From: Candidatus Moraniibacteriota bacterium
GTDB lineage: Bacteria; Patescibacteriota; Minisyncoccia; Moranbacterales; UBA1568
DNA: 64,000 nt
NCBI GenBank assembly: GCA_016699975.1
Contig: CP064994.1
Coordinates: 554,167 to 618,166, forward strand
Direction: 5' to 3'
Part shown: positions 1-64,000 of the stretch, in pieces
Layout: the number at the start of each line of letters is the position of its first letter
How positions within the stretch are numbered: position 1 is the first letter of the stretch
The notes under the pieces: generated by a model
The model's database searches: none
What the model was told of the DNA's origin: nothing
Seen by the model: only the letters and a program-made list of their open reading frames with translations
Made by a program: the position numbers and the translations under genes

Positions 1-243
1 AATGGTCGCGAAGGAATCGAAGTCAGTGGGTTCGGCGCGACAGGCTCCATTGTTGTGAAGAAAACGCGAATCGCGGAGAATGATCACTATGGGGTGGCGC
101 GTCTTTCGAAAGCCAAAAATATGCCTGCTTCTCTCTGGAACGGACTCGTTCTTCAAAAAGACATTCTCTTTTCGGGGAATGCGGCCGGAAATATTTCTCC
201 GATCGCTCGAGCATTCTAATTCTCAGTCGATAAGAAAGAAGAT
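1..243 (+). CDS. 3' fragment of an upstream gene (about 80 aa C-terminal end, no start in window; ends ...ISPIARAF*)
   Basis: An open frame runs from the window edge to a TAA at 241-243 and reads ...GIEVSGFGATGSIVVKKTRIAENDHYGVARLSK.... It lies on the same strand directly upstream of the GT4 gene. No family was recognised. Confidence 0.3.
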
Positions 244-441
244 TCTTGAATGAAGGCGTCCCCCTCTTTTTGAACTTCGCCTCTCTTTGTTCTTCGAGAC
301 GATCTTCTCTCAACGGAGGAGGCATCAGGGAAAGTTCTGACAGTATTGGAAACACTGCTCTTTAAAAACAAAAACAAAAATGAACGAAACTTCTACCAAT
401 GAAGTTTCATCCTTTTCTTTTTTTGATGTCGACAAAGAGGT

Positions 442-1623
442 ATGCGCATTGCATTTATCGGACAAAAAGGGATACCAGCGAAGGGAGAAGGTATCGAAAA
501 ATATGTGGAACAAGTCGCGCTTCGTCTCGCTGAGAAGGGGCACGAAGTTTTTGTGTACGCTCGTTCGTACTATACCGACCCGGCACTTTCTGCATGGAAA
601 GGGGTGCACGTTGTTCATCTTCCCACGATTCCCACAAAGCATCTCGACGCGATGACCCATACATTTCTCGCGACGATTCATGCGCTTTTCTCTCGATACG
701 ACATCATTCACTATCAGGCGGTGGGACCGTCTCTTTTTTCTTTTCTGCCTTCATGGCTTCTTCGTCGGACGAAAGTCATTTCTACCTTTCACTGTCGAGA
801 CTATTTTCATAAAAAATGGGGATGGTTTGCGCGATATATCCTTCGTCTCGGGGAACAAGTAGCATGCCGTGTTCCCAAAAAAACGATCGTGGTCTCTCGG
901 GAACTCAGAGAGTATGTGAAGAAAATGTACGGGCGATCTGCCATTTTCATTCCCAATGGCGCGAACGTGTCTTCCGAAAAAGCGATCCCTGAGTCTCTCG
1001 CGGGATTCGGCATCCGGGAAGGGCGCTATATCTTGTCAGTTGGACGGCTTGTGGGACACAAAGGAGTGCATTACCTCATCAAAGCTTTTATGGAACTTGA
1101 GGATACGAACAAAGTTCCGAATAATATGAAGCTTGTTATTGTGGGCGCGAATGCAAATACGCCCGAATACGAATCATACCTTCGGCTCATGGCGAAAGAT
1201 CGAGACAATATTCTCTTTTTGGGAGAGCGCTACGGGAGAGAGTTGGAAGAATTATTTTCACATGCCGCCCTTTTCGTGCAGCCGTCGGAGTCGGAAGGTA
1301 TGTCGATCGTGCTTCTTGAGGCGATGGCTCATGGTCTCCCCGTCATAGCAAGCGATATCCGCGTGAATCGAGAAGTACTTTCCGATGCGGGACTTCTCTT
1401 TCAGAATAAAAATGTTTCCGATCTTCGCGATACCATGGCGTTTCTTCTGAATAGATCTGAGGAGGCGGAGTCGCTCGGTGCTCGGGCCAAAAAACGAATT
1501 GAAGAAGAATACTCGTGGGATGCGGTTGCCGGAAAGACACTGCGCGTCTACGAACGACTCTTTCCTTCCAAACGGCCTTTCTCGCGAACGGTGCGTCGGC
1601 TTTCTTCGGAATCTCTTCCTTAG
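442..1623 (+). CDS. Glycosyltransferase family 4 (GT-B, group 1)
   Basis: 393 aa. N-terminus MRIAFIGQKGIPAKGEGIEKYV...EKGHEVFVY matches the GT4 N-domain. C-domain carries the EX7E motif SESEGMSIVLLEAMAHGLPVIASDI. Confidence 0.85.
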   Translation: MRIAFIGQKGIPAKGEGIEKYVEQVALRLAEKGHEVFVYARSYYTDPALSAWKGVHVVHLPTIPTKHLDAMTHTFLATIHALFSRYDIIHYQAVGPSLFSFLPSWLLRRTKVISTFHCRDYFHKKWGWFARYILRLGEQVACRVPKKTIVVSRELREYVKKMYGRSAIFIPNGANVSSEKAIPESLAGFGIREGRYILSVGRLVGHKGVHYLIKAFMELEDTNKVPNNMKLVIVGANANTPEYESYLRLMAKDRDNILFLGERYGRELEELFSHAALFVQPSESEGMSIVLLEAMAHGLPVIASDIRVNREVLSDAGLLFQNKNVSDLRDTMAFLLNRSEEAESLGARAKKRIEEEYSWDAVAGKTLRVYERLFPSKRPFSRTVRRLSSESLP

Positions 1624-1810
1624 TTTCCCTGTTCTATGCGATTCGATTCACTTTCTTCTCTTGTGAAATCACTGCCACGATTCTTCACGCTTTTTTTTCG
1701 TGCTTTTTTTGTGATCGGGTGGCTTCTTTTTTTCGAATCTTTTCGCAGCTACCGGGCGGAAGCGACCGTCATGATTTCTTTCCAAATCCTCCGCTGTTTC
1801 AGCGGAGCAG

Positions 1811-2968
1811 GTGGCCCAAAATATTTCGGCGCTTCTCGGGTCGAGCGCTTTTTATAATCGATTGATCGCGGAACACGAAAATATCGACGACCCCTGGAAG
1901 GGAGAAGTCGACGTGACTCGGGGAGAATTGTGGTCGAAAATAGTAGAGTCCGAAGTGCTCCCGGAGACGAGCGTGATTCGAATCGCTCTTCTTTCGCCGG
2001 AATCTTCGCAATCAAACGAACTTCTGAACGCGGTCATCGAAACGCTCTATGGTTTTTCTGGTCGTTTTTATGATCGCGATCTCGAAGCGGATCTTCGACT
2101 TGTAGGGGATATTTCGGTTCGTCCGGAACTTTCAAATCCTCTCCTTCTCGTTATTCTGAGCGTGCTTCTTGCGGCTGTACTTTCATTCGCAGTGACGAGT
2201 TTCCTGAAAAAGCCATTCCCATTTTCTTTTCGTGCGACTTCTCCCAGGCCGATTTTTTCGAAACGGCATACGAATATGCTCCAGCCGGTCGGAACGTTTT
2301 CCCCGCTGTCTCTTTTCAAAGAGAAAGCGGAAGTGCAGGTTTCCGAAGAAAGGAGTGCGTCTCCTACTTCTCTCTCGGAGACATCCGCAAATTCTTCTTC
2401 CGAGACGGAATCATCGAAAGAAATACCGTCCTCAGTAACGGCAGAGCCCGCTCCTTCTTTTTCTTCGCCGCCAACACCCGAAAGAGTCTCATCGCTTCCC
2501 GAGATCAAGACCGATTCAATACTCGAAAAGTCCGTAGTGCTCGATGCAACGATCGGGAGAAACACATCAGAACACGAAGAGCCTCATGATATTTGGGAGC
2601 GCCCCCTCGTATCTTCCGGAACCCCTCTTTCTCAAAGAGAGACGCCCTCGAAAGTCGTTTCCGCGCCACCCGCTCTTTCTGCTTCCTTGGGCGCTTCGTT
2701 GCCTCTTGGCACGCTCGAGACGGTTCGGGCCGACGAGTTCTCATGGGAAAAAGTGCTCTTTCCGGAAGAATCTGATTCTTCTCCTGCGTCAGGCTCAGGA
2801 GCCGCTTCGGATAAAGCGGATGAAGCCGAAGGGCAAGGTTCGTCGACGGCAGCATTCACAGAACCAGAAACACAGAAAGATGAGCCGAAGAAAATGGTTC
2901 CAGAAAAACGGGAGCCAACTCCCGAGGAGTTGAAGGCGAGATTGAACGAACTCTTGCGCGGCGAGTGA
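1811..2968 (+). CDS. Hypothetical single-pass membrane protein with a Ser/Pro/Glu-rich disordered C-terminal half
   Basis: GTG start. About 110-aa N-terminal domain, one TM helix (LLLVILSVLLAAVLSFAVTSF), then about 250 aa of low-complexity S/P/E/T sequence. Same strand and tight spacing with the neighbours. Function unknown. Confidence 0.5.
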   Translation: MAQNISALLGSSAFYNRLIAEHENIDDPWKGEVDVTRGELWSKIVESEVLPETSVIRIALLSPESSQSNELLNAVIETLYGFSGRFYDRDLEADLRLVGDISVRPELSNPLLLVILSVLLAAVLSFAVTSFLKKPFPFSFRATSPRPIFSKRHTNMLQPVGTFSPLSLFKEKAEVQVSEERSASPTSLSETSANSSSETESSKEIPSSVTAEPAPSFSSPPTPERVSSLPEIKTDSILEKSVVLDATIGRNTSEHEEPHDIWERPLVSSGTPLSQRETPSKVVSAPPALSASLGASLPLGTLETVRADEFSWEKVLFPEESDSSPASGSGAASDKADEAEGQGSSTAAFTEPETQKDEPKKMVPEKREPTPEELKARLNELLRGE

Positions 2969-2989
2969 GACAATGAAAATTTCTTTCCT

Positions 2990-4387
2990 ATGAAACCATC
3001 TCGTTCTCGAAAATTTTGGATTCTTTTTTGGGGGTGTTCGGCACTTCTTTTGTCGCTGTGGTTTTTGTTTCTCGAAGTGCGAAATGGGAACCTGAAGTGG
3101 TTTGATGCGCCGGTTCGAGCTCTTCCTCTTGCGGAAGAAACGAGAAACGATATGCGGGCACTTCTTTCTGTCGCCGACTTCGTTCTCAAAAAAGACGGTA
3201 TTACGCGAACGTATCTCGTCCTCTTTCAGAATAACTACGAACTTCGGCCAGGAGGGGGATTTATTGGTTCTTTCGGGATCGTGAAAATCCGAAACGGAGA
3301 GTTGCTCGATTTCTCGGTGCATGATACTGGAAATTTCGATGGCAGAATTCCTTCTACCGTAGAGCCTCCGTATCCCATGCGTGAAATGCTCCACGTTGAT
3401 TCGTGGAAACTTCGTGATTCGAATTTTTCTCCGGACTTTCCGACGAATGCGCGCCAAGCCGAAATATTTTACCGAATGGGAAACGGCGAAGAAACTTTCG
3501 ATGGCGTGATCGGTATCACGACCGATGTCTTGGTGTCTTTCTTGTCGGTCACGGGACCCGTCGAAGTCCCGGGATATCCGGGTACCTATGGCGGAGAGAG
3601 TGCCGTGTGGGATCTCGAATATCAAGTAGAAGTCGGATTTTTGGAACAGGGCATCGAACGCGGCGAACGAAAATCCATGATGAATGAACTTGGTTTTCAA
3701 ATTCTCAACGAAGTGAAAACGCTGGATATGTCGGGGCGTTGGAAATTGATCGAAGTGATTCTTCGCGATTTGCACGCGAAGGATATCCAGGTTGCTTTTG
3801 ACGACCCAGGAGTGTCGAACAAAATTCGCGAAGCCGGGTGGGACGGCTCGGTTCTTCATAATTGGAAAGGGGATGCACTCCTTGCGGTTGATGCGAACTT
3901 GGGGGCCTGGAAAAGCGATTACTTTGTGAAACGCTCCTACGAATACGTCCTCGATTTCTCGAAAGAAAAGCCCACAGCCACGTTCTCGGTTACCTATCTT
4001 CATACGGCGGAGAAAAAGGATTGGCGTACCGGGAATTATCAGTCTTTCTTTCGGCTGTATGTGCCGAAGGGGAGCTGGCTCGTTTCGAGTGAAGGGTTTG
4101 TCAGTGAACCGGTTTTTGGGGAAGAAGTGGGCCGTGAGACGTTTGGGGCGCGCGTATTCGTGCCGATGGGATCCGAAAAAACAGTTTCTTATACCTATAC
4201 CTTGCCTTCGTCCATTACTCCCGATTTTTACGAGCTCTTGATCGAGAAACAGCCAGGGGTGCATGACATTCCCATGTCTGTTACGCTTCTTCGAAAAGGC
4301 GGATCAATGCTCAAGAAAGATTTCGTGCTTGACCGAGATGTGACGATGGATGCTCGGGGGGAAGTTCTTCCACGGAGCGGATCCTAG
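2990..4387 (+). CDS. Membrane-anchored protein, DUF4012-like (tentative family assignment)
   Basis: 465 aa. N-terminal TM (FWILFWGCSALLLSLWFLFL) and motif LVLFQNNYELRPGGGFIGSFG, which I recall as characteristic of DUF4012 proteins near cell-wall or GT genes. The opposite-strand 489-aa ORF is treated as a shadow. Confidence 0.55.
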   Translation: MKPSRSRKFWILFWGCSALLLSLWFLFLEVRNGNLKWFDAPVRALPLAEETRNDMRALLSVADFVLKKDGITRTYLVLFQNNYELRPGGGFIGSFGIVKIRNGELLDFSVHDTGNFDGRIPSTVEPPYPMREMLHVDSWKLRDSNFSPDFPTNARQAEIFYRMGNGEETFDGVIGITTDVLVSFLSVTGPVEVPGYPGTYGGESAVWDLEYQVEVGFLEQGIERGERKSMMNELGFQILNEVKTLDMSGRWKLIEVILRDLHAKDIQVAFDDPGVSNKIREAGWDGSVLHNWKGDALLAVDANLGAWKSDYFVKRSYEYVLDFSKEKPTATFSVTYLHTAEKKDWRTGNYQSFFRLYVPKGSWLVSSEGFVSEPVFGEEVGRETFGARVFVPMGSEKTVSYTYTLPSSITPDFYELLIEKQPGVHDIPMSVTLLRKGGSMLKKDFVLDRDVTMDARGEVLPRSGS

Positions 4388-4481
4388 CTCTTTCGCTGCT
4401 GTCACTCAAACGAAAAAAATACCACCATGACTCAGGAGGAGTCATGGTGGTTTCGTTTCTTTGCCTTATTATTTTATTACC

Positions 4482-5549
4482 TTATCTTATTACCTCCGAA
4501 GCCGCTTGTTTTCTTCGAAGCGACTTCCCGTTTCCATTCTTCTTCTTCGTATTCGTATCCAGCGCCTCTTCCGCTGATGCGATGTCCCCCATCATGGGAG
4601 AAAAATCGAATGTCCTCCCCTGTTGATCCTCAACAAAGACAAAGTATGTCATTGAGGGGACAAAATTTTGTGCGGTAGTTCCCGAACTTCCGCTAACTCC
4701 GGCAACCATCTGGAGGAACTTTTTCGCTCCTTCGGGAACGAATGATCCTCCCGGAGATGCCGTGAGACCAAATCCCCCTGACTTTGCTTCAACGGTGTAG
4801 CCTGTTACGCTCTCGAAAGAGACGAGTATATACCGATAGCTGCCGGGGAATCTCTCTTGGGTAATTCTGATTGCATCCGTCATCAGCATGACGGGATTTG
4901 CTGCAGCACCTTGGCCGTCTATCGTGATGAGTCCCGCACACGATACCTGCGAGAGAACTCGTGGGGATCGAACTGAGACAACCGGCATGCCCGACTCTCG
5001 TTCCGCGCGCGCCGGAAATCCTGGGAGAAAGGAAATTCTTGCAGTCGAATGCTCGCTCTCTACCGTTGAGATGCGCGGAGGCCCGTAAAACCGAGGAGTA
5101 CACGCTTCGATATAGGCTTCCATAGCCTTCATATTCGCCATTGCCGGCGGCTGTGGAGGATTGGTAAATATACTGGGGGCGAGGAGTGGCGCCGTTATTC
5201 CGTTTGGTGCGGAAGGCGGAATTTTTGAACCCTCAGGCGCAAAAATAACCGTCGCACTCGGAGCAAAATTTTGTTGTTGGCCGAAGTTTAATTCGGCACT
5301 TGAAGGCCCCGTTGATGTATTTATATTGGTCGTTGGAGCGTTAATCGCAACCGGATTTGCGGAAGCGGAAGCTCCCGAATTTGAACCCGATATTGCATTT
5401 GATCTCGATATTGCTCCGGCGCTTGAATTTGATGATCCGCCACAATTTGTGGCGTCCGAGTCGCAAGCAAAGGACGATGTTGGCGAAAAAATGCAAAGAG
5501 TACCAAAAAGAGCACTAAAGAGAAGAGAAATTCCGAATGACTGCTTCAT
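4482..5549 (-). CDS. Secreted protein with Ser/Gly/Asn/Ala-rich low-complexity region
   Basis: Signal peptide MKQSFGISLLFSALFGTLCIFSPTSSFA, then low-complexity region, then a globular C-terminal domain. Start placed at the internal Met that begins the signal peptide. Confidence 0.5.
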   Translation of the reverse strand: MKQSFGISLLFSALFGTLCIFSPTSSFACDSDATNCGGSSNSSAGAISRSNAISGSNSGASASANPVAINAPTTNINTSTGPSSAELNFGQQQNFAPSATVIFAPEGSKIPPSAPNGITAPLLAPSIFTNPPQPPAMANMKAMEAYIEACTPRFYGPPRISTVESEHSTARISFLPGFPARAERESGMPVVSVRSPRVLSQVSCAGLITIDGQGAAANPVMLMTDAIRITQERFPGSYRYILVSFESVTGYTVEAKSGGFGLTASPGGSFVPEGAKKFLQMVAGVSGSSGTTAQNFVPSMTYFVFVEDQQGRTFDFSPMMGDIASAEEALDTNTKKKNGNGKSLRRKQAASEVIR

Positions 5550-5622
5550 GTTACCTCCAAAATCCAAAAAAGAAGTTCCGGTAAAGGAGATGAGTTTCCT
5601 TTACCGGAATGTTCAGTTTAAA

Positions 5623-5982
5623 TTACCATCGGCGAGGTGAGGAGAATCTCGTTCGCTGGGCTAGTTCCCCACTCGTTTCTTGCCCGGCGCTAACCCGAAA
5701 GCCAGCGAAGCCGCCGCAACGCCCGCAATCGACTTGCGAGCTTCCGCTCGCCAGTGCTTCCCCGCCTAAGCGAAGCCCACCGCGCAGGCCTGCGGAGGAG
5801 GCAAAGCGGCCGCTAGTGTTTGCTCCACCAAAGGCGGTGGCATTGGCGTTGCCGCCGCCCTCGACATACACCTGGGAATACTGGCTGCCTCCGACATATC
5901 CGCTGCCTACGACAACGGATCCCGCTTGAGCGGCGTAGCTCGCCGCCAACAGCAAACAACCAACTGCTATGCTCTTCTTCAT
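5623..5982 (-). CDS. Small secreted Gly-rich protein
   Basis: Signal peptide MKKSIAVGCLLLAASYAAQA followed by a G/S/A-rich sequence. Divergent from the 6500 gene. Confidence 0.4.
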   Translation of the reverse strand: MKKSIAVGCLLLAASYAAQAGSVVVGSGYVGGSQYSQVYVEGGGNANATAFGGANTSGRFASSAGLRGGLRLGGEALASGSSQVDCGRCGGFAGFRVSAGQETSGELAQRTRFSSPRRW

Positions 5983-6193
5983 CGTTTCCTCCTGTGCTTC
6001 GCACAGGTTATTCTTAACGAGAGAGTCCTTCACAATTCTTGTCTCTTTTACTTCCTGACCCGAATTGTAAAGGAGCGAGATGGCAAAGAGATTGTGAAGC
6101 TCATTCTGAGCCCTCTTTGTCGGCCACCCTCCTTGGATATTTTTAGGCTAACAAACAAAAAGAAACTTTGTCAAGAGGAAGCGTTGAAGTTCC

Positions 6194-6209
6194 TCAACAA
6201 ATTTGTTGA
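6194..6209. promoter_or_regulatory. Perfect 16-bp palindrome TCAACAAATTTGTTGA in a divergent intergenic region (candidate operator)
   Basis: Read directly from the sequence. Located between divergently transcribed secreted-protein genes. Confidence 0.25.
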
Positions 6210-6396
6210 CTCATCGTTTTCGAGTGTTGGAAAACAAGATGCTGTATAACAATCTTTTTCTTGTGTCAGAGAGCGGGAACACTTCTCTTGTTATTGGGGA
6301 AGGGAAATTTTCTTGGTATAGAAAGATTTGAAAAAAGAAAACGGGAAATATGGACCACTATCGTCAAGAGAATATTTCAAAATGTCAAGTATTTTG

Positions 6397-6426
6397 TTGA
6401 CACTGATTTTTTGAAAATGGTATTAT
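6397..6426 (+). promoter_or_regulatory. Candidate sigma70-type promoter: TTGACA, 18-nt spacer, extended -10 TGgTATTAT
   Basis: TTGACA at 6397-6402 and TATTAT at 6421-6426 preceded by TGg. About 70 nt upstream of the 6500 start codon. Confidence 0.35.
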
Positions 6427-6499
6427 GCACAAAGTGAGGTGCCCTCTGCAATGTAAGGTCGACGGAGGGCGAAGTATAAATCGCAAATAGAAAAACATC

Positions 6500-6931
6500 A
6501 TGAAAGGAAAGAAAAATATTCTCGCGGTCGCCATGATGGCAGTTGCTCTCGCGAGTGCCGGAGTCCTGAGCTCGGCCGGGGCGGCGAACGCACAGAATGA
6601 TGACCGAGGCAACGAACGGGGTCGCGGTAACGAGTATTCCTCGGAACGTTACAGCCATTGGTATGGATGGGGCCACTACTTTTCTCCGTCATACTACTTT
6701 CCGTCGATTATTCGTGGAAAAGTGGTAAGCATAACGCGAAACCGAGTTGTGGTTCGTGTTGGAGAAGGCCGTCGCGCTCGGATCGTCAGCATTCGTGTGA
6801 CGCGTGATACGAGAATCATCGGCGATCCGTCCCGCGGAGAAGAAGTGCGCGTTATCGCGTACCGAACGCGAAGCGGATATGTCGCGAAGCGTATCAAGGA
6901 AATTACGCCAGGATATGGCAATATGGACTAG
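6500..6931 (+). CDS. Small secreted protein, unknown function
   Basis: Signal peptide MKGKKNILAVAMMAVALASAGVLSSAGAANA. 143 aa. Follows the promoter-like element above. Confidence 0.5.
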   Translation: MKGKKNILAVAMMAVALASAGVLSSAGAANAQNDDRGNERGRGNEYSSERYSHWYGWGHYFSPSYYFPSIIRGKVVSITRNRVVVRVGEGRRARIVSIRVTRDTRIIGDPSRGEEVRVIAYRTRSGYVAKRIKEITPGYGNMD

Positions 6932-7081
6932 CTTCTTGAATGAAGAAGTGTTCATATGTCGACCTGGAAGAGACGAGCATTGTTTCGGAATCTCGAAATG
7001 ACGCTCGTGAACTCCAAAAACTCTCTCATGAAACATGAGAGAGTTTTTGTATCTTTGGGGAGACGCAAATTTTCACTTCTT

Positions 7082-8797
7082 TCATTTTTCTGCTCGAATC
7101 ACGTAGAGCGCGATAGTATCGGTGTCCATCAGCGTTTCGAGGAGTCGAGACGTTCCGAGTGCAATGAAGGGTTTCCATTCATCGGTCTTCAGAAGAACGA
7201 TGTGGGAAACCCCCCGACGGGAAAGTTCGCGGATCCCTGTCTCTCGAATACTCGGAACCTCACTTTGGAGGAGAAGTGCCGTTTCGTCCCACGGACTTTT
7301 TCCGGTTGAAGAAAGTCGGGGGTTTCCGGTATTTTTCGCTGTGAGGACGGGAGCGGTGAAAAAGGGGTTTGCTGGACTCGCAACAAATGCTTCTTCGGAA
7401 AAATGCAGGGTAAGGTAACTTTTCCACGGGAGAGCGAAGAGTATTGTGGCATTCGGGTCTGAATTTACCAGCTCGTTTGCTCTTGCCCATTCTTTCGGAT
7501 AGGGGGTTCCCCTCAGTTGGCCACTCTCTCCCCACAAAAGAGTTCCTGAAAGAAAAAATGGCGGAAGAAAAAGGAAAATGATCGTGAAGACTTTTGTGAT
7601 CACCATTTTCTTGGGGAGTGAAACACGCGCTTCCTTGATCGCGCTTAAAACAACCAAAATCCCGTGGGGAAGGAAAAAAGCATAGGAAAGCGCAATCAAA
7701 GCGAGCAGTTTCGATGTATCGCGAAGTCCCCGGAAAAGAGGGATGTGGGTGAGACACCATTCGGTGATGGGGCGCGTAATGGGGCTCCCGAATCCGATTG
7801 AGAGAAGAAGTGTTGGAAAAAAGAGGAAGACCAGTGCCAAGGCGAGTGGATCGCGTTTCCGAATGCGGGACAGAGCGCCAACAAAACTGAGGAGGACCAG
7901 AGAAAGAACAAGCGGCGTTCGGAAGGGAAGAAGATCTTCCGTTGTAAAGAAATCGTCATTCCAAAATCCCGAGAGTCCGAGTGCCGAGAGAAAAACATTC
8001 CGATCAGGTCGCTCGATCGGAGCGAATGTTTCAAAATCCGAGTTACCAAATTCCGAAAATGGTTGAGTATCGTCAAAAAAACGGAGGAGCCAAAAACCAT
8101 TTCCCAATAAAAATATCGAGCCAAACGCGATCATTGCGGACGCTATCGCTTTTCGGGAGAGGAGGAGAGGCTCCTTCTCGCGAAGTGTTTTGAAAAGAAG
8201 AGAGAAAGAGGCCGTCAGGAAGAGCAGTGGCGTTGCGATATAGGTCATGTGGAGAGAAACGAGCGGGAAGAGCGTGTAAAAGAAGGCGAAGTGAAGAAAT
8301 CGTTTCTTATCGAATTTTTCAAGGAAGTCGAGAAGGGAGAGGAGGAAGAGTGGCAAAAATCCATAGCCCAAAAGAACAATCCAGTGCCCCGCGAGAAAGC
8401 GCTCCTCGACAAACGGATTCATGAGGAAGAAAAGTCCCGCACCCACGGAAAACAAAACAGGGAAATATCGTCTCGCGAGGAGAAAAAAAGACGCACCCGG
8501 AAGGAAGAGTGCGAACCATAAAAAGAATTTTTGCAGGATGTCGTTCGGGATGAAAGTGCCGAGGGCGCGGTGAACAAAGAAGAGGGGAAGTCCCGAGTCG
8601 ATGCCGCTTCGGAATTTGTCCGCCATGGTCATGCCCGGTCCCCACACCATATCGAGGAGAAAAACATATCCTCGAGTAAAAAAGAACGGAGCCGTGACGA
8701 AGAGTGCCACTGCTGCGAAGAACAGAAGAGGAATGACGGTTTCCCGAGAGCGTTTCCCATCATTCACAAGAGGTCGAGAGTGATCGAAGAGTTTCAT
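7082..8797 (-). CDS. Polytopic membrane protein with a C-terminal extracytoplasmic domain (possible GT-C-type glycosyltransferase or polymerase; family unassigned)
   Basis: 571 aa. At least 12 predicted TM helices across the N-terminal about 420 aa. Soluble C-terminal about 150 aa (...GVSHIVLLKTDEWKPFIALG...). Confidence 0.6.
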   Translation of the reverse strand: MKLFDHSRPLVNDGKRSRETVIPLLFFAAVALFVTAPFFFTRGYVFLLDMVWGPGMTMADKFRSGIDSGLPLFFVHRALGTFIPNDILQKFFLWFALFLPGASFFLLARRYFPVLFSVGAGLFFLMNPFVEERFLAGHWIVLLGYGFLPLFLLSLLDFLEKFDKKRFLHFAFFYTLFPLVSLHMTYIATPLLFLTASFSLLFKTLREKEPLLLSRKAIASAMIAFGSIFLLGNGFWLLRFFDDTQPFSEFGNSDFETFAPIERPDRNVFLSALGLSGFWNDDFFTTEDLLPFRTPLVLSLVLLSFVGALSRIRKRDPLALALVFLFFPTLLLSIGFGSPITRPITEWCLTHIPLFRGLRDTSKLLALIALSYAFFLPHGILVVLSAIKEARVSLPKKMVITKVFTIIFLFLPPFFLSGTLLWGESGQLRGTPYPKEWARANELVNSDPNATILFALPWKSYLTLHFSEEAFVASPANPFFTAPVLTAKNTGNPRLSSTGKSPWDETALLLQSEVPSIRETGIRELSRRGVSHIVLLKTDEWKPFIALGTSRLLETLMDTDTIALYVIRAEK

Positions 8798-8976
8798 GAT
8801 GTCGGTGAGGGGGAGTTTGAATAAAAACGAATTGATCCCGTCTTTCGAAAAGTTTCGGGAAGGAGCTTCATTTAAATTTAATATGAGTGCTTCTCTTCAA
8901 CATCCTTTCCCGCGAAAAGTCTCGATCTTTTCTGGCACTCAGAGAGTTCACATCGAGCAAGTCTCTCATGATTCAC

Positions 8977-9471
8977 TCACGCTTCGTGTGGGGACGAGTT
9001 CGAGGATTCGCGAGTATGCGCTCCTTCTTCTTTTGTGTCTCGCACGAAATCGAAGAGTTGTTTGCCGACCCCAATTATCAGAAAAAAGTAAACCCACACC
9101 GCTATCGTCTCTGCCGCATCGCCTGTCCCGATAGTAATGTCGCGATTTTCGAGGAGAGTGAGGAGAGGGATTGCGAGGAGTCCTGCGAGCGCAAAACCGA
9201 TTGAAATACGCGCATCTTTATCGGCGAAAAAAATCCAGGCGGCGAAAACTCCGAGAAGCGTTTCATCGAGACGAAGCTCGGTAAAGAGAGTGAGTGTTGT
9301 AAAGAGAGCAAAAAGAAGAATGGTCCTCGCCCAGGATTTCGGCGAGTTCGGAAAGAGCCTTCGAATGAATGATATGAATCGGTGCATGAAAGTGTGCGAG
9401 AGGGGAGAGAAAGAGGGGAGCGAGAGCTTGGGCTCTTTTGTAGGGTACCGTATTTTTTCGGAACCAGTCAA
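8977..9471 (-). CDS. Putative small 4-TM membrane protein
   Basis: 164-aa ORF with four hydrophobic segments. No family recognised. Weak call. Confidence 0.25.
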   Translation of the reverse strand: MTGSEKIRYPTKEPKLSLPSFSPLSHTFMHRFISFIRRLFPNSPKSWARTILLFALFTTLTLFTELRLDETLLGVFAAWIFFADKDARISIGFALAGLLAIPLLTLLENRDITIGTGDAAETIAVWVYFFLIIGVGKQLFDFVRDTKEEGAHTRESSNSSPHEA

Positions 9472-9567
9472 TTCTCTATGGTATCATACAATAAAACCCT
9501 TTTCTGTCTCGCGATGAGCAAAACGTATTCGCTCCTTTCTTGTTCGCTCCTCCCTCGCTTTTCTCTT

Positions 9568-10245
9568 ATGTATACTCACTTTTCCCAGAAAATTCTTTTC
9601 TTTCTTTTTCCCCTTCTCGCCATCTTGCTTTTCTTTGGGGGATGGCTTTTCTTTCGAGGCCAAAATGAAACAGTTGAAGAAACGAATCAGTCAGATACGA
9701 TTTCAAAAAAAGTGGAAGCGCCGACACCTGATTCATCCCCCTCTTCTTCTCCCGGCTCTCGTCTTTCGGATACAGAAAACGAAGAGAATGGTATGGTGTG
9801 GTATACCATCCCGGAATATGGCATACGATTTTTGGTTGAAAGAGAAGTAGCAGAGAGAATCAATTTTACTCTCAATTCAGAGTCGAAGAAATCCGGCACT
9901 TTCTCCGTAACCGCTTCTCCGGAGAAGTCGAACTCTCCTACGAGTTCGGGTGCCAACATATTTGCTACCCTCCTTGAGGGAACAAAAGAAGATTCGAGAG
10001 TCGACCTTTCATCGTGCGAGGGAAGTGCTTGTTGTCCCGGATACATCGATGATGGGAATGAAACGGAACGTGTTTCAAATGGTGTATTGATTTTCAAAAA
10101 TTCTGAGAAAAGGGTTTGCTATTTCGCAAGCGAGTCTTCGAGAAAGTATAATGAGGCATCTGGCATGACCAAAAAATTCGATCCTGTTACAAAAAAACTT
10201 TTTGCCGGGTATCTGACGAGCGCTCTGGTCGAAGCGATACGGTGA
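9568..10245 (+). CDS. Membrane-anchored protein, paralog A of the 10855 gene (shared N-terminal TM plus GGWLFFRGQNETVEE motif)
   Basis: Start moved to ATG 9568 (MYTHFSQKILFF...) by alignment with paralog B. A 68-nt stretch is about 90% identical to 10912-10979. A later motif WYTIPEYGIRF parallels WSLYEDPEFSFKYP in B. Confidence 0.55.
   Translation: MYTHFSQKILFFLFPLLAILLFFGGWLFFRGQNETVEETNQSDTISKKVEAPTPDSSPSSSPGSRLSDTENEENGMVWYTIPEYGIRFLVEREVAERINFTLNSESKKSGTFSVTASPEKSNSPTSSGANIFATLLEGTKEDSRVDLSSCEGSACCPGYIDDGNETERVSNGVLIFKNSEKRVCYFASESSRKYNEASGMTKKFDPVTKKLFAGYLTSALVEAIR
9631..9698 (+). repeat. Direct repeat copy 1 (about 90% identical to 10912-10979)
   Basis: ttctttgggggatggcttttctttcgaggccaaaatgaaacagttgaagaaacgaatcag versus ttctttggagggtggcttttctttcgaggccaaaatgaaacggttgaagaaatgaatcaa. 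Confidence 0.7.
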
Positions 10246-10370
10246 CACTTTTCATTGCTGGCTCATCTGTAGATACTGCACTCTCCGGAAACAATATGCG
10301 AACTCTTCTGTAGCTGTGTCGAAACGAGGAATATAGATTTGAATTTCGTCTTCCGGTTGACTGAGGAATA
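10246..10370 (+). pseudogene. Remnant of the 3' end of an M23-peptidase gene paralog (homologous to 13796-13925)
   Basis: cacttttcattgctggctcatctgtagatactgcactctccggaaacaatatgcgaactcttctg aligns at about 80% with the 3' end of the 11768-13962 gene (ATLFIAGQSVDTALSGKNTRIL). It is out of frame with the upstream CDS and has a stop after 23 codons. Confidence 0.5.
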
Positions 10371-10662
10371 AAAGAGAATAGTTAACTTTCTTATTGCATG
10401 AGGACAATCAATGATAATTAAGATAAATTAGTCTTCTCACTCGGCGTAAATTTTGTAGGGCAATGAGTGTTTGGTATCCTCTTATGTCCTGCGCTCTTGG
10501 CACAGAAAGGGTTATTTCTTTTCACTCAAAAGTATTCGAAAGGAAAATCTCTCCAATTGAGAAACCAAAAATGGGAAATGGCTTTTCAGTTAGTAAGCCC
10601 GCTAAAATACATATCATATCTCGAAAATGAAAGGGGAAGCGCATAGCTTTCGTATACACTCT

Positions 10663-10697
10663 TGACAAGCAGCTGAAGATGGTTAATAATATTTTTT
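10663..10697 (+). promoter_or_regulatory. Candidate promoter TTGACA-N17-AATAAT in a long AT-rich intergenic region
   Basis: cTTGACAagcagctgaagatggttAATAATat, about 160 nt upstream of the 10855 start. Confidence 0.3.
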
Positions 10698-10854
10698 TCG
10701 AGAATCATGAAAAGTCTGTAGGTGGCTTCCCAATAAAGACTTTTGCATTTTTGAAAGGAGTCTTTTATCCTAAAGAGTACGATTCAGCCCAGCAGACATT
10801 GAGGCATACCGAAAAGCCTTCATAATTATTCTCCCCAAAGTTTCTTTCTCTTCT

Positions 10855-11379
10855 ATGAATATTCTTTCTCAAAAAACATTACTCCTCATTCTTTTTCTTG
10901 CTGCTCTTTCTTTCTTTGGAGGGTGGCTTTTCTTTCGAGGCCAAAATGAAACGGTTGAAGAAATGAATCAATCAGGTATCGAACGATCTTCACCTGTACT
11001 TTCAGAAAATGTTGAAAGGAAAGAAGTGATGTCGGATGAATCAGAAATGATCGACGAAAAGAGGGGAGAAGAGAAGCTCGGAGGTCTCTTTCGGAGAGTG
11101 GATACGATAGGGTGGAGCCTCTATGAAGATCCGGAATTTTCTTTCAAGTATCCTTCTTCGTATAGTATTCGAAAAATCCGTGATGGATTGTTGGTATTCG
11201 GGACAGAGGAAAGAGTTTCAAGTTCCTTTCTTCCTCGAAGTTCCTCAATCGTTGAAAAGGGATTTTCATTATCTATAGAAAGAACCCTCCTCGGAGATGA
11301 CGGTTCCGGAAAATCTGATGTCCTCCTATTGAGAGAGTGGTCTGGGGGATCGCGGAGCATTGGGAGATTCTGTGTTTGA
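10855..11379 (+). CDS. Membrane-anchored protein, paralog B (N-terminal TM plus GGWLFFRGQNETVEE motif)
   Basis: 174 aa: MNILSQKTLLLILFLAALSFFGGWLFFRGQNETVEEMNQS.... Same module order as A, and followed by the M23 peptidase gene. Confidence 0.55.
   Translation: MNILSQKTLLLILFLAALSFFGGWLFFRGQNETVEEMNQSGIERSSPVLSENVERKEVMSDESEMIDEKRGEEKLGGLFRRVDTIGWSLYEDPEFSFKYPSSYSIRKIRDGLLVFGTEERVSSSFLPRSSSIVEKGFSLSIERTLLGDDGSGKSDVLLLREWSGGSRSIGRFCV
10912..10979 (+). repeat. Direct repeat copy 2 (partner of 9631-9698)
   Basis: See copy 1. Confidence 0.7.
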
Positions 11380-11767
11380 AGAAGGAACGTACCACGGAAC
11401 GCCATCATATTTTCTCGCCAAGAGGGCAAGGGGACAATTTTTTCCGCTCCACACAGACAAGAAACATACTCTTTCTTTGACAAAAGAACCCGCTCTTTTT
11501 TTGAAATATCACTTCTGGCGACAGCCAGAGAATTCAATTCGTTTGAATATATACTGAGGGGGGTTGTCAGTACTCTGGAGTGGAAAAAATAGAATAAAAG
11601 AAGAAAATACTCTTGCCTCTCTTTCTGTTTCCTCTCACTTTTTTGAAGGGTAACTTTTCCTTTTATGCATGATTTTGTGCTGAAAGAATGAAGAGCTACC
11701 CAAAAGGAAGTGAGTTTGTGGGTATCACACTAGTTCGTTGACAACTTAACGCTGGGAGTTTGTAGTG

Positions 11768-13962
11768 ATGAAGATTAACAAATCTTTGTTTGTGTTAATA
11801 CTTTCACTTCTAATGATTGGTAAAATTTCTGCATCTGAAGTAAATGGTCAGGCTCGAGAAATTCTCAATAATCTCTTTCCCTAGAACCCGGAAGAACCCC
11901 TTTTGTAGTAAGTTGTGCTTCGGGATGTGGTCTCCATCTTGGAGAAGATCTCTATGCTCTTGATTTTACTGTTAGTGGAGAATGCCAATCGCCTTCCGGA
12001 GAGCATCCAGCTTTCGGAAAGGAAATTCGTTCTACTCAGAAGGGAGAAGTTATTAAGTCCTATAGCGGAGATAGGAGTGGATATGGGAAATACGTCGAAG
12101 TGCGGCATGCTGTTGTATCCATACGTGATAAACCAGGGGTAGAATTTCAGCTAGTGAGTAAGTATGCCCATGCTGAATCTTTGCAAGTCTCTATTGGTGA
12201 TCACATAAGATCTGGACAGGTTATTGGCCTTATGGGAAATACAGGCAACTTTTCTTCGTCGAGCCCCTGTAACCATCCCGGGACGCATCTTCATTTTGTT
12301 CTTTATTGGGATCGTTATGAGAAAGGAGTATTTAAGGAGAGGGTTGGCGAGAAACCTGTTGTCCTTTTTCCATATAATTATAATGATCTTAATAGGGGTT
12401 CATCAAAATTCTATTCAGAGACTTATGATATTGGAAAATCGGAAGAAATTGCCATGATGCAAAACTGCGATGAGATGTATCCAATATGTCGAGATGACAA
12501 TGGAGATGGAATTGTTGATGGAAGTGGAGGTTCTTCTTCGGACACGGACAAGGGTGGAGGAGGTGCAGAGGATGACTCAAATACTGCTCCTGTTTCATCT
12601 CACAATGCCGATATTACTGTCGAAGACCGAGCGTTTCGTCTCAATCCCGATGGAACTAATAACGGCTCTTCTCTGAAAGCAAACTGTCGTACATGTTTGG
12701 AAGAGGTTCTCACAGTTGGTGAAACCATCAAATATGAAGGCGTTGCTTCTGTTGCAAATGCGAACGTGAGCGATTCTCTCCGACCAGAAAAAAAGGACTC
12801 AAAAAAGATAGAATTCGGATTCTTTTTCTCGGTGAAAAACCAGGATGGTACTACCTACAAAGATTGGTGGCGAGGAGCTGAAATCGGGGTTGATATTGAT
12901 CGGCTCAGAAAAGGAAAGAGTCCTGAATTTTCTTTTCTCTACGAAACTCCCAATCTTCCCGGGAAAAAACTGGAGATGTGGATATGTGCCGATACTGATG
13001 ATGAAGTCTTGGAACCCGAAGAAGGTGATAAACGGAATCCTGTAAGGACTTCCAGGGATTGCAGGGGAAATAATCGATCCAAGATGAAAACCTTTACGAG
13101 CAAGGCAAGGGATTTCGACTATGTTCTCGAAAATGCCGGTATGATCAACGAGCAGAGAGGATATCTCTGGCTGGGCGAATCATACCGTCTTTGGTATGAG
13201 GTACATGCTTCCGGCGCAGATATTCCCATCGAACCCGTTTCAATCCTGATTTCTCGAACGGGTCCAGAAGAGGGAAAGAAATCAAACCTTCTCCTTGCGA
13301 GTCGGACGCTGACACGAGCAGAACTTACTACTGGATCTGTTTTCTTGGATCAACTCAGCGAGGTGTTTTCAGCACCTATGATTCCTGGGACATACTGGTT
13401 TCATGTTTGCGTGCACTCGGGGAAGATGCCTGAATCCAATTCTGAAAACAACTGTCGTCGCTTCCGAAAGGAAGTGCGCGATCCGGATGTCTCCATTACA
13501 CACAGTATGATTCGTTGTCCTGTGTTCACTCCTGTTACTTGGGGACCGCCCTGGAGTTCGAATCCCCAGTATGCACCGCCCTTTGATGAAAAAGGAGCTC
13601 TTGTTATTACTCCTTGGTGTCTCGAGTCTTCCCCAGACTATCTGGAGGTGTTTTTCCGAGGTTCGCAAATACTCTGGGTACACAAAGATGTGTACATTTT
13701 GAACATTGGTACGAATACACTTGTTCGATTCACGGCGGATACCTGCACGGTACCGAGGGAAGGTGGGAGTAAAGAATGGTGTCCCGGAACTGCGACACTT
13801 TTCATTGCTGGCCAATCTGTGGATACTGCACTGTCTGGAAAGAACACGCGCATTCTTGCGTGGATGTGTCGGAAGCCGACCGAGCCGAATGGAACGTGGA
13901 CGTGCGGGTGGCGACTTCAGGAAGCCAGCATACGGGCGCGACAAGGAGAAATGGTGCCTTAA
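11768..13962 (+). CDS. Secreted M23 (LytM-type) metallopeptidase with about 450-aa Cys/Trp-rich C-terminal extension; frame broken near 11872-11884 (apparent 1-nt deletion)
   Basis: Frame 2 encodes signal peptide MKINKSLFVLILSLLMIGKISASEV... and ends at TAG 11882. Frame 1 opens after the stop at 11869-11871 and encodes the M23 domain (CGLHLGEDLYALDF = HxxxD; KSYSGDRSGYGKYVEVRH; GLMGNTGNFSSSSPCNHPGTHLHFVLY) with no in-frame start before Met 12100. Adding one C to the CCC run joins the two frames. Confidence 0.65.
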
Positions 13963-14015
13963 AGAAAGGATGAAAAAATAACGACTGGAAAATGACTGAA
14001 TTCATGGTATTTATT

Positions 14016-14047
14016 CCTCCTGCGGGTGACCGTGGGGAGGTTTTTTT
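14016..14047 (+). terminator. Putative intrinsic terminator (CCTCC-N15-GGAGG then T7)
   Basis: cctcctgcgggtgaccgtggggaggttttttt, located 54 nt downstream of the M23 gene stop. Confidence 0.4.
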
Positions 14048-14126
14048 GTATCTCGTATGAGGGAGGAGAGAAGGCGAAAGAGAAGAAGGCGGACAGAAAG
14101 GTGGGAAAGCTATTCCACGAAGAGAA

Positions 14127-14543
14127 TTATTTCCCCAAGAAAAGGAGAAGTGCTGTTTTGTGAATCATCTCGCGATGGTTTTTCCCTCGGTCTCTCTCCA
14201 AAAAAACCGCGAGCTCGTCAAGTGCGACATCACAAGAGCGCATATGGAGCGCGTTCATTTGCGAAAGAATAGAGAAAACAAGGCACGCCGTCCGCTTGTT
14301 GCCATCGGTGAACGGATGATCCTTGATGAGAAAATAGAGATAAGCAAGTGTTTTCTCGGCCGAGGAAGCGTAGAGCTCATGCCCGAAGTAGCAGCTGTTG
14401 ATGCTCTCGACGATCGCCTCGACCCGTTTCTCTATCCGCGGGACGAGAGGAAAGGACACAAGTCCTTCTTTACGAAGCGTCTCGTATACCTGACAGACGT
14501 TTTTCGAGGTGAGCGGTCGAAATGTTTTTCTTTCCTGCGTCAT
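14127..14543 (-). CDS. doc: Doc-family toxin (Fic/Doc fold, type II TA toxin)
   Basis: Motif HPFTDGNKRTA matches the Doc signature HxFx(D/N)(A/G)NKR (P1 Doc: HIFNDANKRTA). About 138 aa from Met MTQERK. An alternative start at 14582 is possible. Confidence 0.7.
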   Translation of the reverse strand: MTQERKTFRPLTSKNVCQVYETLRKEGLVSFPLVPRIEKRVEAIVESINSCYFGHELYASSAEKTLAYLYFLIKDHPFTDGNKRTACLVFSILSQMNALHMRSCDVALDELAVFLERDRGKNHREMIHKTALLLFLGK

Positions 14544-14721
14544 AGTCGCGAAGGGATTCGAGTATGGATTTCTTTTCGGCAAACTGGCGTTCCAAAACCG
14601 AGCGAAACTCGCGATCCGCCTTTTTCATTTCTTCGGAAGAACTTCCAGAAAAAAGTTGTAGGAAATATTTCAGCATATATTCGTTTCTTCGCCGTTTAGT
14701 ATACGGGAAAATGTTCAACAT
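14470..14721 (-). CDS. Candidate cognate antitoxin (unrecognised family), upstream of and overlapping doc
   Basis: 83-aa ORF immediately upstream of doc on the same strand (MLKYF...SSEEMKKADREFRSVLERQFAEKKSILESLRDYD...). Charged and helical-looking, but no Phd/YefM signature. The 74-nt overlap with doc is unusually long, so start or extent is uncertain. Confidence 0.25.
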   Translation of the reverse strand: MLNIFPYTKRRRNEYMLKYFLQLFSGSSSEEMKKADREFRSVLERQFAEKKSILESLRDYDAGKKNISTAHLEKRLSGIRDAS

Positions 14722-14800
14722 GAAAACGTCTCGCGGCGAGGTCGAGGGAAATCGTTAAGCAGAAGGTGGAAAATAAAAGCGGAAAAAAATGGGGAGCGAA

Positions 14801-17800
14801 TCATGAGGAAATTTTTCCCGTTTTGTTTTGGCGCCGGCGCCAAAAAGCATCGAAGAAGAGAAAGAAGATACAACCACCGAACGTGAGCCCACTGATCAGG
14901 AGCCCTACAGAGAACCATCGCTGCGGGAAGAATTCGATTCTCATCTCGATATCATACGAACCGTCCTCGTTTTTTCGGCACGCAACGCTTTCCTCTTGGC
15001 AGAGTATTTCCGGCTCTACAAACCAGCCGTTTAAGAATCCGTTTAATTTGAAGTGCTTTTCTTCGTCAATTTGACGCGGATGAACCCACGGGATCCAATT
15101 TTTGAGCCAACCGTTTACTGCTTCGTCGTTCAAAAACGCTTTCCATTCGGGATGGAAACTTTCGCTCATCGCGAGATAAAACGGCGTCGTCGCTCCCTGC
15201 ATATGAACGAGCTTCTTTGTCGGGTTCACCAAATCAAAAGCAATCTCGCGCGGCTCTCTGAAGTTTGTTTCTGGATCCGACACGAGGTAGTATCGGTCGA
15301 GAATATCGGGAAGCTCTACGAGAGAAAAGTTGTCGTAACGCGTGACGACATTTGTCTTTTCGTCTCTCGAGTACGAATAGAGCGTGAGAGTAGCTGATGT
15401 TGCTCCCTCGGGAACGGAAATCACTTTCGTGAATGTTTGCCAGGGAGACTCTGCCTCCACACCCTCTTTCTCGAGAGAAATCTTTTCGCTTACCGAAGAT
15501 TTCTTGGAGTCATTGAAAGCGATATGAAACCCTGCTTGCCTTCCGTTCGGACTTTGATAATCAAACGAGAAAAGCGCCGAGGTTTTTTCGCGAACGGGAA
15601 TATCTTTTTGGTTTGTGCAGGCGATGTGGCGTGTGGCAGCGAGCTCAAGAAATCGGTTTCCTTCTGAGGCTCTATTCTCGCCCAACGTCATCTCAAGGAC
15701 GGGGTTATCGTCCGTCGCATTGCAATCCCCGACTTTCTCTTTCCACAAACCTTCTTCGAACGAGGGGTTCTTGATTCGATTTGAAAAATCATGTTCGGGA
15801 TCTTCGTATTTCACCGAAATTTGTCCCGCGGCTCTATCGAGGGGAATCCGAACAAAGGAATCTGTGCGCTCCGATGGTGAGAGAAGTAACGTTGAGTCAT
15901 TGCTCTGGACTGCCGACTCCGGAGCTCGAGCATACAGAGAAAGACTTCCTGAAGAATTGTTAATACTTTCTTCAATATCATTGGTGTGAAATCCGATATT
16001 TTTTGGTGATATTTCTTCAAATAAAGGGTAAACTTTTCTTGAAGGGAAGACTCCTTCTGGAGTCAAAGAAAATTCAGGCTGGTTTTCAAAAGAAGCGCTC
16101 AAAAACTTATACTTTGAAAGACTATTTACTTCCAATTGATAGGAAAAAATTTCTTTAAATGTTCGAATTTCTTCTTTGGACTCTCTGTTAATAAAGTTAG
16201 TAGAGTATTTCAGTTCTTCTTTCGAATCAGAATATTTTGAATCAAGGAATGAATATGTTGATTGATAATCTATTTTTGGTGAAAAGAGACCAAATTTTTC
16301 TTCGGATTGGTAAAACTCTTGTTTCTTAAGATACACTCGGTCAATTGATGAAATGCTTAATAAGTCGAAAAAGAGGGGATCTTGTTGATTGAAAAGGGAT
16401 TGAAGAGTGTCTTGAAAAAGTTTGGTTTCTTTATACGAACCTCCCAAACGAAAGGTATTTATGCTGTAGCTGGAATTTTCATAATTTAATTCGTCCTGAT
16501 GATAGGAAGGAATTACGAGCGATCTTCCTGGACGCTGGTTGGCGTTCTCAATAATTTCGTTTATAACAATGCTTTCCTTATATTTTTCGGGAGAGCTTTT
16601 TTGAAAAAGTGAAATATCTCTTCCAAAAAGAGGCCATGCATAGATACAGTTGGCGATGAGAAATGCGGAAACAAGAATGAAAAAATTTTTGGCTGATACA
16701 AGACTTTTAATTAAGGATAATACTATTGCAAGCAACAGAATTGAAAAAATAAGCAAGATGATTTGTACCTTCGCTGGGTTCCTTATTGTATTTGTAAACC
16801 AGCCCATTTCAAAAGCCTTGGTACCAAATTCTTGATTCACAGTAAGAATATGGAGAAATCCAATAATGAGTATTATGACAATGAGAATCCCATAAAACTC
16901 TGTATTAAGATTCTTGGTTTTTGATTCTTTAAAGTTCTTCGTATTCGTATCTTTTTCTTTTTGAAGGAGTAGAAGTATAAGACAGAGAAGGAATATAAAA
17001 GAATAACCAAAGATGTTTTTTGTTGATATTTGATTATATCCAAGAGTTACTTGTCCATTCCCATTATTTCCAGCAAACCGAAGAGTGTTTATAAGCGAAG
17101 TGGACTTGTAGTTGTGAAGATAATCTTGAATCGACGAAGATCCGGGAAGTGATTCCTTTCCGGAAGATGACACTAAGAAAAGCGGGAGGAATAAAAACGA
17201 AAGAAGAACAATTGAAAGAATAGAAAACACCGAGAGTCTTACTGTGTATTTTAATGATAGTCCCAGTATTACCTTTATTCCCACAAATAAAATAAGTGAA
17301 AGAAAGAGAATAAAGATAACCGGAGGAAGAAATGTTACGGTTAAGAATAAAGTCAGTACCCAAAGAACAGTATTTTTTAGGGAAAATTCTTCCTTATAGA
17401 ATATTTTTATTGAGAAATAAAGAAGAAAAAGAAGTGAAGAATAAACCCAAATTGTTTGACCATTTCTAAAGTCACCAAATATTATTGGGTTTGCTATGGA
17501 AAAAAATCCTGAAACAAATGATATGAGGGAGCTTTTATAAAGTTTATAAGTTACATAGTAAGCGGAGTACATCAGAAGAAACAGTGGAAAGATTCGTAAA
17601 AGAAGAAATTCTCCATGATCATCAAGAAAGGGGATTTTTGTTATTCCAAGTGGGATGATATTTGTCAAAGAAGTTCTTATCGAAGTTCCAAAATTCGCAT
17701 AACTCCAGAGGTAGATAGTCTTATCGGTAAGGATTTGGCGTGAGAGCTGATCGGTATGGGCATAGTCTCCCCAGGCAAGTGGTTCTCCCCTTAAGTCTAT

Positions 17801-17968
17801 AAAAAAAACCGAAGTGGTAAAAAGAAATACGAGAAATAATAATACAACAGGCATGAACCCCTTCACTTTTAGGGGTATGTCATTAAAATATTTTTTTATT
17901 TTTTGCGCGTTCTTCTCCATGAAATTTTGAGCTTTTTCAATGCAGTGCAATGCGTGTAAATCTATCAA
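14801..17968 (-). CDS. Giant (1055 aa) polytopic membrane protein: N-terminal about 14-TM domain, large extracytoplasmic beta-rich domain, C-terminal TM anchor (GT-C / AftD-like architecture, tentative)
   Basis: One long ORF. N-terminal half is highly hydrophobic. C-terminal about 450 aa is soluble (…FLNGWFVEPEI…), followed by final TM FSVGLLISGLTFGGCIFFLFF and RRRQNK. GC content shifts from about 48% (C-terminal domain coding) to about 30-38% (TM domain coding). Confidence 0.65.
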   Translation of the reverse strand: MIDLHALHCIEKAQNFMEKNAQKIKKYFNDIPLKVKGFMPVVLLFLVFLFTTSVFFIDLRGEPLAWGDYAHTDQLSRQILTDKTIYLWSYANFGTSIRTSLTNIIPLGITKIPFLDDHGEFLLLRIFPLFLLMYSAYYVTYKLYKSSLISFVSGFFSIANPIIFGDFRNGQTIWVYSSLLFLLYFSIKIFYKEEFSLKNTVLWVLTLFLTVTFLPPVIFILFLSLILFVGIKVILGLSLKYTVRLSVFSILSIVLLSFLFLPLFLVSSSGKESLPGSSSIQDYLHNYKSTSLINTLRFAGNNGNGQVTLGYNQISTKNIFGYSFIFLLCLILLLLQKEKDTNTKNFKESKTKNLNTEFYGILIVIILIIGFLHILTVNQEFGTKAFEMGWFTNTIRNPAKVQIILLIFSILLLAIVLSLIKSLVSAKNFFILVSAFLIANCIYAWPLFGRDISLFQKSSPEKYKESIVINEIIENANQRPGRSLVIPSYHQDELNYENSSYSINTFRLGGSYKETKLFQDTLQSLFNQQDPLFFDLLSISSIDRVYLKKQEFYQSEEKFGLFSPKIDYQSTYSFLDSKYSDSKEELKYSTNFINRESKEEIRTFKEIFSYQLEVNSLSKYKFLSASFENQPEFSLTPEGVFPSRKVYPLFEEISPKNIGFHTNDIEESINNSSGSLSLYARAPESAVQSNDSTLLLSPSERTDSFVRIPLDRAAGQISVKYEDPEHDFSNRIKNPSFEEGLWKEKVGDCNATDDNPVLEMTLGENRASEGNRFLELAATRHIACTNQKDIPVREKTSALFSFDYQSPNGRQAGFHIAFNDSKKSSVSEKISLEKEGVEAESPWQTFTKVISVPEGATSATLTLYSYSRDEKTNVVTRYDNFSLVELPDILDRYYLVSDPETNFREPREIAFDLVNPTKKLVHMQGATTPFYLAMSESFHPEWKAFLNDEAVNGWLKNWIPWVHPRQIDEEKHFKLNGFLNGWFVEPEILCQEESVACRKNEDGSYDIEMRIEFFPQRWFSVGLLISGLTFGGCIFFLFFDAFWRRRQNKTGKISS

Positions 17969-18995
17969 AGATTTTCAAGTATTTTTGTCTCTGACATTTC
18001 ATGTATTGCAATTGATTGTTTGCTGATATTTCTATGAAACTCCGATACTTTATTATCGTAGCTGATTGGGAGAAATGGAATTCCTGCGAAGTGAGCAGAT
18101 ATTTGAACGTGGTACTGCGGGGCTATAACGTATAGATTCGAGGCATGTTTTTTGAGTGCCAGAATAAACGCAATTGGGTTATATTCGAAATCCGATGCTG
18201 TGATATTCCCATGCTCCTGTTCCAGAGCCTTCATTTTTGAGTAGAGTTTTGGAGCGATAGTTTTGGATTCGAAGACGACAAGAGAAAATTTCTTTGAAGT
18301 ATTTTTCCGAACGAAATTGAAAAGAGTGTTGGTATAGGTCCAAAATTTCTTGTTGGTGAAGCGGCGAAATCCTACGAGTGTTATTGGTTCATGGAAACCG
18401 AGATTCTTCGATATTTCTTCCGCTTCTTTTTCGTAGGCATCGGTCGAAACTTCATCGAGCGAGAAACTAATATCTCGGTCGAGCAGCGTGTTTGCCTTAT
18501 TAAACTTCGAGAAATTCTCAAAAGTTTCCGGGTCTCGCGCCAAAATAAGTTTTGCTGATTTTGCCGCGAGGTAGGCCGATATTCTGCCTAAGAAAGAAGT
18601 GGATGTGTAATATCCTATTCCCAAAAGGTAGACGTTTTTCCTGGAGAGCTTTGAGAAAAGAAATAAAAGCGCGCTCAATACGAATATATTTTTATTGAAA
18701 TCGAGTCCCCATATCCCTCCTCCTCCTATGATGATATTTTTGAACCGAAAAACCCTTTGAGGATACCGACTTTTTCTGAAGAGTTGATGATTGAATAGCT
18801 AAAGTCGTGATGATATGTTCCGAAAATCTTTGGATTCGAGTAGTAAATTTTTACATTCTTTACTCCGTGTTTCGAGAACAGAAGTTGCAGTATTTCCAAA
18901 AGGAGTTCATCGCCATAATTTGTTCCTCCATAATAGCCTATGAGGAACGTATTTTCGAGATTTCTCGAAGAAAAGAATTTTGAAAGATGATTCAT
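17965..18995 (-). CDS. Polysaccharide pyruvyl transferase family protein (CsaB/WcaK-like), split into two ORFs (18995-18726 and 18678-17965) by an apparent 1-nt deletion
   Basis: N-terminal piece carries IGYYGGTNYGDELLLEIL, the PF04230 signature GYYGxxNxGDE. C-terminal piece has ...ILARDPETFE... and ...ITLVGFRRF..., consistent with the central and C-terminal motifs. Frames differ by one position. AT-rich (about 30% GC). Confidence 0.55.
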
Positions 18996-19005
18996 GGATA
19001 TTGTC

Positions 19006-19926
19006 TTACCGCCATTTACTCGTGATATATCCTACTCCTCCAAAGCCGAATTCGCAGGTTTTCATGAAAAGCATACCAACACCGACGAGAGGATTCTTGA
19101 AGAGTTTTTTCGGTTGAGCGAAAAAGAGTCGGTAGCGAGAAAGTATACCTGTCTGATGGTCCACGTTGTCGGTTTTGCCCCGGTTCTTTTCGGTGTATTT
19201 CGCGAACTTCTGTGCGTAATAGAACTTTTTCTTCACAGTTTTCCAAAGATTGATTCGCCCTTCATTGTGATAAATAAAGTCATTGATTCTCCCGATTTTT
19301 CCATGCTGTTCAATTCTTTGGGAAAGATCCCAGTCTTCGCCCGATACCATGGATTCGTCGTATCCGCCCACCTTCTCGAAGATATCGCGACGAAAGAATC
19401 GAGCCGCTTCCATCCAGGGAATGCCGACGTAAAAACTTTTTTCGAGTTTTTTGCATTTGGCCCAGAATCCTTCCCCATAGGATTCTTCCGGAACGATAAC
19501 ACCAACGCTCTCCGGATGTGACTCCAGAACGGAGACGCAGGAAGCGAGAATGTTCGGGGCGAGTTTCATGTCGGAGTCAATAATGAAAACGAAGGTTCCG
19601 TGCGATTTCGAAACGCCGAAATTTCTTTGGGTGCAGCGCTCCGGTCCTTTTTGAAAAACCTGGTCGGCGTATTGAAGGGCGATGTCGCGAGTTTTGTCGG
19701 TAGAGAAATTATCGACAACGATGAGCTCGATTTTCCCGGTGAAAATCTGCGATCTCACTGAGGAGAGGCAGGCTTCGAGAAATGGCTCGGAATTTTTGGT
19801 GGGGACAATGACAGAGACGAGCGGGGAGTCTGTCGAAACGCTGGTCTTCTCGTCTTTGGGAGTGAAGGGCGCAGTAGGGGAGGAAGGCGCTTTTTTGGTG
19901 GGATCGAGGTGAGGAAGTGGCGTCAT
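19006..19926 (-). CDS. Glycosyltransferase family 2
   Basis: VSVIVPTKNSEPFLEACLSSV, DSD, GEDWDL: GT2 (GT-A) motifs. Confidence 0.85.
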   Translation of the reverse strand: MTPLPHLDPTKKAPSSPTAPFTPKDEKTSVSTDSPLVSVIVPTKNSEPFLEACLSSVRSQIFTGKIELIVVDNFSTDKTRDIALQYADQVFQKGPERCTQRNFGVSKSHGTFVFIIDSDMKLAPNILASCVSVLESHPESVGVIVPEESYGEGFWAKCKKLEKSFYVGIPWMEAARFFRRDIFEKVGGYDESMVSGEDWDLSQRIEQHGKIGRINDFIYHNEGRINLWKTVKKKFYYAQKFAKYTEKNRGKTDNVDHQTGILSRYRLFFAQPKKLFKNPLVGVGMLFMKTCEFGFGGVGYITSKWR

Positions 19927-20083
19927 AGGAAAAAGGTAAATTCAAAAAAAGAGGCACTCGCATTCTTTCTCCCTGAACAACAGGAATATCGAGGAGTGAG
20001 CTTTGGATACTGGTGTCAAAAGAGAGGAGACGAAAAACTGTGACGAAATGAGCTTTCGGATTTCTGGGATTCTTATCGAATTC

Positions 20084-21187
20084 TTATCGTTTGAGGCGAA
20101 GGAGAAGCGATTCAAATACGTCTGCCGTATGATCGAAGGTAAAAGAGCGGCTGTGTTCGAGTGCGTTTTTTTGGAGCGTTGTGTAGCGATCTTTGTCTTC
20201 GAGCAGGGAGACGAGCTCTTTTGCGAGCGCCTCGGGGCTCGTATCGGTCAAGATTCCGGTTTCCCCGTCTTTCACGGCTTCGGTAAATCCATCGACCCGG
20301 TAGACGACCGAGGGTGTTCCCGAAGCGGCGGCTTCGATCACGACGAGGCCGAACCCTTCTTTTACAGAAGCGCTTGAGAGGATATGCGCGCACCGCAAAA
20401 GCTCTGCCTTTTTTTCTTCCGAGACAAAACCGAAAAATGTGATGTCGGCGTCGTCTTTATTCTCTTGCTCGAGCTTTTTCTTGTATTCGTCTCCGCCTCC
20501 TACGATCCAGAGGGCGAGGTTCGGAATCGTTTTTTTGGCGAGCGCATAGGCGGCGATGAGGTCACTCACCCCTTTCATCTTGGCGACTCGACCCACAAAG
20601 ATAATGGTAGGGCGTGTTTCCTTTTGGGCGTCTTCACTGCGGGCGATCGGCGTCAAGGTAATCGCTTCGGGGATAATGGCGATGTGGCGCGGAGAAATAC
20701 CAACCGATTCGAGATCGCGCTTGGTCGCTTCTGAGACGGTGAGAAATGGTGTTTTGCGGTAGGGAAGGAAGAAAAACTTTTCCAGCGTGTAGCCGATTCT
20801 TCCGATCGGAAAGGGAAACATCCGGAGCCATATTTCGCGCGCCACTTCGTGAATGAAGGCGACTTTCCGTACGCCTCGAGCGTAGAGTGGCGTCATAAAG
20901 GGGATGCCGTGAATCTGATCGACCACGATATCAAAGCGCTCTTTTCGAAGTTTCGTCCACCACAGAAGAAAAACCCACAAATGAACACCGAGCTTTTCAC
21001 CGCCTCTCCGAATGATGCGGTACCCGTCTCTCATTTCTTCGCGCTGTGCGCCTGGGAAGAAGGTGGTGACCAGGGTGAGGCGGTGCCCACGTAAGACGAG
21101 GCGCTTTGCCACTTCTTCTGTGACGACTTCCGCTCCGCCGGAGCGAGGGTTTTTGAGATCACGCCAATTGAGAAAGAGGAGATTCAT
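20084..21187 (-). CDS. Glycosyltransferase family 4
   Basis: GT4 N-domain plus EX7E motif VKEGFGLVVIEAAASGTPSVVYRVDG. Overlaps the upstream GT2 gene by 4 nt (21184-21187), suggesting translational coupling. Confidence 0.85.
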   Translation of the reverse strand: MNLLFLNWRDLKNPRSGGAEVVTEEVAKRLVLRGHRLTLVTTFFPGAQREEMRDGYRIIRRGGEKLGVHLWVFLLWWTKLRKERFDIVVDQIHGIPFMTPLYARGVRKVAFIHEVAREIWLRMFPFPIGRIGYTLEKFFFLPYRKTPFLTVSEATKRDLESVGISPRHIAIIPEAITLTPIARSEDAQKETRPTIIFVGRVAKMKGVSDLIAAYALAKKTIPNLALWIVGGGDEYKKKLEQENKDDADITFFGFVSEEKKAELLRCAHILSSASVKEGFGLVVIEAAASGTPSVVYRVDGFTEAVKDGETGILTDTSPEALAKELVSLLEDKDRYTTLQKNALEHSRSFTFDHTADVFESLLLRLKR

Positions 21188-22119
21188 CGCTTTTTTCGAA
21201 TGATGTAGAGCGGCCGGTTTTGCGTTTCAGTATGGATGTGCGCGATGTAGAAGGCGAGGAGCCCGAGAGAGACGAGCACGACTCCGACCAGAAAGAGAAT
21301 CAGGTTTGCAAGAATCGCGGGGCCCGAGAAGGAGAGTCCCCATACAAAAAGATAGCGGTCGAGCAGCATGACGATACCGAGAATGCTCGAGAGGATGATA
21401 ATCGTAATGCCGATATAGCCCGCGAGACGAAGAGGGAAAAGACTGTGTGCGACCAGGCTTTCGAGTGCGAGGGAGACAAGCTTTTTCATGTCGTAGGAAG
21501 CGGTGCCGTGGAGCCGATTGGGAGCGGTAAAGGGAATAAAGGCGCGGCGAAAACCAAGCCAATCGATAAGGCCACGCGTCATGCGGCTCCGCTCGGTGAG
21601 GGCGTTGAATTCGTCGGCGACACCGCGGTCAATAAGTCGAAAGTCGGTGGCACGCGGCACGATATCCGTTTGCGAGACGGCTCGGATCAGTTTGTAGAAG
21701 AGGCGCGAGCCCATGCGTTTGAGGCGCGTATCGCTCGCGTCGTTTTTGCGTACGCCGATCACCACTTCCGCGCCGTTTCGCCACTTCTCTATGAATTTCG
21801 GAATGAGTTCGGGTGGATGCTGCAAGTCAGCATCCATGGAGAGGATGAGATCGCCTGTTGCGGCGCGGATTCCCGCGGTGGTCGCCGCTTCTTTCCCGAA
21901 ATTTCGGGAAAAATCAAGAACGCGCACTGTTTCCGGATGGGCGTTTTCGAGATGCGTGAGTTGAGTGAGGGAGTCATCGCGACTTCCGTCATTCACGAAG
22001 ATTATTTCAAACGAGAGATCGGGACACGTCTTTGTGAGGACGTCGGAGACTCTTTCGAACAAGACGGGAACATTCTTCGCTTCGTTGTAGACGGGAACGA
22101 CGATGGAAATTCGAGACAT
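21184..22119 (-). CDS. Polyprenyl-phosphate glycosyltransferase, GT2 (DPM1/GtrB/ArnC-like) with C-terminal TM helices
   Basis: MSRISIVVPVYNEAKNV...FVNDGSRDDS...MDADLQHPPE plus 2 C-terminal TM helices. Start placed at Met 22119 (the longer ORF extends to 22257). Confidence 0.85.
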   Translation of the reverse strand: MSRISIVVPVYNEAKNVPVLFERVSDVLTKTCPDLSFEIIFVNDGSRDDSLTQLTHLENAHPETVRVLDFSRNFGKEAATTAGIRAATGDLILSMDADLQHPPELIPKFIEKWRNGAEVVIGVRKNDASDTRLKRMGSRLFYKLIRAVSQTDIVPRATDFRLIDRGVADEFNALTERSRMTRGLIDWLGFRRAFIPFTAPNRLHGTASYDMKKLVSLALESLVAHSLFPLRLAGYIGITIIILSSILGIVMLLDRYLFVWGLSFSGPAILANLILFLVGVVLVSLGLLAFYIAHIHTETQNRPLYIIRKKR

Positions 22120-22253
22120 CAAGAAATCAGTCAGATGGATTAGAGGGCAGCCGTTTCTCTTTCGAGCGGATTGGAGTTTGGAAAAACTCAATACCCGACG
22201 ATTCAGTGTACCGAATTTTTGTCCGAGGGGCAAATATTTTCTTGAAAAAAATG

Positions 22254-23612
22254 TCAATGATTTTTGATATTTCTGTATTTTTCAAAGACGAACACGAGTA
22301 AAAATGAAACAAAGAGAACAACGTTTGCAATGAGTTCGGCCCGAACGATCGAATGAATCGTGGGGTGAGTGGTGAAGAAGCTCGCGATGAAAGCGACGGT
22401 CACAAAGGTGTAAGGAACGAGAAACAGTCGAGAGAGTTTTGCAAGAAAATGGTAGAGAAAAACTGTTGAGAGCGATCCGAAAAACATAGCGAGACCGAAT
22501 TCTGGAAGAAAGGGCGCCGCCAAGAGGTAGCGTGTTCCAAAGAGAATGGTTACGACCGGCACGGAGAAAAATAAAAAGAGGAGGAGGCAGACGGCGCCTG
22601 TTCCGCCCACAATCATGAAGGCGAGCGCGAGGAGTCGGTCAGCTTTCTTTCGTGCGCGTTTGGGCGCGTCCGCACGTTCCGCGGGTGCATCTTCGGGGAG
22701 GGTGGCGGCGGTCATGGGGAGGAGCACGGTGACGATGGCACTCCCGCCATAGGTGATGATCCGTCCCATAACGGCGACGGCACTCAAAATTCCCGCATCC
22801 CCCGCCTCGAGAACGCGTTTTCCGAGAACCACATCAATATTGCCGAAGAGGGCAAGGAGAAGGGTTGCACCAAAGGCGACAGGAAAGTACGGCGGAACAT
22901 TTCGGAAGGTGTTTCGGAGGGCGGCGACTTTCGAAAGGGGCTCCTGGGGATCTTTCGAGCGAAAAGAGAGGAATGATGATGAGGGGAAAAATTTCCGGAG
23001 AGCGGGAACTGAGAGGAGATAACGATGGGCAAGGAGAGTGCTTCCGACGAGCGCCATACTGACTCCCCCTGCTCCGAAACCGATCAGCACAAGCGCGACA
23101 CTCCCGAAAAGTTTCGTGACGGTGGTGATGATGCTTGAAAGTGAGAGTGCGCGAAAGTTTTGGAGTCCCTGCGCGACACTCATCGAAATGGAGATCGCGA
23201 TCGAGGCGGGAACAACGAGTGACAAAAGGAGGAGTGGCGTCGTATGAATTTCAAAGAAACGAGCGGCAAGCGGAGCGAGTGCGGCGAGGAAGGCGGTTGA
23301 CGCGATGCCGAGCGCGAATGAAACGCGACGAGTGAGCCGAACGAGCGATCGTATTTCTTCGTGCTTCCCGGCATTTTGAAGGACGGCGATTCGTTGCGTG
23401 AGGAGGATGCGAAGCGCGGCAAGCGGTGCGGTGAGGAGCATGGAGAGCGTGACGAGGAGCGCCACTTCGCCGTATTCCTCGGGAGAAAGGAGGCGCCCCA
23501 GGACGAGATTGAAGGCGTAGTTCAAAACATTCGTGGTCATGCTCCCTATGAGCACGATCGCACTTCCAGAGAGAAACGGATTCTCTCGAAAAAAAGTGAG
23601 CAGTCGTTTCAT
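22254..23612 (-). CDS. Oligosaccharide flippase (Wzx/MOP superfamily, polysaccharide biosynthesis protein)
   Basis: About 12-14 TM helices. N-terminus ...VLIGSMTTNVLNYAFNLVLGRLLSPEEYGEVAL... is typical of PF01943. Start taken at MKRLLTF (23612). Confidence 0.75.
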   Translation of the reverse strand: MKRLLTFFRENPFLSGSAIVLIGSMTTNVLNYAFNLVLGRLLSPEEYGEVALLVTLSMLLTAPLAALRILLTQRIAVLQNAGKHEEIRSLVRLTRRVSFALGIASTAFLAALAPLAARFFEIHTTPLLLLSLVVPASIAISISMSVAQGLQNFRALSLSSIITTVTKLFGSVALVLIGFGAGGVSMALVGSTLLAHRYLLSVPALRKFFPSSSFLSFRSKDPQEPLSKVAALRNTFRNVPPYFPVAFGATLLLALFGNIDVVLGKRVLEAGDAGILSAVAVMGRIITYGGSAIVTVLLPMTAATLPEDAPAERADAPKRARKKADRLLALAFMIVGGTGAVCLLLFLFFSVPVVTILFGTRYLLAAPFLPEFGLAMFFGSLSTVFLYHFLAKLSRLFLVPYTFVTVAFIASFFTTHPTIHSIVRAELIANVVLFVSFLLVFVFEKYRNIKNH

Positions 23613-23733
23613 GTGAAATAGCATAGCAGAAAGATCGAAGAGGGGAAGTGTCGCTTTCTGCCTTAGCATCTCTTTCTTGCTCCGAAGCGGGGTTTTGCTA
23701 GAATAGGACGGTAGGGGTATTTTTCTCGACCTT

Positions 23734-24684
23734 ATGGAATCTCATGCGATGCGACCGAAATACTCGGTAGTGGTGCCTTTGTATAACGAAGAAGGCAATG
23801 TGAAAGCGCTTCACGAGCGCATCGTTTCGACGCTCCGTGCCTTGGGCGCGCCTTTTGAAATTCTCTTTGTTGACGATGGATCGAAAGACGAAACGGTTGC
23901 TACGTGCCGTACCCTCTCTCCCCTCACGCTTATTTTGCTGCGGAAAAACTTTGGTCAGAGCGCGGCATTTGATGGGGGATTCAAGCAGGCGGCGGGAGAC
24001 ATTATCATCACGATGGACGGTGACCTTCAAAACGATCCTGCGGATATTCCGAATCTCCTGAAGAAACTCGAAGAAGGATATGACGTGGTCGCTGGTTGGC
24101 GCGTGAAGCGCAAAGACTCGCTTGAGAAAATTATTTTTTCGCGTGTCGCGAATATGCTTCGATCGATTCTCATTCACGATGGGATTCATGATTCGGGCTG
24201 TAGTCTCAAGGTGTACCGACGCGAGTGCTTCGAGGACTTCGACCTCTTCGGCGAGATGCACCGTTTTATTCCCGCGCTTCTTGAAATTCGCGGTTTTCGA
24301 GTCGCCGAAATTCCTGTTTCGCACCATCCGCGTGTTCACGGTGTGACAAAATACAACTGGAAGCGCGGCGTAAAAGGATTTGTCGACATGCTCGCCGTGT
24401 GGTTTTGGCGAACGTATTCGCATCGGCCCGTCCACCTCTTCGGCGGCTCCGGCTTTTTCTTGTCCGTCGTGGGATTTGGTATTCTCTCGTGGATGTTCAT
24501 TGAGAAGGTGTTTTTCGGTGCGTCTCTTTCCGAGCGAATCTGGCCGATGATAGGGATCTTCCTCCTCCTTGCGGGAATACAACTTTTCATTTTTGGCCTC
24601 ATGACGGATATGCTCGTTCGCTCTTACTATCGAGGACGCGGTGCGATGAATTACACGATTCGGTCGGTGATCGAGCAAAGGTAA
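23734..24684 (+). CDS. Polyprenyl-phosphate glycosyltransferase, GT2 (GtrB/DPM1-like)
   Basis: YSVVVPLYNEEGNV...FVDDGSKDET...MDGDLQNDP plus C-terminal TM helices. Confidence 0.85.
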   Translation: MESHAMRPKYSVVVPLYNEEGNVKALHERIVSTLRALGAPFEILFVDDGSKDETVATCRTLSPLTLILLRKNFGQSAAFDGGFKQAAGDIIITMDGDLQNDPADIPNLLKKLEEGYDVVAGWRVKRKDSLEKIIFSRVANMLRSILIHDGIHDSGCSLKVYRRECFEDFDLFGEMHRFIPALLEIRGFRVAEIPVSHHPRVHGVTKYNWKRGVKGFVDMLAVWFWRTYSHRPVHLFGGSGFFLSVVGFGILSWMFIEKVFFGASLSERIWPMIGIFLLLAGIQLFIFGLMTDMLVRSYYRGRGAMNYTIRSVIEQR

Positions 24685-24933
24685 CGATTCATTTTTTTGT
24701 TTTTTTCTCTCTCCTTCCTTCTCTCCTTCGGGATTCCTCTTGTGATATTTGCTCCGCCAACTTCTTGTGGCACTCGACTTCGTTTTCGATTCGAGAGGAA
24801 CGAGGTGTGCGAAGAGGAATATTTCGAGAGTCTTTCTCAAAAAATGTGAAGAGATGGAGAGACGTCCTTCATTAAACGATCGGCTGCTCTCGAGAGCGGA
24901 GGAAGGGAGAGAGCTCTCTTGTATCAAAACTCT

Positions 24934-26244
24934 ATGAAACTCACTTTTGTCGGATCGGGATATGTCGGACTCGTCTCCGGCGCTTGTATGGCAGAGATTG
25001 GGCACACGGTTATTTGTGCTGATACGGATCGCAAGAAAATCGAACTCTTGGAGCAGGGGAAAATCCCAATCTACGAGTTTGGGCTCGAAGAACTCGTGAA
25101 GGAAAATGTGTCGCAGGGGAGACTCTCTTTTACTGCCGATATCGATTATGCTCTTCGCGAAGCGGAAGCAGTCTTTCTTGGAGTCGGTACGCCGCCCGAT
25201 CCCGAAACGGGTGAGGCGGACCTTCGGTATGTCTTTGCGGTTGCCGAGACATTTGCGAAAAATCTCGATCGGTATCGCGTGCTCATCAACAAATCAACGG
25301 TGCCCGTGGGGACAGCTGAGCGTATCCGTGACATCGTAAGAAGTATTGCGGGCGACCAGAAAGCATTCGACGTCGTTTCGAATCCGGAATTTCTCCGGGA
25401 GGGAACGGCCGTCAAAGATTTCCTGAATCCGGATCGCGTTGTCGTTGGTACCGACTCGGATCGGGCAAGAGCCGTGCTTGAAAAAATATATCGTCCGGTT
25501 GCCCGTGCGGGCCGCCCGATTCTCTTTACGGACATCCGAAGCGCGGAAATTATCAAGTATGCTTCCAATGCTTTCCTCGCAACGAAAATAGCGTTCATCA
25601 ATGAAGTTGCGAATTTTTGCGCGCTCGCAGGAGGCAATGTGAAAGAAGTGGCGCGCGGCATGGGATTTGATCCTCGTATTGGTTCTCGATTTCTGTCGGC
25701 TGGAGTGGGTTTCGGTGGATCGTGTTTCCCGAAAGATGTCCGAGCCCTCATTCATACGTGCACGCAGTATGGTTTCGATTTTTCGATTCTGAAAGCAGTT
25801 GAAGCTTCGAATGATCATCAGAAATTGCTCCCCCTTGGTATCCTCACAAAAGCGCTCGGTTCGCTTCAGGGAAAGAAGATTGCCGTTTGGGGACTTTCCT
25901 TTAAACCTCGCACCGACGATGTGCGGGAAGCTCCAGCACTTCTTCTTATCGAACACTTGTTGAAGGCGGGCGCCGTCGTCGCGGCATTCGACCCTGTTGC
26001 GACGGAGAATGCGAAAGCGGTGCTTCCGAGCGATGAGCATCTCTTTTTCGCACGTGATTTCATGGAGGCAGTCGATGGTGCGGAAGCACTCGTTGTCGTG
26101 ACAGAGTGGGATGAATTCCGTACCGCGGCTTTCTCTCAACTTGCGCTGCGGATGGCGCGGAAAATCATTGTGGACGGACGGAATATTTTCGAGCGTTCCG
26201 AAGCGGAAGCGGCCGGATTTACGTATTATGGAGTGGGGGTCTAA
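24934..26244 (+). CDS. ugd: UDP-glucose 6-dehydrogenase
   Basis: MKLTFVGSGYVGLVSGACMAEIGH (Rossmann N-terminus). Catalytic GFGGSCFPKDV motif. About 436 aa. Confidence 0.85.
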   Translation: MKLTFVGSGYVGLVSGACMAEIGHTVICADTDRKKIELLEQGKIPIYEFGLEELVKENVSQGRLSFTADIDYALREAEAVFLGVGTPPDPETGEADLRYVFAVAETFAKNLDRYRVLINKSTVPVGTAERIRDIVRSIAGDQKAFDVVSNPEFLREGTAVKDFLNPDRVVVGTDSDRARAVLEKIYRPVARAGRPILFTDIRSAEIIKYASNAFLATKIAFINEVANFCALAGGNVKEVARGMGFDPRIGSRFLSAGVGFGGSCFPKDVRALIHTCTQYGFDFSILKAVEASNDHQKLLPLGILTKALGSLQGKKIAVWGLSFKPRTDDVREAPALLLIEHLLKAGAVVAAFDPVATENAKAVLPSDEHLFFARDFMEAVDGAEALVVVTEWDEFRTAAFSQLALRMARKIIVDGRNIFERSEAEAAGFTYYGVGV

Positions 26245-26410
26245 AGTGTTTCTCTCTTTCTGCTGATTCGGGAGCCACATGAAAGCGCGTCACCTTCTGG
26301 AAGAGCGTGGAGAAGAAAGAGAATACCCGCTTCACTCAAGAGCCCGAAGGCGAGACACAAGAGAATGGGCAAGATGAAAAGCTGAAACTCTCAACTCTCT
26401 TTCAAGAACC

Positions 26411-27582
26411 ATGAAGATTCTTCTTCACAATTATGAATATCCACCGCTTGGCGGGGGAGCAGGGAATGCGACCGAATACCTCTTGAAGGAATTCGCGAAA
26501 TTTTCTGATATAGAGGTGACGGTAGTGACGTCGTCAATCGACGACGTGCACCGTATTGAGTATCCAGCTCCGCACATTCGGATCGAGCGTCTCCCGGTTG
26601 GCAAAAAACCGGCGCGAAAGATCTTCACTTTCAATCGAAGAAAAATTTGGTTGCGTACGCCTGGAAGTCCTGGTTGTTTTCCCGCAAGATTCTCCGCCAG
26701 GAACGATTTGATCTTTTGCACGCATTCTTCTCGGTGCCCTCGGGGTTTGTGGCGCTCCTCCTTCGTCTTGAGTTCGGCGTACCTTTTCTGGTGTCGCTTC
26801 GCGGTTCCGATGTTCCGGGCTACAGCGAGCGCTTCAAAAACATGTACCCGCTTCTTCGCCCGGTGACACGATCTATTTGGCGACATGCTGCGCGTGTTAT
26901 CGCAAACAGTGAGGGCCTTCGCACGCTCGCGCTCCTTACTGATGCTTCTCGCGATATTGCCATTATCCGAAACGGCGTTGATACCGAAGAATTCTTCCCC
27001 GTGCCGCGCGAGTATACGGCTCGTCCCGAAGTTCCGTTTCGCATTCTGGCGATCGCGCGTCTTACGCCGCGAAAGGGTTTGCGAACGCTTCTCGAAGCGA
27101 TGCTCATCCTTCAAAATCGCAAGCAACGAGTTTTTACACTCGATATCGCCGGAGACGGGGACGAGCGCCTCATGCTCGAAACCTTTGTTCGTGAGAAAGG
27201 GCTCTCCGATCGCGTGCGATTTCTCGGGCGCGTGCCACACCGCGATATTGTGCCGCTCTACCATCGCGCACACGTGTATGTGCTCCCCTCCTTAAGCGAA
27301 GGAATGAGCAACAACGTGCTCGAGGCGATTGCCTCCGGGCTCCCCATTATTACGACGGATACGGGTGGCACGCGCGAATTGGTCGAGGAAGGACGAAACG
27401 GATGTGTGATCAGAATGAACGATCCCGAGCACATTGTGGAGAAGATCGTCTTTCTTGCCGAGCATCCCGAGCAGGCCCGGCTTTATGGTATGGAGAGTCG
27501 TCGGCGAGCGCTCGAACTTGGGTGGGTCGAAGTAGCAAAATCATACAGAAAAGCCTACCAAGATATCACCAAAAGCTCATAA
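26411..27582 (+). CDS. Glycosyltransferase family 4, frame broken in a poly-A tract (26604-26609 or 26641-26645; apparent 1-nt deletion)
   Basis: Frame A gives the N-terminus MKILLHNYEYPPLGGGAGNATEYLL.... Frame B from about 26650 gives ...KILRQERFDLLHAF...PFLVSLRGSDV...LPSLSEGMSNNVLEAIASGLPIITTD. Adding one A restores a continuous GT4. Confidence 0.7.
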
Positions 27583-27611
27583 AAATTTTTTGTGAGGATT
27601 GTCTCAATCGT

Positions 27612-28591
27612 ATGCTGCTCGAAACGAAAAAATCCGAAAAAAGAAAGCCCTTGTCTTTTGCTTTCAAGCTCTTGGTATCAGTCGGATTTGTGTCATGGCT
27701 TCTCTTTCGTCTCGACTGGACGGACGTCATGAAGCGGATTTTGGAAGTTGATGGAAACTATCTTCTTCTGTATCTTGCCCTTCTTCTTTTCGGAATGTTT
27801 CTTTCTGCAAAAAAGTGGCGACTCCCTGCTCAGCATAAAGGCTTTGCTCGTCCGCAAGGCGATTTCTTCCAGGCGTATTTGACGGGCGCCTTTATCAATA
27901 ATTTTTCCCTTCCACCATTGGGGGCGATACGTATCGTGCTCTGTGGCTCGGTCGCCGAGACGGAAAACTTTCGCCTGCGATTTCGACGGTGCTTATCGAC
28001 CGATTCACAGGGCTGTGGGCTGCCATGGTGCTCGCTCTCTTTTTTTCGCTCTTTCATTGGGAGCTTGTGCTCGCGCATCCTTTTTGGCTATTTTTAAACG
28101 CGCTTATCGTCGTTTTGCTCATCCTTGATTTTCTACCTCTTCTGCTGCGGAAAATTCCCCGCGCGAAAAAATGGATCTCCCTGTTGCCGGAAAAAATTTT
28201 GCATCTCATTGGCGAACTGGGGAGCTATCCCTTTCGGAAAGTTATGGTGCCGGCACTTTTTCTTTCGCTTGTTTTTAATTTCGTAGGCGTCGGCCTTTCG
28301 AATCTCGTGCTTTTCCGGGCGCTGGGCGGAGGAGTGGAGCTCTTTGAATATTTGAGCGTCATTTTTTTGATTACGATCGTCTCGAGTATTCCAATAAGTA
28401 TAAATAACATCGGTCTCAAAGAATGGGCGTACGCGGTGTTTTTTGGGTATCTTGGAGCCTCGGTCGAGGCAGCGGTCACGGTTGCCTTGGTGAGCCGGAT
28501 CCTCCAGATGTTTGTGAGCTTTGCGTCTCTTCCTTTTTATCTGCGTTCCCGGGATCTTTTAGGACGAGAACAAGAAGGAGGAAGGCGCTGA
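27612..28591 (+). CDS. UPF0104 / lysyl-PG-synthase-TM-region-like flippase-like membrane protein, frame broken at T5 27902-27906
   Basis: Frame A: MLLETKKSEKRKPLSFAFKLLVSVGFVSWLLFRLDW...AFINNF. Frame B continues FFPSTIGGDTYRALWLGRRDGKLSPAISTVLIDRFTGLW..., which I recall as the PF03706 consensus. Adding one T joins them. Confidence 0.6.
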
Positions 28592-28635
28592 TTTTTTTCT
28601 GATTACCGTCCGGTATTTTTTGAGAGCGGCGAAAG

Positions 28636-28669
28636 GCAAAAACACCCGAGACTTTTCGAGTGTTTTTTT
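28636..28669. terminator. Bidirectional intrinsic terminator between convergent genes
   Basis: aaaaaCACCCGAGActtTTCGAGTGttttttt: about 8-bp stem with one mismatch, A-run upstream and T-run downstream. Confidence 0.45.
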
Positions 28670-28713
28670 GTTGCAAAGCTCTGGTGAAGGGGCGAGCGTT
28701 TCCGTTTTTTTCT

Positions 28714-30612
28714 TTATTGCTCTTCTTGAAAGATGCGATCAACGCGTATCACTTTCACAAAGTTAACGCTTCGGTTTCCGAGTATCTCGGTAAATTCGGC
28801 AGGCGCCTTTTCGTATGCGTCTTTAAAATTGATTGGAACAGAAGTGGAGAGCCACATGTTCACGGTTTTTCGCTTGCGACCCGTCGAGAGTACCACATAG
28901 TCGGGAATATTTTCTTTGAATCGCTTCTGATTGAAACTCACTGAGCAGTCTCCGATAAACGCTGCGCATACCGCGCCTTTGTCGGACCACACGCGAATAT
29001 TTCTCGCGTCGGGAAGGGCATTCAAAAATTGTGCGGCTTCGTAACTTCCGTCGCCCATATCTTTGAAATTCAGGATGAAGCGTTTCGGGAGAAGTGAGGA
29101 AGCGGACGCAAGATAGTGGGGCCGAACTGACACAAGATTCGCAGCGAGAATGAGGATCAAAAGCCCGGGCAAGAAGACGCGGGCGAGAAGCAACCGAGTG
29201 GAATGGAATTGCGCGCATCGCTCGCTCAGGAATTCGAGCAGTATCGCCGCTCCGATTCCGGAAAGAATGAATGCGAGGGGAAAAAGGGCGATTTGGTAGC
29301 GAACGGTCGCAATGACATAGTTTGCGGTTGAGCCGAGATAGTAGAGAAGGATGAAGAACGTGAAAGCAAGAACGGGGACCTGATATCGGCCGAAGCGGTG
29401 CTTGAAAAAGAGCAGCGTGCCGAGTGTGCCCAGCAAAAGAAAGAGTGCGATCGGGTGTATGCCGAAGATGAGGCTGTACACATCAGCAAGGAGGCTTCCG
29501 AAATTTTTGAGAAGGGTTGCACTCGCTTCGGAATTCTTCGGAGACATGACAAAGGCTTCGAGGTCGAACCACCGCATTCCAAGCCATGTATTCGCGAGTG
29601 TGAGCAAGATGAGACCGAAAAAAATACCAAGAATTGCTTTTGAGAGAGTGGAGCGAAAGCGCGAAAAGATTCGAAGAACACGTTCCGAAACGACGCCACG
29701 GAGAAGAAAAGCATCGACCAGGAGAAAGAGAATGACGCCCGCAAAAAGTGGCCAGGTGCTTTTGAAGGCCGCCGAGAGGAGGGTGCCTTCGAGAATCATT
29801 TCTGGCTTTACCCAGGTCGCGGGGTAGAGAAGGGTAAAGGTGAGAATCGATACCAAGACGAGAATGAAGAGATCACGGAGGGTATTTTTGAGGAATTGCT
29901 GAGGATCGGGTTTTTTCTCGGCAAAAAGGTATTCGAGAAACGGAAACAGGAGAAAGAAAACGAATAGAATATTCGCCACATATTTGGTAAGGAGGGAGAG
30001 CCCGGTCGAGATGCCCGCGATGATGAGATATTTTCGTGACGATTTTGTACCGGAGGCGAGGCGCGCGAGAATGGCGATCGGAAGAAAAATAAAGAGGAGC
30101 GAGTCCGGATTGATGATGAGTGACATGCCGAGAAGAATCGGGGAAAGGCCGATCAGGATGGTCGAAAAAATCGCGACCGTGGCACCGATTGCGGCTCGTA
30201 TGAGGAGATAGAAAACAGGGAGAGCGAGCAGGGAAAAGAGATAGAGAGGAAGACGAAATGCGATATTGATCGTGTCGAAGGCGGCGAGTTCTTGGGGCGT
30301 TTTCGGTTCTTCCCGGAGCGGCTTGTAGGGCATTGGGTCTATCTTGAGGAGGCCGAAGCCGGAAAGCTCCGCGACGGTAATGCCGGGCTTGTCGTTGATA
30401 TCGGTATTCTTCCATTTTGCACTTCGAACAGCGCGCCAAAAGTCAGGTGTTCGCTCGAATGTCCAGTAGGGTTCATCGACGGCGGAATAGGTGCCAAGTC
30501 GGGGAAGTCCGAAGGCAAGGTTGATAGCGATGACGACAACGAGAATGAAAACATGCGCCGCATTTTTGCTCCGAAGCGCTGCAAGGATTCTCATCGAAAA
30601 GGGGGAGTTCAT
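28714..30612 (-). CDS. ArnT/PMT-like glycosyltransferase (GT39/GT83-type, GT-C fold) membrane protein
   Basis: 632 aa, at least 12 TM helices. N-terminal loop ...YSAVDEPYW...DKPGITVAELSGFGLL... resembles PMT_2/ArnT motifs. Soluble C-terminal about 150 aa. Confidence 0.65.
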   Translation of the reverse strand: MNSPFSMRILAALRSKNAAHVFILVVVIAINLAFGLPRLGTYSAVDEPYWTFERTPDFWRAVRSAKWKNTDINDKPGITVAELSGFGLLKIDPMPYKPLREEPKTPQELAAFDTINIAFRLPLYLFSLLALPVFYLLIRAAIGATVAIFSTILIGLSPILLGMSLIINPDSLLFIFLPIAILARLASGTKSSRKYLIIAGISTGLSLLTKYVANILFVFFLLFPFLEYLFAEKKPDPQQFLKNTLRDLFILVLVSILTFTLLYPATWVKPEMILEGTLLSAAFKSTWPLFAGVILFLLVDAFLLRGVVSERVLRIFSRFRSTLSKAILGIFFGLILLTLANTWLGMRWFDLEAFVMSPKNSEASATLLKNFGSLLADVYSLIFGIHPIALFLLLGTLGTLLFFKHRFGRYQVPVLAFTFFILLYYLGSTANYVIATVRYQIALFPLAFILSGIGAAILLEFLSERCAQFHSTRLLLARVFLPGLLILILAANLVSVRPHYLASASSLLPKRFILNFKDMGDGSYEAAQFLNALPDARNIRVWSDKGAVCAAFIGDCSVSFNQKRFKENIPDYVVLSTGRKRKTVNMWLSTSVPINFKDAYEKAPAEFTEILGNRSVNFVKVIRVDRIFQEEQ

Positions 30613-30756
30613 GCGGATACTCTAGCAAGTTTTCGTCCCTGCGACAATCGGCATCGAGGACCAGGCTCTCTAAAGTTGGCAGTCGGAAAAATTTCTTCTA
30701 TGATGGGTCCATGTGAGTTTTTTGTTGGAAGATGAGCGGGGAATATTTGATGTGAT

Positions 30757-32274
30757 ATGGCGCAATCCGGAAATACCAAAAACAAAGAGGATCGAAAGCG
30801 ACTGCTCTCCTCACGTTCTCTTCGAAAGTTTGTAGGCTCTGGGGATCAACCGGCTCTTGTGGGTATCTTTGCTGTTCTTCTCCTTGGATTTGTTTTTGCA
30901 GTATTTGAGATTTTCACAACGTCGTCGTTTTCCGTCGATCCTCCGGCACTTGCCAAAGAGCGTGAACGCAAGAGGTTCGCAGCCGATGTGACGACTCCGA
31001 TGCCCGAGGTGCCGTTTTCAATGCCGAAAATCGTCGAGCCCTCGTTTCCTGATCGCGACTGTCCCATTACGGAATTTGGTGCGGTTCCGGGCGGAAAAGT
31101 TTTGAATACCGAAAGCATTCGAAAGGCGATTGCATCGTGTGAACAAAAGGGCGGTGGGCGCGTAGTTGTGCCGAAAGGTCTCTGGCTTTCGGGCGCGATT
31201 CATTTAAAAAGCAATATCAATCTCCATGTTGAGGCTGGCGGAAAAATTCTTTTTTCAAATGATCTTTCGGAGTATCTTCCCCCGGTCTTTTCGCGATTCG
31301 AGGGTATTGAGCTCATGAACTATTCGCCGTTTATCTATGCGAGAGATGCAACGAATATTGCGATAACGGGAGACGGAGAGCTCGATGGGAATGGGAAAAT
31401 GTGGCAAGACTGGAACAAAGTTCAAGAGCCTTCGCTTCTTCGGCTTGAGAAGCTCGCCGACCAAGGAGCACCGCTTGCGGAGCGGAACTTCGCTCTTGCT
31501 GAAGATGCGCTGCAGCCGTCCTTTGTGCAGTTTGTGCGTTGTCGGAATATTCTTCTCGAAGATATAAAAATATCGAGGAGTCCGAGTTGGACGATTCACC
31601 CTGTGTATAGTTCCGATATCACGGTTCGTCATGTGGAAGTGTATACCGATGCGAGGAATACCGACGGTATTGCGATCGACTCGTCGCGAAACGTCGTTGT
31701 TCATGACTCAATTTTCCGCGCGGGAGACGATGCGATCGTGATCAAATCAGGAAAAGATAGAGATGGACTTCGGGTTCGAGAGGCATCGGAAAATATTGTT
31801 ATTCATGACGTGACGGTCGAAGATGGTCATGGCGCGATTGCCTTCGGAAGCGAAATGTCCGGCGGCATACGCAATGTCTTCGTCAAAAATCTGACAGCGA
31901 CTCGTGCGGACTTTGGCATTCGGTTCAAAAGTATGCGCGGGAGAGGGGGAGTGATCGAGGATATAACGATTGAGAACATGAAGATGGGACGATCGGTCTA
32001 TGAAGGCATCCAAGTTGATATGGATTACGGAACGCCGCTTCGCCCCGACGACACTTCGCTTTCTCCAATTTTTCGCGATATCACGGTTCGCAATCTTTCT
32101 ATCGATCGTGCGCGTACTGGTTTGAGAATTGTGGGACTCCCTGAAAGTCCGGTTGAAAATCTTATACTCGAGAACATTTCGATACAAGCTGAGAAAGACG
32201 GTGTGGCGCCAATTCATCTCAAAAACGAACAGTTCCGAAATGTGAATATTATCGTTCAGGATAGAAAGAAATGA
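30757..32274 (+). CDS. Glycoside hydrolase family 28 (polygalacturonase-like right-handed beta-helix) with N-terminal membrane anchor
   Basis: ...GAVPGGKVLNTESIRKAIASCEQKGGGRVVVPKGLWLSGAIHLKSNINLH..., NTDGIAIDSSRNVVVHDSIF, AGDDAIVIKSG, HGAIAFGSEMSGGIRNV: GH28 motifs (NTDG, G/QDD, G-HG, RIK-like). Confidence 0.8.
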   Translation: MAQSGNTKNKEDRKRLLSSRSLRKFVGSGDQPALVGIFAVLLLGFVFAVFEIFTTSSFSVDPPALAKERERKRFAADVTTPMPEVPFSMPKIVEPSFPDRDCPITEFGAVPGGKVLNTESIRKAIASCEQKGGGRVVVPKGLWLSGAIHLKSNINLHVEAGGKILFSNDLSEYLPPVFSRFEGIELMNYSPFIYARDATNIAITGDGELDGNGKMWQDWNKVQEPSLLRLEKLADQGAPLAERNFALAEDALQPSFVQFVRCRNILLEDIKISRSPSWTIHPVYSSDITVRHVEVYTDARNTDGIAIDSSRNVVVHDSIFRAGDDAIVIKSGKDRDGLRVREASENIVIHDVTVEDGHGAIAFGSEMSGGIRNVFVKNLTATRADFGIRFKSMRGRGGVIEDITIENMKMGRSVYEGIQVDMDYGTPLRPDDTSLSPIFRDITVRNLSIDRARTGLRIVGLPESPVENLILENISIQAEKDGVAPIHLKNEQFRNVNIIVQDRKK

Positions 32275-32311
32275 GGCAGTGGTTGGCCCTTAGAAAGTTT
32301 TTCCGATTCGG

Positions 32312-34309
32312 ATGAGACCTCTTCTTCGATGTTTCTCTCTCGAAGTTAAAAAATGCTCTTCTTTTTTATTGATGAGCGGGGGCGGGGGAGTCCGAAATCC
32401 GATTTTTCTTACATTGTTTATGGTTTCTTTCGGGAAACGATTTCTCTCTCCCAAGCTTGTGACGATACTTCTTCTCTGTGGTATCGTCGGCTCCGGATTC
32501 TTCCTTCGATTCGTACACTTTGACGAGTGGCTCTACTTTAAACTCGATCAGTCTCGGGATGCGATGCTTCTCTCGAGGGCAGTAGAGGAAGGTCCCCGAT
32601 ATCTGCCGCTTCTTGGTCCACGAGTCGGAGCAGTGACGCTTTCCGAAGGGCTTCTTCGCACCGGTCCTGCCTATTACTATTTGCAGTATCTTTCGGGCAC
32701 TCTTTCGCGCTCTGTCGAGCCACCGGTCTTTGCCTACCCGGATCTTTTTTTCGGCACCGCTTCTCTTGTCATCCTCTTTTTCTTTTCGAGACTTTTTTTT
32801 CGTCGTTCAACCTCGCTTCTTGTTGTCGCGCTTCTCTCTGGCTCATTTCTGGCGATCCAATATTCACGCTTTGCCTGGAATCCAAACCCGCTCCCATTTT
32901 TTTTGATGGTGTCTTTCTTCGGACTCCTTCGTTTTTTGCATGCTCCTTCTGGGTGGAAGCGATACGGATTTCTTCTTATTTTTTTTGTCGGCTTTTCGGG
33001 AGCGGCACAACTTCACTATTTCGGCATGATGAGTCTTCTCGGGATTATTACTCTCTCTTTGGGATGGCACTTTGCTCTGTGGAAACCTGACTCGTGGAGG
33101 CGTATTTTTTCTCGATCGGCTTTCCGCTCGGCACTCCCCGTTTTTGGCATGGGTTTTCTTATTCTCCTTTTCTTCTTTTCGCCCATGATTATAAGCGACG
33201 TCATGCGAGACGGGCAGAATACCAGAAACTTCTTCGAAGCCTTGATCGCAAAGCAAGATGCGAAGCCTCTCACGAACCGTCTTGAAGAAGCATTCTTCGA
33301 GACTCCGCGGTACTTGTGTCTTCTTTCGACGGGATTCTGCCTGAAAGAAGGCGAGCCCGAAAATATCCCCCCTCTTCTTTTGACGCTTCTTCTTTTGGGT
33401 GCGGGAGGAGGAATCGCTTTCCAGAGGCTGAGAGGAATGTCCGAAGGCATTCGCAAGGATTTCTTGCGGCTTCTCCTGGTGTGGATCGTAGTTTTTTGCG
33501 CGCTTTCCATTCCTGTTGCCTTTCAATTGCGACCGAGATTTTTTCTTGTCGTGCTTCCGATCCCGTTTCTCTTCTTTGGTCTTGTATTTGAATTTCTCCG
33601 GGAGCGATGGAACGCCTCTGGCCTTGTCTTCGGCACACTCCTCTTCATTCTTCTTCTTACGATGAATCTCTTCGGTGTCTCAAAATGGTTTCTTGAGCAA
33701 GCGGCTGCGCAGCGAGGCGATGCGCCCGTTTCGCGAACGCTGATTCTCAAAACCAAGGATGGCGTGACACTCGGACAACTGAGGCGTGCGGCGCACTTCA
33801 TGAAAACGCGCCTCCTTCCGGAAGAGCGCCTCTATTTTTATGTGAAGCCGGAGCACATCGCTCCCATAGAATATCTTCTTCGACTTTCTGCGAAACAACA
33901 GCCGGAACTGGTTTTTCGGAATATGCAAAAAGTGCCAACCGATCCCAAGGCGCGATTTTTTGCAATTCTCGCAACGGGTCGTGATCCCGAAGTGTCGCTC
34001 CGCGAGAAATTTGGCCAACCCGTAACGATTCGAGATGCCCAGTCGGTCGGGCAGATAACGGTCTTCGAAATCGATTTCCCACAACGGATGATCGATCCGG
34101 CATTCGAGTGGTTGAACGCGGCCCCGCTCGAATCGAGTGCTCTTTTGCTCGACGAAAAACGAAAGTCAAGCGATCGCGTTTTCTGGGGAGAAGCTGTCTC
34201 CCGCTTCTTGAATCGAAATGAAAAGACCCCGCCCTCTCATGACCCCTCTTTTCCTGAGGGGACGGAAGAAGATTTGTCGAATGAAACTTCCGAAGTGAAT
34301 ACTCCCTGA
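32312..34309 (+). CDS. GT-C-fold membrane protein, ArnT/PMT-like, tandem paralog 1 of 3
   Basis: Shared motifs with paralogs 2 and 3: F..DQ(S/A/I)RDA..., LLGP..GG..R.GP.YYY, RF(A/S)WNPN, QLH(Y/F/T)F. The true start may be an internal Met (32372 or 32420). Confidence 0.6.
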   Translation: MRPLLRCFSLEVKKCSSFLLMSGGGGVRNPIFLTLFMVSFGKRFLSPKLVTILLLCGIVGSGFFLRFVHFDEWLYFKLDQSRDAMLLSRAVEEGPRYLPLLGPRVGAVTLSEGLLRTGPAYYYLQYLSGTLSRSVEPPVFAYPDLFFGTASLVILFFFSRLFFRRSTSLLVVALLSGSFLAIQYSRFAWNPNPLPFFLMVSFFGLLRFLHAPSGWKRYGFLLIFFVGFSGAAQLHYFGMMSLLGIITLSLGWHFALWKPDSWRRIFSRSAFRSALPVFGMGFLILLFFFSPMIISDVMRDGQNTRNFFEALIAKQDAKPLTNRLEEAFFETPRYLCLLSTGFCLKEGEPENIPPLLLTLLLLGAGGGIAFQRLRGMSEGIRKDFLRLLLVWIVVFCALSIPVAFQLRPRFFLVVLPIPFLFFGLVFEFLRERWNASGLVFGTLLFILLLTMNLFGVSKWFLEQAAAQRGDAPVSRTLILKTKDGVTLGQLRRAAHFMKTRLLPEERLYFYVKPEHIAPIEYLLRLSAKQQPELVFRNMQKVPTDPKARFFAILATGRDPEVSLREKFGQPVTIRDAQSVGQITVFEIDFPQRMIDPAFEWLNAAPLESSALLLDEKRKSSDRVFWGEAVSRFLNRNEKTPPSHDPSFPEGTEEDLSNETSEVNTP

Positions 34310-34397
34310 ATCGGACTCGAGACAGAAAGGATGATTCTCTTTGTTTCAAATTTATGACAGGAAGAAGTTTTCAAGTATCTTTCATTGTTTCCATTGA

Positions 34398-36076
34398 ATG
34401 AGATCGCCTATGAACCCACATGAAGAAAATGGTTTGCGATACAAAACGATATTTTTCTGGGGAATATTTTTTGTGATGCTTTTTGGCGCCGTATTTGTGC
34501 GAACGACGCACTACGAAGAATGGATGATTATTAAGTCCGATCAGATTCGCGACGCGATGGTGTCTCTCAAGGTGCTTGAAAACGGATTCGGAGAACTCCC
34601 GCTTTTTGGCCCGAGAGCCGGCGGGACACACTTGCGGCTTGGTCCAATATTCTACTATTTTCAAACTGCTTCAGCTCTGCTTTTCCATTCCGCTTCTCCA
34701 GGAGTGCTTGCGCTTCCCACGCTTCTTTTTTCGCTTCTCTCGATCCCGCTCTTTTTTCTCATGGCGAGAAGGCTCTTTTCCCGGAATCTTTCTTTGATTC
34801 TCACGATCGTGTTTTCGTATGGATTCCTCGCGATTGAGCATGCTCGTTTCTCCTGGAATCCGAATTCCACAACTTTTTTTACCCTTCTCTTTCTCTACTC
34901 GTTTCTGCGGATTCTGGCGGACGATACGCCGAAAAAACTGTGGTGGTATGCAGCGCTCGGTCTTTCTTATGGTGTTGTTTCACAGCTCCACTTCACGGTT
35001 CTTTTGGCACTTCCTTTGTTTATTGCGTTCTTTGCGATTTTTCGACCGAAGCGAGTGTGGCGCGTTTTGTCGTGGAAGGGAGTCGCGATATTTTTGGGCG
35101 TCATTCTCCTTCTCTACACGCCTGTCTTTGTAAGTGAAGTCCTGAGCGGGGGGAAGAATGCGTCGGAAACCTTTGCCGCGGTTGCGGAGAAGGGATCCGA
35201 GAAAACACTGATCGGAAATGTTCGTCGTGTCCTCAAAAATTTCGGCGAATATTTTTTCCGTATCGGTTTCGGATATTTCGGAGGGCCGCGCCCGTTTCAG
35301 TATGCGGGGATCGCGCTCCTGGGGAGCGGTCTCTTTCTCTCTCTCTTCTTATTTCGAAAAGAGAAAGACGAATCTCGTCGGGATGTTTTTTTGGCGATTC
35401 CGATTTTGCTTGCAACGTTTTTCTCCTCTTCCTTCCGATTGCAACGACGGTGGACAAACCGCGATTTTTTCTCCCGCTTCTCTTTGTGCCGACCATTTTT
35501 TTCGGTATGATAACGTGTCTTACATTCTCCGGAAAAATCCGGTTCTTCCCCACGATTCTTGCTGCGCTCTTCCTGGGAGCGAGCCTCGGATCCAATATGT
35601 TCTTTACCTACCAGTGGCTTTCCGAGATCCGTCATTCAACACATCGGTACGTCTCTGCGAAAAAGGATACCGTGGTACTCAAAATGAAAAAGGATGACAT
35701 GTGGTGGTCTTGGGAACAAATTCACGGCGCGGTCGAATATATGATACGAGATTGTCCCAATGAAAATATTCTCGTACAGTACAAAGGGCAGGCGGCCGAC
35801 TTTATGCACACCACGCTCTACGCCTTTCGTCTCGCGGGAGACGATCGTATTCGTCGATCGACCACCTACGAAGGACCAAGTTTTTGCCGCTACGCTCTCA
35901 CCAAGTCGAAGCCGGGTGAAAATCCCGATGACGATCAGTGGGATATCGGCGATCTGCGTATTCTCGCTCTCGAGAAGCGCGGAGGGAGTTTCGATACCAG
36001 TATCTATGGAAAAGGAGAGTCAGAAGAAGAGCCTTCGAAAAACAAATTCGAGTACTGGAAGGACGTTACCCGCTAA
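34398..36076 (+). CDS. GT-C-fold membrane protein, tandem paralog 2, frame broken at T5 35417-35421
   Basis: Frame A runs to ...ILLATFF. Frame B continues LLFLPIATTVDKPRFFLPLLFVPTIFFG, which parallels paralog 1 (...AFQLRPRFFLVVLPIPFLFFG). Adding one T joins them into about 559 aa. Confidence 0.6.
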
Positions 36077-36190
36077 AGCAGCGATCAGAAAGTGAAGCAT
36101 TGTTTGGATTCCAAATTTTTTTCATTCCAAGAAATTTTGACGCGAGCGACACAACACTCATAAGAAAGAAGAGAAGTAAAAGCGGTCTCT

Positions 36191-37810
36191 TTGAACATTT
36201 TTTCTATGCATGATTTTTTTTCGCGCTTTCGAAAGGGAGGCATTCGTTTCGATTCCACTCAAGTGGCGTTCATTGCTATTCTTTTTGTCGGAGCATTTCT
36301 CCGGATGTATGAATTTCACGATTGGCTTCGATTTAATCCCGATCAGGCTCGAGATGCGATCGTTGCCTTCGACATGACCACGGGAAAGATCCCGCTTTTG
36401 GGGCCGGTTGCCGGCGGAACCGAGTTTCGATTGGGGACTGTTACGCACTACTTCTCTTTCCTCTCGGGGACGCTCTTCGGCTTTTCTCCGAGTGCCTTGG
36501 CGTATCCGGATCTTTTCTTCTCCATCCTGTTTCTCCCGCTCCTCTTTTTGCTGGTATCGAGAATGTTTGGGACGCGTATCGCACTTTCGGTGATGCTGCT
36601 CGCTGCTCTCTCGGGCTATATGGTGCGCTATGGTCGTTTCGCGTGGAATCCGAACTCCATGCCGTTTTTTACGACGCTCTTTTTCTTGTCGGCGCACAGC
36701 CTTCTTTTTTCTGAAGGAAGGAAGAAATTGCTGTGGGCTGCGCTCTTTGGGATATCAATAGGCATCGGCGTGCAACTCCATACCTTTCTCTTGGTGCTCC
36801 TGCCGATTCTCGCGCTCTTCGTTTTCGTTTTTCTTTTCTTGCAGAAAAAACTTTCTGTTCTCGTGGCAGTCATTTCTCTTTCATGTGCAATATTTCTCAA
36901 TATCCCGCAAATCATTTCCGAGGTTCAAACGAAAGGGATGAATACGAACGCTTTCTTTAATGGAGTAGGAAACAGAACTGAAAGTACGCGCACAGTGAGT
37001 GAGCGGGTGGGACGAGACGCGCTGTGTCATGTGCGATCGAACGCCTTTATTCTGACGAGTCTTGGCCACAGCGATAACTGTAATCGGTTTATCGCACTCA
37101 TGAAAAGGAAGTTTCCCATGACGCATCCGCTTGATATTGTGCACGCGATTCTCGAGATTGTGTTTACCGTTGGAGGAATATTTCTCCTCGGCTTCTTCGC
37201 ATGGAAGGAAACGCGCCTCGAAAAGCGATTTCTCTTTGTCGGAGTGCTTGTATTCATGGTGGCGCTCTTTCTTCTTATCATCCCCGTTTCCAATGAAATC
37301 GCAATGCGGTATTTCTTAGCGTCCGCATTTGTTCCCTTTGTGCTTCTCGGCGCGTGGGGAAAATTTCTCTTCGAGCGCGGGAGGTGGGGTATTGCGACGT
37401 TTGTTCTTTTTGTCTCACTCCTTCTCTTTTTGAACGCGCTTTTCTTGAAGAAAGAGGCAGCGCTCTTTGCGAGCGGTCGCGTGAGCGACGCAGATATGGC
37501 CATTCTCGGTGAGACGGAGCCGCTTGCCGAGTTTCTCTCGCGGCATACTCCTTCTCAAGGAACCGCGCATCTTATCGGCATGAGGAGCTATCGAAAGCGT
37601 TTTCACAAAGCGCTTGCGTATCCTCTTCACCTCGAGGGGAAGAAGCTTCTTCGCTTCGAAAAAAAGGGAATGCCCGAAAAATCAGGGCCCGTTTTTCTTA
37701 TTCGGAAGAAAACAAAATCGTACGATGCCATGAGTGAAATCGACGGCATGCCAATTCTTGATCGAAAAACGAGCGGGCGCGTGAGTGTTTTCCTTCTGAG
37801 ACGAGAATGA
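36191..37810 (+). CDS. GT-C-fold membrane protein, tandem paralog 3
   Basis: 539 aa with the same motif set (NPDQARDA, LLGPVAGGTEFRLG, RFAWNPNS). Its stop overlaps the SET gene start (ATGA at 37807-37810). Confidence 0.65.
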   Translation: MNIFSMHDFFSRFRKGGIRFDSTQVAFIAILFVGAFLRMYEFHDWLRFNPDQARDAIVAFDMTTGKIPLLGPVAGGTEFRLGTVTHYFSFLSGTLFGFSPSALAYPDLFFSILFLPLLFLLVSRMFGTRIALSVMLLAALSGYMVRYGRFAWNPNSMPFFTTLFFLSAHSLLFSEGRKKLLWAALFGISIGIGVQLHTFLLVLLPILALFVFVFLFLQKKLSVLVAVISLSCAIFLNIPQIISEVQTKGMNTNAFFNGVGNRTESTRTVSERVGRDALCHVRSNAFILTSLGHSDNCNRFIALMKRKFPMTHPLDIVHAILEIVFTVGGIFLLGFFAWKETRLEKRFLFVGVLVFMVALFLLIIPVSNEIAMRYFLASAFVPFVLLGAWGKFLFERGRWGIATFVLFVSLLLFLNALFLKKEAALFASGRVSDADMAILGETEPLAEFLSRHTPSQGTAHLIGMRSYRKRFHKALAYPLHLEGKKLLRFEKKGMPEKSGPVFLIRKKTKSYDAMSEIDGMPILDRKTSGRVSVFLLRRE

Positions 37811-38562
37811 GTCCAATATCTTCACCAATTTCTCCTGTTGAGCGAATCACTCCGGCGCTTTTACGGATACGGCCTTCTCAGAAATTTGGCGGTATTGGCG
37901 TGTTTGCTCTTCGTGATATTCCAAAAGGAACGATTCTCTCTCGTGCTGCCTTTCTTCCGAAAGAGCGTTTTCTTTCGTGGAAAGCGTTTCGAAAATTGGA
38001 TGAGATTACCCAGGAATTTGTGCGAAACTTCTGTGCGCACACAAAGCGGGGCGTCTCTCTGCCAGCCGATCTCAGTACGTTGCCCATCGTGTTTCATATG
38101 AATCACCACTGCCGTGGGAACGTGGGCTCCGATGAAGCGGGAAATTTTCTTGCGATTCGAAAAGTGCGCTGCGGCGAAGAGTTGTGTTTCGATTACGCCC
38201 TCGTTATTTCGGATCCTAAATATCGGTTGATATGTCGTTGTGGTGACCCATTGTGTCGAAAAGTAATAACCGGAAACGATTGGAAGGATCCCAATTTTCT
38301 GGAGAACAATTATCGGTATATGTCTCCTGTGCAACGCGCGCTTGTCGATGCGGCGCTTCACCTTGACTCAGAACCTTCTTCCGAATTCTCCATTTCCGAT
38401 CCTTCTCTTCACAGAAGAGGAGGTCGTTCTGCGCTTGAGGCGAAGAGGAAAGACAAATCGGCTCGGAAAAAGTTTGTTGAATTTTTCGCCTCCAATCGGA
38501 TCCTACGTTGTTTCGGGCGTACTTTTTTGTACGTGAAAGTTACGGGCGTGAATCTTCGTTGA
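37807..38562 (+). CDS. SET-domain protein (putative protein-lysine methyltransferase) with basic C-terminal tail
   Basis: GGIGVFALRDIPKGTIL...FHMNHHCRGNV...CGEELCFDYA...CRCGDPLCRKVI: SET core (G.G.FA, NHxC, ELxxDY) plus post-SET Cys cluster. Translationally coupled to the upstream GT-C paralog. Confidence 0.75.
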   Translation: MSPISSPISPVERITPALLRIRPSQKFGGIGVFALRDIPKGTILSRAAFLPKERFLSWKAFRKLDEITQEFVRNFCAHTKRGVSLPADLSTLPIVFHMNHHCRGNVGSDEAGNFLAIRKVRCGEELCFDYALVISDPKYRLICRCGDPLCRKVITGNDWKDPNFLENNYRYMSPVQRALVDAALHLDSEPSSEFSISDPSLHRRGGRSALEAKRKDKSARKKFVEFFASNRILRCFGRTFLYVKVTGVNLR

Positions 38563-40066
38563 TATCTAAAGAGGGAGCTTTGGTGTTTTCCTTGGAAGAA
38601 CCCTTCTTTCTTCTTAGTAGGGAAGAAAGAAGAGCAATATCTTCTTCGGTAAGGATACGGGCAGAGAAGAGGAGGAGGAGAAAGAAACCTCCGAGCCCTG
38701 CCGCAACAAAGAAGGAGGAGAACGTGTCAAACGAAAACGGAAGCGTTGAAAGAAAGAGGAGAAAGCAAAGCAGCATGAAGACAGACACCTTTTTTGTGTG
38801 GAAGGGCGTCTTGACAAAGCGCTGCATGAGAAAAAATGTCGAAACTGTCACGATGAAGGAGCTTATGGTGACGGCCCAAGCGGACCCCACGATGCCGAAC
38901 CGAGGAATCAAGATCCCATTGAGGGTCGCATTGAGGAGTGTGCCGAGGAGTGCGATTCGAAGCGGAAGGCGCGAGTGCCCGAGGCCGATCAATCCTGAAG
39001 ACAGAGTGTAAAAGACGGTGAGAAGTGAGAGTCCGAAAACGAGGACACGAAAAGTATCGGCCGCTTCGGAATATTGGTTCCCGAAGAAGAGGGTGAGGGC
39101 GGGATGAGCTGCGGCCGAGAGCAGGATAGCAAGGGGCAGAAGAATAATCCCCGAGTATCGAAGGGCCTGCGACATGAGTGCTGATACTTTTTCGGGATTC
39201 CCTTCACTTTTTAGTTTGGCGAGTGCGGGAAGGAGGACGATGGAAAGAGCATAAAAAAGAAAGTATGGGAGACGAGCAAGATTGAGAGCGGCATTATAAA
39301 GACCGGTTTGTCTATCGTCTTCTAGCATCACTTGAACCAGATAGAGATCGATCGAAATGAAAATCTCATAGAAGAGTAAAAAGAGCGTAATGGGCCATGA
39401 GGCGACGAGGAGTGTGCGAAAGGGGAAGGTGAGGGGAGTTTCTTCTTTTCTGTTTGATCGAAATGCCGCAGAAGTTTTCCAGTCAAAAAATAAACCGAGA
39501 AGAAAGGTGAGGAATGGCACTATAATATAGCCTGCGATCGCGCCGGGAAGTTTGAAGGAAATGATGAGGGGAACCGTGATAGCAATACGGAGAATTGAGC
39601 GGGTCATTTTGAGAACGGCTTGTATGTCGAATCGGTGAATGCCGGTAAAGTGATAGAAATAGATAGACGAAGCGGCGAATGCTGGAATAATGAGAGAGGA
39701 AAGACGAAGAAGTGGTTTGAGCGCGGGGTCGCCGAGCATAAGGGCAGTAAATGGCGCAAGGAGAAAGAATACTCCCGTCACAACCGTGATAAGAGCGGCC
39801 TGGAGAAGAGCGGCGGTTTTTTGTATGGCGCGTACGGAAGTAGGACTCCCTTCAAAGTGTTCGCTCAAATATCTCGACATGGCGGTCGGGATGCCGTTTC
39901 CAATCAAGATAATGAGTGTGGTAGTGAGGGTGATAACAAGCCCATATCGGCCGTAGTCGGCAGGGCCGAGCACGCGTCCCGAAACGGCGTGGATCACATA
40001 GCCCGAAACATTGAAGAGGATTTCGGCAACAGTAAGGAGAAAAACGGGTTTTGCGAGTGTTGACAT
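38540..40066 (-). CDS. Oligosaccharide flippase (Wzx/MOP superfamily)
   Basis: 508 aa, about 14 TM helices, N-terminus ...LTVAEILFNVSGYVIHAVSGRVLGPADYGRYGLV.... Converges on the SET gene. Confidence 0.7.
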   Translation of the reverse strand: MSTLAKPVFLLTVAEILFNVSGYVIHAVSGRVLGPADYGRYGLVITLTTTLIILIGNGIPTAMSRYLSEHFEGSPTSVRAIQKTAALLQAALITVVTGVFFLLAPFTALMLGDPALKPLLRLSSLIIPAFAASSIYFYHFTGIHRFDIQAVLKMTRSILRIAITVPLIISFKLPGAIAGYIIVPFLTFLLGLFFDWKTSAAFRSNRKEETPLTFPFRTLLVASWPITLFLLFYEIFISIDLYLVQVMLEDDRQTGLYNAALNLARLPYFLFYALSIVLLPALAKLKSEGNPEKVSALMSQALRYSGIILLPLAILLSAAAHPALTLFFGNQYSEAADTFRVLVFGLSLLTVFYTLSSGLIGLGHSRLPLRIALLGTLLNATLNGILIPRFGIVGSAWAVTISSFIVTVSTFFLMQRFVKTPFHTKKVSVFMLLCFLLFLSTLPFSFDTFSSFFVAAGLGGFFLLLLFSARILTEEDIALLSSLLRRKKGSSKENTKAPSLDINEDSRP

Positions 40067-40125
40067 AAGTGGTGGAGTGTTCTACTTTCCGATCAGGTAT
40101 TTAACAACACACAAAGAGGTGCTTC

Positions 40126-40779
40126 ATGAAGAATGAACCGGGAATCATGTTTCGCCTGGCAGCCAACATACTAATATGGTACAGCCTGTTGGCTTTTCTC
40201 TTCTCAGTCATGTTGTTTTCTTCTGGGAAGATTTACTCTGATTCGGAGCGTATGGTTCGTTTGGCGTCTCCCTTGTTCTTTTCTTCAGTTCTAGTGCTCT
40301 TCGCGGCAGCTCTCCTTGCTGGTCTTTCTTCCGTTATTTTACTCTTTATTGAGCTTCGATCTGGAGACCATAAGAAGAGCGAGTACGAAAGGAAATTCGA
40401 AAGAATCTTTCTGATAGGATTGATGTGTTTTTCGGGGGTATGCTTTTTATTCGCCCTCTGGATCTCTGGGCTCAATCTTTTGCCTGGGGAAGTACTCAAA
40501 AACACACTTTTTGTTTCCGGAGCAATAGTGGTATTTCCTGTCCTGGTAATCTGCTGTCGTGCCTTTGCGGTATGGCTTTGGAAGTATCTGATGAAACGGG
40601 AAAAAGTACGCACATTTCTGCTATTTTTTGTGATAGTACTTCTTTCTCCCATTCTCCTTCCATTTTTCGGATTCTGTATAATTCTCGTCTTTGTGGTAGT
40701 GGTGGTGGCACTTCCGATTTTTGCGCTCACCCCCCCCTCTTTTCGTGGCTTTGCACCAAGACGGATGAATACGCAGTGA
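40126..40779 (+). CDS. Hypothetical multi-TM membrane protein
   Basis: 217 aa with 5-6 hydrophobic helices. No family recognised. Confidence 0.45.
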   Translation: MKNEPGIMFRLAANILIWYSLLAFLFSVMLFSSGKIYSDSERMVRLASPLFFSSVLVLFAAALLAGLSSVILLFIELRSGDHKKSEYERKFERIFLIGLMCFSGVCFLFALWISGLNLLPGEVLKNTLFVSGAIVVFPVLVICCRAFAVWLWKYLMKREKVRTFLLFFVIVLLSPILLPFFGFCIILVFVVVVVALPIFALTPPSFRGFAPRRMNTQ

Positions 40780-40796
40780 AACAAGTTTGAAACAAG

Positions 40797-41423
40797 CTAC
40801 ATAAATTCAAGAATTCCCCGGCTTTTTAAAATGAGGAGAATATCTTGAAAGATACTCTCTTCCGACTTGCTGGCATCAATTTCAACAAGGTGCCAGCTTT
40901 CTTTTTTTTCTTCGAAGAGAGCAAATTTCTTTTTGAGATACTCGATTCCTTGCTCGGGAACGCGGCTCCGCTCCAGTATCTCTTCCGGGTTGATACGGAG
41001 GAAGAAGGCAATATCGGGCTTACGTATGAGGCGCCGAAGTGAATCCTGTTTTTTCCCGGGGGGTGAATCGCCCCGTAAATACTCAATCTGGAGAGCAGTA
41101 TCAATGAGGTAACGATCGGAGAGGAGAATATCGTATTGTTTCCGTAAGGTATTGAAGAGCAGTCGAAATCGAAGCGCGTCGATTGCCAAAAATATTTTTC
41201 GCAACAAGATCGAGAATGAAGAAGCGTGTGTCGAGCCTGGCATTTTTCCCGGCGTGAAAGATTTTTCATTGTTTATGAGGCGAGAGATTCGGTTTGCGAT
41301 CGAGAATTCGACAGCATGAAAGAGCGCGACGCGCTTCCCGCTTTTTTCCAAAGTATTTCGCAGGAGGGCGAGTTGCGTCGACTTTCCCGATCCGTCGAGA
41401 CCCGAAAAAGTGATGAGTTTCAT
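40797..41423 (-). CDS. tmk: Thymidylate kinase
   Basis: MKLITFSGLDGSGKSTQ (P-loop) and LLSDRYLIDT (DRY motif). Confidence 0.85.
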   Translation of the reverse strand: MKLITFSGLDGSGKSTQLALLRNTLEKSGKRVALFHAVEFSIANRISRLINNEKSFTPGKMPGSTHASSFSILLRKIFLAIDALRFRLLFNTLRKQYDILLSDRYLIDTALQIEYLRGDSPPGKKQDSLRRLIRKPDIAFFLRINPEEILERSRVPEQGIEYLKKKFALFEEKKESWHLVEIDASKSEESIFQDILLILKSRGILEFM

Positions 41424-41654
41424 GCGGATATGCTAGCATTTTCAGCGCGGTTTGGGTATATGGTATGCTCTCTGAGGAAGGGGTTACATGGGCCAGGTGT
41501 CGGGTTTTTTGGGAACGATGGAGTCCCATATCCCCCTTTCCTTTGAGGGAGGGTACGCTCTCTTTTCTCAATATGTTCGACATTCTCCGTTGAGAGCGCT
41601 TCGTTCGAAAAAGATTTTTATTGTTACAAAATACGAAACCCTTGTTTTTCGAAT

Positions 41655-43042
41655 ATGACACCACTCTCTCGCGGAATTTTTTTTCTCTTTCTTTTTCTCC
41701 TTCCTCTTCAAACAGTATGGATACTGAGGGAGGTGTCTCTTGATGGGTCCAAGTGGGAATATGGCACGATCGGAATTTTTGGAACGGACGTCGTGCTTCT
41801 CCTTTTCATGGTGACATTCTTGGGAGAGCGCATCTTTTCTTGGAAAAGAAACAATCCACGCTCTTTTTCATTTTCTTTTTTGTTTCGCGGCGTTATTGCG
41901 AAGGGCGCTCTCCTTGATGCGAGGACCCGTATTGTCTTCGGAAGTCTTGTTGCTCTTCTTGTGTGGAGCGCGCTTTCCATACTGTGGGCGGAAGACACGG
42001 TACTTGCCCGATATTTTTTCGTCAAGATGCTTTTTGCGGCGGGAGTATTTTTTGTGGCGCGGTCTCTTCGGTATCAATTCGCTTCATATGGAGCGCTCAT
42101 CCTTTTTGCGGGAGCGGTTCTTGAGAGTATGCTCGGGCTCTGGCAGTTTCTGTTGCAAGATACTATAAGGTCGACGATTTTTGGTATGAGTCATTTTGAG
42201 GTGTGGCGCCCCGGCGTCTCGGTTCTCAAAAACGAAAGCGGTCGGTGGCTTCGAGCGTATGGCTCCTTGCCGCACCCCAATATACTCGGGGGGATTTCTT
42301 GCCTCGACGCTCATTTTGGGCTGTTCTTTTGAGTGGTGCTCGTACCAAAACGCAGAGGATCACGATATTCATTTCCACTTTCTTTGTGGCGCTCGGCGTT
42401 TTGGTCACGTTTTCGCGCTCTGCTTGGTTGGGAGTATTCCTTGGAGTTATTGCCTTATCTTTTGGGGTGTTTCGCTGGGGAGAAAGTGCTCAGAAAAAAC
42501 ACTTCGCTCTGAGCTTTCTCCTCATAATGTGTGCTCTCCTTCCTTTCCTCTTCCTCTTTCGTGAGACGATATTTCCACGATTTGACTCGAAAACGATTGA
42601 ACGGGAAGGGTCTATATCGGAGCGGATTACTTCTTTGTATGACGCGAAGGAGGTGCTGAGCCGAGGAGATATCTTGATGGGAGTCGGAGTCGGAAATTTT
42701 ACGAATGCCGTTCACTCCCTTCATCCAACGCGACCGATATGGAGTGTTCAGCCGGCACACAACGTATTCCTCCTCGTGACGGCGGAAGGGGGGGTGCCTG
42801 GAGTCATTCTCTTTCTCCTCTTCCTGATATCAGCTACAGGCGCCATCCTTTCTGTCGGGAAAACAAAAAACCTTGAGAAGCGTCTTCTTTCTCTCACATT
42901 TTTTTGCGCGTTTGTTGCCCTTCTCCCGAGCTTCTTTTTGGATCACTTTTTATGGACTGCTCATTTTGGGATGCTGCTTCTCTTTTTCTTGCTGGGCGTT
43001 GTTTCAAAGAGTGAGTTTGATAAAGGCAAGGAGGTGTCGTGA
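41655..43042 (+). CDS. O-antigen ligase / Wzy-like polymerase family membrane protein, frame broken in G6 run 42288-42293
   Basis: Second half contains ...LVTFSRSAWLGVFLGVIAL..., a Wzy_C-like TfSRsawL motif. Multi-TM throughout. Adding one G joins the ORFs 41655-42332 and 42203-43042. Confidence 0.55.
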
Positions 43043-43186
43043 AGCGGTTCCCTCCACTTCCTCGGTTCTTGTCTCTGTGTGGGAAAGGGAACTGATAAGG
43101 AAGACGCTAATCGGAATCCGGAAAACACGACTTTCACATGTCTGTCGTGAATTTTCTCTGGTCGAAAAGAGAACGACAGGAAATGT

Positions 43187-44695
43187 TCAATACATAATAA
43201 CGGCAACGGGTTGGAGTCGCGCGACGGGACGAGCGATGTTGTTTTCGCGAACGCTTTCAATCACATCGTCTCCTCGTTTGTAATGAGCGGCGTCTTGCTC
43301 GATGACCTTCGAAGATCGGCCGTTGTAGAGGCGAACCCCGCGCGAGGCGAGTTTTTGGTCAAGCTCTGATTTCGATTGCGGGATACTCGTGTCTGTTTTG
43401 TGTTTGGATTTTCCGGCGCCATGATTGCAGGAGAAGAAGCTCGACTCGTTGTCGTCTGTTCCAACAGCGAGGTAGGCTTGTGTCGACATGGAAATAGGAA
43501 TGAAACAAGGTTCACCCGTCTCGCGAAAAAGCGGATGATCTTTCATGCGTGTCGGCCCGAACGCGCGACTCGTTCCGTTTCGGTGCACCCAGACCTCTTT
43601 GTCGAAATGCCGTTCTTTCGAAACGAGAATATGGGGCATGTCGTAGAGGAGTTCGAATTCTGGATCACGCTTCAGCGTCTCTTTGATGGTGCGAGAGACG
43701 TTGTGAGTGATAACGGCGCGATTCGCATGGGCGAAATTGGAACAGGCATTTCGAGCTGCCATGTAGAGTGAACCTTCTTCGCTCTCCCCGTCGAAGGCAA
43801 TCAGGGAATCTTTTTTCCCGAAACCAGAGGCGCGAATTTTCCGAGCGATTTCACGGACGATTTTTCGGTAGGGGGTGTGCCACAGTGCTCGCCCGATGTT
43901 CATAAGGATCGCGGTCAAGAGGTGCTCGCGTTTTTTGGCAGTGTACATGTACATGGTGTATTGCCCGAGAATTCCCGATCCGCAGTGAATCATGAAAAGG
44001 TAGTCGCCGTTTTTGAGGCCGAATTTTTCGGCAGTTTTCTCATCTTCGATACCCGTTACTTTCATGAGATCAAGAAAGTGATTGCCGGCGGCGCCCAGAA
44101 TGCCGGAACGAAACTGAGCGAAAAAAAGAAAGAGGGGCGGCATGATATCGAACAGTTCCTTTCGGGAAAGTTCGCGATCGAAAAAGTTTCCGCCGTCCAG
44201 CGAGTGTTCCGCCTCGAATCGCGTTTCCGCTTTCAGATACGAAATTAGGGGAGCGATGCCGCCCCGAGCAATATCAACCACTGTCTTGAAGGGGAGGAAT
44301 GTGCCGAAGAATGCTTTTGTGGGAATGCGGGGGACGAGTGCTTCAAAAAGCGTATGAATATCCTCCGCCGAAAAATTGGATTCGTTTAAGTTGGTTTTGA
44401 CGAGACGCATTCCGCAGGCGGGATCCGAGTCGTTCAACTGCGGCAAGATGAAGTGTTCCGAAGCGACGGTGGTGCCAGTTGCATTTTTTCGGCCTGGCTT
44501 CGAATGGACATCTGCCATAGCGGCGATGTGGTGGAAACACTCGGGATTCGAAGCGACCTTTTCGAGTTGTTCGAGTGTGGAATCATTTGGCATGAGTGAT
44601 TCTTGAACATGAAAGACGACTGGCACTTGCATGCGACTCGTTTTCATTTCACGTTTGTAGGGACCTGTCTCCCGAATGGCGAAATCTCTTGACAT
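43187..44695 (-). CDS. rtcB: RNA-splicing ligase RtcB
   Basis: AAMADVHSKPG, IHCGSGILG, VWVHRNGTSRA, SCNHGAGKS: RtcB metal-binding and GMP-histidine motif family. Confidence 0.8.
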   Translation of the reverse strand: MSRDFAIRETGPYKREMKTSRMQVPVVFHVQESLMPNDSTLEQLEKVASNPECFHHIAAMADVHSKPGRKNATGTTVASEHFILPQLNDSDPACGMRLVKTNLNESNFSAEDIHTLFEALVPRIPTKAFFGTFLPFKTVVDIARGGIAPLISYLKAETRFEAEHSLDGGNFFDRELSRKELFDIMPPLFLFFAQFRSGILGAAGNHFLDLMKVTGIEDEKTAEKFGLKNGDYLFMIHCGSGILGQYTMYMYTAKKREHLLTAILMNIGRALWHTPYRKIVREIARKIRASGFGKKDSLIAFDGESEEGSLYMAARNACSNFAHANRAVITHNVSRTIKETLKRDPEFELLYDMPHILVSKERHFDKEVWVHRNGTSRAFGPTRMKDHPLFRETGEPCFIPISMSTQAYLAVGTDDNESSFFSCNHGAGKSKHKTDTSIPQSKSELDQKLASRGVRLYNGRSSKVIEQDAAHYKRGDDVIESVRENNIARPVARLQPVAVIMY

Positions 44696-44788
44696 AAAGT
44701 TGTTTCTTTTCGATAAGTGGAGATGTTCTTTTTGTTTGTTGGATCTTTAAAAATTCTAAACTCTCAAAATGTTGAAAAGGAGAAAATC

Positions 44789-45220
44789 ATGTCTTCGCAT
44801 CAATCTCTTGTACGTTTTGTAATTGGTGAAGGCACAAAGGGCTGCTCTTCCATTGACCTCTTTGCTTCCGGAAAATATCCTGCTCTCATTCTTGTTGGAT
44901 GTTCAGGGGGTTTTCAAAAGGTGTTGGAAGTCCGAGGGCAAGAGAATAATAGGGTGAGACAACATTTCCAGAGTGATATTTTTCCACCGGGGAAATTCTG
45001 GACGATGAGTGTTGTGAAGTCTCAATTTCCTAAGGTTATCTATGAATGTTATCGTTATCGGCCAAAACCAAGAAAGGGTTATCCTGTTATCTTCCAATTG
45101 AGGAAATACCAATTCTCTATCGATAAAAAAACAAGAAGGGTGAGCCCTGCAGAATTAGAGAGCGCAAAGAGGATGATTCCTTCGCTCTTACTTAGGCGAT
45201 TGAGGGCCTTTTCTCTCTAA
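44789..45220 (+). CDS. Hypothetical protein (about 143 aa)
   Basis: Strong SD AAGGAG 8 nt upstream of ATG 44789. No recognisable domain. Confidence 0.45.
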   Translation: MSSHQSLVRFVIGEGTKGCSSIDLFASGKYPALILVGCSGGFQKVLEVRGQENNRVRQHFQSDIFPPGKFWTMSVVKSQFPKVIYECYRYRPKPRKGYPVIFQLRKYQFSIDKKTRRVSPAELESAKRMIPSLLLRRLRAFSL

Positions 45221-45223
45221 CGA

Positions 45224-46360
45224 TTAACGGGCGAGAGTGTACAGCTGGCGATATTTTTCCGCTGTCTCGCTCAAATTGAAGGAGTTCTCGACAAACGCTC
45301 TCGCATGGTTGCTGAGGGCGTTTCTTTTTTCCGGATCATGGCGCAGGCGCTCAATCATATTCCAGAATGCCTCGCCGTCTCCTCGGGGTATCGTAGCGCA
45401 TATTTCTGGGTTTGAAAACTCCGAAAATCGCGGGAGATCGGAGAGGATAACTGGTTTTCCTGAGGCATAGGCTTCGAGGATGACGAGGGGAACGTCAAAT
45501 TTTCCGAAGAGGTCATGGACGGGAAAGGTGACGATATCAGCGACGCGGTACAGGGCAGGCACGTCGGAAACAGTATCGCTCCAACGAATGAAATCGAGAA
45601 TGCCTGCTTCTTCAAATTTCTTTCGAATCGACTCTTTTTTTTCACGATCGGCCTGATTTTTGACACGAAGCGCAAAGAGAAATCGGAATCGTTCGGACGA
45701 AGGATCTCTTCCACGCAGTTTCTCGATGAGCATATCGGCAATCATGTCGGTTGCGCCGAGGCGAGCGTATTCGCCCGCGTAGGAAACAACAAAGTCAGAG
45801 GGAGTAAGCGTGAGCGCCCTGAGCATCACAGCATCTTTGGGTCCCGGAGAGAATCGCTCAAGATCAATGCCGGGCGAAATTGTCTCTACGTTTCGGTACC
45901 CTGCTTCTTCGAGCATTTTTCGGGAGTGTTCGGTGTAGGTAATGAGGCGGGTCGCAAAACACATTCGTTTCCACTCCGGTATACCCCAGCGTTCTTCGCG
46001 TAAGGTGGCAATAGTTTGTATGGTATGCGGGTGGTTTCGGAAGAGCATTTTGAGGAAGGAAGAATTGAGAGGAGTGGGAGTAAAGAGGAAATGGACAACA
46101 TCGAAAGCGTTGCCTTTGTGCGCGAGGAAGGCAATAAGGCGCATTTTTGCAAAAAAATCGAAGTCGCCCGATTGGTAGATGGGATGTGAGACGACGTTTT
46201 CTCCCATTTCGGCGAGCGATTCATGATCGGTAAGGAGGTGAAATTCTATTTCCGGATCACGAATACTTTTTGCGAGGAAATAGGCGAAATTTTTGGATGC
46301 TTCATCCCAAGGGGGGACGAGGGGACGGGTTACCAAAAGGACTCGTTTGGGGGTTGACAT
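45224..46360 (-). CDS. Glycosyltransferase family 4
   Basis: GT-B C-domain ...FPVHDLFGKFDVPLVILEAYASGKPVILSDL... and N-terminus VLLVTRPLVPPWDEASKNFAYFLAK. Confidence 0.75.
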   Translation of the reverse strand: MSTPKRVLLVTRPLVPPWDEASKNFAYFLAKSIRDPEIEFHLLTDHESLAEMGENVVSHPIYQSGDFDFFAKMRLIAFLAHKGNAFDVVHFLFTPTPLNSSFLKMLFRNHPHTIQTIATLREERWGIPEWKRMCFATRLITYTEHSRKMLEEAGYRNVETISPGIDLERFSPGPKDAVMLRALTLTPSDFVVSYAGEYARLGATDMIADMLIEKLRGRDPSSERFRFLFALRVKNQADREKKESIRKKFEEAGILDFIRWSDTVSDVPALYRVADIVTFPVHDLFGKFDVPLVILEAYASGKPVILSDLPRFSEFSNPEICATIPRGDGEAFWNMIERLRHDPEKRNALSNHARAFVENSFNLSETAEKYRQLYTLAR

Positions 46361-46712
46361 AAATAGAATTTTAGAGTAGTGTCTTGAGTTGCTTTCTTAA
46401 CAATCTTTATGTCCTACTCTGTGCTTTTGGTGCAGGGAGGTTTATATCCATAGTGCCAAACATTTTTACATGTTTACATGAGGAGAGAAAAAATGTTGAT
46501 TCGGATAAATTTTATTCGTAGAACCGTAAAAACTGCTCGCCGAGGAGATAAAAAAGAATTTTTTGATACACTTTTTTTCACCTTGAAAATTTCTCTTGAA
46601 TTAAAAGAAATTTTGACGATCCTAAAGAATATTCAAATTTTTCTTTTATTTTGTGGATACGAAATTATTGAGAATTATCATCTTCGCTCAGAAGGGGAAT
46701 GCAGGACGATCG

Positions 46713-47222
46713 TTATTCTTCGTGATAAGGGATCTTAGAGATAAATCTTTTGAAAAGCGGTACGACAAACAATGTTTTGTCAAGCCGCTTTTTTATTTGA
46801 ATCATTCCTTCCTCGCTTTCCCACGGTTCTTTTTCTGTTCGAGTTTTCTTTCTTCCTCTACCGGTATATCTCTTTTCTTTTTGTAAGATCTTTTTTCTCT
46901 TCACTCCCTTCTGTCCACACAACAATGCGGACGGGTTTTTGTCGGGATTCGCTGCAAGAATTGTCTGACCCGCGCCAGAGGCGAGTGTGAATGAAAAGGA
47001 ATCAATAACTTCGTTCTCACGAGACACTGTCGCGAAAAATGTTTTGGCGCTTCCGAAATTCAAAACAGAAAAACTCGCATCTTCGGGTTGCGCCGACACG
47101 AAAGAGAGTGACCACCAGTCGTGCCGTGTGGGATCGGCAAGCATCGTTTCTCGCGCAAGGAGCGTGAGAGATGCGGCAAAGAGGCCGATTGCGAGAAAGA
47201 GAATGAGGCGCGTGTCTTTCAT
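46713..47222 (-). CDS. Secreted hypothetical protein
   Basis: Signal peptide MKDTRLILFLAIGLFAASLTLLA. C-terminal region is basic and low-complexity. Confidence 0.4.
   Translation of the reverse strand: MKDTRLILFLAIGLFAASLTLLARETMLADPTRHDWWSLSFVSAQPEDASFSVLNFGSAKTFFATVSRENEVIDSFSFTLASGAGQTILAANPDKNPSALLCGQKGVKRKKILQKEKRYTGRGRKKTRTEKEPWESEEGMIQIKKRLDKTLFVVPLFKRFISKIPYHEE
46753..46797. terminator. Intrinsic terminator hairpin (AAAAGCGG...CCGCTTTTTTATTT), likely bidirectional
   Basis: aaaagcggtacgacaaacaatgttttgtcaagccgcttttttattt, with nested inner inverted repeat GACAAAC/GTTTTGTC. Lies just beyond the stop of the 46713-47222 gene. Confidence 0.45.
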
Positions 47223-47261
47223 AAGAAAAGAGATTTCGGGAATTGTTTGTGAGAAAATGAA

Positions 47262-49333
47262 TTAGGGAAGCTTCTTTCGGTAAACGGCGATATCGTCGGA
47301 AATGTATGGGAGAGTCATCTCTTTCTCTTTTGCGAATTGCGCGGAATCGTAATGTGGATTCACAATCACCGTGTTGACGCGAGTTGCGGCAAAACAGCTT
47401 TGACCTTTCGGTGTGTTCGGAGCCGAAATCATGAGGAGGGTACACTGTTCGCGCGGAGTCGCTTCGTCGGTGTAGCGGCGAAAATAGCCGCGCGAAAGCG
47501 GGTAGGAGTAATCGCGCATGAAAAAAAACTTCATCCATGAGTCGGCAACGATGTAGTTGTGATCTTTGAGAATCCATTCGTCAGGCCGAATTCGTTCGGC
47601 TGCCCAGCGGGAGACAGCAAATGTTTGTACGGCACTTTTTGCGTTGGGCGCTTGAGTCAAAGAGAAAGCATTGTCGAAAAATCCGCCGACGATTGTTGCG
47701 ACGAGAATTGTCGCGAAACTGATCCGGAGAAGTAGGTCGGTTCCATATTGAGGCAAAGGGGTTTCGGATTTTCTCTTGTGGTTTGCAAAGAGAAAAGAAA
47801 AGCAAGCGATGCGAGCAGTATCATTGGGAAATTGGCGTAGGTGCCGATTCTGTTTGAGGGAATGTCGAGGAAAAGTGCTCCCGGAAAGAGCGACATCACA
47901 AGAAGGCTGAATCCCCATCCGAAGGCAATCGCTCCCGAGAGGGTCTTTCGGGCAAAAGAAAAGAGAATAACGAGAAGGCTTACGAGCGCGAGGCCCATGC
48001 GAGCCCCTCCTACCCCTTGTGTAAACTCTGCAAACCCAAGACCTTCTCGGGTCGCTTTGCTTGGTGTGCCGATTGCCGTGTCGATTGATGCAGGATCAAG
48101 ATACGTGGGGAGAGAAATAAAAAATGAAAACAGAAGAACGAGAATGAGAATGGTGAGGGGGAATGGCGAAAAAGCAAGTCGTATCCAGGAGCGCATTTCC
48201 GAGAAGGCAGAGCGGATGTGAAACACGAGGAAAAAGAAAATCGAGAAGAGGACGATAAAGAGCAGGACGAGTGTCGAAAGGTGATGGGTAAAGGCAAGGG
48301 TCGCCCCGACAAAGATGGAGAGTGTCAGGAGAAGCGGATTTTTTTCACGAAGCGCGCGAAAAAGCGCGAGCAAAAAGAGAGGAATGAAAAAGTTTCCGAA
48401 AAGATTTCCGACGACGCCACCGCTCACATATTTTGCTTCGGGAGAGGAAAGAGCCCAGAGCGGCCCCGCCAAAAGAAAAGCGAGGAGGAACGCGCGCTTT
48501 GAAAGATCGTGATTGTGAAAGAGATCTTCCGAAAATCGAAATGCAAGGAGTGCGATCGCAAGCGGTGTGAGCACATTGATTATGAGAAGAAAGAGAGAAG
48601 GAAAAGCCGAGAGAAGCGGGAGGGTGCTGATTTTCGAAAAAGCGGCGAATGGCAGGTGCTCCCCGATGATGAAATCGTCGATTGCTTCTGGCGCAGTGAG
48701 AGTATTACTGCCGTCCGAAAAATTGATGTTTATCTTTTCGTACCGGGGCAATTTTTCGGTGAGTACGATTTTCTGCGCCCAGAACATGTGGTGGCCGAGA
48801 TCGGTCGAAGTGGGGAGAATCGTATTCCACAAGAATGCTCCCTTCATGGTGAGGGTGAGAAAAAAAATGCCGAGAAAGAGAAGTGACTGTCGGCGAGAAA
48901 GGCCGAGGGAAGATTGGGAGGAAGTGAAAGAGTTGGAAGCATCGGCGTTGAGGGGAGTGGTACTTTCCCCTTCTTTTTTTTCGAGCGATATATTGTGTGA
49001 AGAGGGGGGAGAGAAGGTCTGGTGAAGTTTTTGTGACAGGAGTGAAACAATCGATCTATTTCGCAGAAGGAAGAGGCTTGGAATCGCGATCAAAAAAGCC
49101 GACAGGAAAAAGAGGGCTTCTCGGCTGAGGGGAATGTTGAAAAAATGGAGGAGTATCATGCCGGCGTCCATCATGCCGATGCCGAGCGCGAAGGAAAAGA
49201 GGAGCGACTCAAGCGGGAAGAGAGAAAACCGGTGTTGAGATTTTTTGCGAAGCGAAAGGACGAGCCATCCTGGAAGGAAGAACAAAAAAAGAATCGAGAC
49301 GAAAAAAAAGAGAAGTTGGAGGTCGATCGGCAT
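47262..49333 (-). CDS. Polytopic membrane protein (about 690 aa) with C-terminal extracytoplasmic domain, frame broken near 47785-47800
   Basis: 558-aa multi-TM ORF (...TDLGHHMFWAQ...) ends at 47657. The overlapping 218-aa ORF in another frame carries a further TM (LLLRISFATILVATIVGGFF) plus a soluble domain. An apparent 1-nt deletion in the CTCTTTGC run joins them. Confidence 0.55.
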
Positions 49334-49342
49334 AGAAGCGCG

Positions 49343-50488
49343 CTACGAAAAACGGATGCTCTCCGAACCAATTTCGGTGCCATCTACCGGGGGAGTTTGC
49401 CCGGACGTCCGAAGAAAAGTTTCGTGAATGAGAGTGATGTACCGCTCGGAAATGACTGACCAATCAAAGGAGCGGAGAACGAATGTTCTCGCGCGCTCGC
49501 CACAGGCTTTTCGGAAGGATTCGTCTTCGAGGAGCGGCGTGAGTGCTTCTCTCCAGGCGTTTGGGTCTTCGGGTTCGACGAGGAAACCATTTTCTTGATC
49601 ACTGATCGCATCCTGGAGTCCCTCAAGTCGGGAAGCGACGACGGGGATGGCGCACGACGCCGCCTCTACGACTGAAAGACCGAATCCTTCCATGTCTCCC
49701 GCAACTCTGATATTTGGCTGCACAAAAATATCGGATCGGTTCATAAGGATATCGCGCGCGCGATCGCTTACGTACCCCAGAAGTTTCACGCGCGTGAAAA
49801 GACGAGTCTCGGTAATCGCAGAAGTAATATTGGTTCGATCGGGACCGTCTCCCGCGACGATATAGATGATATTTTCCGGAAGTTTCGGGAGGACGTTTCG
49901 AATAAACCACGCAACTCCCTTGCGTTTGGCGAGTCGACCAGAAGTAAGCAGGATTCGTTTTCCGTGAGTTGATTCGCCGAGAATTCCTTCGAGATCGCGT
50001 GCGGTGTACTCGGGATGATAATGTGCGTTTGTGTCAACACCATTGGGAACAAAGGCGAAGCGAGAGAGGGGAATACTACGCTCAACTCCTGCGCGAATGG
50101 TCTCGTTGCCGACCGCGATAAGTCGATCGAGCTTTGGCAAGAATAGGCGGACCCAGAGTGATCGGTACAAGAACAGAGGATACGTGATATCGAGTCCATG
50201 GACGATACTGATCACTGTTCTTTTGGGGGAACACCATTTTACGCACCATCCGATGATGGCGAGGACACCGTCTCCCAGAAGAACAACGTCGAAGCGGTGC
50301 ATGGTGAAAAGAGTGCGAAGAAGAGCAAAGGGCAGAAAAATCGGCAAGAATTTTTTGCCGAAAGGATTTCCCATCGTTGTCACGCTTGCTTTTTTCCCCA
50401 GCCACTTGGAGAGGGCGGCGTTTTGATTTTCGATTCCGCCAACGACGGGTGGACACGCGCGCGAAAGAAAAAGAATGCGAAGAGGCAT
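49343..50488 (-). CDS. Glycosyltransferase family 4
   Basis: MPLRILFLSRACPPVVGGIENQ... N-domain and EGFGLSVVEAASCAIPVVASRLEGL EX7E motif. Start at Met 50488. Confidence 0.8.
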   Translation of the reverse strand: MPLRILFLSRACPPVVGGIENQNAALSKWLGKKASVTTMGNPFGKKFLPIFLPFALLRTLFTMHRFDVVLLGDGVLAIIGWCVKWCSPKRTVISIVHGLDITYPLFLYRSLWVRLFLPKLDRLIAVGNETIRAGVERSIPLSRFAFVPNGVDTNAHYHPEYTARDLEGILGESTHGKRILLTSGRLAKRKGVAWFIRNVLPKLPENIIYIVAGDGPDRTNITSAITETRLFTRVKLLGYVSDRARDILMNRSDIFVQPNIRVAGDMEGFGLSVVEAASCAIPVVASRLEGLQDAISDQENGFLVEPEDPNAWREALTPLLEDESFRKACGERARTFVLRSFDWSVISERYITLIHETFLRTSGQTPPVDGTEIGSESIRFS

Positions 50489-50629
50489 AAAGAGATGAGG
50501 TGATGAGGTATTGAGAATCAGCGTCTGTATATTGTTCGGAACTTGGCTTCTCCCGGAAACATTCGGCGGAGATTTTTTTTGCTCACAGTTTTCTTTGATC
50601 TTTTCCGAAAGAACATTGTTTCGCCTCAC

Positions 50630-51580
50630 TTACTTGGTGTACCGGCGCTTCTTCAGAAAATACATTTGCTCCTCAAGAAGCCGGCGATTCGACTTCACCA
50701 TGTCGGCGAGGAGTGCAAAGACGACGAATTGAAGTCCGACGACAAAGGCGAGCGCACAGAAGAAGAGGTAGTTGCGGTACGGAGAAATTTTGAAGTCCTG
50801 AAAATAGAATCTGAGAAAGACAAGAAAAAGGAGCGCTGAAAATCCCAATAGAACAAACCCTGGAATCCCGAAGAACTTCATGGGGCGTACATCGCGAACA
50901 GCACGCACGATGATGCGCGAACTTTGGCGAATATACTTCGTAACACTTTTTGTCATTTTGGATTTTCGCTCGGCAAAGTAGGTGACTTCGACCGGCACCC
51001 ACAGGATTCGCAAGCCCTTCCCAATTGCATCAATGATGACTTCTTGTGTGTAGGTAAAGTTTTCAAGGAGACTTAGTCTCATGAGCGATTCTCGGCTATA
51101 GGCGCGGAAACCGCAGGTCAGGTCGTGAATCGGCGTCTTCAAAAATTTCGAAATAAGGTGCGCCGCCAAACGGTTGAGTCTCTCTTTGAGAAGTGGAATA
51201 TTTTTGGCAGCATATTTTCCGAAGCGATCGGCGCTCACGATATCCGCCGTTCCTGAGAGAATGGGTTCGATGAGTTCTGGAATATCTTCGGGATCAAATT
51301 GCCCGTCCGCGTCGATATTTACCATGATGTCGGCGCCAACTTCGAGAGCCGCCTCGACCGACGTGCGAAACGCGCGCCCGAGTCCCAGGTTGTGGGGATG
51401 CGAGAAAACGCGCGAAGCACCGGCCTCTCTCGCAATTTTTCCAGTACCATCTTTCGATCCGTCATCCACGACATGGATCAGGACTTCTTCGATTCCCCGA
51501 AAAAATTTCGGGATTTTTTTAATCGTCTCTCCGATTTTTTCGGCTTCGTTGTAAGCGGGAATATTGATAACGAGTTTCAT
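50630..51580 (-). CDS. Glycosyltransferase family 2 (polyprenyl-phosphate sugar synthase-like) with C-terminal TM helices
   Basis: MKLVINIPAYNEAEKI...VVDDGSKDGT...IDADGQFDPED plus 2 TM helices. Confidence 0.85.
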   Translation of the reverse strand: MKLVINIPAYNEAEKIGETIKKIPKFFRGIEEVLIHVVDDGSKDGTGKIAREAGASRVFSHPHNLGLGRAFRTSVEAALEVGADIMVNIDADGQFDPEDIPELIEPILSGTADIVSADRFGKYAAKNIPLLKERLNRLAAHLISKFLKTPIHDLTCGFRAYSRESLMRLSLLENFTYTQEVIIDAIGKGLRILWVPVEVTYFAERKSKMTKSVTKYIRQSSRIIVRAVRDVRPMKFFGIPGFVLLGFSALLFLVFLRFYFQDFKISPYRNYLFFCALAFVVGLQFVVFALLADMVKSNRRLLEEQMYFLKKRRYTK

Positions 51581-51835
51581 AGAGGCGATATCAAAATTTT
51601 TTCATTAGGAAACTTTTTCATCGGGAGAAGAGGGGCTCACTCTCTCACTCTCTTGTGCGCCTTTGTTTTCTCTCTCTTTCACCACACGAACATTCTTGTG
51701 TGGAAGGCGCTCGGACTTTCTCTTCATGGTACTTGAATATCATACCGGAGTGCGACTTGCGAGAGATGCTTTCCTCAGTTTTGTTCGTCCCTCTTCGGAA
51801 GAGATGACTGCGGGGCGAATAAGTGGGCAAACATC

Positions 51836-52063
51836 CTACTGTTTGATTGTGAGCTTTGAAAATTCGAAACAGCGCGGTGTACATTTTCGGTTCTCAGTAT
51901 TTTTTTGGAATACTTCCTTGCACTCGAGTGCCGCTTTCGTGCAGCGAGCTCGACTTTCTTCGACATAGGTCCAGTCGAGTTTTCGATCGAAAAAATCCAA
52001 GAGAAAATTTGCGACCACAACGGCACCGACGACAAAAATCACGCTTTTGAGGAGGGAAAACAT
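51836..52063 (-). CDS. Possible small (75 aa) single-TM protein
   Basis: MFSLLKSVIFVVGAVVVANFLLDFF... sits on the same strand between the dehydrogenase and GT2 genes in an otherwise 495-nt gap. Weak call. Confidence 0.25.
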   Translation of the reverse strand: MFSLLKSVIFVVGAVVVANFLLDFFDRKLDWTYVEESRARCTKAALECKEVFQKNTENRKCTPRCFEFSKLTIKQ

Positions 52064-52075
52064 ACCAGAGTCGTG

Positions 52076-53374
52076 TTAGCGGCCAATTCCTTTATAGACG
52101 ATACCCGCCTCTTGATACGCCTTTTTGTCGAAAGCATTTTTCCCGTCAATAAAGACGAGGATGCCATGTTTCTTCAAGATTTCGGGAGGCAGTTCCGATA
52201 AGAATTCGCGGTGGTTCGTTGCAAGTATGAGAGCGGTCGACGCCTCGAGGAGCGCTTCGAGCGAGGAAACAGTCGATTGATCCTTGATATGCGGATCGAA
52301 AACGTGAACGGTGGCGCGGTGGCGCTTCAGATGTTTGATGATTTCGAGAGAGGGTGATTCGCGCAGATCGTCGATATTTGCTTTGTACGAAAGGCCGAGT
52401 ACGCCAACCCCCGTTTTATTGAGAGGGAGACCGACTTCGTTCAATGCGTCCTGAAGGAGTTCGACGGTGTATTCTGGCATGCCGTTATTGATTTCTCGGG
52501 CGAGCCGAAGAAATTTATGGTCGAAGCCGGCGCGCTTCGCTCGCTCAATTAAATAGTATGGATCAACGGGAATACAGTGGCCACCCACACCGCAGGAGGG
52601 AAAGTGTGGCATGAAAGAAAATGGTTTGGTTGAAGCGCCGCGGATAACATCTGCCACATCGATATCGAGACAATCGAAAGAGCGAGCGAGTTCGTTGACG
52701 AAAGCGATATTGATGTCGCGAAAGGAATTTTCAACCACTTTCACGGCTTCTGCTTCGCGGATGGATTTCATGGGACGAATTTCTCCGTCGACAATCGATT
52801 CGTAAAAGCGAACGGCACGTGCGAGTCCTTCGGCATCGAAAGCGCCGACCACTCGCGGAATATTGGTGACATTCCAGACGTCGTCTCCGGGATTGATGCG
52901 TTCGGGACAGTGCGCTAGGAAGACGTCATGCCCAATTGTGTGTCCTTCTTTTTCAAAAAGAGGAGCGATTATCTCTTCGGAAACGCCTGGATTGACGGTT
53001 GACTCGAGAACGACGAGCGCGCCCTTTTTGAGATTTTTTGCGACGGTTTGGCTTGCATTTTCGACGGGGGTGAGGTCGGGATTGTGGAGTTCGTCGACGG
53101 GAGTCGGGACACAAATGAGGAGTATGTCCGCTTCTCGAATACGCTCAGGGTTGTTCGTGGCTTCAAATCGGTATTTTGGAAGTTTGGCTTCGAGGTACTG
53201 ATCTTCAATTGGACTCTTTCCATCGTTAATGAGCGCGTTTCGCTCTTCGTTGACGTCGAATCCGATGACGCGGTACCCGCGTTCCCGGGCGCGCACCGCA
53301 AGTGGGAGTCCCACATAGCCGAGTCCCACCACACAAACAGTTTCTTGTTTCGTTCTTTCTTCGTTCGTATTCAT
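52076..53374 (-). CDS. UDP-N-acetyl-D-mannosamine / UDP-GlcNAc 6-dehydrogenase family (WecC/WbpA/TviB-like nucleotide-sugar dehydrogenase)
   Basis: VCVVGLGYVGLPLAV Rossmann N-terminus. ...FPSCGVGGHCIPVDPYYL catalytic-Cys motif of the UDP-sugar dehydrogenase family. Confidence 0.85.
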   Translation of the reverse strand: MNTNEERTKQETVCVVGLGYVGLPLAVRARERGYRVIGFDVNEERNALINDGKSPIEDQYLEAKLPKYRFEATNNPERIREADILLICVPTPVDELHNPDLTPVENASQTVAKNLKKGALVVLESTVNPGVSEEIIAPLFEKEGHTIGHDVFLAHCPERINPGDDVWNVTNIPRVVGAFDAEGLARAVRFYESIVDGEIRPMKSIREAEAVKVVENSFRDINIAFVNELARSFDCLDIDVADVIRGASTKPFSFMPHFPSCGVGGHCIPVDPYYLIERAKRAGFDHKFLRLAREINNGMPEYTVELLQDALNEVGLPLNKTGVGVLGLSYKANIDDLRESPSLEIIKHLKRHRATVHVFDPHIKDQSTVSSLEALLEASTALILATNHREFLSELPPEILKKHGILVFIDGKNAFDKKAYQEAGIVYKGIGR

Positions 53375-53492
53375 AAAGCGTTGCTGCGATGAAACATCGG
53401 TTCTTTTGAGCTTCCCGATTTATTCTGATCGGTGAGTGTCCAGAACCCAGGAGAACGTACCCTCATTGTACGGGGAAGGCCTCAAAAAGTCG

Positions 53493-54602
53493 AGAGAAAC
53501 TAGGTGAATTCAAACCCCGAAGCCCCTTTTCTGGTATACTCCGGCGTTAACTTCCAAAAACGCTATGAATATGCCAAAAGGAACGTCCATAACCTTCTTT
53601 GAACGAGAGCGAATCGAAAGCTTTCTCCGCATGAAGAAAAAGAAAACATGGATCGCGGAGAAACTTGGAAGAGATTACTCCGTCATCAAGCGAGAGATAC
53701 GAAGAAATTCGAGTCCGCACCTTCCCTATGTTGCCATCCGAGCTGAAGCGTATGCGGAAAGACGAAAGAAAAATACCAACAAAAGAAAACTGGAAAAATG
53801 GCAAAACGAGAAACTGAAAAAGTTTGTCGAAAGCGAACTCCTGAAGGGACATTCACCGGAGCAGATAGCCGGCCGGTTGAAAACATCTCCTCCGAAAAAA
53901 TCTTTCCTCGTGTACGGATACCTCGATAAGTTACGAATCCATCTATGATTACATTTACCGCGGAGAAGGAAGGGTCGGCGGATGGTACAAACATCTGCGA
54001 CGAAAACAGAAGCGGAGACGACCAAAGTTCTCTCGAAAACCGCGAAAAGAGACGATTCCGGATAGAATACCCATTCACGAAAGACCCGCGGTCATTACCA
54101 AGCGTACACACTTTGGAGACTGGGAAACCGATTCCGTGATATTCTCAAAACAGAAGTCAGTACTCTCGGTACAGTACGAGCGAAAAATGAAGCTATGCCG
54201 ATTAAAGAAAGTTCCAAACAAAACAGCGGTCGAAAGCGAACGAGCGATACAGGGACATTTCTCTCGGCTTCCGCAGCAATTGAGGAGAAGTATTACGAGA
54301 GATAATGGAACGGAGAATGTTTTGCACGGAGAAACGAAACAAAAACTTTCTCTTCCTTCCTACTTCTGCGATACCTACAAAAGTTGGCAGAAAGGAGGTG
54401 TGGAAAACTTGAATGGATTGTTACGAGAGTATTTTCCGAAGAAATGCCCGTTTGATAAAATTTCCCAAAAAGAAGTTCGGTCAGTTCAGGACAAACTCAA
54501 CAATCGACCGAGGAAAGCGCTTAACTATTTGACGCCGAATGAAGTTTTTGCCAGGGTACTGGAAAAGGGGCATTAAATTCTTGAACTCACCCTATTTTTC
54601 AC
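53493..54602 (+). mobile_element. IS30-family insertion sequence (about 1.1 kb) with imperfect 20-bp terminal inverted repeats
   Basis: IRL gagaaactaggtgaattcaa (53493-53513) versus reverse complement of IRR gaaaaatagggtgagttcaa (54582-54602). Encloses an IS30 transposase. Confidence 0.65.
53565..54576 (+). CDS. IS30-family transposase (DDE), reading frame broken twice (near 53930-53950 and 54125-54140; both apparent 1-nt deletions)
   Basis: N-terminal HTH ...SVIKREIRRNSS..., GHSPEQIAGRL (WSPEQI signature), HFGDWETDSV, DNGTEN, YFCDTYKSWQKGGVENLNGLLREYFPK, LNNRPRKALNYLTPNEVF. Three ORFs lie in frames 0, 2, 1. Confidence 0.7.
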
Positions 54603-54752
54603 GAAGGGACACGGGAAGTGAAAGTAGAGAGTAGGAAAGAAATAGAGATTGCTTTCTTCAGAACGGTTGTGTAGTTTTTTTTCGAAGTGACTGTGTGAGT
54701 GATTGGATCGTGATATACTATTAATAATATCGTTTCTTTAGCATGGTTCGGA

Positions 54753-55139
54753 ATGAGTATGGATAAAAAAAATTGGTGGTTGTTCGGAATTTTCGGAGGA
54801 CTTCTCATTTTTGCTATCTTTTTCACCGCGGTCAAAATGTTTTTGTTGCGAGACTATTGGGTACAAGGAATGTCGCGATGCGATCCGAGTCGAGAACGGT
54901 GTTTTCTTCGTTCGTGCGAGAATGAAGAGTCAATGTGTCCCGAAGGAGTTTCGACGTTCTTTTACAAAATTGTACAGAAAAAAGCATATGCCGTTCGAGC
55001 GTGCCCGAGCGAGGAAAACGACTGCTCTTTACTTCGGTGTGAACCAGATGAAAAGGATTGCTTTGAAACGTTCTGTTCTTCCGATCATCCCGAAGATATT
55101 CCCGAAGGCGAGAGATGTAGTGAGGAAAAACAAGAATGA
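54753..55139 (+). CDS. Small membrane-anchored Cys-rich acidic protein (12 Cys in about 95-aa ectodomain)
   Basis: TM WWLFGIFGGLLIFAIFFTAV, then ...CDPSRERCFLRSCENEESMCPEG...CPSEENDCSLLRCEPDEKDCFETFCSS.... Confidence 0.4.
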   Translation: MSMDKKNWWLFGIFGGLLIFAIFFTAVKMFLLRDYWVQGMSRCDPSRERCFLRSCENEESMCPEGVSTFFYKIVQKKAYAVRACPSEENDCSLLRCEPDEKDCFETFCSSDHPEDIPEGERCSEEKQE

Positions 55140-55184
55140 TGCTTCCTTGGCGTATCGACCACCATACTTTTCCTGAATAATATT

Positions 55185-55820
55185 GTGAATCATCAGGCGT
55201 TCATGGTTGTCATGGGAGGGCTAGCGGGAGTGATTTCATTATTTGCTTACATCCCTTATATTCTTTCGATTCTTCATGGGAAAACAGTTCCAAGCAAAAG
55301 TACTTGGTGGATCCTCAGCGCTTTGGGAGGAGTGACATTCTTATCTTATCGGGATGCTGGAGGATTCAATACCTCATTTTTTCTTCTAGGGGATGTCATT
55401 GGGTCTTCGGTAGTAGCATTTCTCAGTCTTTTTTATGGTAAGAAAAGTATACAGAAACTCGACATTTTCTGTTTTCTTGGAGCCGCAGCTAGTTTTATTC
55501 TCTGGTTTTTTATAAATGAAAATCCTTCCATTGCCTTCTGTTCCGGCTTGTTCGTCGAAGTCATTGCGATGATTCCTACGATAAGGAAGATCGTGGCCAA
55601 TCCTTTTGAAGAAGATATCGGTGGATGGTTTCTCACTTTTCTTGCCTCGGTTGTCAATAGTTATGCCATTGAAGAGTGGAGCTTTGTAGTTTTTTTCTAT
55701 CCATTTTATGAAGTGGGTATAAATGGTCTCGTCGTTTTTCTTATTTCTTCCGGGAGAAAGAAATTGCTTCGCGTAAATATTCCTTTCATTCGTATGGACT
55801 CAAGTGCTCTTGCTAAATGA
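55185..55820 (+). CDS. Hypothetical 6-TM membrane protein
   Basis: 211 aa with six hydrophobic helices. Its stop lies 8 nt before the SET-domain gene ATG. Confidence 0.5.
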   Translation: MNHQAFMVVMGGLAGVISLFAYIPYILSILHGKTVPSKSTWWILSALGGVTFLSYRDAGGFNTSFFLLGDVIGSSVVAFLSLFYGKKSIQKLDIFCFLGAAASFILWFFINENPSIAFCSGLFVEVIAMIPTIRKIVANPFEEDIGGWFLTFLASVVNSYAIEEWSFVVFFYPFYEVGINGLVVFLISSGRKKLLRVNIPFIRMDSSALAK

Positions 55821-55827
55821 AAGACGT

Positions 55828-56328
55828 ATGTGCCTGCAAAAAGACCTGTATGTTTCACGATCAATGATATCTGGACGAGGTCTTTTCTGTCGAGTAAATA
55901 TTCCTCGAGGAAAGCCAATTTTTGTTATGAAAGGAAGAACGGTCTCTTTCAAGGTTTCGACAAAAAAAGACGCGATGCTTTTTCCCTCGAGAGTTGGCAT
56001 CGGTAAAGATACTTGGATGGAACCCGACATGAAATTTGTCAAATTTATTAATCATTCATGCGAACCGACAGCGGGTATTCGGGGACGAGTAACTTTCGTG
56101 GCTTTGTGCGATATACCAGCAGGAGAAGAAATTACTTTTGACTATTCAATATCTGAAGATAGCCAATGGGAAATGCCGTGCTCGTGTGGTGCGAAAAGCT
56201 GTCGAAAAATTATAAAAGGGGTGCAGAATCTTCCTGAAAGTATTTTCAATTCTTATCTTCCTTTTATACCAAAGTACTTTCAGAAAGTGTACAGAAAATC
56301 GAAGTTCTCCTCGCGCACAAAAAAATAG
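55828..56328 (+). CDS. SET-domain protein (second copy; putative protein-lysine methyltransferase)
   Basis: ISGRGLFCRVNIPRGKPIF...FINHSCEPTAG...AGEEITFDYS...CSCGAKSCRKII: SET core plus post-SET Cys cluster. An upstream GTG at 55804 is also possible. Confidence 0.7.
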   Translation: MCLQKDLYVSRSMISGRGLFCRVNIPRGKPIFVMKGRTVSFKVSTKKDAMLFPSRVGIGKDTWMEPDMKFVKFINHSCEPTAGIRGRVTFVALCDIPAGEEITFDYSISEDSQWEMPCSCGAKSCRKIIKGVQNLPESIFNSYLPFIPKYFQKVYRKSKFSSRTKK

Positions 56329-56390
56329 TTTTCATCAGAAAGAAGTGAGGAGAGTTGAATATCTCTATTTGAATTCTCTCTTTACCCTCT

Positions 56391-58073
56391 ATGGACAACA
56401 TTGGAGATCTCTGTCATTGGGACAGTGCAAAATTTTTCCTCTTTTCAGGGAACGTCTTTGATCCTCTTATTTATTATTCCCATTTCGCCCCTCTCATAGT
56501 CTCTCTTTTGATCGGCGGCTTCGTTCTCTATACTAATTGGAAAAGCGTGGAAAATTTGGCGCTTTTTTTTGTCATGATATTCTTTTCTTTCTGGGTTCTC
56601 ATTGATTCCGTGCTCTGGGCTTCTGAAAAGCCTTCGGTAATCATGTTTGTTTGGTCGGTACAGATATTTCTTGACCTCCTTATTTATGCTGCGGCCGCCC
56701 TCTTTACTTTTGTTTTCATAAAAAAAAGAATTTCCTTTTCACTTCTGATGATCCTTTTTCTTTTCTTTATTCCACTTTTTCTTTTTTCTTCATCACATTT
56801 TAATCTTGAATATTTTGATGTCACAAATTGCGACCGGGAAGCATCGGAAGGATTCCTGTGGAATTATGTGTACACCGTTGAAACGTTCCTTATCGTATGG
56901 ATATTTGTATTCGTGCTCTCCGCTTCTTTTAAAGAGACAGATCGGACTATCAAGAGAAAATATTATTTCTTTCTTGCAGGCATCCTTTCTCTCCTCGTAG
57001 CCTTTTCATTTGGAAATATAGTCGGAAACTTTACCGAAAACTGGTCCTATGGTCAATATGGACTTTTCGGAATGCCTGTTTTTTCCGTATTTCTTTCTTA
57101 CTTGGTAGTCCGTTATAGAATCCTCAGCGTTAAGCTTATCGCCACACAAGTTTTGGTAATTGCGCTGGTAATTCTCATCGGTTCCCAGCTCTTCTTCATA
57201 AATACCGGGAAGATACTCTTAATTTTCATCCTGACATCAATAACGTTTATTCTTGCAGTGATATTTGGGATTCTTCTCATTCGCTCTGTCAACAATGAAG
57301 TGCGCAGAAAAGAAGAGTTGCAGCGCCTTACCGATGATCTTGCTGAGGCAAATGCGGAGCTTCGACGACTTGACGAGTCGAAAACAGAGTTCATTTCCAT
57401 CGCTTCGCACCAACTGCGCACCCCCTTGAGTGCCATCAAGGGATTCGTTGCGCTGCTTGCCGATGGTTCATACGGCACGCTTCCGAAGACGGCCGAAGAT
57501 ATTGTGAAAAGAGTATCAATCGCGACCGAGCGACTCATTCGCTTGGTTGAAAATTTGCTCAATATTTCTCGGATGGAGGCGGGTCGCCTCGAGTACCGGT
57601 ACACGGAAGTTGATTTTTCGGATGTTTTGTTTGAACTCAGAGATTCTTTTTCGGTACTTGCTTCGGAAAAGGAAGTAGTGATTTCCTTTGACATTCCCGA
57701 GCGAGGAGTGATGCCGTGCTTTCTTCTTGATCGCGATAAAATGATTGAGGTGATTTCCAATCTTATAGATAACGCGCTCAAGTATACGCCTCATGGTTTT
57801 GTGCGCGTGAGAGCAGAGCTTCTTTACGATGCTGTACGCATTTCCGTAACCGATACCGGGATGGGGTTCTCGCCAGAGATGAAACCGCTCCTCTTCCAAA
57901 AATTCTCGCGCGGCAGGCATGCTGAACGATTTGATACGAATGGAAGCGGCCTCGGCCTCTATGTGGGAAAGAGAATGGTGGAGGCGCAGGGCGGAAAGAT
58001 TTGGGCAACGTCAGAAGGAGAAGGGAAGGGATCTTCGTTCTTCGTAAGTTTCCCGATCAAAAGAGCAGAGTAA
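56391..58073 (+). CDS. Sensor histidine kinase with about 8-TM N-terminal sensor domain (HisKA plus HATPase_c)
   Basis: H-box SHQLRTPLSAIKGF. N-box VISNLIDNALKYT. G-boxes DTGMGF and GSGLGLYVGKRM. A coiled-coil linker precedes HisKA. No response regulator is adjacent in the window. Confidence 0.85.
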   Translation: MDNIGDLCHWDSAKFFLFSGNVFDPLIYYSHFAPLIVSLLIGGFVLYTNWKSVENLALFFVMIFFSFWVLIDSVLWASEKPSVIMFVWSVQIFLDLLIYAAAALFTFVFIKKRISFSLLMILFLFFIPLFLFSSSHFNLEYFDVTNCDREASEGFLWNYVYTVETFLIVWIFVFVLSASFKETDRTIKRKYYFFLAGILSLLVAFSFGNIVGNFTENWSYGQYGLFGMPVFSVFLSYLVVRYRILSVKLIATQVLVIALVILIGSQLFFINTGKILLIFILTSITFILAVIFGILLIRSVNNEVRRKEELQRLTDDLAEANAELRRLDESKTEFISIASHQLRTPLSAIKGFVALLADGSYGTLPKTAEDIVKRVSIATERLIRLVENLLNISRMEAGRLEYRYTEVDFSDVLFELRDSFSVLASEKEVVISFDIPERGVMPCFLLDRDKMIEVISNLIDNALKYTPHGFVRVRAELLYDAVRISVTDTGMGFSPEMKPLLFQKFSRGRHAERFDTNGSGLGLYVGKRMVEAQGGKIWATSEGEGKGSSFFVSFPIKRAE

Positions 58074-58177
58074 AAGTTTGGAATTTTCTTCCACCAAGCC
58101 CCTTCTCTTTCTGAGGCGATTGGGCTCATGGAAACGAAAAACACCTCTCTCTACAAGAGGCATTTCTTCTTTTCTTC

Positions 58178-58253
58178 TGGTGCGCTCGGCAGGAATCGAA
58201 CCTGCGGCCTTCTGGACCGGAACCAGACGCTCTCTCCACTGAGCTACGAGCGC
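58178..58253 (-). tRNA. tRNA-Arg (anticodon CCG), CCA-encoded
   Basis: GCGCTCGTAGCTCAGTGGAGAGAGCGTCTGGTTCCGGTCCAGAAGGCCGCAGGTTCGATTCCTGCCGAGCGCACCA. 7-bp acceptor, D-arm GCTC/GAGC, anticodon stem TCTGG/CCAGA, loop TTCCGGT, T-arm GCAGG TTCGATT CCTGC. Confidence 0.85.
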
Positions 58254-58341
58254 AACTTTTGGGCAGTATACTTTCTTTCGGGGCTATTGTACAATATTTT
58301 ACAAGGGTCAAAGAGCCCTCGCCCCCGTTTCCCGAAGGAAT

Positions 58342-59130
58342 ATGGATGTGAGCATCATCATTGTGAATTACCGGAGCCGCGAGAAGACCCGCGGCTGTCT
58401 TTTGTCGCTTCAGAAAGCGGATTTCTCGAATATTTCTCATGAAATTCTCGTGGTCGACAATAGCGAAACGGCCGATATCGACTCTTCATTTCAGGCAGAA
58501 TTTCCGGAGGTGCAGTTTTTGTATGCTGAGAAAAATCGCGGCATGGGCGCGGGAAACAATCTCGCCGCGACGAAGGCAGAGGGGAAATTTCTCCTTATTT
58601 TAAATCCCGATACCGCAGTACGAAAGACGGCGGTATCGACGCTTTTTTCGCTCCTTCGTGATCGACCCGACATCGGGATCGTTGGGCCGAAGCTTCTCAA
58701 TCCCGATGGGACGCTTCAATATTCGTGTCTTCGGTTTCCGGAATTCTGGACACCTATTTTTCGTCGTACATTCTTAGGGCGATGGGCGCCACGGCATCTC
58801 GCCCGATACTTAATGATTGACTTTGATCACTGCGAGACACGCGATGTTGACTGGATGATGGGCTCGTGCCTTATGATTCGTACTGATTTCTATCGACGCG
58901 CAGGCGGATTCGACGAACGATTTTTCATGTATTTCGAGGATATCGATTTGTGTCGCCGTGCGTGGCGCGAGGGTTTGCGGGTGGTTTATTGCCCGCAGGC
59001 GGAAGTCGTGCATGATCACGGGCGTGGGAGCGCGCGCGATCGATGGTTCATCGCGCCTTTTACGAGTCGTCTGGCGCGCGAACATATACTTTCGTGGCTC
59101 AAATACGGGTGGAAATGGAGATTTCGGTAG
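58342..59130 (+). CDS. Glycosyltransferase family 2 (WbbL/rhamnosyltransferase-like)
   Basis: MDVSIIIVNYRS, VVDNSE, ILNPD, MGSCLMIR, FFMYFEDIDLCRRA. Confidence 0.85.
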   Translation: MDVSIIIVNYRSREKTRGCLLSLQKADFSNISHEILVVDNSETADIDSSFQAEFPEVQFLYAEKNRGMGAGNNLAATKAEGKFLLILNPDTAVRKTAVSTLFSLLRDRPDIGIVGPKLLNPDGTLQYSCLRFPEFWTPIFRRTFLGRWAPRHLARYLMIDFDHCETRDVDWMMGSCLMIRTDFYRRAGGFDERFFMYFEDIDLCRRAWREGLRVVYCPQAEVVHDHGRGSARDRWFIAPFTSRLAREHILSWLKYGWKWRFR

Positions 59131-59209
59131 ACTGGTTTTTCTCGCTTCTTGCGCGCTTTTTCTGAACGCGCTAGGATTTTGAATCACTTTCTCTCATTTT
59201 TTTCTTCTT

Positions 59210-60543
59210 ATGGACAAACAGGAACGAACTCTCATTCATGAGACGCCACAACGAGCGGGGGAGCGCGTTCGACTTCTGGGATGGGTCAATATGCGTCGGG
59301 ATCATGGCAAGATTCTCTTTCTCGATCTTCGTGATCGGACGGGAGTGGTGCAGGTTGTCGTAATTCCGGATCACGAGGAGGCATACGAAGCGGCGCGCGC
59401 GGCAAAGAATGAATGCGTTATCGAGGTTTTCGGTACCGTCAAAGTCCGACCCGGAGGCGCCGCACGCATCGGAATCTTGGGTGGCATTGAAATAGAAGCC
59501 GATTCGATCTCGATCATTTCTTCCCCGAGAATCCGCTTCCGTTTGAAGTAAATGAAGGGAGCTTGGAGGAGCTCCACTTGGAAACACTTCTCAACAATCG
59601 CATATTTTCCCTTCGGAATCGAAATATTCAAGCAATTTTTCGTCTCTACGGAATTCTCCTCGAGTCCTATGCCGAGGCGCTCCGAACGCGCGGCTTTCTC
59701 GAGATCAAAACGCCGAAAATCGTGAGTGCGGCGACGGAGGGAGGTGCGAACTTCTTTAAGATAAAATATTTCGATCGCGACGCTTACCTTGCGCAAAGCC
59801 CGCAATTTTATAAGCAGGCGGGCGCTACCGTTTTTGAACGTGTCTTTGAAATCGGTCCGGTCTTTCGGGCGGAACCGCACTTTACGACACGACACGTAAA
59901 CGAATACATCAGTCTCGATGCCGAAATGGCTTTTATCGAGAACGTGGGTGATGTTATGGACGAACTCGAAGGCATTGTTGCGGACGTTTTCTCAATGCTT
60001 GCGGAAAAGGGGAAGAGCGAACTGGCGCTCTGGGATGTTTCGCTTCCAGCGGCGGTTCCTATTCCGCGCATAAAACTGACTGAAGCTTTGCATATTCTGG
60101 AAAAAGAGTATGGAAAAAAGATGGAAGGCGGTGAGATCGATATTGATCCGGAAGGAGAGCGACTGATTGGAGAATATGTGAAGAAGGTGTTTGACTCAGA
60201 TTTTGTTTTTTTGACCCATTATCCGACTGCTATTCGTCCGTTTTATACGATGCCGGGACCTGATCCGCATTTTACGGAGAGCTTTGACCTCCTCTTTCGT
60301 GGTCTCGAAATGGTGACCGGCGGGCAACGCATTCACGAGTATCGTCGACTTGTCGATTCCATCAAATCACGCGGACTCGTGCCCGATGATTTTTCGAGTT
60401 ACCTCGACGTCTTTCGTTACGGTGCGCCGCCTCATGGTGGATGGGGCGGGGGATCGGAACGCACGATTCAACAACTCCTGGGTCTCCCGACCGTGAAGCA
60501 GGCTGTTCTCTTTCCGCGCGACGTGAAACGCCTCGCGCCGTGA
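59210..60543 (+). CDS. aspS: Aspartyl-tRNA synthetase, archaeal/eukaryal type (class IIb), frame broken at C4 59523-59526
   Basis: N-terminal OB domain ...VRLLGWVNMRRDHGKILFLDLRDRTGVVQVV.... After the break: PENPLPFEVNE..ETLLNNRIFSLRNRNIQAIFRL, motif 2 GPVFRAEPHFTTRHVNEYISLDAEMAF, motif 3 GAPPHGGWGGGSERTIQ. Adding one C restores about 445 aa. Confidence 0.8.
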
Positions 60544-60639
60544 AGGAATGTTTTGACAAAGCATTCTTCTTTTTGGTATGGTTTGGGAGTTCCGATCACT
60601 CATTTCCTTAAAAATACGGAAAATCAAGAGAGGTGTTCC

Positions 60640-61442
60640 ATGACTTCGTTGACATTGGGTACTCAGATTGCTGAAGGAAAGACAAAGCGTGTTCTTTCAA
60701 CTCCAGAGGAAGGACTTGTGCTGTTTTTGCTTTCTTGAAAAATTGCGGAGTTCCGGTTGCGTTTATCGAACAAATTTCGGACCGAAGCTTCTCTGCTCCT
60801 TATTGCGACATGATTCTCCTCGAGGTTGTGGCGCGACGATATGCTGTGGGAAGTTTCCTGGATCGCTTTCCTCACCTAAAACCAAAGAAAGGCGAACCTC
60901 CTTTTCGTTTTGATCGGCCTCTTATAGAGTTCTTTTTGAAAACTACTCAAGGGGTGATACTGAATCGCGAGCGAAAGCGTATCGGAGTGCTTCCAGATGA
61001 TACTCGGGAAGTTACAAGACGAAAGCCAGTCGATGATCCGCTTATTTTTGACCCTCAGGATCTAAATTGGAAACTGTATCATCCAAAGATTCCGACTGGC
61101 GAGAGAGATTCAGATCTGAACTTCTCCGTACGGAGAAGTGATATTTTGCCGGAACACATTACGGCACAGACGATATTTGAGACAACGACAAAAGTCTTTA
61201 TGCTCCTCGAGGAGGCATGGAAGAGGCTTGGATGTCGTCTTGTTGATTTCAAAATTGAATATGGAATCGACACTGAGGGGAATCTTTTAATTGCTGATGT
61301 CATTGATAATGATGCGTGGCGCCTGAGAACACAGAATTGGGAAGAGCTGTCGAAGCAGCGCTTTCGAGACGGTGAAAACATGGAAACAATCGGGGAGCTC
61401 TATCAATATGTAGCGGAGCTTTCGAGAAGACTAAAGCTGTAG
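60640..61442 (+). CDS. purC: SAICAR synthetase-like (PurC family), frame broken at T5 60724-60728; appears to lack about 28 residues of the N-domain relative to E. coli PurC
   Basis: MTSLTLGTQIAEGKTKRVLSTPEEGLVL (GKTK motif), then after the shift ...EVVARRYAVGSF..., ...LVDFKIEYGID..., ...RLRTQNWEELSKQRFRDG... (PurC C-domain motifs). Compared by eye with E. coli PurC, the DTSAGDG...KG..N segment between LVL and the next helix is missing. Confidence 0.6.
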
Positions 61443-61454
61443 TCTTGTCTGCTG

Positions 61455-61485
61455 CCCGCCGGAAGAATATTTCGGCGGGTTTTTC
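61455..61485 (+). terminator. Intrinsic terminator CCCGCCGG-loop-CCGGCGGG then T5
   Basis: tgcccgccggaagaatatttcggcgggttttt, immediately after the purC-like stop. Confidence 0.5.
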
Positions 61486-61554
61486 TTGCTCAGAGAACGC
61501 TTCCTTGATAAGGTGAGGAAGAGGACCGAACGGTTTCGAACTTTTGTCGTGGCT

Positions 61555-62655
61555 ATGGAGGGAAGAAATATACAGGATCGGTATCGACGCTATCGGAAAC
61601 GATTTTCCGATGGTATTTTCGGTCGATTTTCTCAGGATATTGGTATCGATCTCGGAACAGCGAACACTCTGGTTTATGTCCATGGCAAAGGAATTGTCAT
61701 AAACGAGCCGTCGGTTGTTGCGGTGAATCAGAAAACGGGACAAATTCTTGCAATCGGTCGCCATGCCAAACGAATGGTTGGCAAAACGCCGGGGCATATC
61801 GTCGCGACGCGACCTCTGGTTGACGGCGTCGTGAGCGATTTCGATATTACCCAGCAAATGCTCCGCTTTTTTATCAACAAAGTGCATGATTCCGGCTTTT
61901 CGTTCTTACGGAGACCCCGTGTTTTGGTCGGGGTTCCGTCTGGAGTGACCGAAGTGGAACGTCGCGCCGTGATCGAAGCGACCATGAATGCGGGTGCGCG
62001 CGAAGCGTTTTTGATAGACGAGCCGATGGCGGCGGCGATCGGTGCGCGTCTTCCTGTTATTGAAGCCTCGGGAAATATGATTGTTGATATTGGCGGTGGC
62101 ACAACGGAAATAGCAGTAATTTCTTTGGGCGGCGTCGTCGTGTCGCGAAGTCTGCGTATCGCCGGAGATGAAATGAATGAAGACATCGTGCGGTATGCGA
62201 GAGACGCGTTTAATCTTCTCATTGGAGAAAAGACGGCGGAAGAAGTGAAAATCGCGATCGGGAGCGCGTATCCGCTTCGTGAACCGATGACATACCCGAT
62301 TCGCGGGCGCGATTTGGTGAGCGGGCTTCCCAAAGAAATTATCGCAAACGATGAGCAGATTCGAGAAGCACTGTCGCATTCGGTGCGGATTGTTGTGAAT
62401 AACATCAAAACGATTATCGAGGAGACTCCGCCCGAACTCCTCTCCGACATCTTTCAGCGCGGGATTATTTTGGCGGGCGGTGGCAGTCTTATTCGCGGTC
62501 TTGATCGATTGCTCGCGAATCAAACTGGTATTCCGGTTCGCATGATGGAGGATCCGCTCACGGCTGTTGTTCGAGGAACGGGAATTGTTCTCGAAGATAT
62601 GGAGCATCTCCACGAAGTCCTCGTCGAAGACCAGCGGGGCGGAGCGCTCAAATAG
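61555..62655 (+). CDS. mreB: Rod shape-determining protein MreB (actin homolog)
   Basis: DIGIDLGTANTLVYV, GVPSGVTEVERRAV, IDEPMAAAIGA, DIGGGTTEIAVIS, LAGGGSLIRGLD. Start placed at MEGRNIQ (61555); the upstream Met at 61486 is unlikely. Confidence 0.9.
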   Translation: MEGRNIQDRYRRYRKRFSDGIFGRFSQDIGIDLGTANTLVYVHGKGIVINEPSVVAVNQKTGQILAIGRHAKRMVGKTPGHIVATRPLVDGVVSDFDITQQMLRFFINKVHDSGFSFLRRPRVLVGVPSGVTEVERRAVIEATMNAGAREAFLIDEPMAAAIGARLPVIEASGNMIVDIGGGTTEIAVISLGGVVVSRSLRIAGDEMNEDIVRYARDAFNLLIGEKTAEEVKIAIGSAYPLREPMTYPIRGRDLVSGLPKEIIANDEQIREALSHSVRIVVNNIKTIIEETPPELLSDIFQRGIILAGGGSLIRGLDRLLANQTGIPVRMMEDPLTAVVRGTGIVLEDMEHLHEVLVEDQRGGALK

Positions 62656-62664
62656 AAAACACGT

Positions 62665-63480
62665 ATGAAACGGCGGTCATTTTTCAGTTCTCGTGCGGGA
62701 AAGTCGCTTCTTTTTGGCATCGTGGGGGTGACAGTGATTTTTTTCATTCCTTCGATAGTCGTTTCTCCGTTTCGAACTTTTTTTGGGACGGCTGCGCTTC
62801 CATTTCACAACGTTTTGTCTTTTGCTGCTTATCATACTCGTTCGATTGGCTCATTTTTCACATCGGTTGGGAACCTCAAGCAAAATTACGAAAGGGTTTC
62901 CGCTGAAAATCTAGTACTTCGCGGAAAGAATGCGGCCTTGTCCGAAGTAGAGCGAGAGAATGAATTTCTGAGACGGGAACTCGGAGTGCTGCCGCGAGAG
63001 CGATTTCGACTTGCCGCTTCCGAGGTAATCGCGATCGATTCGACATCGTCCGGAACAATGATCGTGAATATCGGAGAAGAGCAAGGGGTGAGAAAAGGCA
63101 TGGCGGTTGTTTCTGGTCCGGGGGTTTTGGTCGGGCGCATTGTCGAAACAACCACACTCTCTTCAAGCGTGCTTCCGCTCTCCAATCCGAAAAGTGTCGT
63201 GAATGCTGTGGAGACAGCAACCGAGGCGAAGGGGGTCGTCCGCGGAGAATATGGAACAGGTCTCTTGTTTGACATGGTGCTTGAATCCGATACCGTGCGG
63301 GAAGGGGACGATGTTGTGAGTTCGGGACTTGGCGGTGACATACCGCGCGGACTTTTCATAGGGAACGTCACGCGTATTGAGCCGTCGAGCGACCGCCTGT
63401 TTCAGAAAGCGACGCTCGCTTCGCCGCTTCGGTATGATCGCCTTCGCTTTGTTTTCGTGGTGCTCGACGAGCGTCGATAA
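62665..63480 (+). CDS. mreC: Rod shape-determining protein MreC
   Basis: N-terminal TM, coiled-coil (ENLVLRGKNAALSEVERENEFLRRELG), C-terminal ...GDDVVSSGLGGDIPRGLFIGNV... matching the MreC GD.VvTSG.gG.fP.G motif. Confidence 0.8.
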   Translation: MKRRSFFSSRAGKSLLFGIVGVTVIFFIPSIVVSPFRTFFGTAALPFHNVLSFAAYHTRSIGSFFTSVGNLKQNYERVSAENLVLRGKNAALSEVERENEFLRRELGVLPRERFRLAASEVIAIDSTSSGTMIVNIGEEQGVRKGMAVVSGPGVLVGRIVETTTLSSSVLPLSNPKSVVNAVETATEAKGVVRGEYGTGLLFDMVLESDTVREGDDVVSSGLGGDIPRGLFIGNVTRIEPSSDRLFQKATLASPLRYDRLRFVFVVLDERR

Positions 63481-63490
63481 ATTTTTTTGC

Positions 63491-64000
63491 ATGAAACCGA
63501 CTCTCTTTCGATTTCTTTTCTTTTTTTTCCTCCTAGTGGCGGAAGTCTCGTTCGTTTCTCCGCTCGTCGCTCCGTTTTCCATCCCCCTCCTTCTTTCTTC
63601 GCTCGTTTCACTTTCGCTCGTTCGAGGATTTTCCTTTGCACTTCCATGGGCTCTGGTGACGGGGATACTTTTTGATCTCACCTTCTCTTCACAGTTGGGC
63701 GTTTCATCTCTCGAGTATATGGGAGCCGTCCTTCTTTTCGGATTCGCTTCGAAGCGTATTGCTTTGGGACAGGGAAGGTGGAAGCTCATTTTTTTTAGCA
63801 TAGCCGTGTGGATACTTTCGATTGTCTTTCGAATGTTCGAAGCGCTTCTTCCCTTTCGCTCGTTTCAGGAGAGTATCTTCTTTTTCGAATCGCTCTCCGC
63901 AGGCGCGTGGGGTTTGTTTGCGGGAAGTGGGATCGTGTCTCTTCTCGTGTTTGTTCTCGTGTTTCTTCTTGTGAGGAGTTTCGAGCGATATCTTTCTCTC
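63491..64000 (+). CDS. mreD: Rod shape-determining protein MreD (5' partial, runs off window end)
   Basis: ATG 63491, 11 nt after the mreC stop. Highly hydrophobic multi-TM product (MKPTLFRFLFFFFLLVAEVSFVSPLVAPFSIPLLL...). Position after mreBC supports MreD. Confidence 0.5.
   Translation, partial: MKPTLFRFLFFFFLLVAEVSFVSPLVAPFSIPLLLSSLVSLSLVRGFSFALPWALVTGILFDLTFSSQLGVSSLEYMGAVLLFGFASKRIALGQGRWKLIFFSIAVWILSIVFRMFEALLPFRSFQESIFFFESLSAGAWGLFAGSGIVSLLVFVLVFLLVRSFERYLSL

Follow-up and report, generated by a model that had tools for sequence, protein, structure and literature searches.

In bacteria, SET-domain proteins have so far mostly been studied as host-chromatin effectors or nucleoid modifiers. 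NUE/cpnSET of Chlamydia, RomA of Legionella, BaSET of Bacillus, and Go1-SET of Methanosarcina are, like the proteins considered here, small prokaryotic SET methyltransferases, and they act on host histones or nucleoid proteins (PMC3980110), while BurB illustrates that SET enzymes can use small-molecule substrates (PMC12542666). In the literature that we searched, neither a histidine kinase nor a polytopic membrane partner was associated with any characterized prokaryotic SET protein, and no link of SET proteins to histidine kinases or to CPR bacteria was found. Bacterial and haloarchaeal kinases are known to use HisKA_7TM for sensing (PMC5847659). Here, we compare these systems with two SET genes (SET1 and SET2) in a 64,000-nucleotide stretch of DNA (hereafter, the window) from the 1.05-Mb genome of a CPR bacterium, Candidatus Moraniibacteriota.

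SET1 is located in an envelope polysaccharide locus that includes flippase, Wzy_C, GT4, and Ugd genes, and is the final gene of a same-strand string that runs from a GH28 glycoside hydrolase gene through three tandem GT-C genes. The GH28 gene (30757–32274, + strand; Glyco_hydro_28, 116.9 bits) is followed by a first (32312–34309, + strand) and a second (34398–36076, + strand) GT-C gene, both with PMT/PMT_2 matches and both intact in the conspecific locus L010 (645 and 555 aa, respectively); in the window, the second gene is broken into ORFs of 370 and 208 aa by a 1-nt homopolymer difference (T6 to T5) near position 35418, similar to one in SET1 described below. The third GT-C gene (36191–37810, + strand), correctly described as the third tandem paralog in a preliminary description of this DNA, encodes a polytopic PMT_2-type protein of 539 aa with approximately nine transmembrane (TM) segments, whose PF13231 match of 27.5 bits is barely over the cutoff of 26.1, its paralogs having PMT_2 matches of 34.5 and 41.2 bits. 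Its counterpart in L010 is a PMT_2 gene of 534 aa, and its start in other assemblies is the ATG at 36206. A fourth GT-C paralog lies on the opposite strand (28714–30612, − strand; PMT_2, 41.2 bits; PMT, 35.8 bits). In translations of the three tandem genes, TM1 is followed by NPDQARDA, KLDQSRDA, and KSDQIRDA, a candidate acidic motif of the first extracytoplasmic loop. Convergent with SET1 is a gene for a Wzx/MurJ-type polysaccharide flippase (38540–40066, − strand; Polysacc_synt, 90.2 bits; MurJ, 46.9 bits; NCBI name 'flippase'). The same locus also carries an LPG_synthase_TM gene, approximately 9 kb upstream of SET1.

The assignment of both genes to the SET family, as originally proposed, is borne out by their PF00856 matches (31.2 bits for SET1 and 50.9 bits for SET2, against a cutoff of 22.4), intact motifs, and a predicted MLL-like fold. 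SET1 (37807–38562, + strand; an ORF of 251 aa) belongs to a prokaryotic subfamily characterized by the motif 'ITGNDWK', and its sequence matches the SET domain of MLL3 (E = 1e-7) and BurB (E = 5e-5). Across 21 family members, G29, G31, N99, H100, C102, E125, D129, Y130, and TGNDW are invariant or nearly so, and the post-SET cysteine cluster noted earlier (C143/C145/C150) is invariant, as is C102 within NHxC. In an AF2 model with the SET (beta-clip/pseudoknot) fold, the core of SET1 has pLDDT values of 86–96, and a Foldseek search with this model retrieved MLL4, MLL3, Set2, and BurB at E values of ~1e-7; 283 PDB chains matched at E ≤ 1e-3, and the 50 listed were SET-domain methyltransferases (among them MLL, SETD2, NSD, ASH1L, and BurB). 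No TM or signal-like segment was found in the sequence of either SET1 or SET2. SET1 is a true soluble SET + post-SET methyltransferase and is probably active. The length of 251 aa given in the preliminary description is right for the ORF but doubtful for the product, because near position 38467 the window has A5 where four independent assemblies (99.8–99.9% identity) have A6. In those assemblies, SET1 is a protein of 224 aa that ends in ...KSARKKVC, corresponding to position ~38480; 224 aa is therefore probably the true length, and the C-terminal ~29 residues of the window's ORF a homopolymer frameshift product. The tail is basic, as had been remarked (10 K/R in residues 187–224), and it is species-specific, not conserved, and predicted to be disordered (pLDDT < 50).

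SET2 is part of a widely conserved cassette of a micro-protein, a 7-TM membrane protein (MP), SET2, and a 7-TM kinase. In the window, the cassette begins with the gene for a small protein that spans the membrane once and has a Cys-rich ectodomain (54753–55139, + strand; one TM segment). By jackhmmer matches and an intergenic ORF scan, the TM + 'LLRDYWV' segment of this protein is homologous to micro-proteins of 46–70 aa that are encoded between SET and kinase genes in other cassettes. The MP gene (55185–55820, + strand) encodes the polytopic protein to which, in the preliminary description, the second SET gene was said to be coupled, and is the conserved upstream partner of SET2 (55828–56328, + strand), which encodes a soluble SET + post-SET methyltransferase of 166 aa (QQS20534.1; NCBI name 'SET domain-containing protein-lysine N-methyltransferase'). 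An alternative GTG start of SET2 at 55804 is also open, and, depending on the start chosen, MP either overlaps SET2 by 17 nt or is separated from it by 7 nt. The SET2 family retains G16, G18, N75, H76, C78, E101, D105, and Y106, its post-SET cluster can be read directly as 'CSCGAKSCRK', and its profile matches the SET domain of MLL1 (E = 2e-23) and BurB (E = 7e-13). Sixty-two nucleotides downstream of SET2 is the gene for a sensor histidine kinase with 7–8 TM segments (56391–58073, + strand; HATPase_c, 84.1 bits; HisKA, 60.4 bits), the conserved downstream partner of SET. This directly adjoining gene had been overlooked in the preliminary description.

Among the 23 loci of close SET2 relatives that have enough flanking sequence, the kinase is adjacent to SET in 19, MP in 18, and both in 16. 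Overall, there are ~44 same-strand SET–kinase pairs at most 262 nt apart, which do not amount to 44 independent events, as CPR genomes owe part of their gene order to inherited synteny. Full-length kinases share 39–41% identity with the window's kinase when they are encoded beside SET2-type genes and 29–35% when beside SET1-type genes; the SET–kinase linkage therefore persists through deep divergence and even where one SET subfamily has replaced the other. Specifically, in other CPR genomes SET1's own subfamily adjoins the same kinase family, a SET relative that is 51% identical to SET1 (P0013) overlaps a kinase gene of 563 aa, and in a spirochaete locus SET is paired with a HisKA_7TM-PAS kinase. 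The N-terminal region of the window's kinase matches HisKA_7TM (PF16927) at 23.1 bits, below the cutoff of 28.6, and that of the SET-adjacent spirochaete kinase does so at 44.1 bits. In 33 kinase sequences, the phospho-acceptor H340 is invariant, and so are N461, D488/G490/G492, and G520/G522 of the HATPase_c N and G boxes. No invariant lysine that could mark an acceptor was found in these 33 kinases or in 32 MP sequences. Additionally, jackhmmer searches started from CheY detected no receiver domain in the 64-kb window or in the sequence flanking 42 of 44 cassettes; in the other two loci, a response regulator is encoded 1.5–3.4 kb away (1.5 kb in the P0013 locus).

MP has a predicted seven-helix 3+1+3 fold of the PQ-loop/SWEET/KDELR type, and this fold matches the transporters cystinosin and SWEETs. 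Yet, in searches with 17 members, the MP family had no Pfam match even at E ≤ 5 (no PQ-loop or MtN3_slv signature), and its proline motif is PY/PT, not PQ. The family comprises 5,895 clusters at 50% identity. By the positive-inside rule, the conserved motifs and the C-terminus of MP, which is the fusion point, are cytoplasmic. MP is fused to SET in L145, P0227, and P0305. Because its fusion partners also include domains other than SET (STAS, TPR, SUKH, pyrophosphatase, class-I methyltransferase, and LPG_synthase_C), MP may be a generic anchor. MP is one of three unrelated membrane domains to which SET is fused across the family. A 4-TM domain is fused to SET in L031, L034, L037, and P0019, and the same domain is encoded by a separate overlapping gene upstream of SET in L045, L050, L052, and L057. 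A DUF4760-like protein with one or two TM segments is encoded upstream of SET in five deltaproteobacterial loci and is fused to it in L029. The pairing of SET enzymes with integral membrane partners, which the preliminary description had put forward for both genes, thus stands for SET2 and the wider family, through adjacency and gene fusions, but not for SET1 and its GT-C neighbor. Its premise that SET proteins are uncommon in bacteria does not hold for the two subfamilies: their relatives occur in at least 440 species-level genomes and on at least 373 metagenome contigs, and the family is common in free-living Desulfuromonadales, Syntrophia, Bacteroidota, and Anaerolineales, and in DPANN archaea.

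We propose that the SET1–GT-C arrangement is species-specific, that the SET2 cassette is the conserved unit, and that SET is accessory to a sensor kinase at the membrane; taken as a whole, we give this explanation an even chance of being right. The SET proteins would dock to polytopic partners on the cytoplasmic side of the membrane, and within the cassette SET would assist the sensor kinase as an accessory enzyme. With SAM as methyl donor, it would modify an amine, in the simplest case a lysine, which could belong to the kinase, to MP, or to a client that they recruit, and this methylation might tune signaling or the state of the envelope. SET1 would then be a second paralog of a membrane-associated family, transcribed together with envelope glycosylation genes, and its target need not be the GT-C protein. 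A bolder version, which we put forward tentatively and with more doubt than confidence, is that CPR bacteria and some other prokaryotes possess a new membrane module, in which SET is docked on a SWEET/PQ-loop-like 7-TM protein and on a 7-TM kinase that lacks a response regulator. Such a module could write methyl marks either on the sensor complex, as a lysine analog of chemoreceptor adaptation, or on a substrate that the 7-TM protein presents, either an amine lipid (e.g. lysyl-phosphatidylglycerol) or an amino acid, and SET1 beside GT-C could be its second, envelope-directed output. Two SET subfamilies are tied by gene order and fusion to polytopic proteins and a sensor kinase in many uncultured lineages with minimal genomes, in which a gene that is kept probably matters. 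Should the link prove functional, lysine or amine methylation would join the repertoire of bacterial transmembrane signaling or envelope remodeling, and the 7-TM family without a Pfam model (~5,900 clusters at 50% identity) would gain its first functional handle.

Alternatively, what SET methylates could be not a protein but a small molecule or the head group of a lipid. In this case, MP, as a transporter or flippase of the PQ-loop type, would import an amine or present it, the candidates being a basic amino acid and the lysyl-phosphatidylglycerol that an LPG_synthase_C enzyme produces. SET would then add a methyl group to the nitrogen of this amine, and the envelope or metabolite state that follows would be sensed by the kinase. 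The resemblance of MP to cystinosin and SWEETs is consistent with this scenario, as are the MP fusions to LPG_synthase_C (P0249), to a PrmA-like class-I methyltransferase (P0241), and to SET. LPG_synthase_C is also encoded by a stand-alone gene directly upstream of SET and kinase in L036 and L048/L049 and at most 1 kb from SET in L020/L022 and L017, to which the LPG_synthase_TM gene upstream of SET1 can be added. However, only ~5 of the 69 species-level loci have LPG_synthase_C near SET, we know of no methylated lysyl-lipid, and the fusions of MP to STAS, TPR, and SUKH domains suggest signaling rather than metabolism. By sequence and by fold, BurB, whose substrate is free methionine (PMC12542666), ranks near the top of the matches to SET1 and SET2, but the best of all are MLL-type protein methyltransferases, and both SET subfamilies keep the full lysine-methyltransferase motifs and the post-SET zinc cluster that are typical of protein lysine methyltransferases. 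On balance, we regard a small-molecule or lipid substrate as unlikely.

Improbable, in our estimation, is that SET1 is a stand-alone housekeeping protein methyltransferase with a soluble target (ribosomal, translational, or nucleoid), comparable to Methanosarcina Go1-SET or the chlamydial SET protein, and that its membrane neighbors are incidental. The closest relatives of SET1 (51–58% identity) are found among genes for soluble housekeeping proteins (pyrophosphatase, NUDIX, Ham1, HD, dCMP deaminase, and SecA), and one relative is located 1.2 kb from an HU gene. NUDIX-rich neighborhoods are, however, generic in CPR genomes. The species-specific basic tail of SET1 would suit such a target, as would the methylation of chromatin-like proteins by archaeal and chlamydial SET proteins (PMC3980110), but the lack of conservation and the predicted disorder of that tail speak against it. 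The wider subfamily, moreover, repeatedly overlaps or is fused to membrane proteins and the kinase in many phyla. Because the closest relatives of SET1 lie among soluble nucleotide house-cleaning genes, a membrane role of SET1 itself is an extrapolation from this wider subfamily.

We consider it very improbable that SET1 and the third GT-C protein form a dedicated, translationally coupled pair, in which the methylation target of SET1 would be the glycosyltransferase or the envelope or secreted glycoproteins on which this enzyme works, as the preliminary description had implied. The overlap itself is real: the GT-C gene's stop codon TGA and SET1's start codon ATG share the 4-nt ATGA at 37807–37810, which implies co-transcription, and SET1 closes a string of GH28 and GT-C genes within an envelope polysaccharide locus. 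Nevertheless, ATGA overlaps are frequent (4 of 34 same-strand neighbor pairs), and the gene order, although it recurs unchanged in four further assemblies of this species, was found only in these conspecific strains (L010–L013; 99.8% identical). In all 11 other close relatives (45–58% identity), no GT-C gene neighbors SET1; instead, the neighbors are NUDIX, pyrophosphatase, or nucleotidase genes, a histidine kinase, or uncharacterized genes. A local GT-C model likewise identified no GT-C gene adjoining SET in any of 69 species-level genome loci. In two Anaerolineales loci, SET is followed by a gene for a 10-TM protein (gaps of −4 and 59 nt) with weak similarity to PMT_2, but the matches (16.9 and 21.8 bits) are below the cutoff of 26.1, and no profile similarity to the window's GT-C was detected (hhalign probability of 0.2%). 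In addition, SET depends on cytoplasmic SAM, whereas both the catalysis and the products of GT-C enzymes are extracytoplasmic. The position of SET1 beside GT-C is peculiar to this species, whose genome is tightly packed, and does not mark a conserved SET–GT-C system; in practice, the overlap should not be handled as a system. CPR bacteria are host-dependent episymbionts, a lifestyle that would accommodate exported effectors. Bacterial SET effectors such as Chlamydia NUE and Legionella RomA exist (PMC3980110, PMC2904774), but that SET1 and SET2 are exported into a host cell to methylate its proteins is scarcely credible, given that both lack a signal peptide or TM segment, that the family is widespread in free-living bacteria and DPANN archaea, and that conserved coupling to an inner-membrane kinase and fusions to polytopic proteins with a cytoplasmic C-terminus favor an intracellular role.

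Among known proteins, the SET + post-SET domains of the eukaryotic KMT2/MLL (Trithorax) enzymes are the best sequence and fold matches, and they have GxG, NHxC, ELxFDY, and the post-SET zinc cluster CxCx4C in common with SET1 and SET2. Unlike MLL, the window's SET proteins are minimal single-domain proteins of 166–224 aa without a WRAD-binding or chromatin-reader context, and the post-SET region is followed by their own C-terminal motifs, 'ITGNDWK' in SET1 and 'IIKxxQxLP...YLPxIPxYF' in SET2. To our knowledge, CPR bacteria have no histones. BurB (PDB 9L4T/9L4V), a bacterial SET-fold methionine S-methyltransferase of 172 aa, shares a general SET similarity with SET1 and SET2 but is not the top match, and it is encoded in the DMSP/malleicyprol pathway rather than beside a kinase or a membrane protein.

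MP has the predicted fold of the PQ-loop/SWEET/KDEL-receptor superfamily without a Pfam sequence match to it. In MprF, which combines a lysyl-phosphatidylglycerol synthase with a flippase, a cytoplasmic LPG_synthase_C is carried on a polytopic domain, which can be compared with LPG_synthase_C fused to MP or encoded beside SET and kinase; MP and the membrane domain of MprF have, however, unrelated folds, and LPG_synthase_C and SET are linked by neighborhood only. The window's kinase shares HisKA, HATPase_c, and a similar N-terminal sensor of 7–8 TM segments with the HisKA_7TM kinases while falling below the PF16927 cutoff, and, in contrast to classical two-component systems, 42 of the 44 cassettes lack an adjacent response regulator, the kinase having a SET gene as its neighbor instead. 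Finally, the methylation of chemoreceptors by CheR/CheB may serve as an analogy in how the parts would work together. CheR is a class-I Rossmann enzyme that forms glutamate methyl esters, whereas the cassette enzyme is SET-fold and presumably acts on lysine or another amine, and no demethylase or esterase is apparent for the cassette; what the two would share is a logic in which a membrane sensor, feeding a histidine kinase, is modified by a SAM-dependent methyltransferase that is encoded alongside it.

The two SET-domain ORFs of the window, SET1 (37807–38562, plus strand) and SET2 (55828–56328, plus strand), are SET enzymes with a catalytic apparatus that is intact as judged by motifs. SET1 matches the SET domain profile with 31.2 bits (cutoff 22.4), and its closest solved relatives are the SET domains of MLL3, MLL4, and MLL1 (E of approximately 1e-7). 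When 21 members of the family are aligned, the SAM-binding GxG (G29, G31), the NHxC motif (N99, H100, C102), and the ExxxDY motif (E125, D129, Y130) are invariant or nearly so, as is the post-SET cysteine cluster (C143, C145, C150) that the preliminary description had already recognized together with the SET-family membership. The AlphaFold2 model of SET1 has a confident core (pLDDT of 86–96 for residues 21–50 and 101–180) and is disordered beyond residue 195. A Foldseek search with this model retrieved, at E ≤ 1e-3, 283 PDB chains, of which the best 50 are all SET-domain methyltransferases.

SET1 follows three same-strand PMT_2/PMT paralogs (GT-C glycosyltransferases; 32312–34309, 34398–36076, and 36191–37810, all on the plus strand), the third of which encodes 539 aa with about nine hydrophobic segments and scores 27.5 bits against PMT_2 (cutoff 26.1). 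A GH28 hydrolase gene (30757–32274) belongs to the same string, 5' of the three GT-C genes, and a fourth GT-C paralog lies on the opposite strand (28714–30612). The start codon of SET1 lies within the stop codon of the third tandem paralog (gaATGAgt), as reported earlier, and the arrangement is real because ORFs, Pfam matches, motifs, and fold all agree.

The length of 251 aa previously assigned to SET1 is that of the ORF as read, but probably not its true length. The species is also represented by four independent assemblies (L010–L013), which are 99.8–99.9 per cent identical to the window and differ from it almost only in 1-nt homopolymer lengths; all indels are of this type, a pattern typical of long-read consensus errors. 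Near position 38467, all four assemblies have A6 where the window has A5, and the A6 version yields a 224-aa SET1 ending in ...KSARKKVC. The last approximately 29 residues of SET1 in the window, and likewise its apparent overlap with the convergent flippase gene, are probably frameshift products. The 25 homologs found for SET1 are mostly about 180–195 aa long and cover only its first two-thirds, and its tail is therefore species-specific. A T6/T5 difference near 35418 breaks the GT-C gene in second position of the tandem; in L010, this gene is uninterrupted and encodes 555 aa. Overall, homopolymer indel sites were noted at approximately 27902, 35418, 38467, 40730, and 42288–42327, and the ORFs broken or lengthened by indels are LPG_synthase_TM (27402–28591), GT-C (34398–36076), the SET1 tail, 40126–40779, and Wzy_C (41655–43042). 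The ORF of a non-discriminating aspartyl-tRNA synthetase (59563–60543) covers only profile positions 116–438 and is missing the N-terminal anticodon-binding part; its start may therefore be miscalled, or another frameshift may be present.

Relatives of SET1 from other species are encoded beside pyrophosphatase, NUDIX, and CYTH genes with Ham1 upstream (protein P0002, 57 per cent identity to SET1), NUDIX, pyrophosphatase, dCMP deaminase, and HD genes (P0004, 58 per cent), pyrophosphatase, NUDIX, and Ham1 genes (P0005, 54 per cent), a NUDIX gene (P0003, 57 per cent), a UMPH-1 nucleotidase gene (P0008, 56 per cent), or NUDIX, Cu-oxidase_4, and HAD genes (P0014, 51 per cent). P0011 (55 per cent) is found in the order SecA–SET–ASCH–NUDIX, P0016 (47 per cent) has HU upstream and a second SET downstream, and P0015 (48 per cent) has an unknown 245-aa gene upstream. 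The gene of P0013 (51 per cent) overlaps that of a 563-aa histidine kinase, which is followed by Ugd and response regulator genes; in the locus L015 from another Moraniibacteriota (44 per cent), a kinase of 609 aa is encoded downstream of SET.

SET relatives were detected in at least 440 species-representative genomes, among them those of CPR, Desulfuromonadales, Syntrophia, Bacteroidota, Anaerolineales, and DPANN archaea. We screened 80 genome loci with a local HMM built from the four GT-C paralogs of the window; because this HMM is of limited sensitivity, SET neighbors were additionally screened by TM count and Pfam. The HMM gave 13 matches in total, none of them adjoining SET. Downstream of SET in two Anaerolineales loci, 10-TM proteins were considered as a second SET–GT-C case and rejected, as they fall below the PMT_2 cutoff; hhalign found no relation between them and the GT-C genes of the window, and their upstream 6-TM neighbors are ordinary ABC permeases. 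Within the window, ATGA overlaps occur in 4 of the 34 same-strand neighbor pairs. The SET1–GT-C overlap is species-specific. Because the adjacency is absent outside its own species, both in non-conspecific relatives and, as judged by the local HMM, in the 80 loci, the gene pair envisaged in the preliminary description is largely refuted by the yardstick that this description itself set, and SET–GT-C as originally framed is not a system.

SET2 is part of a conserved four-gene membrane cassette, composed of a micro-protein, a 7-TM protein of the PQ-loop/SWEET fold (MP; 55185–55820, plus strand), SET, and a 7-TM histidine kinase (56391–58073, plus strand), and in other genomes members of the SET1 subfamily have kinases of this family as partners. 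In CPR genomes, the screen by TM count revealed proteins of 535–613 aa with about nine TM segments that directly adjoin SET and that Pfam identifies as histidine kinases (HisKA_7TM [weak], HisKA, and HATPase_c). The window kinase, which starts 62 nt 3' of SET2, is a protein of the same kind. When the SET2-family alignment was scanned against metagenomes, at least 373 relatives were found, and 80 loci analyzed with local HMMs showed a recurrent order of an approximately 200-aa polytopic MP homolog, SET, and a 550–570-aa kinase with 7–9 TM segments. When only loci flanked by at least 700 nt on each side are counted, and with the caveat that inherited synteny inflates these counts, close SET2-type relatives (≥190 bits) adjoin the kinase in 19/23 cases, MP in 18/23, and both in 16/23, compared to 2/18, 4/18, and 2/18, respectively, for distant relatives (<190 bits). 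The earlier proposal that SET enzymes are paired with integral membrane partners holds for SET2, but not for SET1 and GT-C.

Overall, SET and kinase genes lie on the same strand and no more than 262 nt apart in about 44 loci, and in a Spirochaetales MAG the partner of SET is a HisKA_7TM-PAS kinase whose score exceeds the Pfam cutoff. The window kinase is 39–41 per cent identical over its full length to kinases beside SET2-type genes and 29–35 per cent identical to those beside SET1-type genes; the SET–kinase linkage therefore outlasts deep divergence and a swap of SET subfamily. Tandem duplicated SET genes lie 5' of the kinase in three loci (L023 [2172–3257], L101, and L131). A jackhmmer search from CheY detected no receiver domain in the window, and none in the regions flanking 42 of the 44 cassettes. 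The 150 neighboring genes of 25 cassettes, tallied by Pfam domain, pointed to no clear pathway: most are housekeeping genes (aaRS, DnaJ), and the commonest non-housekeeping domain is that of class-I methyltransferases (8/150). In the 7-TM sensor region of the window kinase and 32 homologs, C8, Y29, W76, and W88 are invariant and Y28, W68, and C147 nearly so, a pattern suggestive of a conserved site for ligand binding and perhaps of a disulfide outside the cytoplasm.

In the window, broken IS30-like transposase remnants (53565–54576; HTH_38 and rve_3 fragments in separate ORFs) are located between the Ugd gene and the cassette, and a tRNA-Arg(CCG) gene (58178–58253, minus strand) separates the kinase gene from a GT2 glycosyltransferase gene (58342–59130). 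Several CPR loci encode, immediately 5' of SET1-type genes, an unknown family of 245–265 aa with no Pfam match (L024:7208–7990, L174:4263–5000, and the 265-aa gene upstream of P0013); the L024 and L174 proteins are 33 per cent identical.

MP could not be assigned to any Pfam or NCBIfam family, even at E ≤ 5; NCBIfam likewise has none for SET1 or SET2. The MP model has seven helices (pLDDT of 90.6), and MP belongs to a very large family of 7-TM proteins of the PQ-loop/SWEET fold, which comprises 5,895 clusters at 50 per cent identity in the representative library (E ≤ 1e-3). By the positive-inside rule, applied to model and alignment, the conserved 'YIPY..KT.P..W' and 'PTIRK..P.E' motifs and the C-terminus of MP are predicted to be cytoplasmic. 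The micro-protein, a single-pass TM protein of 46–70 aa with the motif MDKKSK-[TM]-YRYIVxxDFxxFTDEE, has its gene between SET and kinase in about 25 cassettes (gaps in L094–L144). In the window, a homologous segment forms the N-terminus of a longer Cys-rich ORF 5' of MP (54753–55139); L060, L100, and L119 likewise have long versions, which are Cys-rich or acidic.

SET domains of both subfamilies are repeatedly tethered to the membrane through fusion. In L145, P0227, and P0305, MP carries a SET2-type domain fused to its C-terminus. A 4-TM domain ('..SAEK.TDALDEDDV.K..') is fused to a SET1-type domain in L031 (Micrarchaeota), L034 (Kryptoniota), L037 (Bacteroidetes), and P0019, and is a separate overlapping gene upstream of SET in L045, L050, L052, and L057. 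Five deltaproteobacterial loci encode a DUF4760-like protein with 1–2 TM segments 5' of a SET1-type gene, and L029 carries it as a fusion. Other fusions include a SET–SET tandem (L137:5974–6927), a SET with a C-terminal domain read by eye as a GNAT acetyltransferase (L087:3616–4683), and a SET with a long C-terminal extension (L073:7914–9227). Further partners of MP, in varied fusions at its C-terminus, are a PrmA-like class-I methyltransferase (P0241), LPG_synthase_C (P0249), STAS, TPR, SUKH-1, and pyrophosphatase.

We propose that the soluble, SAM-dependent SET enzymes may work at the cytoplasmic face of the membrane as an accessory component of a complex of the 7-TM sensor kinase and the 7-TM protein, where the methylated residue would be a lysine, either within the complex or in a client that it recruits. 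No invariant candidate acceptor lysine was found among 32 MP sequences or 33 kinase sequences; K135 of MP is invariant only within a closer set of 17 sequences. The main alternative, though improbable, is that MP presents the substrate, which would be a small amine or the head group of an aminoacyl lipid. In its favor, LPG_synthase_C, an aminoacyl-phosphatidylglycerol synthase domain, is not only fused to MP but also stands alone directly 5' of SET and kinase (L036 [6925–7827] and L048 [6932–7834]/L049) or less than 1 kb from SET (L020 [6943–7851]/L022 and L017 [2179–3123]); furthermore, BurB, a SET-fold enzyme, methylates methionine (PMC12542666). A PrmA-like methyltransferase gene is also located directly 5' of SET in L119 (5135–5974), and these links of both domains to MP and SET hint at a lipid- or amine-modifying guild. 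The nearest relatives of SET1 sit among soluble genes, a weakness for the membrane-face model. Less likely still than the main alternative is action of SET1 on a soluble housekeeping target. The pairing of SET1 with GT-C, which has the ATGA overlap for it and its absence from other species against it, is also a less likely reading. So is a role of SET as a host-directed effector; neither SET1 nor SET2 has a TM or signal-like segment.

A literature search of incomplete coverage revealed no link of SET to histidine kinases, PQ-loop-like proteins, or CPR bacteria, and nothing relevant on SET gene neighborhoods or HisKA_7TM. SET1 and SET2 themselves are a known kind of protein: bacterial and archaeal SET proteins have been described (PMC3980110), and in NCBI SET2 already carries the name 'SET domain-containing protein-lysine N-methyltransferase'.

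Follow-up and report, generated by a model that had tools for sequence, protein, structure and literature searches.

A conserved four-gene membrane module of Patescibacteria that may join a sensor histidine kinase to a SET-domain methyltransferase

Several bacterial sensor kinases have small or accessory membrane regulators, as in the pairs MgrB-PhoQ, SafA-PhoQ, MzrA-EnvZ and YycH/YycI-WalK, and transporter-kinase co-sensing systems such as BceAB-BceS, DctA-DcuS and LysP-CadC form a second group of membrane partners. Methylation enters signalling in the adaptation of chemotaxis, where MCP-CheA methylation proceeds via CheR/CheB as Glu O-methylation. SET-domain proteins occur also in archaea, an example being Go1-SET of Methanosarcina. 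To our knowledge, the bacterial SET enzymes with a demonstrated role are host-directed effectors and one metabolic enzyme, BurB, and we know of no kinase link for BurB, NUE or Go1-SET. BurB is a soluble metabolic enzyme, a SET-domain S-methyltransferase acting on free methionine (PMC12542666), and NUE of Chlamydia is a SET-domain secreted effector (PMC2904774). Polytopic sensor kinases of the HisKA_7TM type (PF16927) have been noted in archaeal and bacterial censuses (PMC5847659). The Patescibacteria are a very large and mostly uncultivated group, in which many members are thought to be host-dependent and whose biology is poorly characterised (PMC11665869).

We analysed a stretch of 64,000 nucleotides (64 kb, the window) from a Candidatus Moraniibacteriota bacterium, for which an initial annotation had proposed a signalling module of four same-strand genes. 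All four ORFs are present at 54753-58073 and encode, in order on the plus strand, a Cys-rich single-pass membrane protein (54753/54759-55139, 126-128 aa), a multi-pass membrane protein (55185/55203-55820, 205-211 aa), a SET-domain methyltransferase (55828-56328, alternative start 55804; 166 aa) and a sensor histidine kinase (56391-58073, 560 aa). Successive genes are 45-63, 7 and 62 nt apart, and no terminator-like sites were found between them on the plus strand. The same four genes are carried by a second, independent public contig of 3.6 kb. Comparison of the four proteins with the PADLOC defence-system models returned a generic HATPase as the sole match (PDC-M43B, E 5e-7), to the kinase, and none for the other three.

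Related loci were selected through the kinase, as the best 80 of 190 hits, and the counts that follow refer to the 75 loci of GTDB Patescibacteria species, anchored on the kinase sensor, with enough upstream sequence. In 54 of the 75 loci the SET gene immediately precedes the kinase in the same orientation, a number that rises to 64 when adjacency on either strand is counted, and 68 loci (91%) place either a SET or a PrmA/PRMT-like methyltransferase beside the kinase. The 7-TM protein was found in 55/75 loci and the single-pass anchor in 64/75, with SET, 7-TM protein and anchor together in 49. Seven loci encode neither a SET nor a PrmA-like enzyme (an EamA transporter takes their place in three), which counts against a methylation model. 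Contigs whose flanks are unrelated repeat the order 7-TM protein, SET, kinase.

The linkage is also seen in the spacing and in gene fusions. In the relatives, a median of 36 nt separates the stop of the 7-TM gene from the SET start, and in three cases the two are a single polypeptide (L087, P0253 and P0246); the P0253 fusion is 43% identical to the window SET, its C-terminal tail included. A further member of the 7-TM family, P0276, is fused to a PrmA-like methyltransferase. The proposal that these genes form a functional module is thus supported by a kinase-SET pairing kept in dozens of Patescibacteria species with varied flanks, by tight gaps, and by 7TM-SET and anchor-kinase fusions. Judged from their sequences, the four genes are a conserved membrane signalling unit of the ultra-small Patescibacteria, not a local accident.

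The kinase combines a membrane sensor (56391..57300, plus strand) with a transmitter (57301..58073, plus strand) made up of a coiled-coil linker, the DHp domain and the catalytic ATP-binding domain. The AF2 model gives nine TM helices to the sensor, one more than the eight first counted, and its outer face carries an N-terminal strand and a beta-hairpin formed by residues 139-153. In the model, the 7TM core of the sensor is a seven-helix bundle with the connectivity of GPCR transmembrane domains. The HisKA_7TM profile scores 23.1 bits (E 7.4e-5), below its cut-off of 28.6, and aligns over profile positions 2-222 of 224, and several homologues of the kinase carry the precomputed annotation PF16927. 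Conserved features of the sensor include C8, C147, YYSH, W68/D72/W76 and YGLFG.P. In the transmitter, the H-box SHQLRTPL with an invariant H340 identifies the DHp domain (alignment A3; HisKA, PF00512, E 1.7e-16), and the N, G1, F and G2 boxes of HATPase_c (PF02518, E 1.2e-23) hold the invariant residues N457/N461, D488/G490/G492, F502 and G518/G520/G522 (A3). With complete catalytic boxes, the kinase looks functional.

The Cys-rich protein consists of a cytoplasmic MDKK tail, one N-terminal TM helix, an outer RDYWV motif and an acidic ectodomain, whose cysteines number ten and not twelve as previously given. It matches no family in Pfam or NCBIfam, and homologues with ten conserved Cys occur in L002, L014, L019, L023, L036 and L093-L095. 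Its ~40 N-terminal residues are homologous to an anchor of 42-58 aa that abuts the kinase in 42 loci, and this small protein 5' of the kinase in most relatives bears out the place of the Cys-rich protein in the module. The anchor stop precedes the kinase start by a median of 2 nt, and by 12 nt or less in 42/42 cases, and the SET stop precedes the anchor start by a median of 7 nt. One locus, L021, joins the anchor in frame to the kinase N-terminus, which is topologically consistent because the anchor C-terminus and the kinase N-terminus both lie outside. The cytoplasmic tail of the anchor, MDKKSK, is conserved at 2.2-2.9 bits per position, equal to the outer motif, and is reduced to MDKKN in the window. 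We propose that the Cys-rich protein, the long form of the anchor, is an accessory sensing subunit of the kinase.

The second gene product was described as a 6-TM protein; the AF2 model, of moderate confidence (pLDDT 71), gives seven helices in a 3+1+3 arrangement of the SWEET/PQ-loop/KDEL-receptor type. By the positive-inside rule its N-terminus is outside and its C-terminus inside. Sequence comparison found no match among solved structures (PDB) and no family in Pfam/NCBIfam, including MtN3_slv (PF03083) and PQ-loop (PF04193). Prolines are conserved in TM1 (AYIPYI; P18) and TM5 (AMIPTI.K; P125); the glutamine of the PQ dipeptide is not. An internal repeat was not statistically detectable in a repeat-versus-repeat hhalign comparison (E 0.09). 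We propose that this protein is a membrane platform or a transporter that holds the SET enzyme.

The SET domain (PF00856, E 2.4e-13) scores 50.9 bits against a cut-off of 22.4, and it is the second SET gene of the window, as reported, the first being at 37807-38562. Its ATG at 55828 lies 7 nt past the upstream stop, and the alternative GTG start overlaps the upstream gene by 17 nt. The motifs GxG, NHSC and EEITFDY are present, with G16/G18, N75/H76/C78 and E100/E101/F104/D105/Y106 invariant (alignment A2), and so is a post-SET CxCx4C Zn cluster of invariant C118, C120 and C125, which aligns with the post-SET of MLL1. A conserved C-terminal tail of ~35 aa follows (LP..F.SYLPFIP.YFQ.VY), and some 48 clusters reach an identity of >=40%. 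With the full set of catalytic and Zn-cluster motifs the enzyme looks functional, and its nearest relatives are the MLL-type protein lysine methyltransferases. A class I methyltransferase of the PrmA/PRMT5-like kind, non-homologous to SET, abuts the kinase in 8 loci, four of which (L073, L074, L082 and L096) showed no SET gene over a distance of 2.6 kb. This displacement of SET by a PrmA/PRMT5-like enzyme points to protein N-methyltransferases.

The absence of a nearby response regulator holds for the window, where phmmer, run with three divergent receivers against all six frames of the 64 kb, returned no receiver domain (best E 0.56). It does not hold for a minority of relatives, which encode REC-REC or single-REC proteins after the kinase (L019, L021, L023, L040 and L093) or after a GT2 glycosyltransferase (L095). 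In 5 of the 80 loci the receiver is adjacent to the kinase, and all of these are REC-only; since they have no output domain, any output has to be exerted on the level of proteins. The order is kinase, REC-REC, AspRS in L019 and L093, and kinase, tRNA-Arg, GT2, REC in L095. In the window, GT2 (58342-59130, plus strand, Pfam) and AspRS (59210-60543, plus strand, Pfam; split by a frameshift near 59510-59550) are separated by a gap of only 80 nt (59131-59209), the slot in which relatives encode a receiver, suggesting that the regulator was lost or moved.

We put forward, with about an even chance of being right, that the locus encodes one membrane signalling module of two physically coupled halves, characteristic of Patescibacteria (Paceibacteria and Moranbacteria-type lineages). 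What the analysis establishes is the gene content, the predicted folds, the conserved linkage and the fusions; we infer the physical complexes, the methylated substrate and the direction of information flow. In the sensing half, the kinase with its nine-helix sensor and GPCR-like 7TM core would pack against the single-pass anchor, and the acidic 10-Cys ectodomain of the long anchor would most likely provide or modulate an extracellular input. In the methylation half, the 7-TM protein of SWEET/PQ-loop fold would keep the SET enzyme on the cytoplasmic side of the membrane. In this proposal, a protein close to the membrane is N-methylated in a SAM-dependent reaction that would be an integral step of the kinase pathway, either tuning the kinase (adaptation or memory) or acting as its enzymatic output. 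Candidate substrates are the Lys-rich anchor tail MDKKSK, the kinase itself or its receiver; the tail is also kept in loci without an adjacent methyltransferase and reads only MDKKN in the window, both of which count against it. Phosphotransfer would go to receiver-only regulators (REC-REC or single REC, without DNA-binding output) that are no longer at the locus in this genome. More tentatively, and less likely than not, a large part of the Patescibacteria may have protein Lys/Arg N-methylation, by a membrane-tethered SET or a PrmA/PRMT-like substitute, built into a two-component pathway with a GPCR-like kinase and a detachable single-pass co-receptor.

An unlikely alternative is methylation coupled to transport, in which the 7-TM protein moves an amino acid or amine, SET methylates the transported molecule, and the kinase merely senses or regulates, in the manner of transporter-kinase co-sensing; methylation would here trap the molecule or yield a methylated osmolyte or export product. 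The fold of the 7-TM protein resembles the transporters SWEET and cystinosin, and fusions of its family with STAS (C-terminal), with TPR and with a lysyl-PG synthase domain also exist, so that it may be a true transporter and the SET substrate a small molecule or lipid. STAS domains are borne by SulP anion transporters, and transporter-enzyme fusions often represent consecutive steps on one substrate. In L084, L093 and L095 the position 5' of the kinase is occupied by an EamA transporter. By analogy, BurB, as a bacterial SET on a free amino acid, would count against a protein substrate, and it matches the window SET at E 6e-9. That match is partial, however, whereas the closest solved structures are the SET domains of MLL1/KMT2A, histone H3K4 methyltransferases, at E 1.6e-16 over the full length, and the enzymes that replace SET are of the PrmA/PRMT5-like kind. 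Further against transport, no riboswitch or metabolic genes lie beside the module, and with receivers that lack DNA-binding domains a transporter operon under classical control is not apparent.

It is improbable that the module is a recently acquired island, that is, cargo borne by an IS30 element beside a tRNA and not integrated in host signalling, although such an origin would explain the absent response regulator. The IS30-family element directly upstream (53522..54576, plus strand), outside the module, is real: it has HTH_38 (E 3.5e-8), a weak rve_3 match (E 0.0032; 17.6 bits, below the 26.5-bit cut-off) and candidate 15-nt inverted repeats at 53522-53536 and 54557-54571 that are 87% complementary, and its transposase is split over three frames (53565-53948, 53945-54139 and 54136-54576). 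The tRNA-Arg(ccg) on the minus strand (58178..58253; ARAGORN; Rfam 71.6 bits) has a counterpart in L095 at the same place and in the same orientation after the kinase, followed by GT2; this common order indicates that the tRNA reflects ancestral synteny, not an island boundary. Likewise, the kinase-tRNA-Arg(ccg)-GT2 order of L095 and the kinase-REC-AspRS order of L019 and L093 place the kinase at its ancestral site. What speaks for the island, besides the adjoining IS30 element, is GC3, which is 0.36-0.43 from the IS30 element (0.43) through the sensor half of the kinase versus 0.52-0.56 in the flanks and kinase core (0.52 in the transmitter). In addition, L095, the closest downstream-syntenic relative, lacks the 7-TM protein and SET upstream of its kinase. 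Against it, the GC3 of the kinase core is host-like, the module is widely distributed through the phylum by vertical descent, and no integrase was seen around the tRNA-Arg in ORF and Pfam scans. Thus, of the suggested island between IS element and tRNA, the tRNA side falls away with the synteny of tRNA and GT2, and the low GC3 from IS30 through the sensor half is all that stands; at most, the step would fit an exchange in which homologous DNA from a relative took over the 5' part.

Highly improbable is an envelope-lipid role, with the 7-TM protein presenting an amino-lipid head group (e.g. lysyl-phosphatidylglycerol), SET N-methylating it and the kinase sensing envelope stress. It draws on one fusion, of the 7-TM family member P0268 to an MprF lysyl-PG synthase domain (LPG_synthase_C, E 8.8e-16), on recurrent cell-wall genes nearby (Ddl in L002, peptidase M15 in L007 and L014) and on the abundant envelope glycosyltransferases of the window; against this, no lysyl-PG synthase was seen in the window or the related loci examined, and we know of no SET enzyme acting on a lipid. 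Very improbable, finally, is mere proximity, with functionally uncoupled genes kept adjacent by the density and synteny of small Patescibacteria genomes: the housekeeping genes HisRS, AspRS and NUDIX likewise recur as neighbours, but the core stays together while flanks vary by lineage, 7TM-SET and anchor-kinase fusions arose independently, and another methyltransferase displaces SET at the same position.

We found no description in the literature of this almost constant pairing of a sensor kinase that has a receptor-like seven-helix core with a gene for a protein-methylating enzyme, and our best reading of the two-half module is two-component signalling in a new form, for which we found no precedent. 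One bacterial SET subfamily gains a conserved cellular context, with the cell's own membrane, a SWEET-fold protein and a sensor kinase as its surroundings. Present in at least 190 species-level genomes, the module is a candidate for how Patescibacteria sense hosts or surroundings. Should the model prove right, N-methylation would be added to the means by which histidine-kinase signalling is known to be modulated in bacteria. On the more tentative reading, these bacteria would possess an adaptation or output step like that of chemotaxis but based on lysine methylation, and a bacterial SET enzyme would have its first cell-autonomous signalling role.

Compared with known systems, the window kinase shares with HisKA_7TM kinases an N-terminal multi-helix membrane sensor directly before the DHp/CA transmitter, and differs in its sub-threshold score, its nine helices and its outer beta-hairpin with conserved cysteines; a partner methyltransferase, 7TM protein or anchor was not found described for that family. 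The SET enzyme resembles BurB, NUE and Go1-SET as a small stand-alone domain with canonical motifs. Its family-specific C-terminal tail sets it apart from all three, and, unlike NUE and BurB, which have no membrane-protein tether, its family is tethered at the inner membrane face in fusions and linked to a kinase. The 7-TM protein departs from the SWEET/SemiSWEET/PQ-loop (cystinosin, PQLC2)/KDEL-receptor superfamily in its lack of a sequence match, of the PQ glutamine and of a detectable repeat. As in BceAB-BceS, DctA-DcuS and LysP-CadC, the locus pairs a multi-pass protein resembling a transporter with a membrane kinase devoid of any large extracytoplasmic domain; here, however, the putative transporter is of the SWEET/PQ-loop fold and is linked to a methyltransferase.

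The anchor recalls MgrB, SafA, MzrA and YycH/YycI as a single-pass protein encoded beside a kinase and proposed to bind its TM or periplasmic part, a contact that the L021 fusion supports. It is unrelated to them in sequence, exists in short (42-58 aa) and long 10-Cys forms and, unlike MgrB-type regulators, is co-inherited with the kinase across a phylum-level group. The likeness to chemotaxis is one of analogy only, a histidine-kinase pathway genetically coupled to a SAM-dependent protein methyltransferase, with receivers that have no DNA-binding output. No CheR, CheB, MCP, CheW or CheA P-domains appeared when the module and its neighbours were scanned with Pfam. In place of CheR stands a SET (class V) or PrmA/PRMT-like enzyme, and Lys/Arg N-methylation would replace the Glu O-methylation of the chemotaxis receptors.

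The four same-strand genes of the initial annotation are all present on the plus strand. The first encodes a Cys-rich protein (54753/54759-55139, 126-128 aa) in which a short basic N-terminal stretch (MSMDKKN) precedes a single hydrophobic helix and an acidic tail containing 10 cysteines, not the 12 first counted. It is followed by a polytopic membrane protein (55185/55203-55820, 205-211 aa), a SET-domain protein (55804/55828-56328, 166-174 aa; PF00856, E 2.4e-13) and a histidine kinase (56391-58073, 560 aa; HisKA, 1.7e-16; HATPase_c, 1.2e-23). Pfam and NCBIfam scans match no model to the Cys-rich protein and no family to the polytopic one. The stop of the membrane protein gene had been described as abutting the SET start, and the SET ATG at 55828 indeed lies 7 nt past it. 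In a simple scan the intergenic gaps contain no plus-strand terminator-like site, and a weak one lies 3' of the kinase (58144-58160). Over 53.3-58.5 kb, a riboswitch/RNA-family scan recovers the tRNA alone, and the PADLOC defence models report nothing relevant in the module.

A search for the four-gene order in related genomes had been proposed as a check, and the order of the last three genes recurs there. In a first survey, exact-sequence look-ups of homologues of the membrane and SET proteins returned metagenomic contigs with unrelated flanks, and every contig that is long enough (L002, L004, L009/L010, L011, L012, L013-L015 and L016/L017) carries the membrane protein, SET and kinase genes in this order. 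In a second survey, the sensor-domain alignment of the kinase was scanned against one genome per GTDB species; relatives appear in 190 species, and the best 80 of these loci, chosen through the kinase, were kept. By their record titles they belong mostly to Patescibacteria lineages (Paceibacterota/Parcubacteria, Moraniibacteriota, Nomura-, Zambryski-, Kaiser- and Taylorbacteria, Minisyncoccota), with many automatically labelled MAGs entitled "uncultured Candidatus Saccharibacteria". Some MAG labels in this set are clearly wrong, and the three loci labelled outside the phylum (Bdellovibrionales, Gammaproteobacteria) look like mislabels.

Neighbours were counted with HMMs iterated on the loci, in the 75 loci with at least 1.5 kb upstream. 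The results show that SET lies directly upstream of the kinase on the same strand in 54 of the 75 and within 2.6 kb on either strand in 64. The membrane protein is found near the kinase in 55, a member of the anchor family (a short single-pass membrane protein adjoining the kinase) in 64, and all three in 49. The median gap is 2 nt from anchor stop to kinase start (at most 12 nt in 42 of 42 cases), 7 nt from SET stop to anchor start and 36 nt from the membrane protein stop to SET start, and these gaps resemble those of an operon. A few kb upstream of the module, certain genes recur among five loci (L002, L004, L007, L014, L015): those for HisRS, Ddl, a NUDIX fusion protein of 483-484 aa, a protein with a CntK_N-like racemase domain and a VanX/VanY-like peptidase M15. 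This suggests an older conserved neighbourhood with cell-wall genes.

The polytopic protein had been assigned six transmembrane segments; its AlphaFold2 model, built on an alignment of eight close homologues and of moderate confidence (pLDDT 71), has seven helices in the 3+1+3 arrangement of the SWEET/PQ-loop fold. By the positive-inside rule this 7TM protein is predicted to have an outer N-terminus and an inner, basic C-terminus, and conserved prolines occupy the cytoplasmic ends of TM1 (AYIPYI..R..T.PS..TWW) and TM5 (AMIPTI.K...EED). The 7TM profile has no match among PDB sequences, the internal repeat is not significant in hhalign repeat-versus-repeat comparison (E 0.09) and Pfam gives no match, so superfamily membership is not demonstrable by sequence.

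The 7TM family is large: an exhaustive profile search gives 3061 representatives at E<=1e-3 and 1451 at <=1e-10. A GTDB scan with the 7TM alignment returned no loci, which we attribute to the narrow peptide patterns used, since the kinase-anchored scan places the family in 55 loci. A metagenome scan with the 7TM protein returned three loci, one of them with a distant homologue. This 190-aa protein (L008, 9983-10555; 31% identical) lies on an archaeal-looking 149-kb metagenomic contig with neither SET nor kinase nearby, indicating that the family reaches well beyond the module. Two tandem 7TM genes occur in L022, L041 and L063.

Three independent proteins (L087, P0253, P0246) are natural 7TM-SET fusions, and the SET part of P0253 is 43% identical to the window SET, C-terminal tail included. 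These fusions locate SET at the 7TM protein's cytoplasmic C-terminal end and argue against its being a secreted, host-directed effector. Other members of the family are fused to a PrmA-like class I methyltransferase (P0276), another class I methyltransferase (P0317), a lysyl-PG synthase domain (P0268), STAS (P0283) or TPR (P0286).

The window SET carries GxG, NHSC and EEITFDY motifs and a post-SET CxCx4C cluster, all invariant within its clade, and a clade-specific C-terminal tail of ~35 aa. In eight kinase loci a PrmA/PRMT5-like class I methyltransferase adjoins the kinase (PrmA, E 3e-14 to 2e-13; PRMT5, 5e-7 in L073). Four of these (L073, L074, L082, L096) have no SET gene within 2.6 kb, and the other four (L050, L071, L072, L079) have a minus-strand SET in addition. 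Altogether, a SET or PrmA-like methyltransferase gene lies next to the kinase in 68 of 75 loci (91%). This displacement is the most telling tie between methyltransferase and module: two unrelated folds in the same slot indicate that the module's need is for methyl transfer itself.

Several loci depart from the common arrangement. In L074 (6597-7130) and L082 (6557-7153) a different multi-pass membrane protein of ~178 aa lies between anchor and methyltransferase; also present in L094, L040, L025 and L054, it has no Pfam family, is missed by the 7TM HMM and may be a non-homologous stand-in for the SWEET-fold protein. Two SETs occur in L036, L087 and L090, three in tandem on a JGI 3300075153 contig, and an extra minus-strand SET in L016, L032, L056, L060 and L065. 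Genes of a second SET subfamily, with shorter proteins of about 138 aa, often lie divergently beside the module. In L007 a 312-aa protein (2306-3244) takes SET's place between 7TM and kinase; it belongs to no Pfam family and lacks homologues elsewhere among the loci examined. In L070, a Moraniibacteriota genome whose locus is missing SET and 7TM, a deoxyhypusine synthase gene (6965-7978; PF01916, E 7e-93) lies directly upstream of the kinase; it is another lysine-modifying enzyme in that position, possibly by coincidence. A carnitine/trimethyl-lysine lead was pursued and yielded nothing usable.

The kinase sensor (residues 1-310) is modelled with high confidence from 58 homologues (pLDDT 90.7, pTM 0.84) and shows nine transmembrane helices, as opposed to the eight first proposed, together with an N-terminal strand and a beta-hairpin (residues 139-153). 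In this model the strand and hairpin must lie outside, and the conserved C8 and C147 are located in these two elements. The likeness of the predicted sensor to GPCRs is taken as a resemblance of fold, not homology; against HisKA_7TM the window kinase scores 23.1 bits, below the cut-off of 28.6. All catalytic boxes of the transmitter are present. In the wider kinase alignment (A5), most of the distant members have no HisKA Pfam match and a divergent DHp consensus (E.L.H...H..KG..T.S), whereas the window clade has a classical SHQLRTPL H-box; the same sensor is thus joined to two kinds of phospho-acceptor region.

Full-length homologues of the Cys-rich protein, with the 10 cysteines conserved, are found in Moranbacteria-like relatives, adjoining the 7TM gene in L002 and L019 and a few kb upstream in L014, L023, L036 and L093-L095. 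Most other lineages have instead a 42-58-aa ORF between SET and kinase (consensus MDKKSK-I[LF]F...S...TYYRYVV..D[YF].[IV]FTDE), homologous to the Cys-rich protein over its N-terminal ~40 residues. The HMM of this anchor is short and hydrophobic, and the conserved polar motifs and fixed position of its matches argue against drift. In L021 the anchor is fused in frame to the kinase N-terminus, in agreement with the topology, since the anchor C-terminus and the kinase N-terminus are both predicted outside. Homology and fusion together suggest that the Cys-rich protein is the long form of a kinase-associated single-pass subunit with an added disulfide-rich ectodomain.

No response regulator had been noted nearby, and a receiver search in all six frames of the 64 kb window finds none encoded; a first pass over early related contigs was also negative. 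This absence does not extend to all relatives: among the best 80 of the 190 loci, a receiver (REC) gene follows the kinase immediately in 5 and occurs anywhere in the locus in 12, encoding REC-REC proteins of 275-294 aa or single receivers of 125-131 aa without output domain. L019 is tightly packed in the order Cys-rich, 7TM, SET, kinase, REC-REC, AspRS (the aspartyl-tRNA synthetase gene), L093 has kinase, REC-REC, AspRS, and L095 has EamA, kinase, tRNA-Arg(ccg, minus strand), a GT2 glycosyltransferase gene and REC. The window reads kinase, tRNA-Arg(ccg, minus strand), GT2, AspRS, with only 80 nt between the last two, so that at this otherwise syntenic site the regulator has been lost or moved.

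Based on these sequences and predicted folds, we propose a model that we regard as having about an even chance of being correct. The anchor, here with its Cys-rich ectodomain, would join the GPCR-like kinase in a sensing complex, the SWEET-fold protein would keep SET at the inner membrane face, and SET would methylate a membrane-proximal protein within the pathway. Methylation could serve to tune or adapt the pathway, or could be its enzymatic output, the receivers lacking a DNA-binding domain. The anchor's conserved cytoplasmic tail, MDKKSK, is an attractive candidate substrate and only a lead, because it is conserved even without an adjacent methyltransferase; the tail does not track the presence of SET, since loci without SET retain it too.

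The main rival, in which the 7TM protein genuinely transports a small molecule that SET then modifies, is rather unlikely in our estimation. It draws on the precedent of bacterial BurB, which methylates free methionine (PMC12542666), and on the STAS fusion and the EamA substitutions. BurB matches the window SET only in part (E 6e-9); the nearest solved relatives are the MLL1/KMT2A SET domains, matched over the full length (E 1.6e-16).

The initial annotation also hinted at an acquired island between an IS element and a tRNA gene. The IS30-family element (53522-54576; candidate inverted repeats 53522-53536 and 54557-54571) lies upstream of the module, its transposase broken up over three successive frames, each sharing 4 nt with the next (53945-53948, 54136-54139), which could reflect a decayed element or further assembly indels. 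Its DNA has no match among plasmids. An independent 3.6-kb Logan contig (L001) terminates near the IS30 element and near the tRNA, as would be expected were the IS a repeat in that genome. From IS30 to the end of the kinase's sensor half GC3 is 0.36-0.43; the kinase core has 0.52 and the flanks, other membrane-protein genes included, 0.52-0.56. This lends the hint some support, whereas the order shared with L095 (kinase, tRNA-Arg, GT2) indicates that the tRNA is not an integration scar. The window sensor is much nearer to the SET-bearing clade (59-67%) than to L095 (44%), and the core about equally near to both (58-63% and 61%, respectively). This pattern is suggestive of a recombinant kinase, and neither donor nor recipient is close enough for proof. 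It is possible that the 5' part of the locus was replaced by a relative's DNA; an IS-borne island in the form of such partial replacement is improbable as an explanation.

Elsewhere in the window, the lowest-GC stretch (14801-18678; GC 0.33-0.39) carries minus-strand ORFs of 1055 and 237 aa with GC3 0.38-0.43, closer in composition to the module than to the rest. A dense envelope glycosylation cluster (28700-40100 and 47600-51600) contains several PMT/PMT_2 proteins, a MurJ/Polysacc_synt flippase, GT2 and GT4 enzymes and two UDP-glucose dehydrogenases, with no receiver domain or further sensor kinase of the module's family detected. At 36191-38562, the gene of a 539-aa membrane glycosyltransferase of the PMT_2 family has its stop within a 4-nt overlap with the first SET gene (37807-38562; 251 aa, PF00856 E 3e-7, post-SET CRCGx3C), the second instance in the window of SET translationally coupled to a polytopic membrane protein. 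Downstream of the module, a frameshift leaves AspRS (59210-60543) as two ORFs in different frames, one for the OB fold (59210-59551) and one for the catalytic part (59563-60543); the second frame continues through FPENPLPFEVNEG, with the junction near 59500-59551. The likely cause is one indel close to the run 'atttcttcccc', and a frameshift in a presumably essential gene suggests an assembly error unless a second copy exists.

Among the other readings of the module, methylation of lipid head groups by the enzyme is very unlikely. Mere coincidence of neighbours, set beside the recurrent linkage, the fusions and the displacement of SET, is scarcely credible.

Thus, apart from the helix and cysteine counts, the original observation is confirmed, since its ORFs and domains are found and no receiver lies in the window. 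The pairing of a kinase with a SET enzyme had been called unrecognised, and we found no published description of it: in searches of 8 million full texts, no paper connects SET domains to histidine kinases or to Patescibacteria/CPR, and searches on prokaryotic SET gene neighbourhoods likewise gave no description of the association. In principle, kinases are already known to work with accessory single-pass proteins and with transporter co-sensors, and chemotaxis is a known case of a methyltransferase coupled to a histidine-kinase pathway. Unlike chemotaxis, the module has none of the defining chemotaxis components, and its methylation chemistry would differ. The kinase itself combines a HisKA/HATPase_c transmitter of the ordinary type with a sensor resembling HisKA_7TM. 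With the chemotaxis components absent and no literature link found, we regard the module as two-component signalling with an accessory set for which we found no description.
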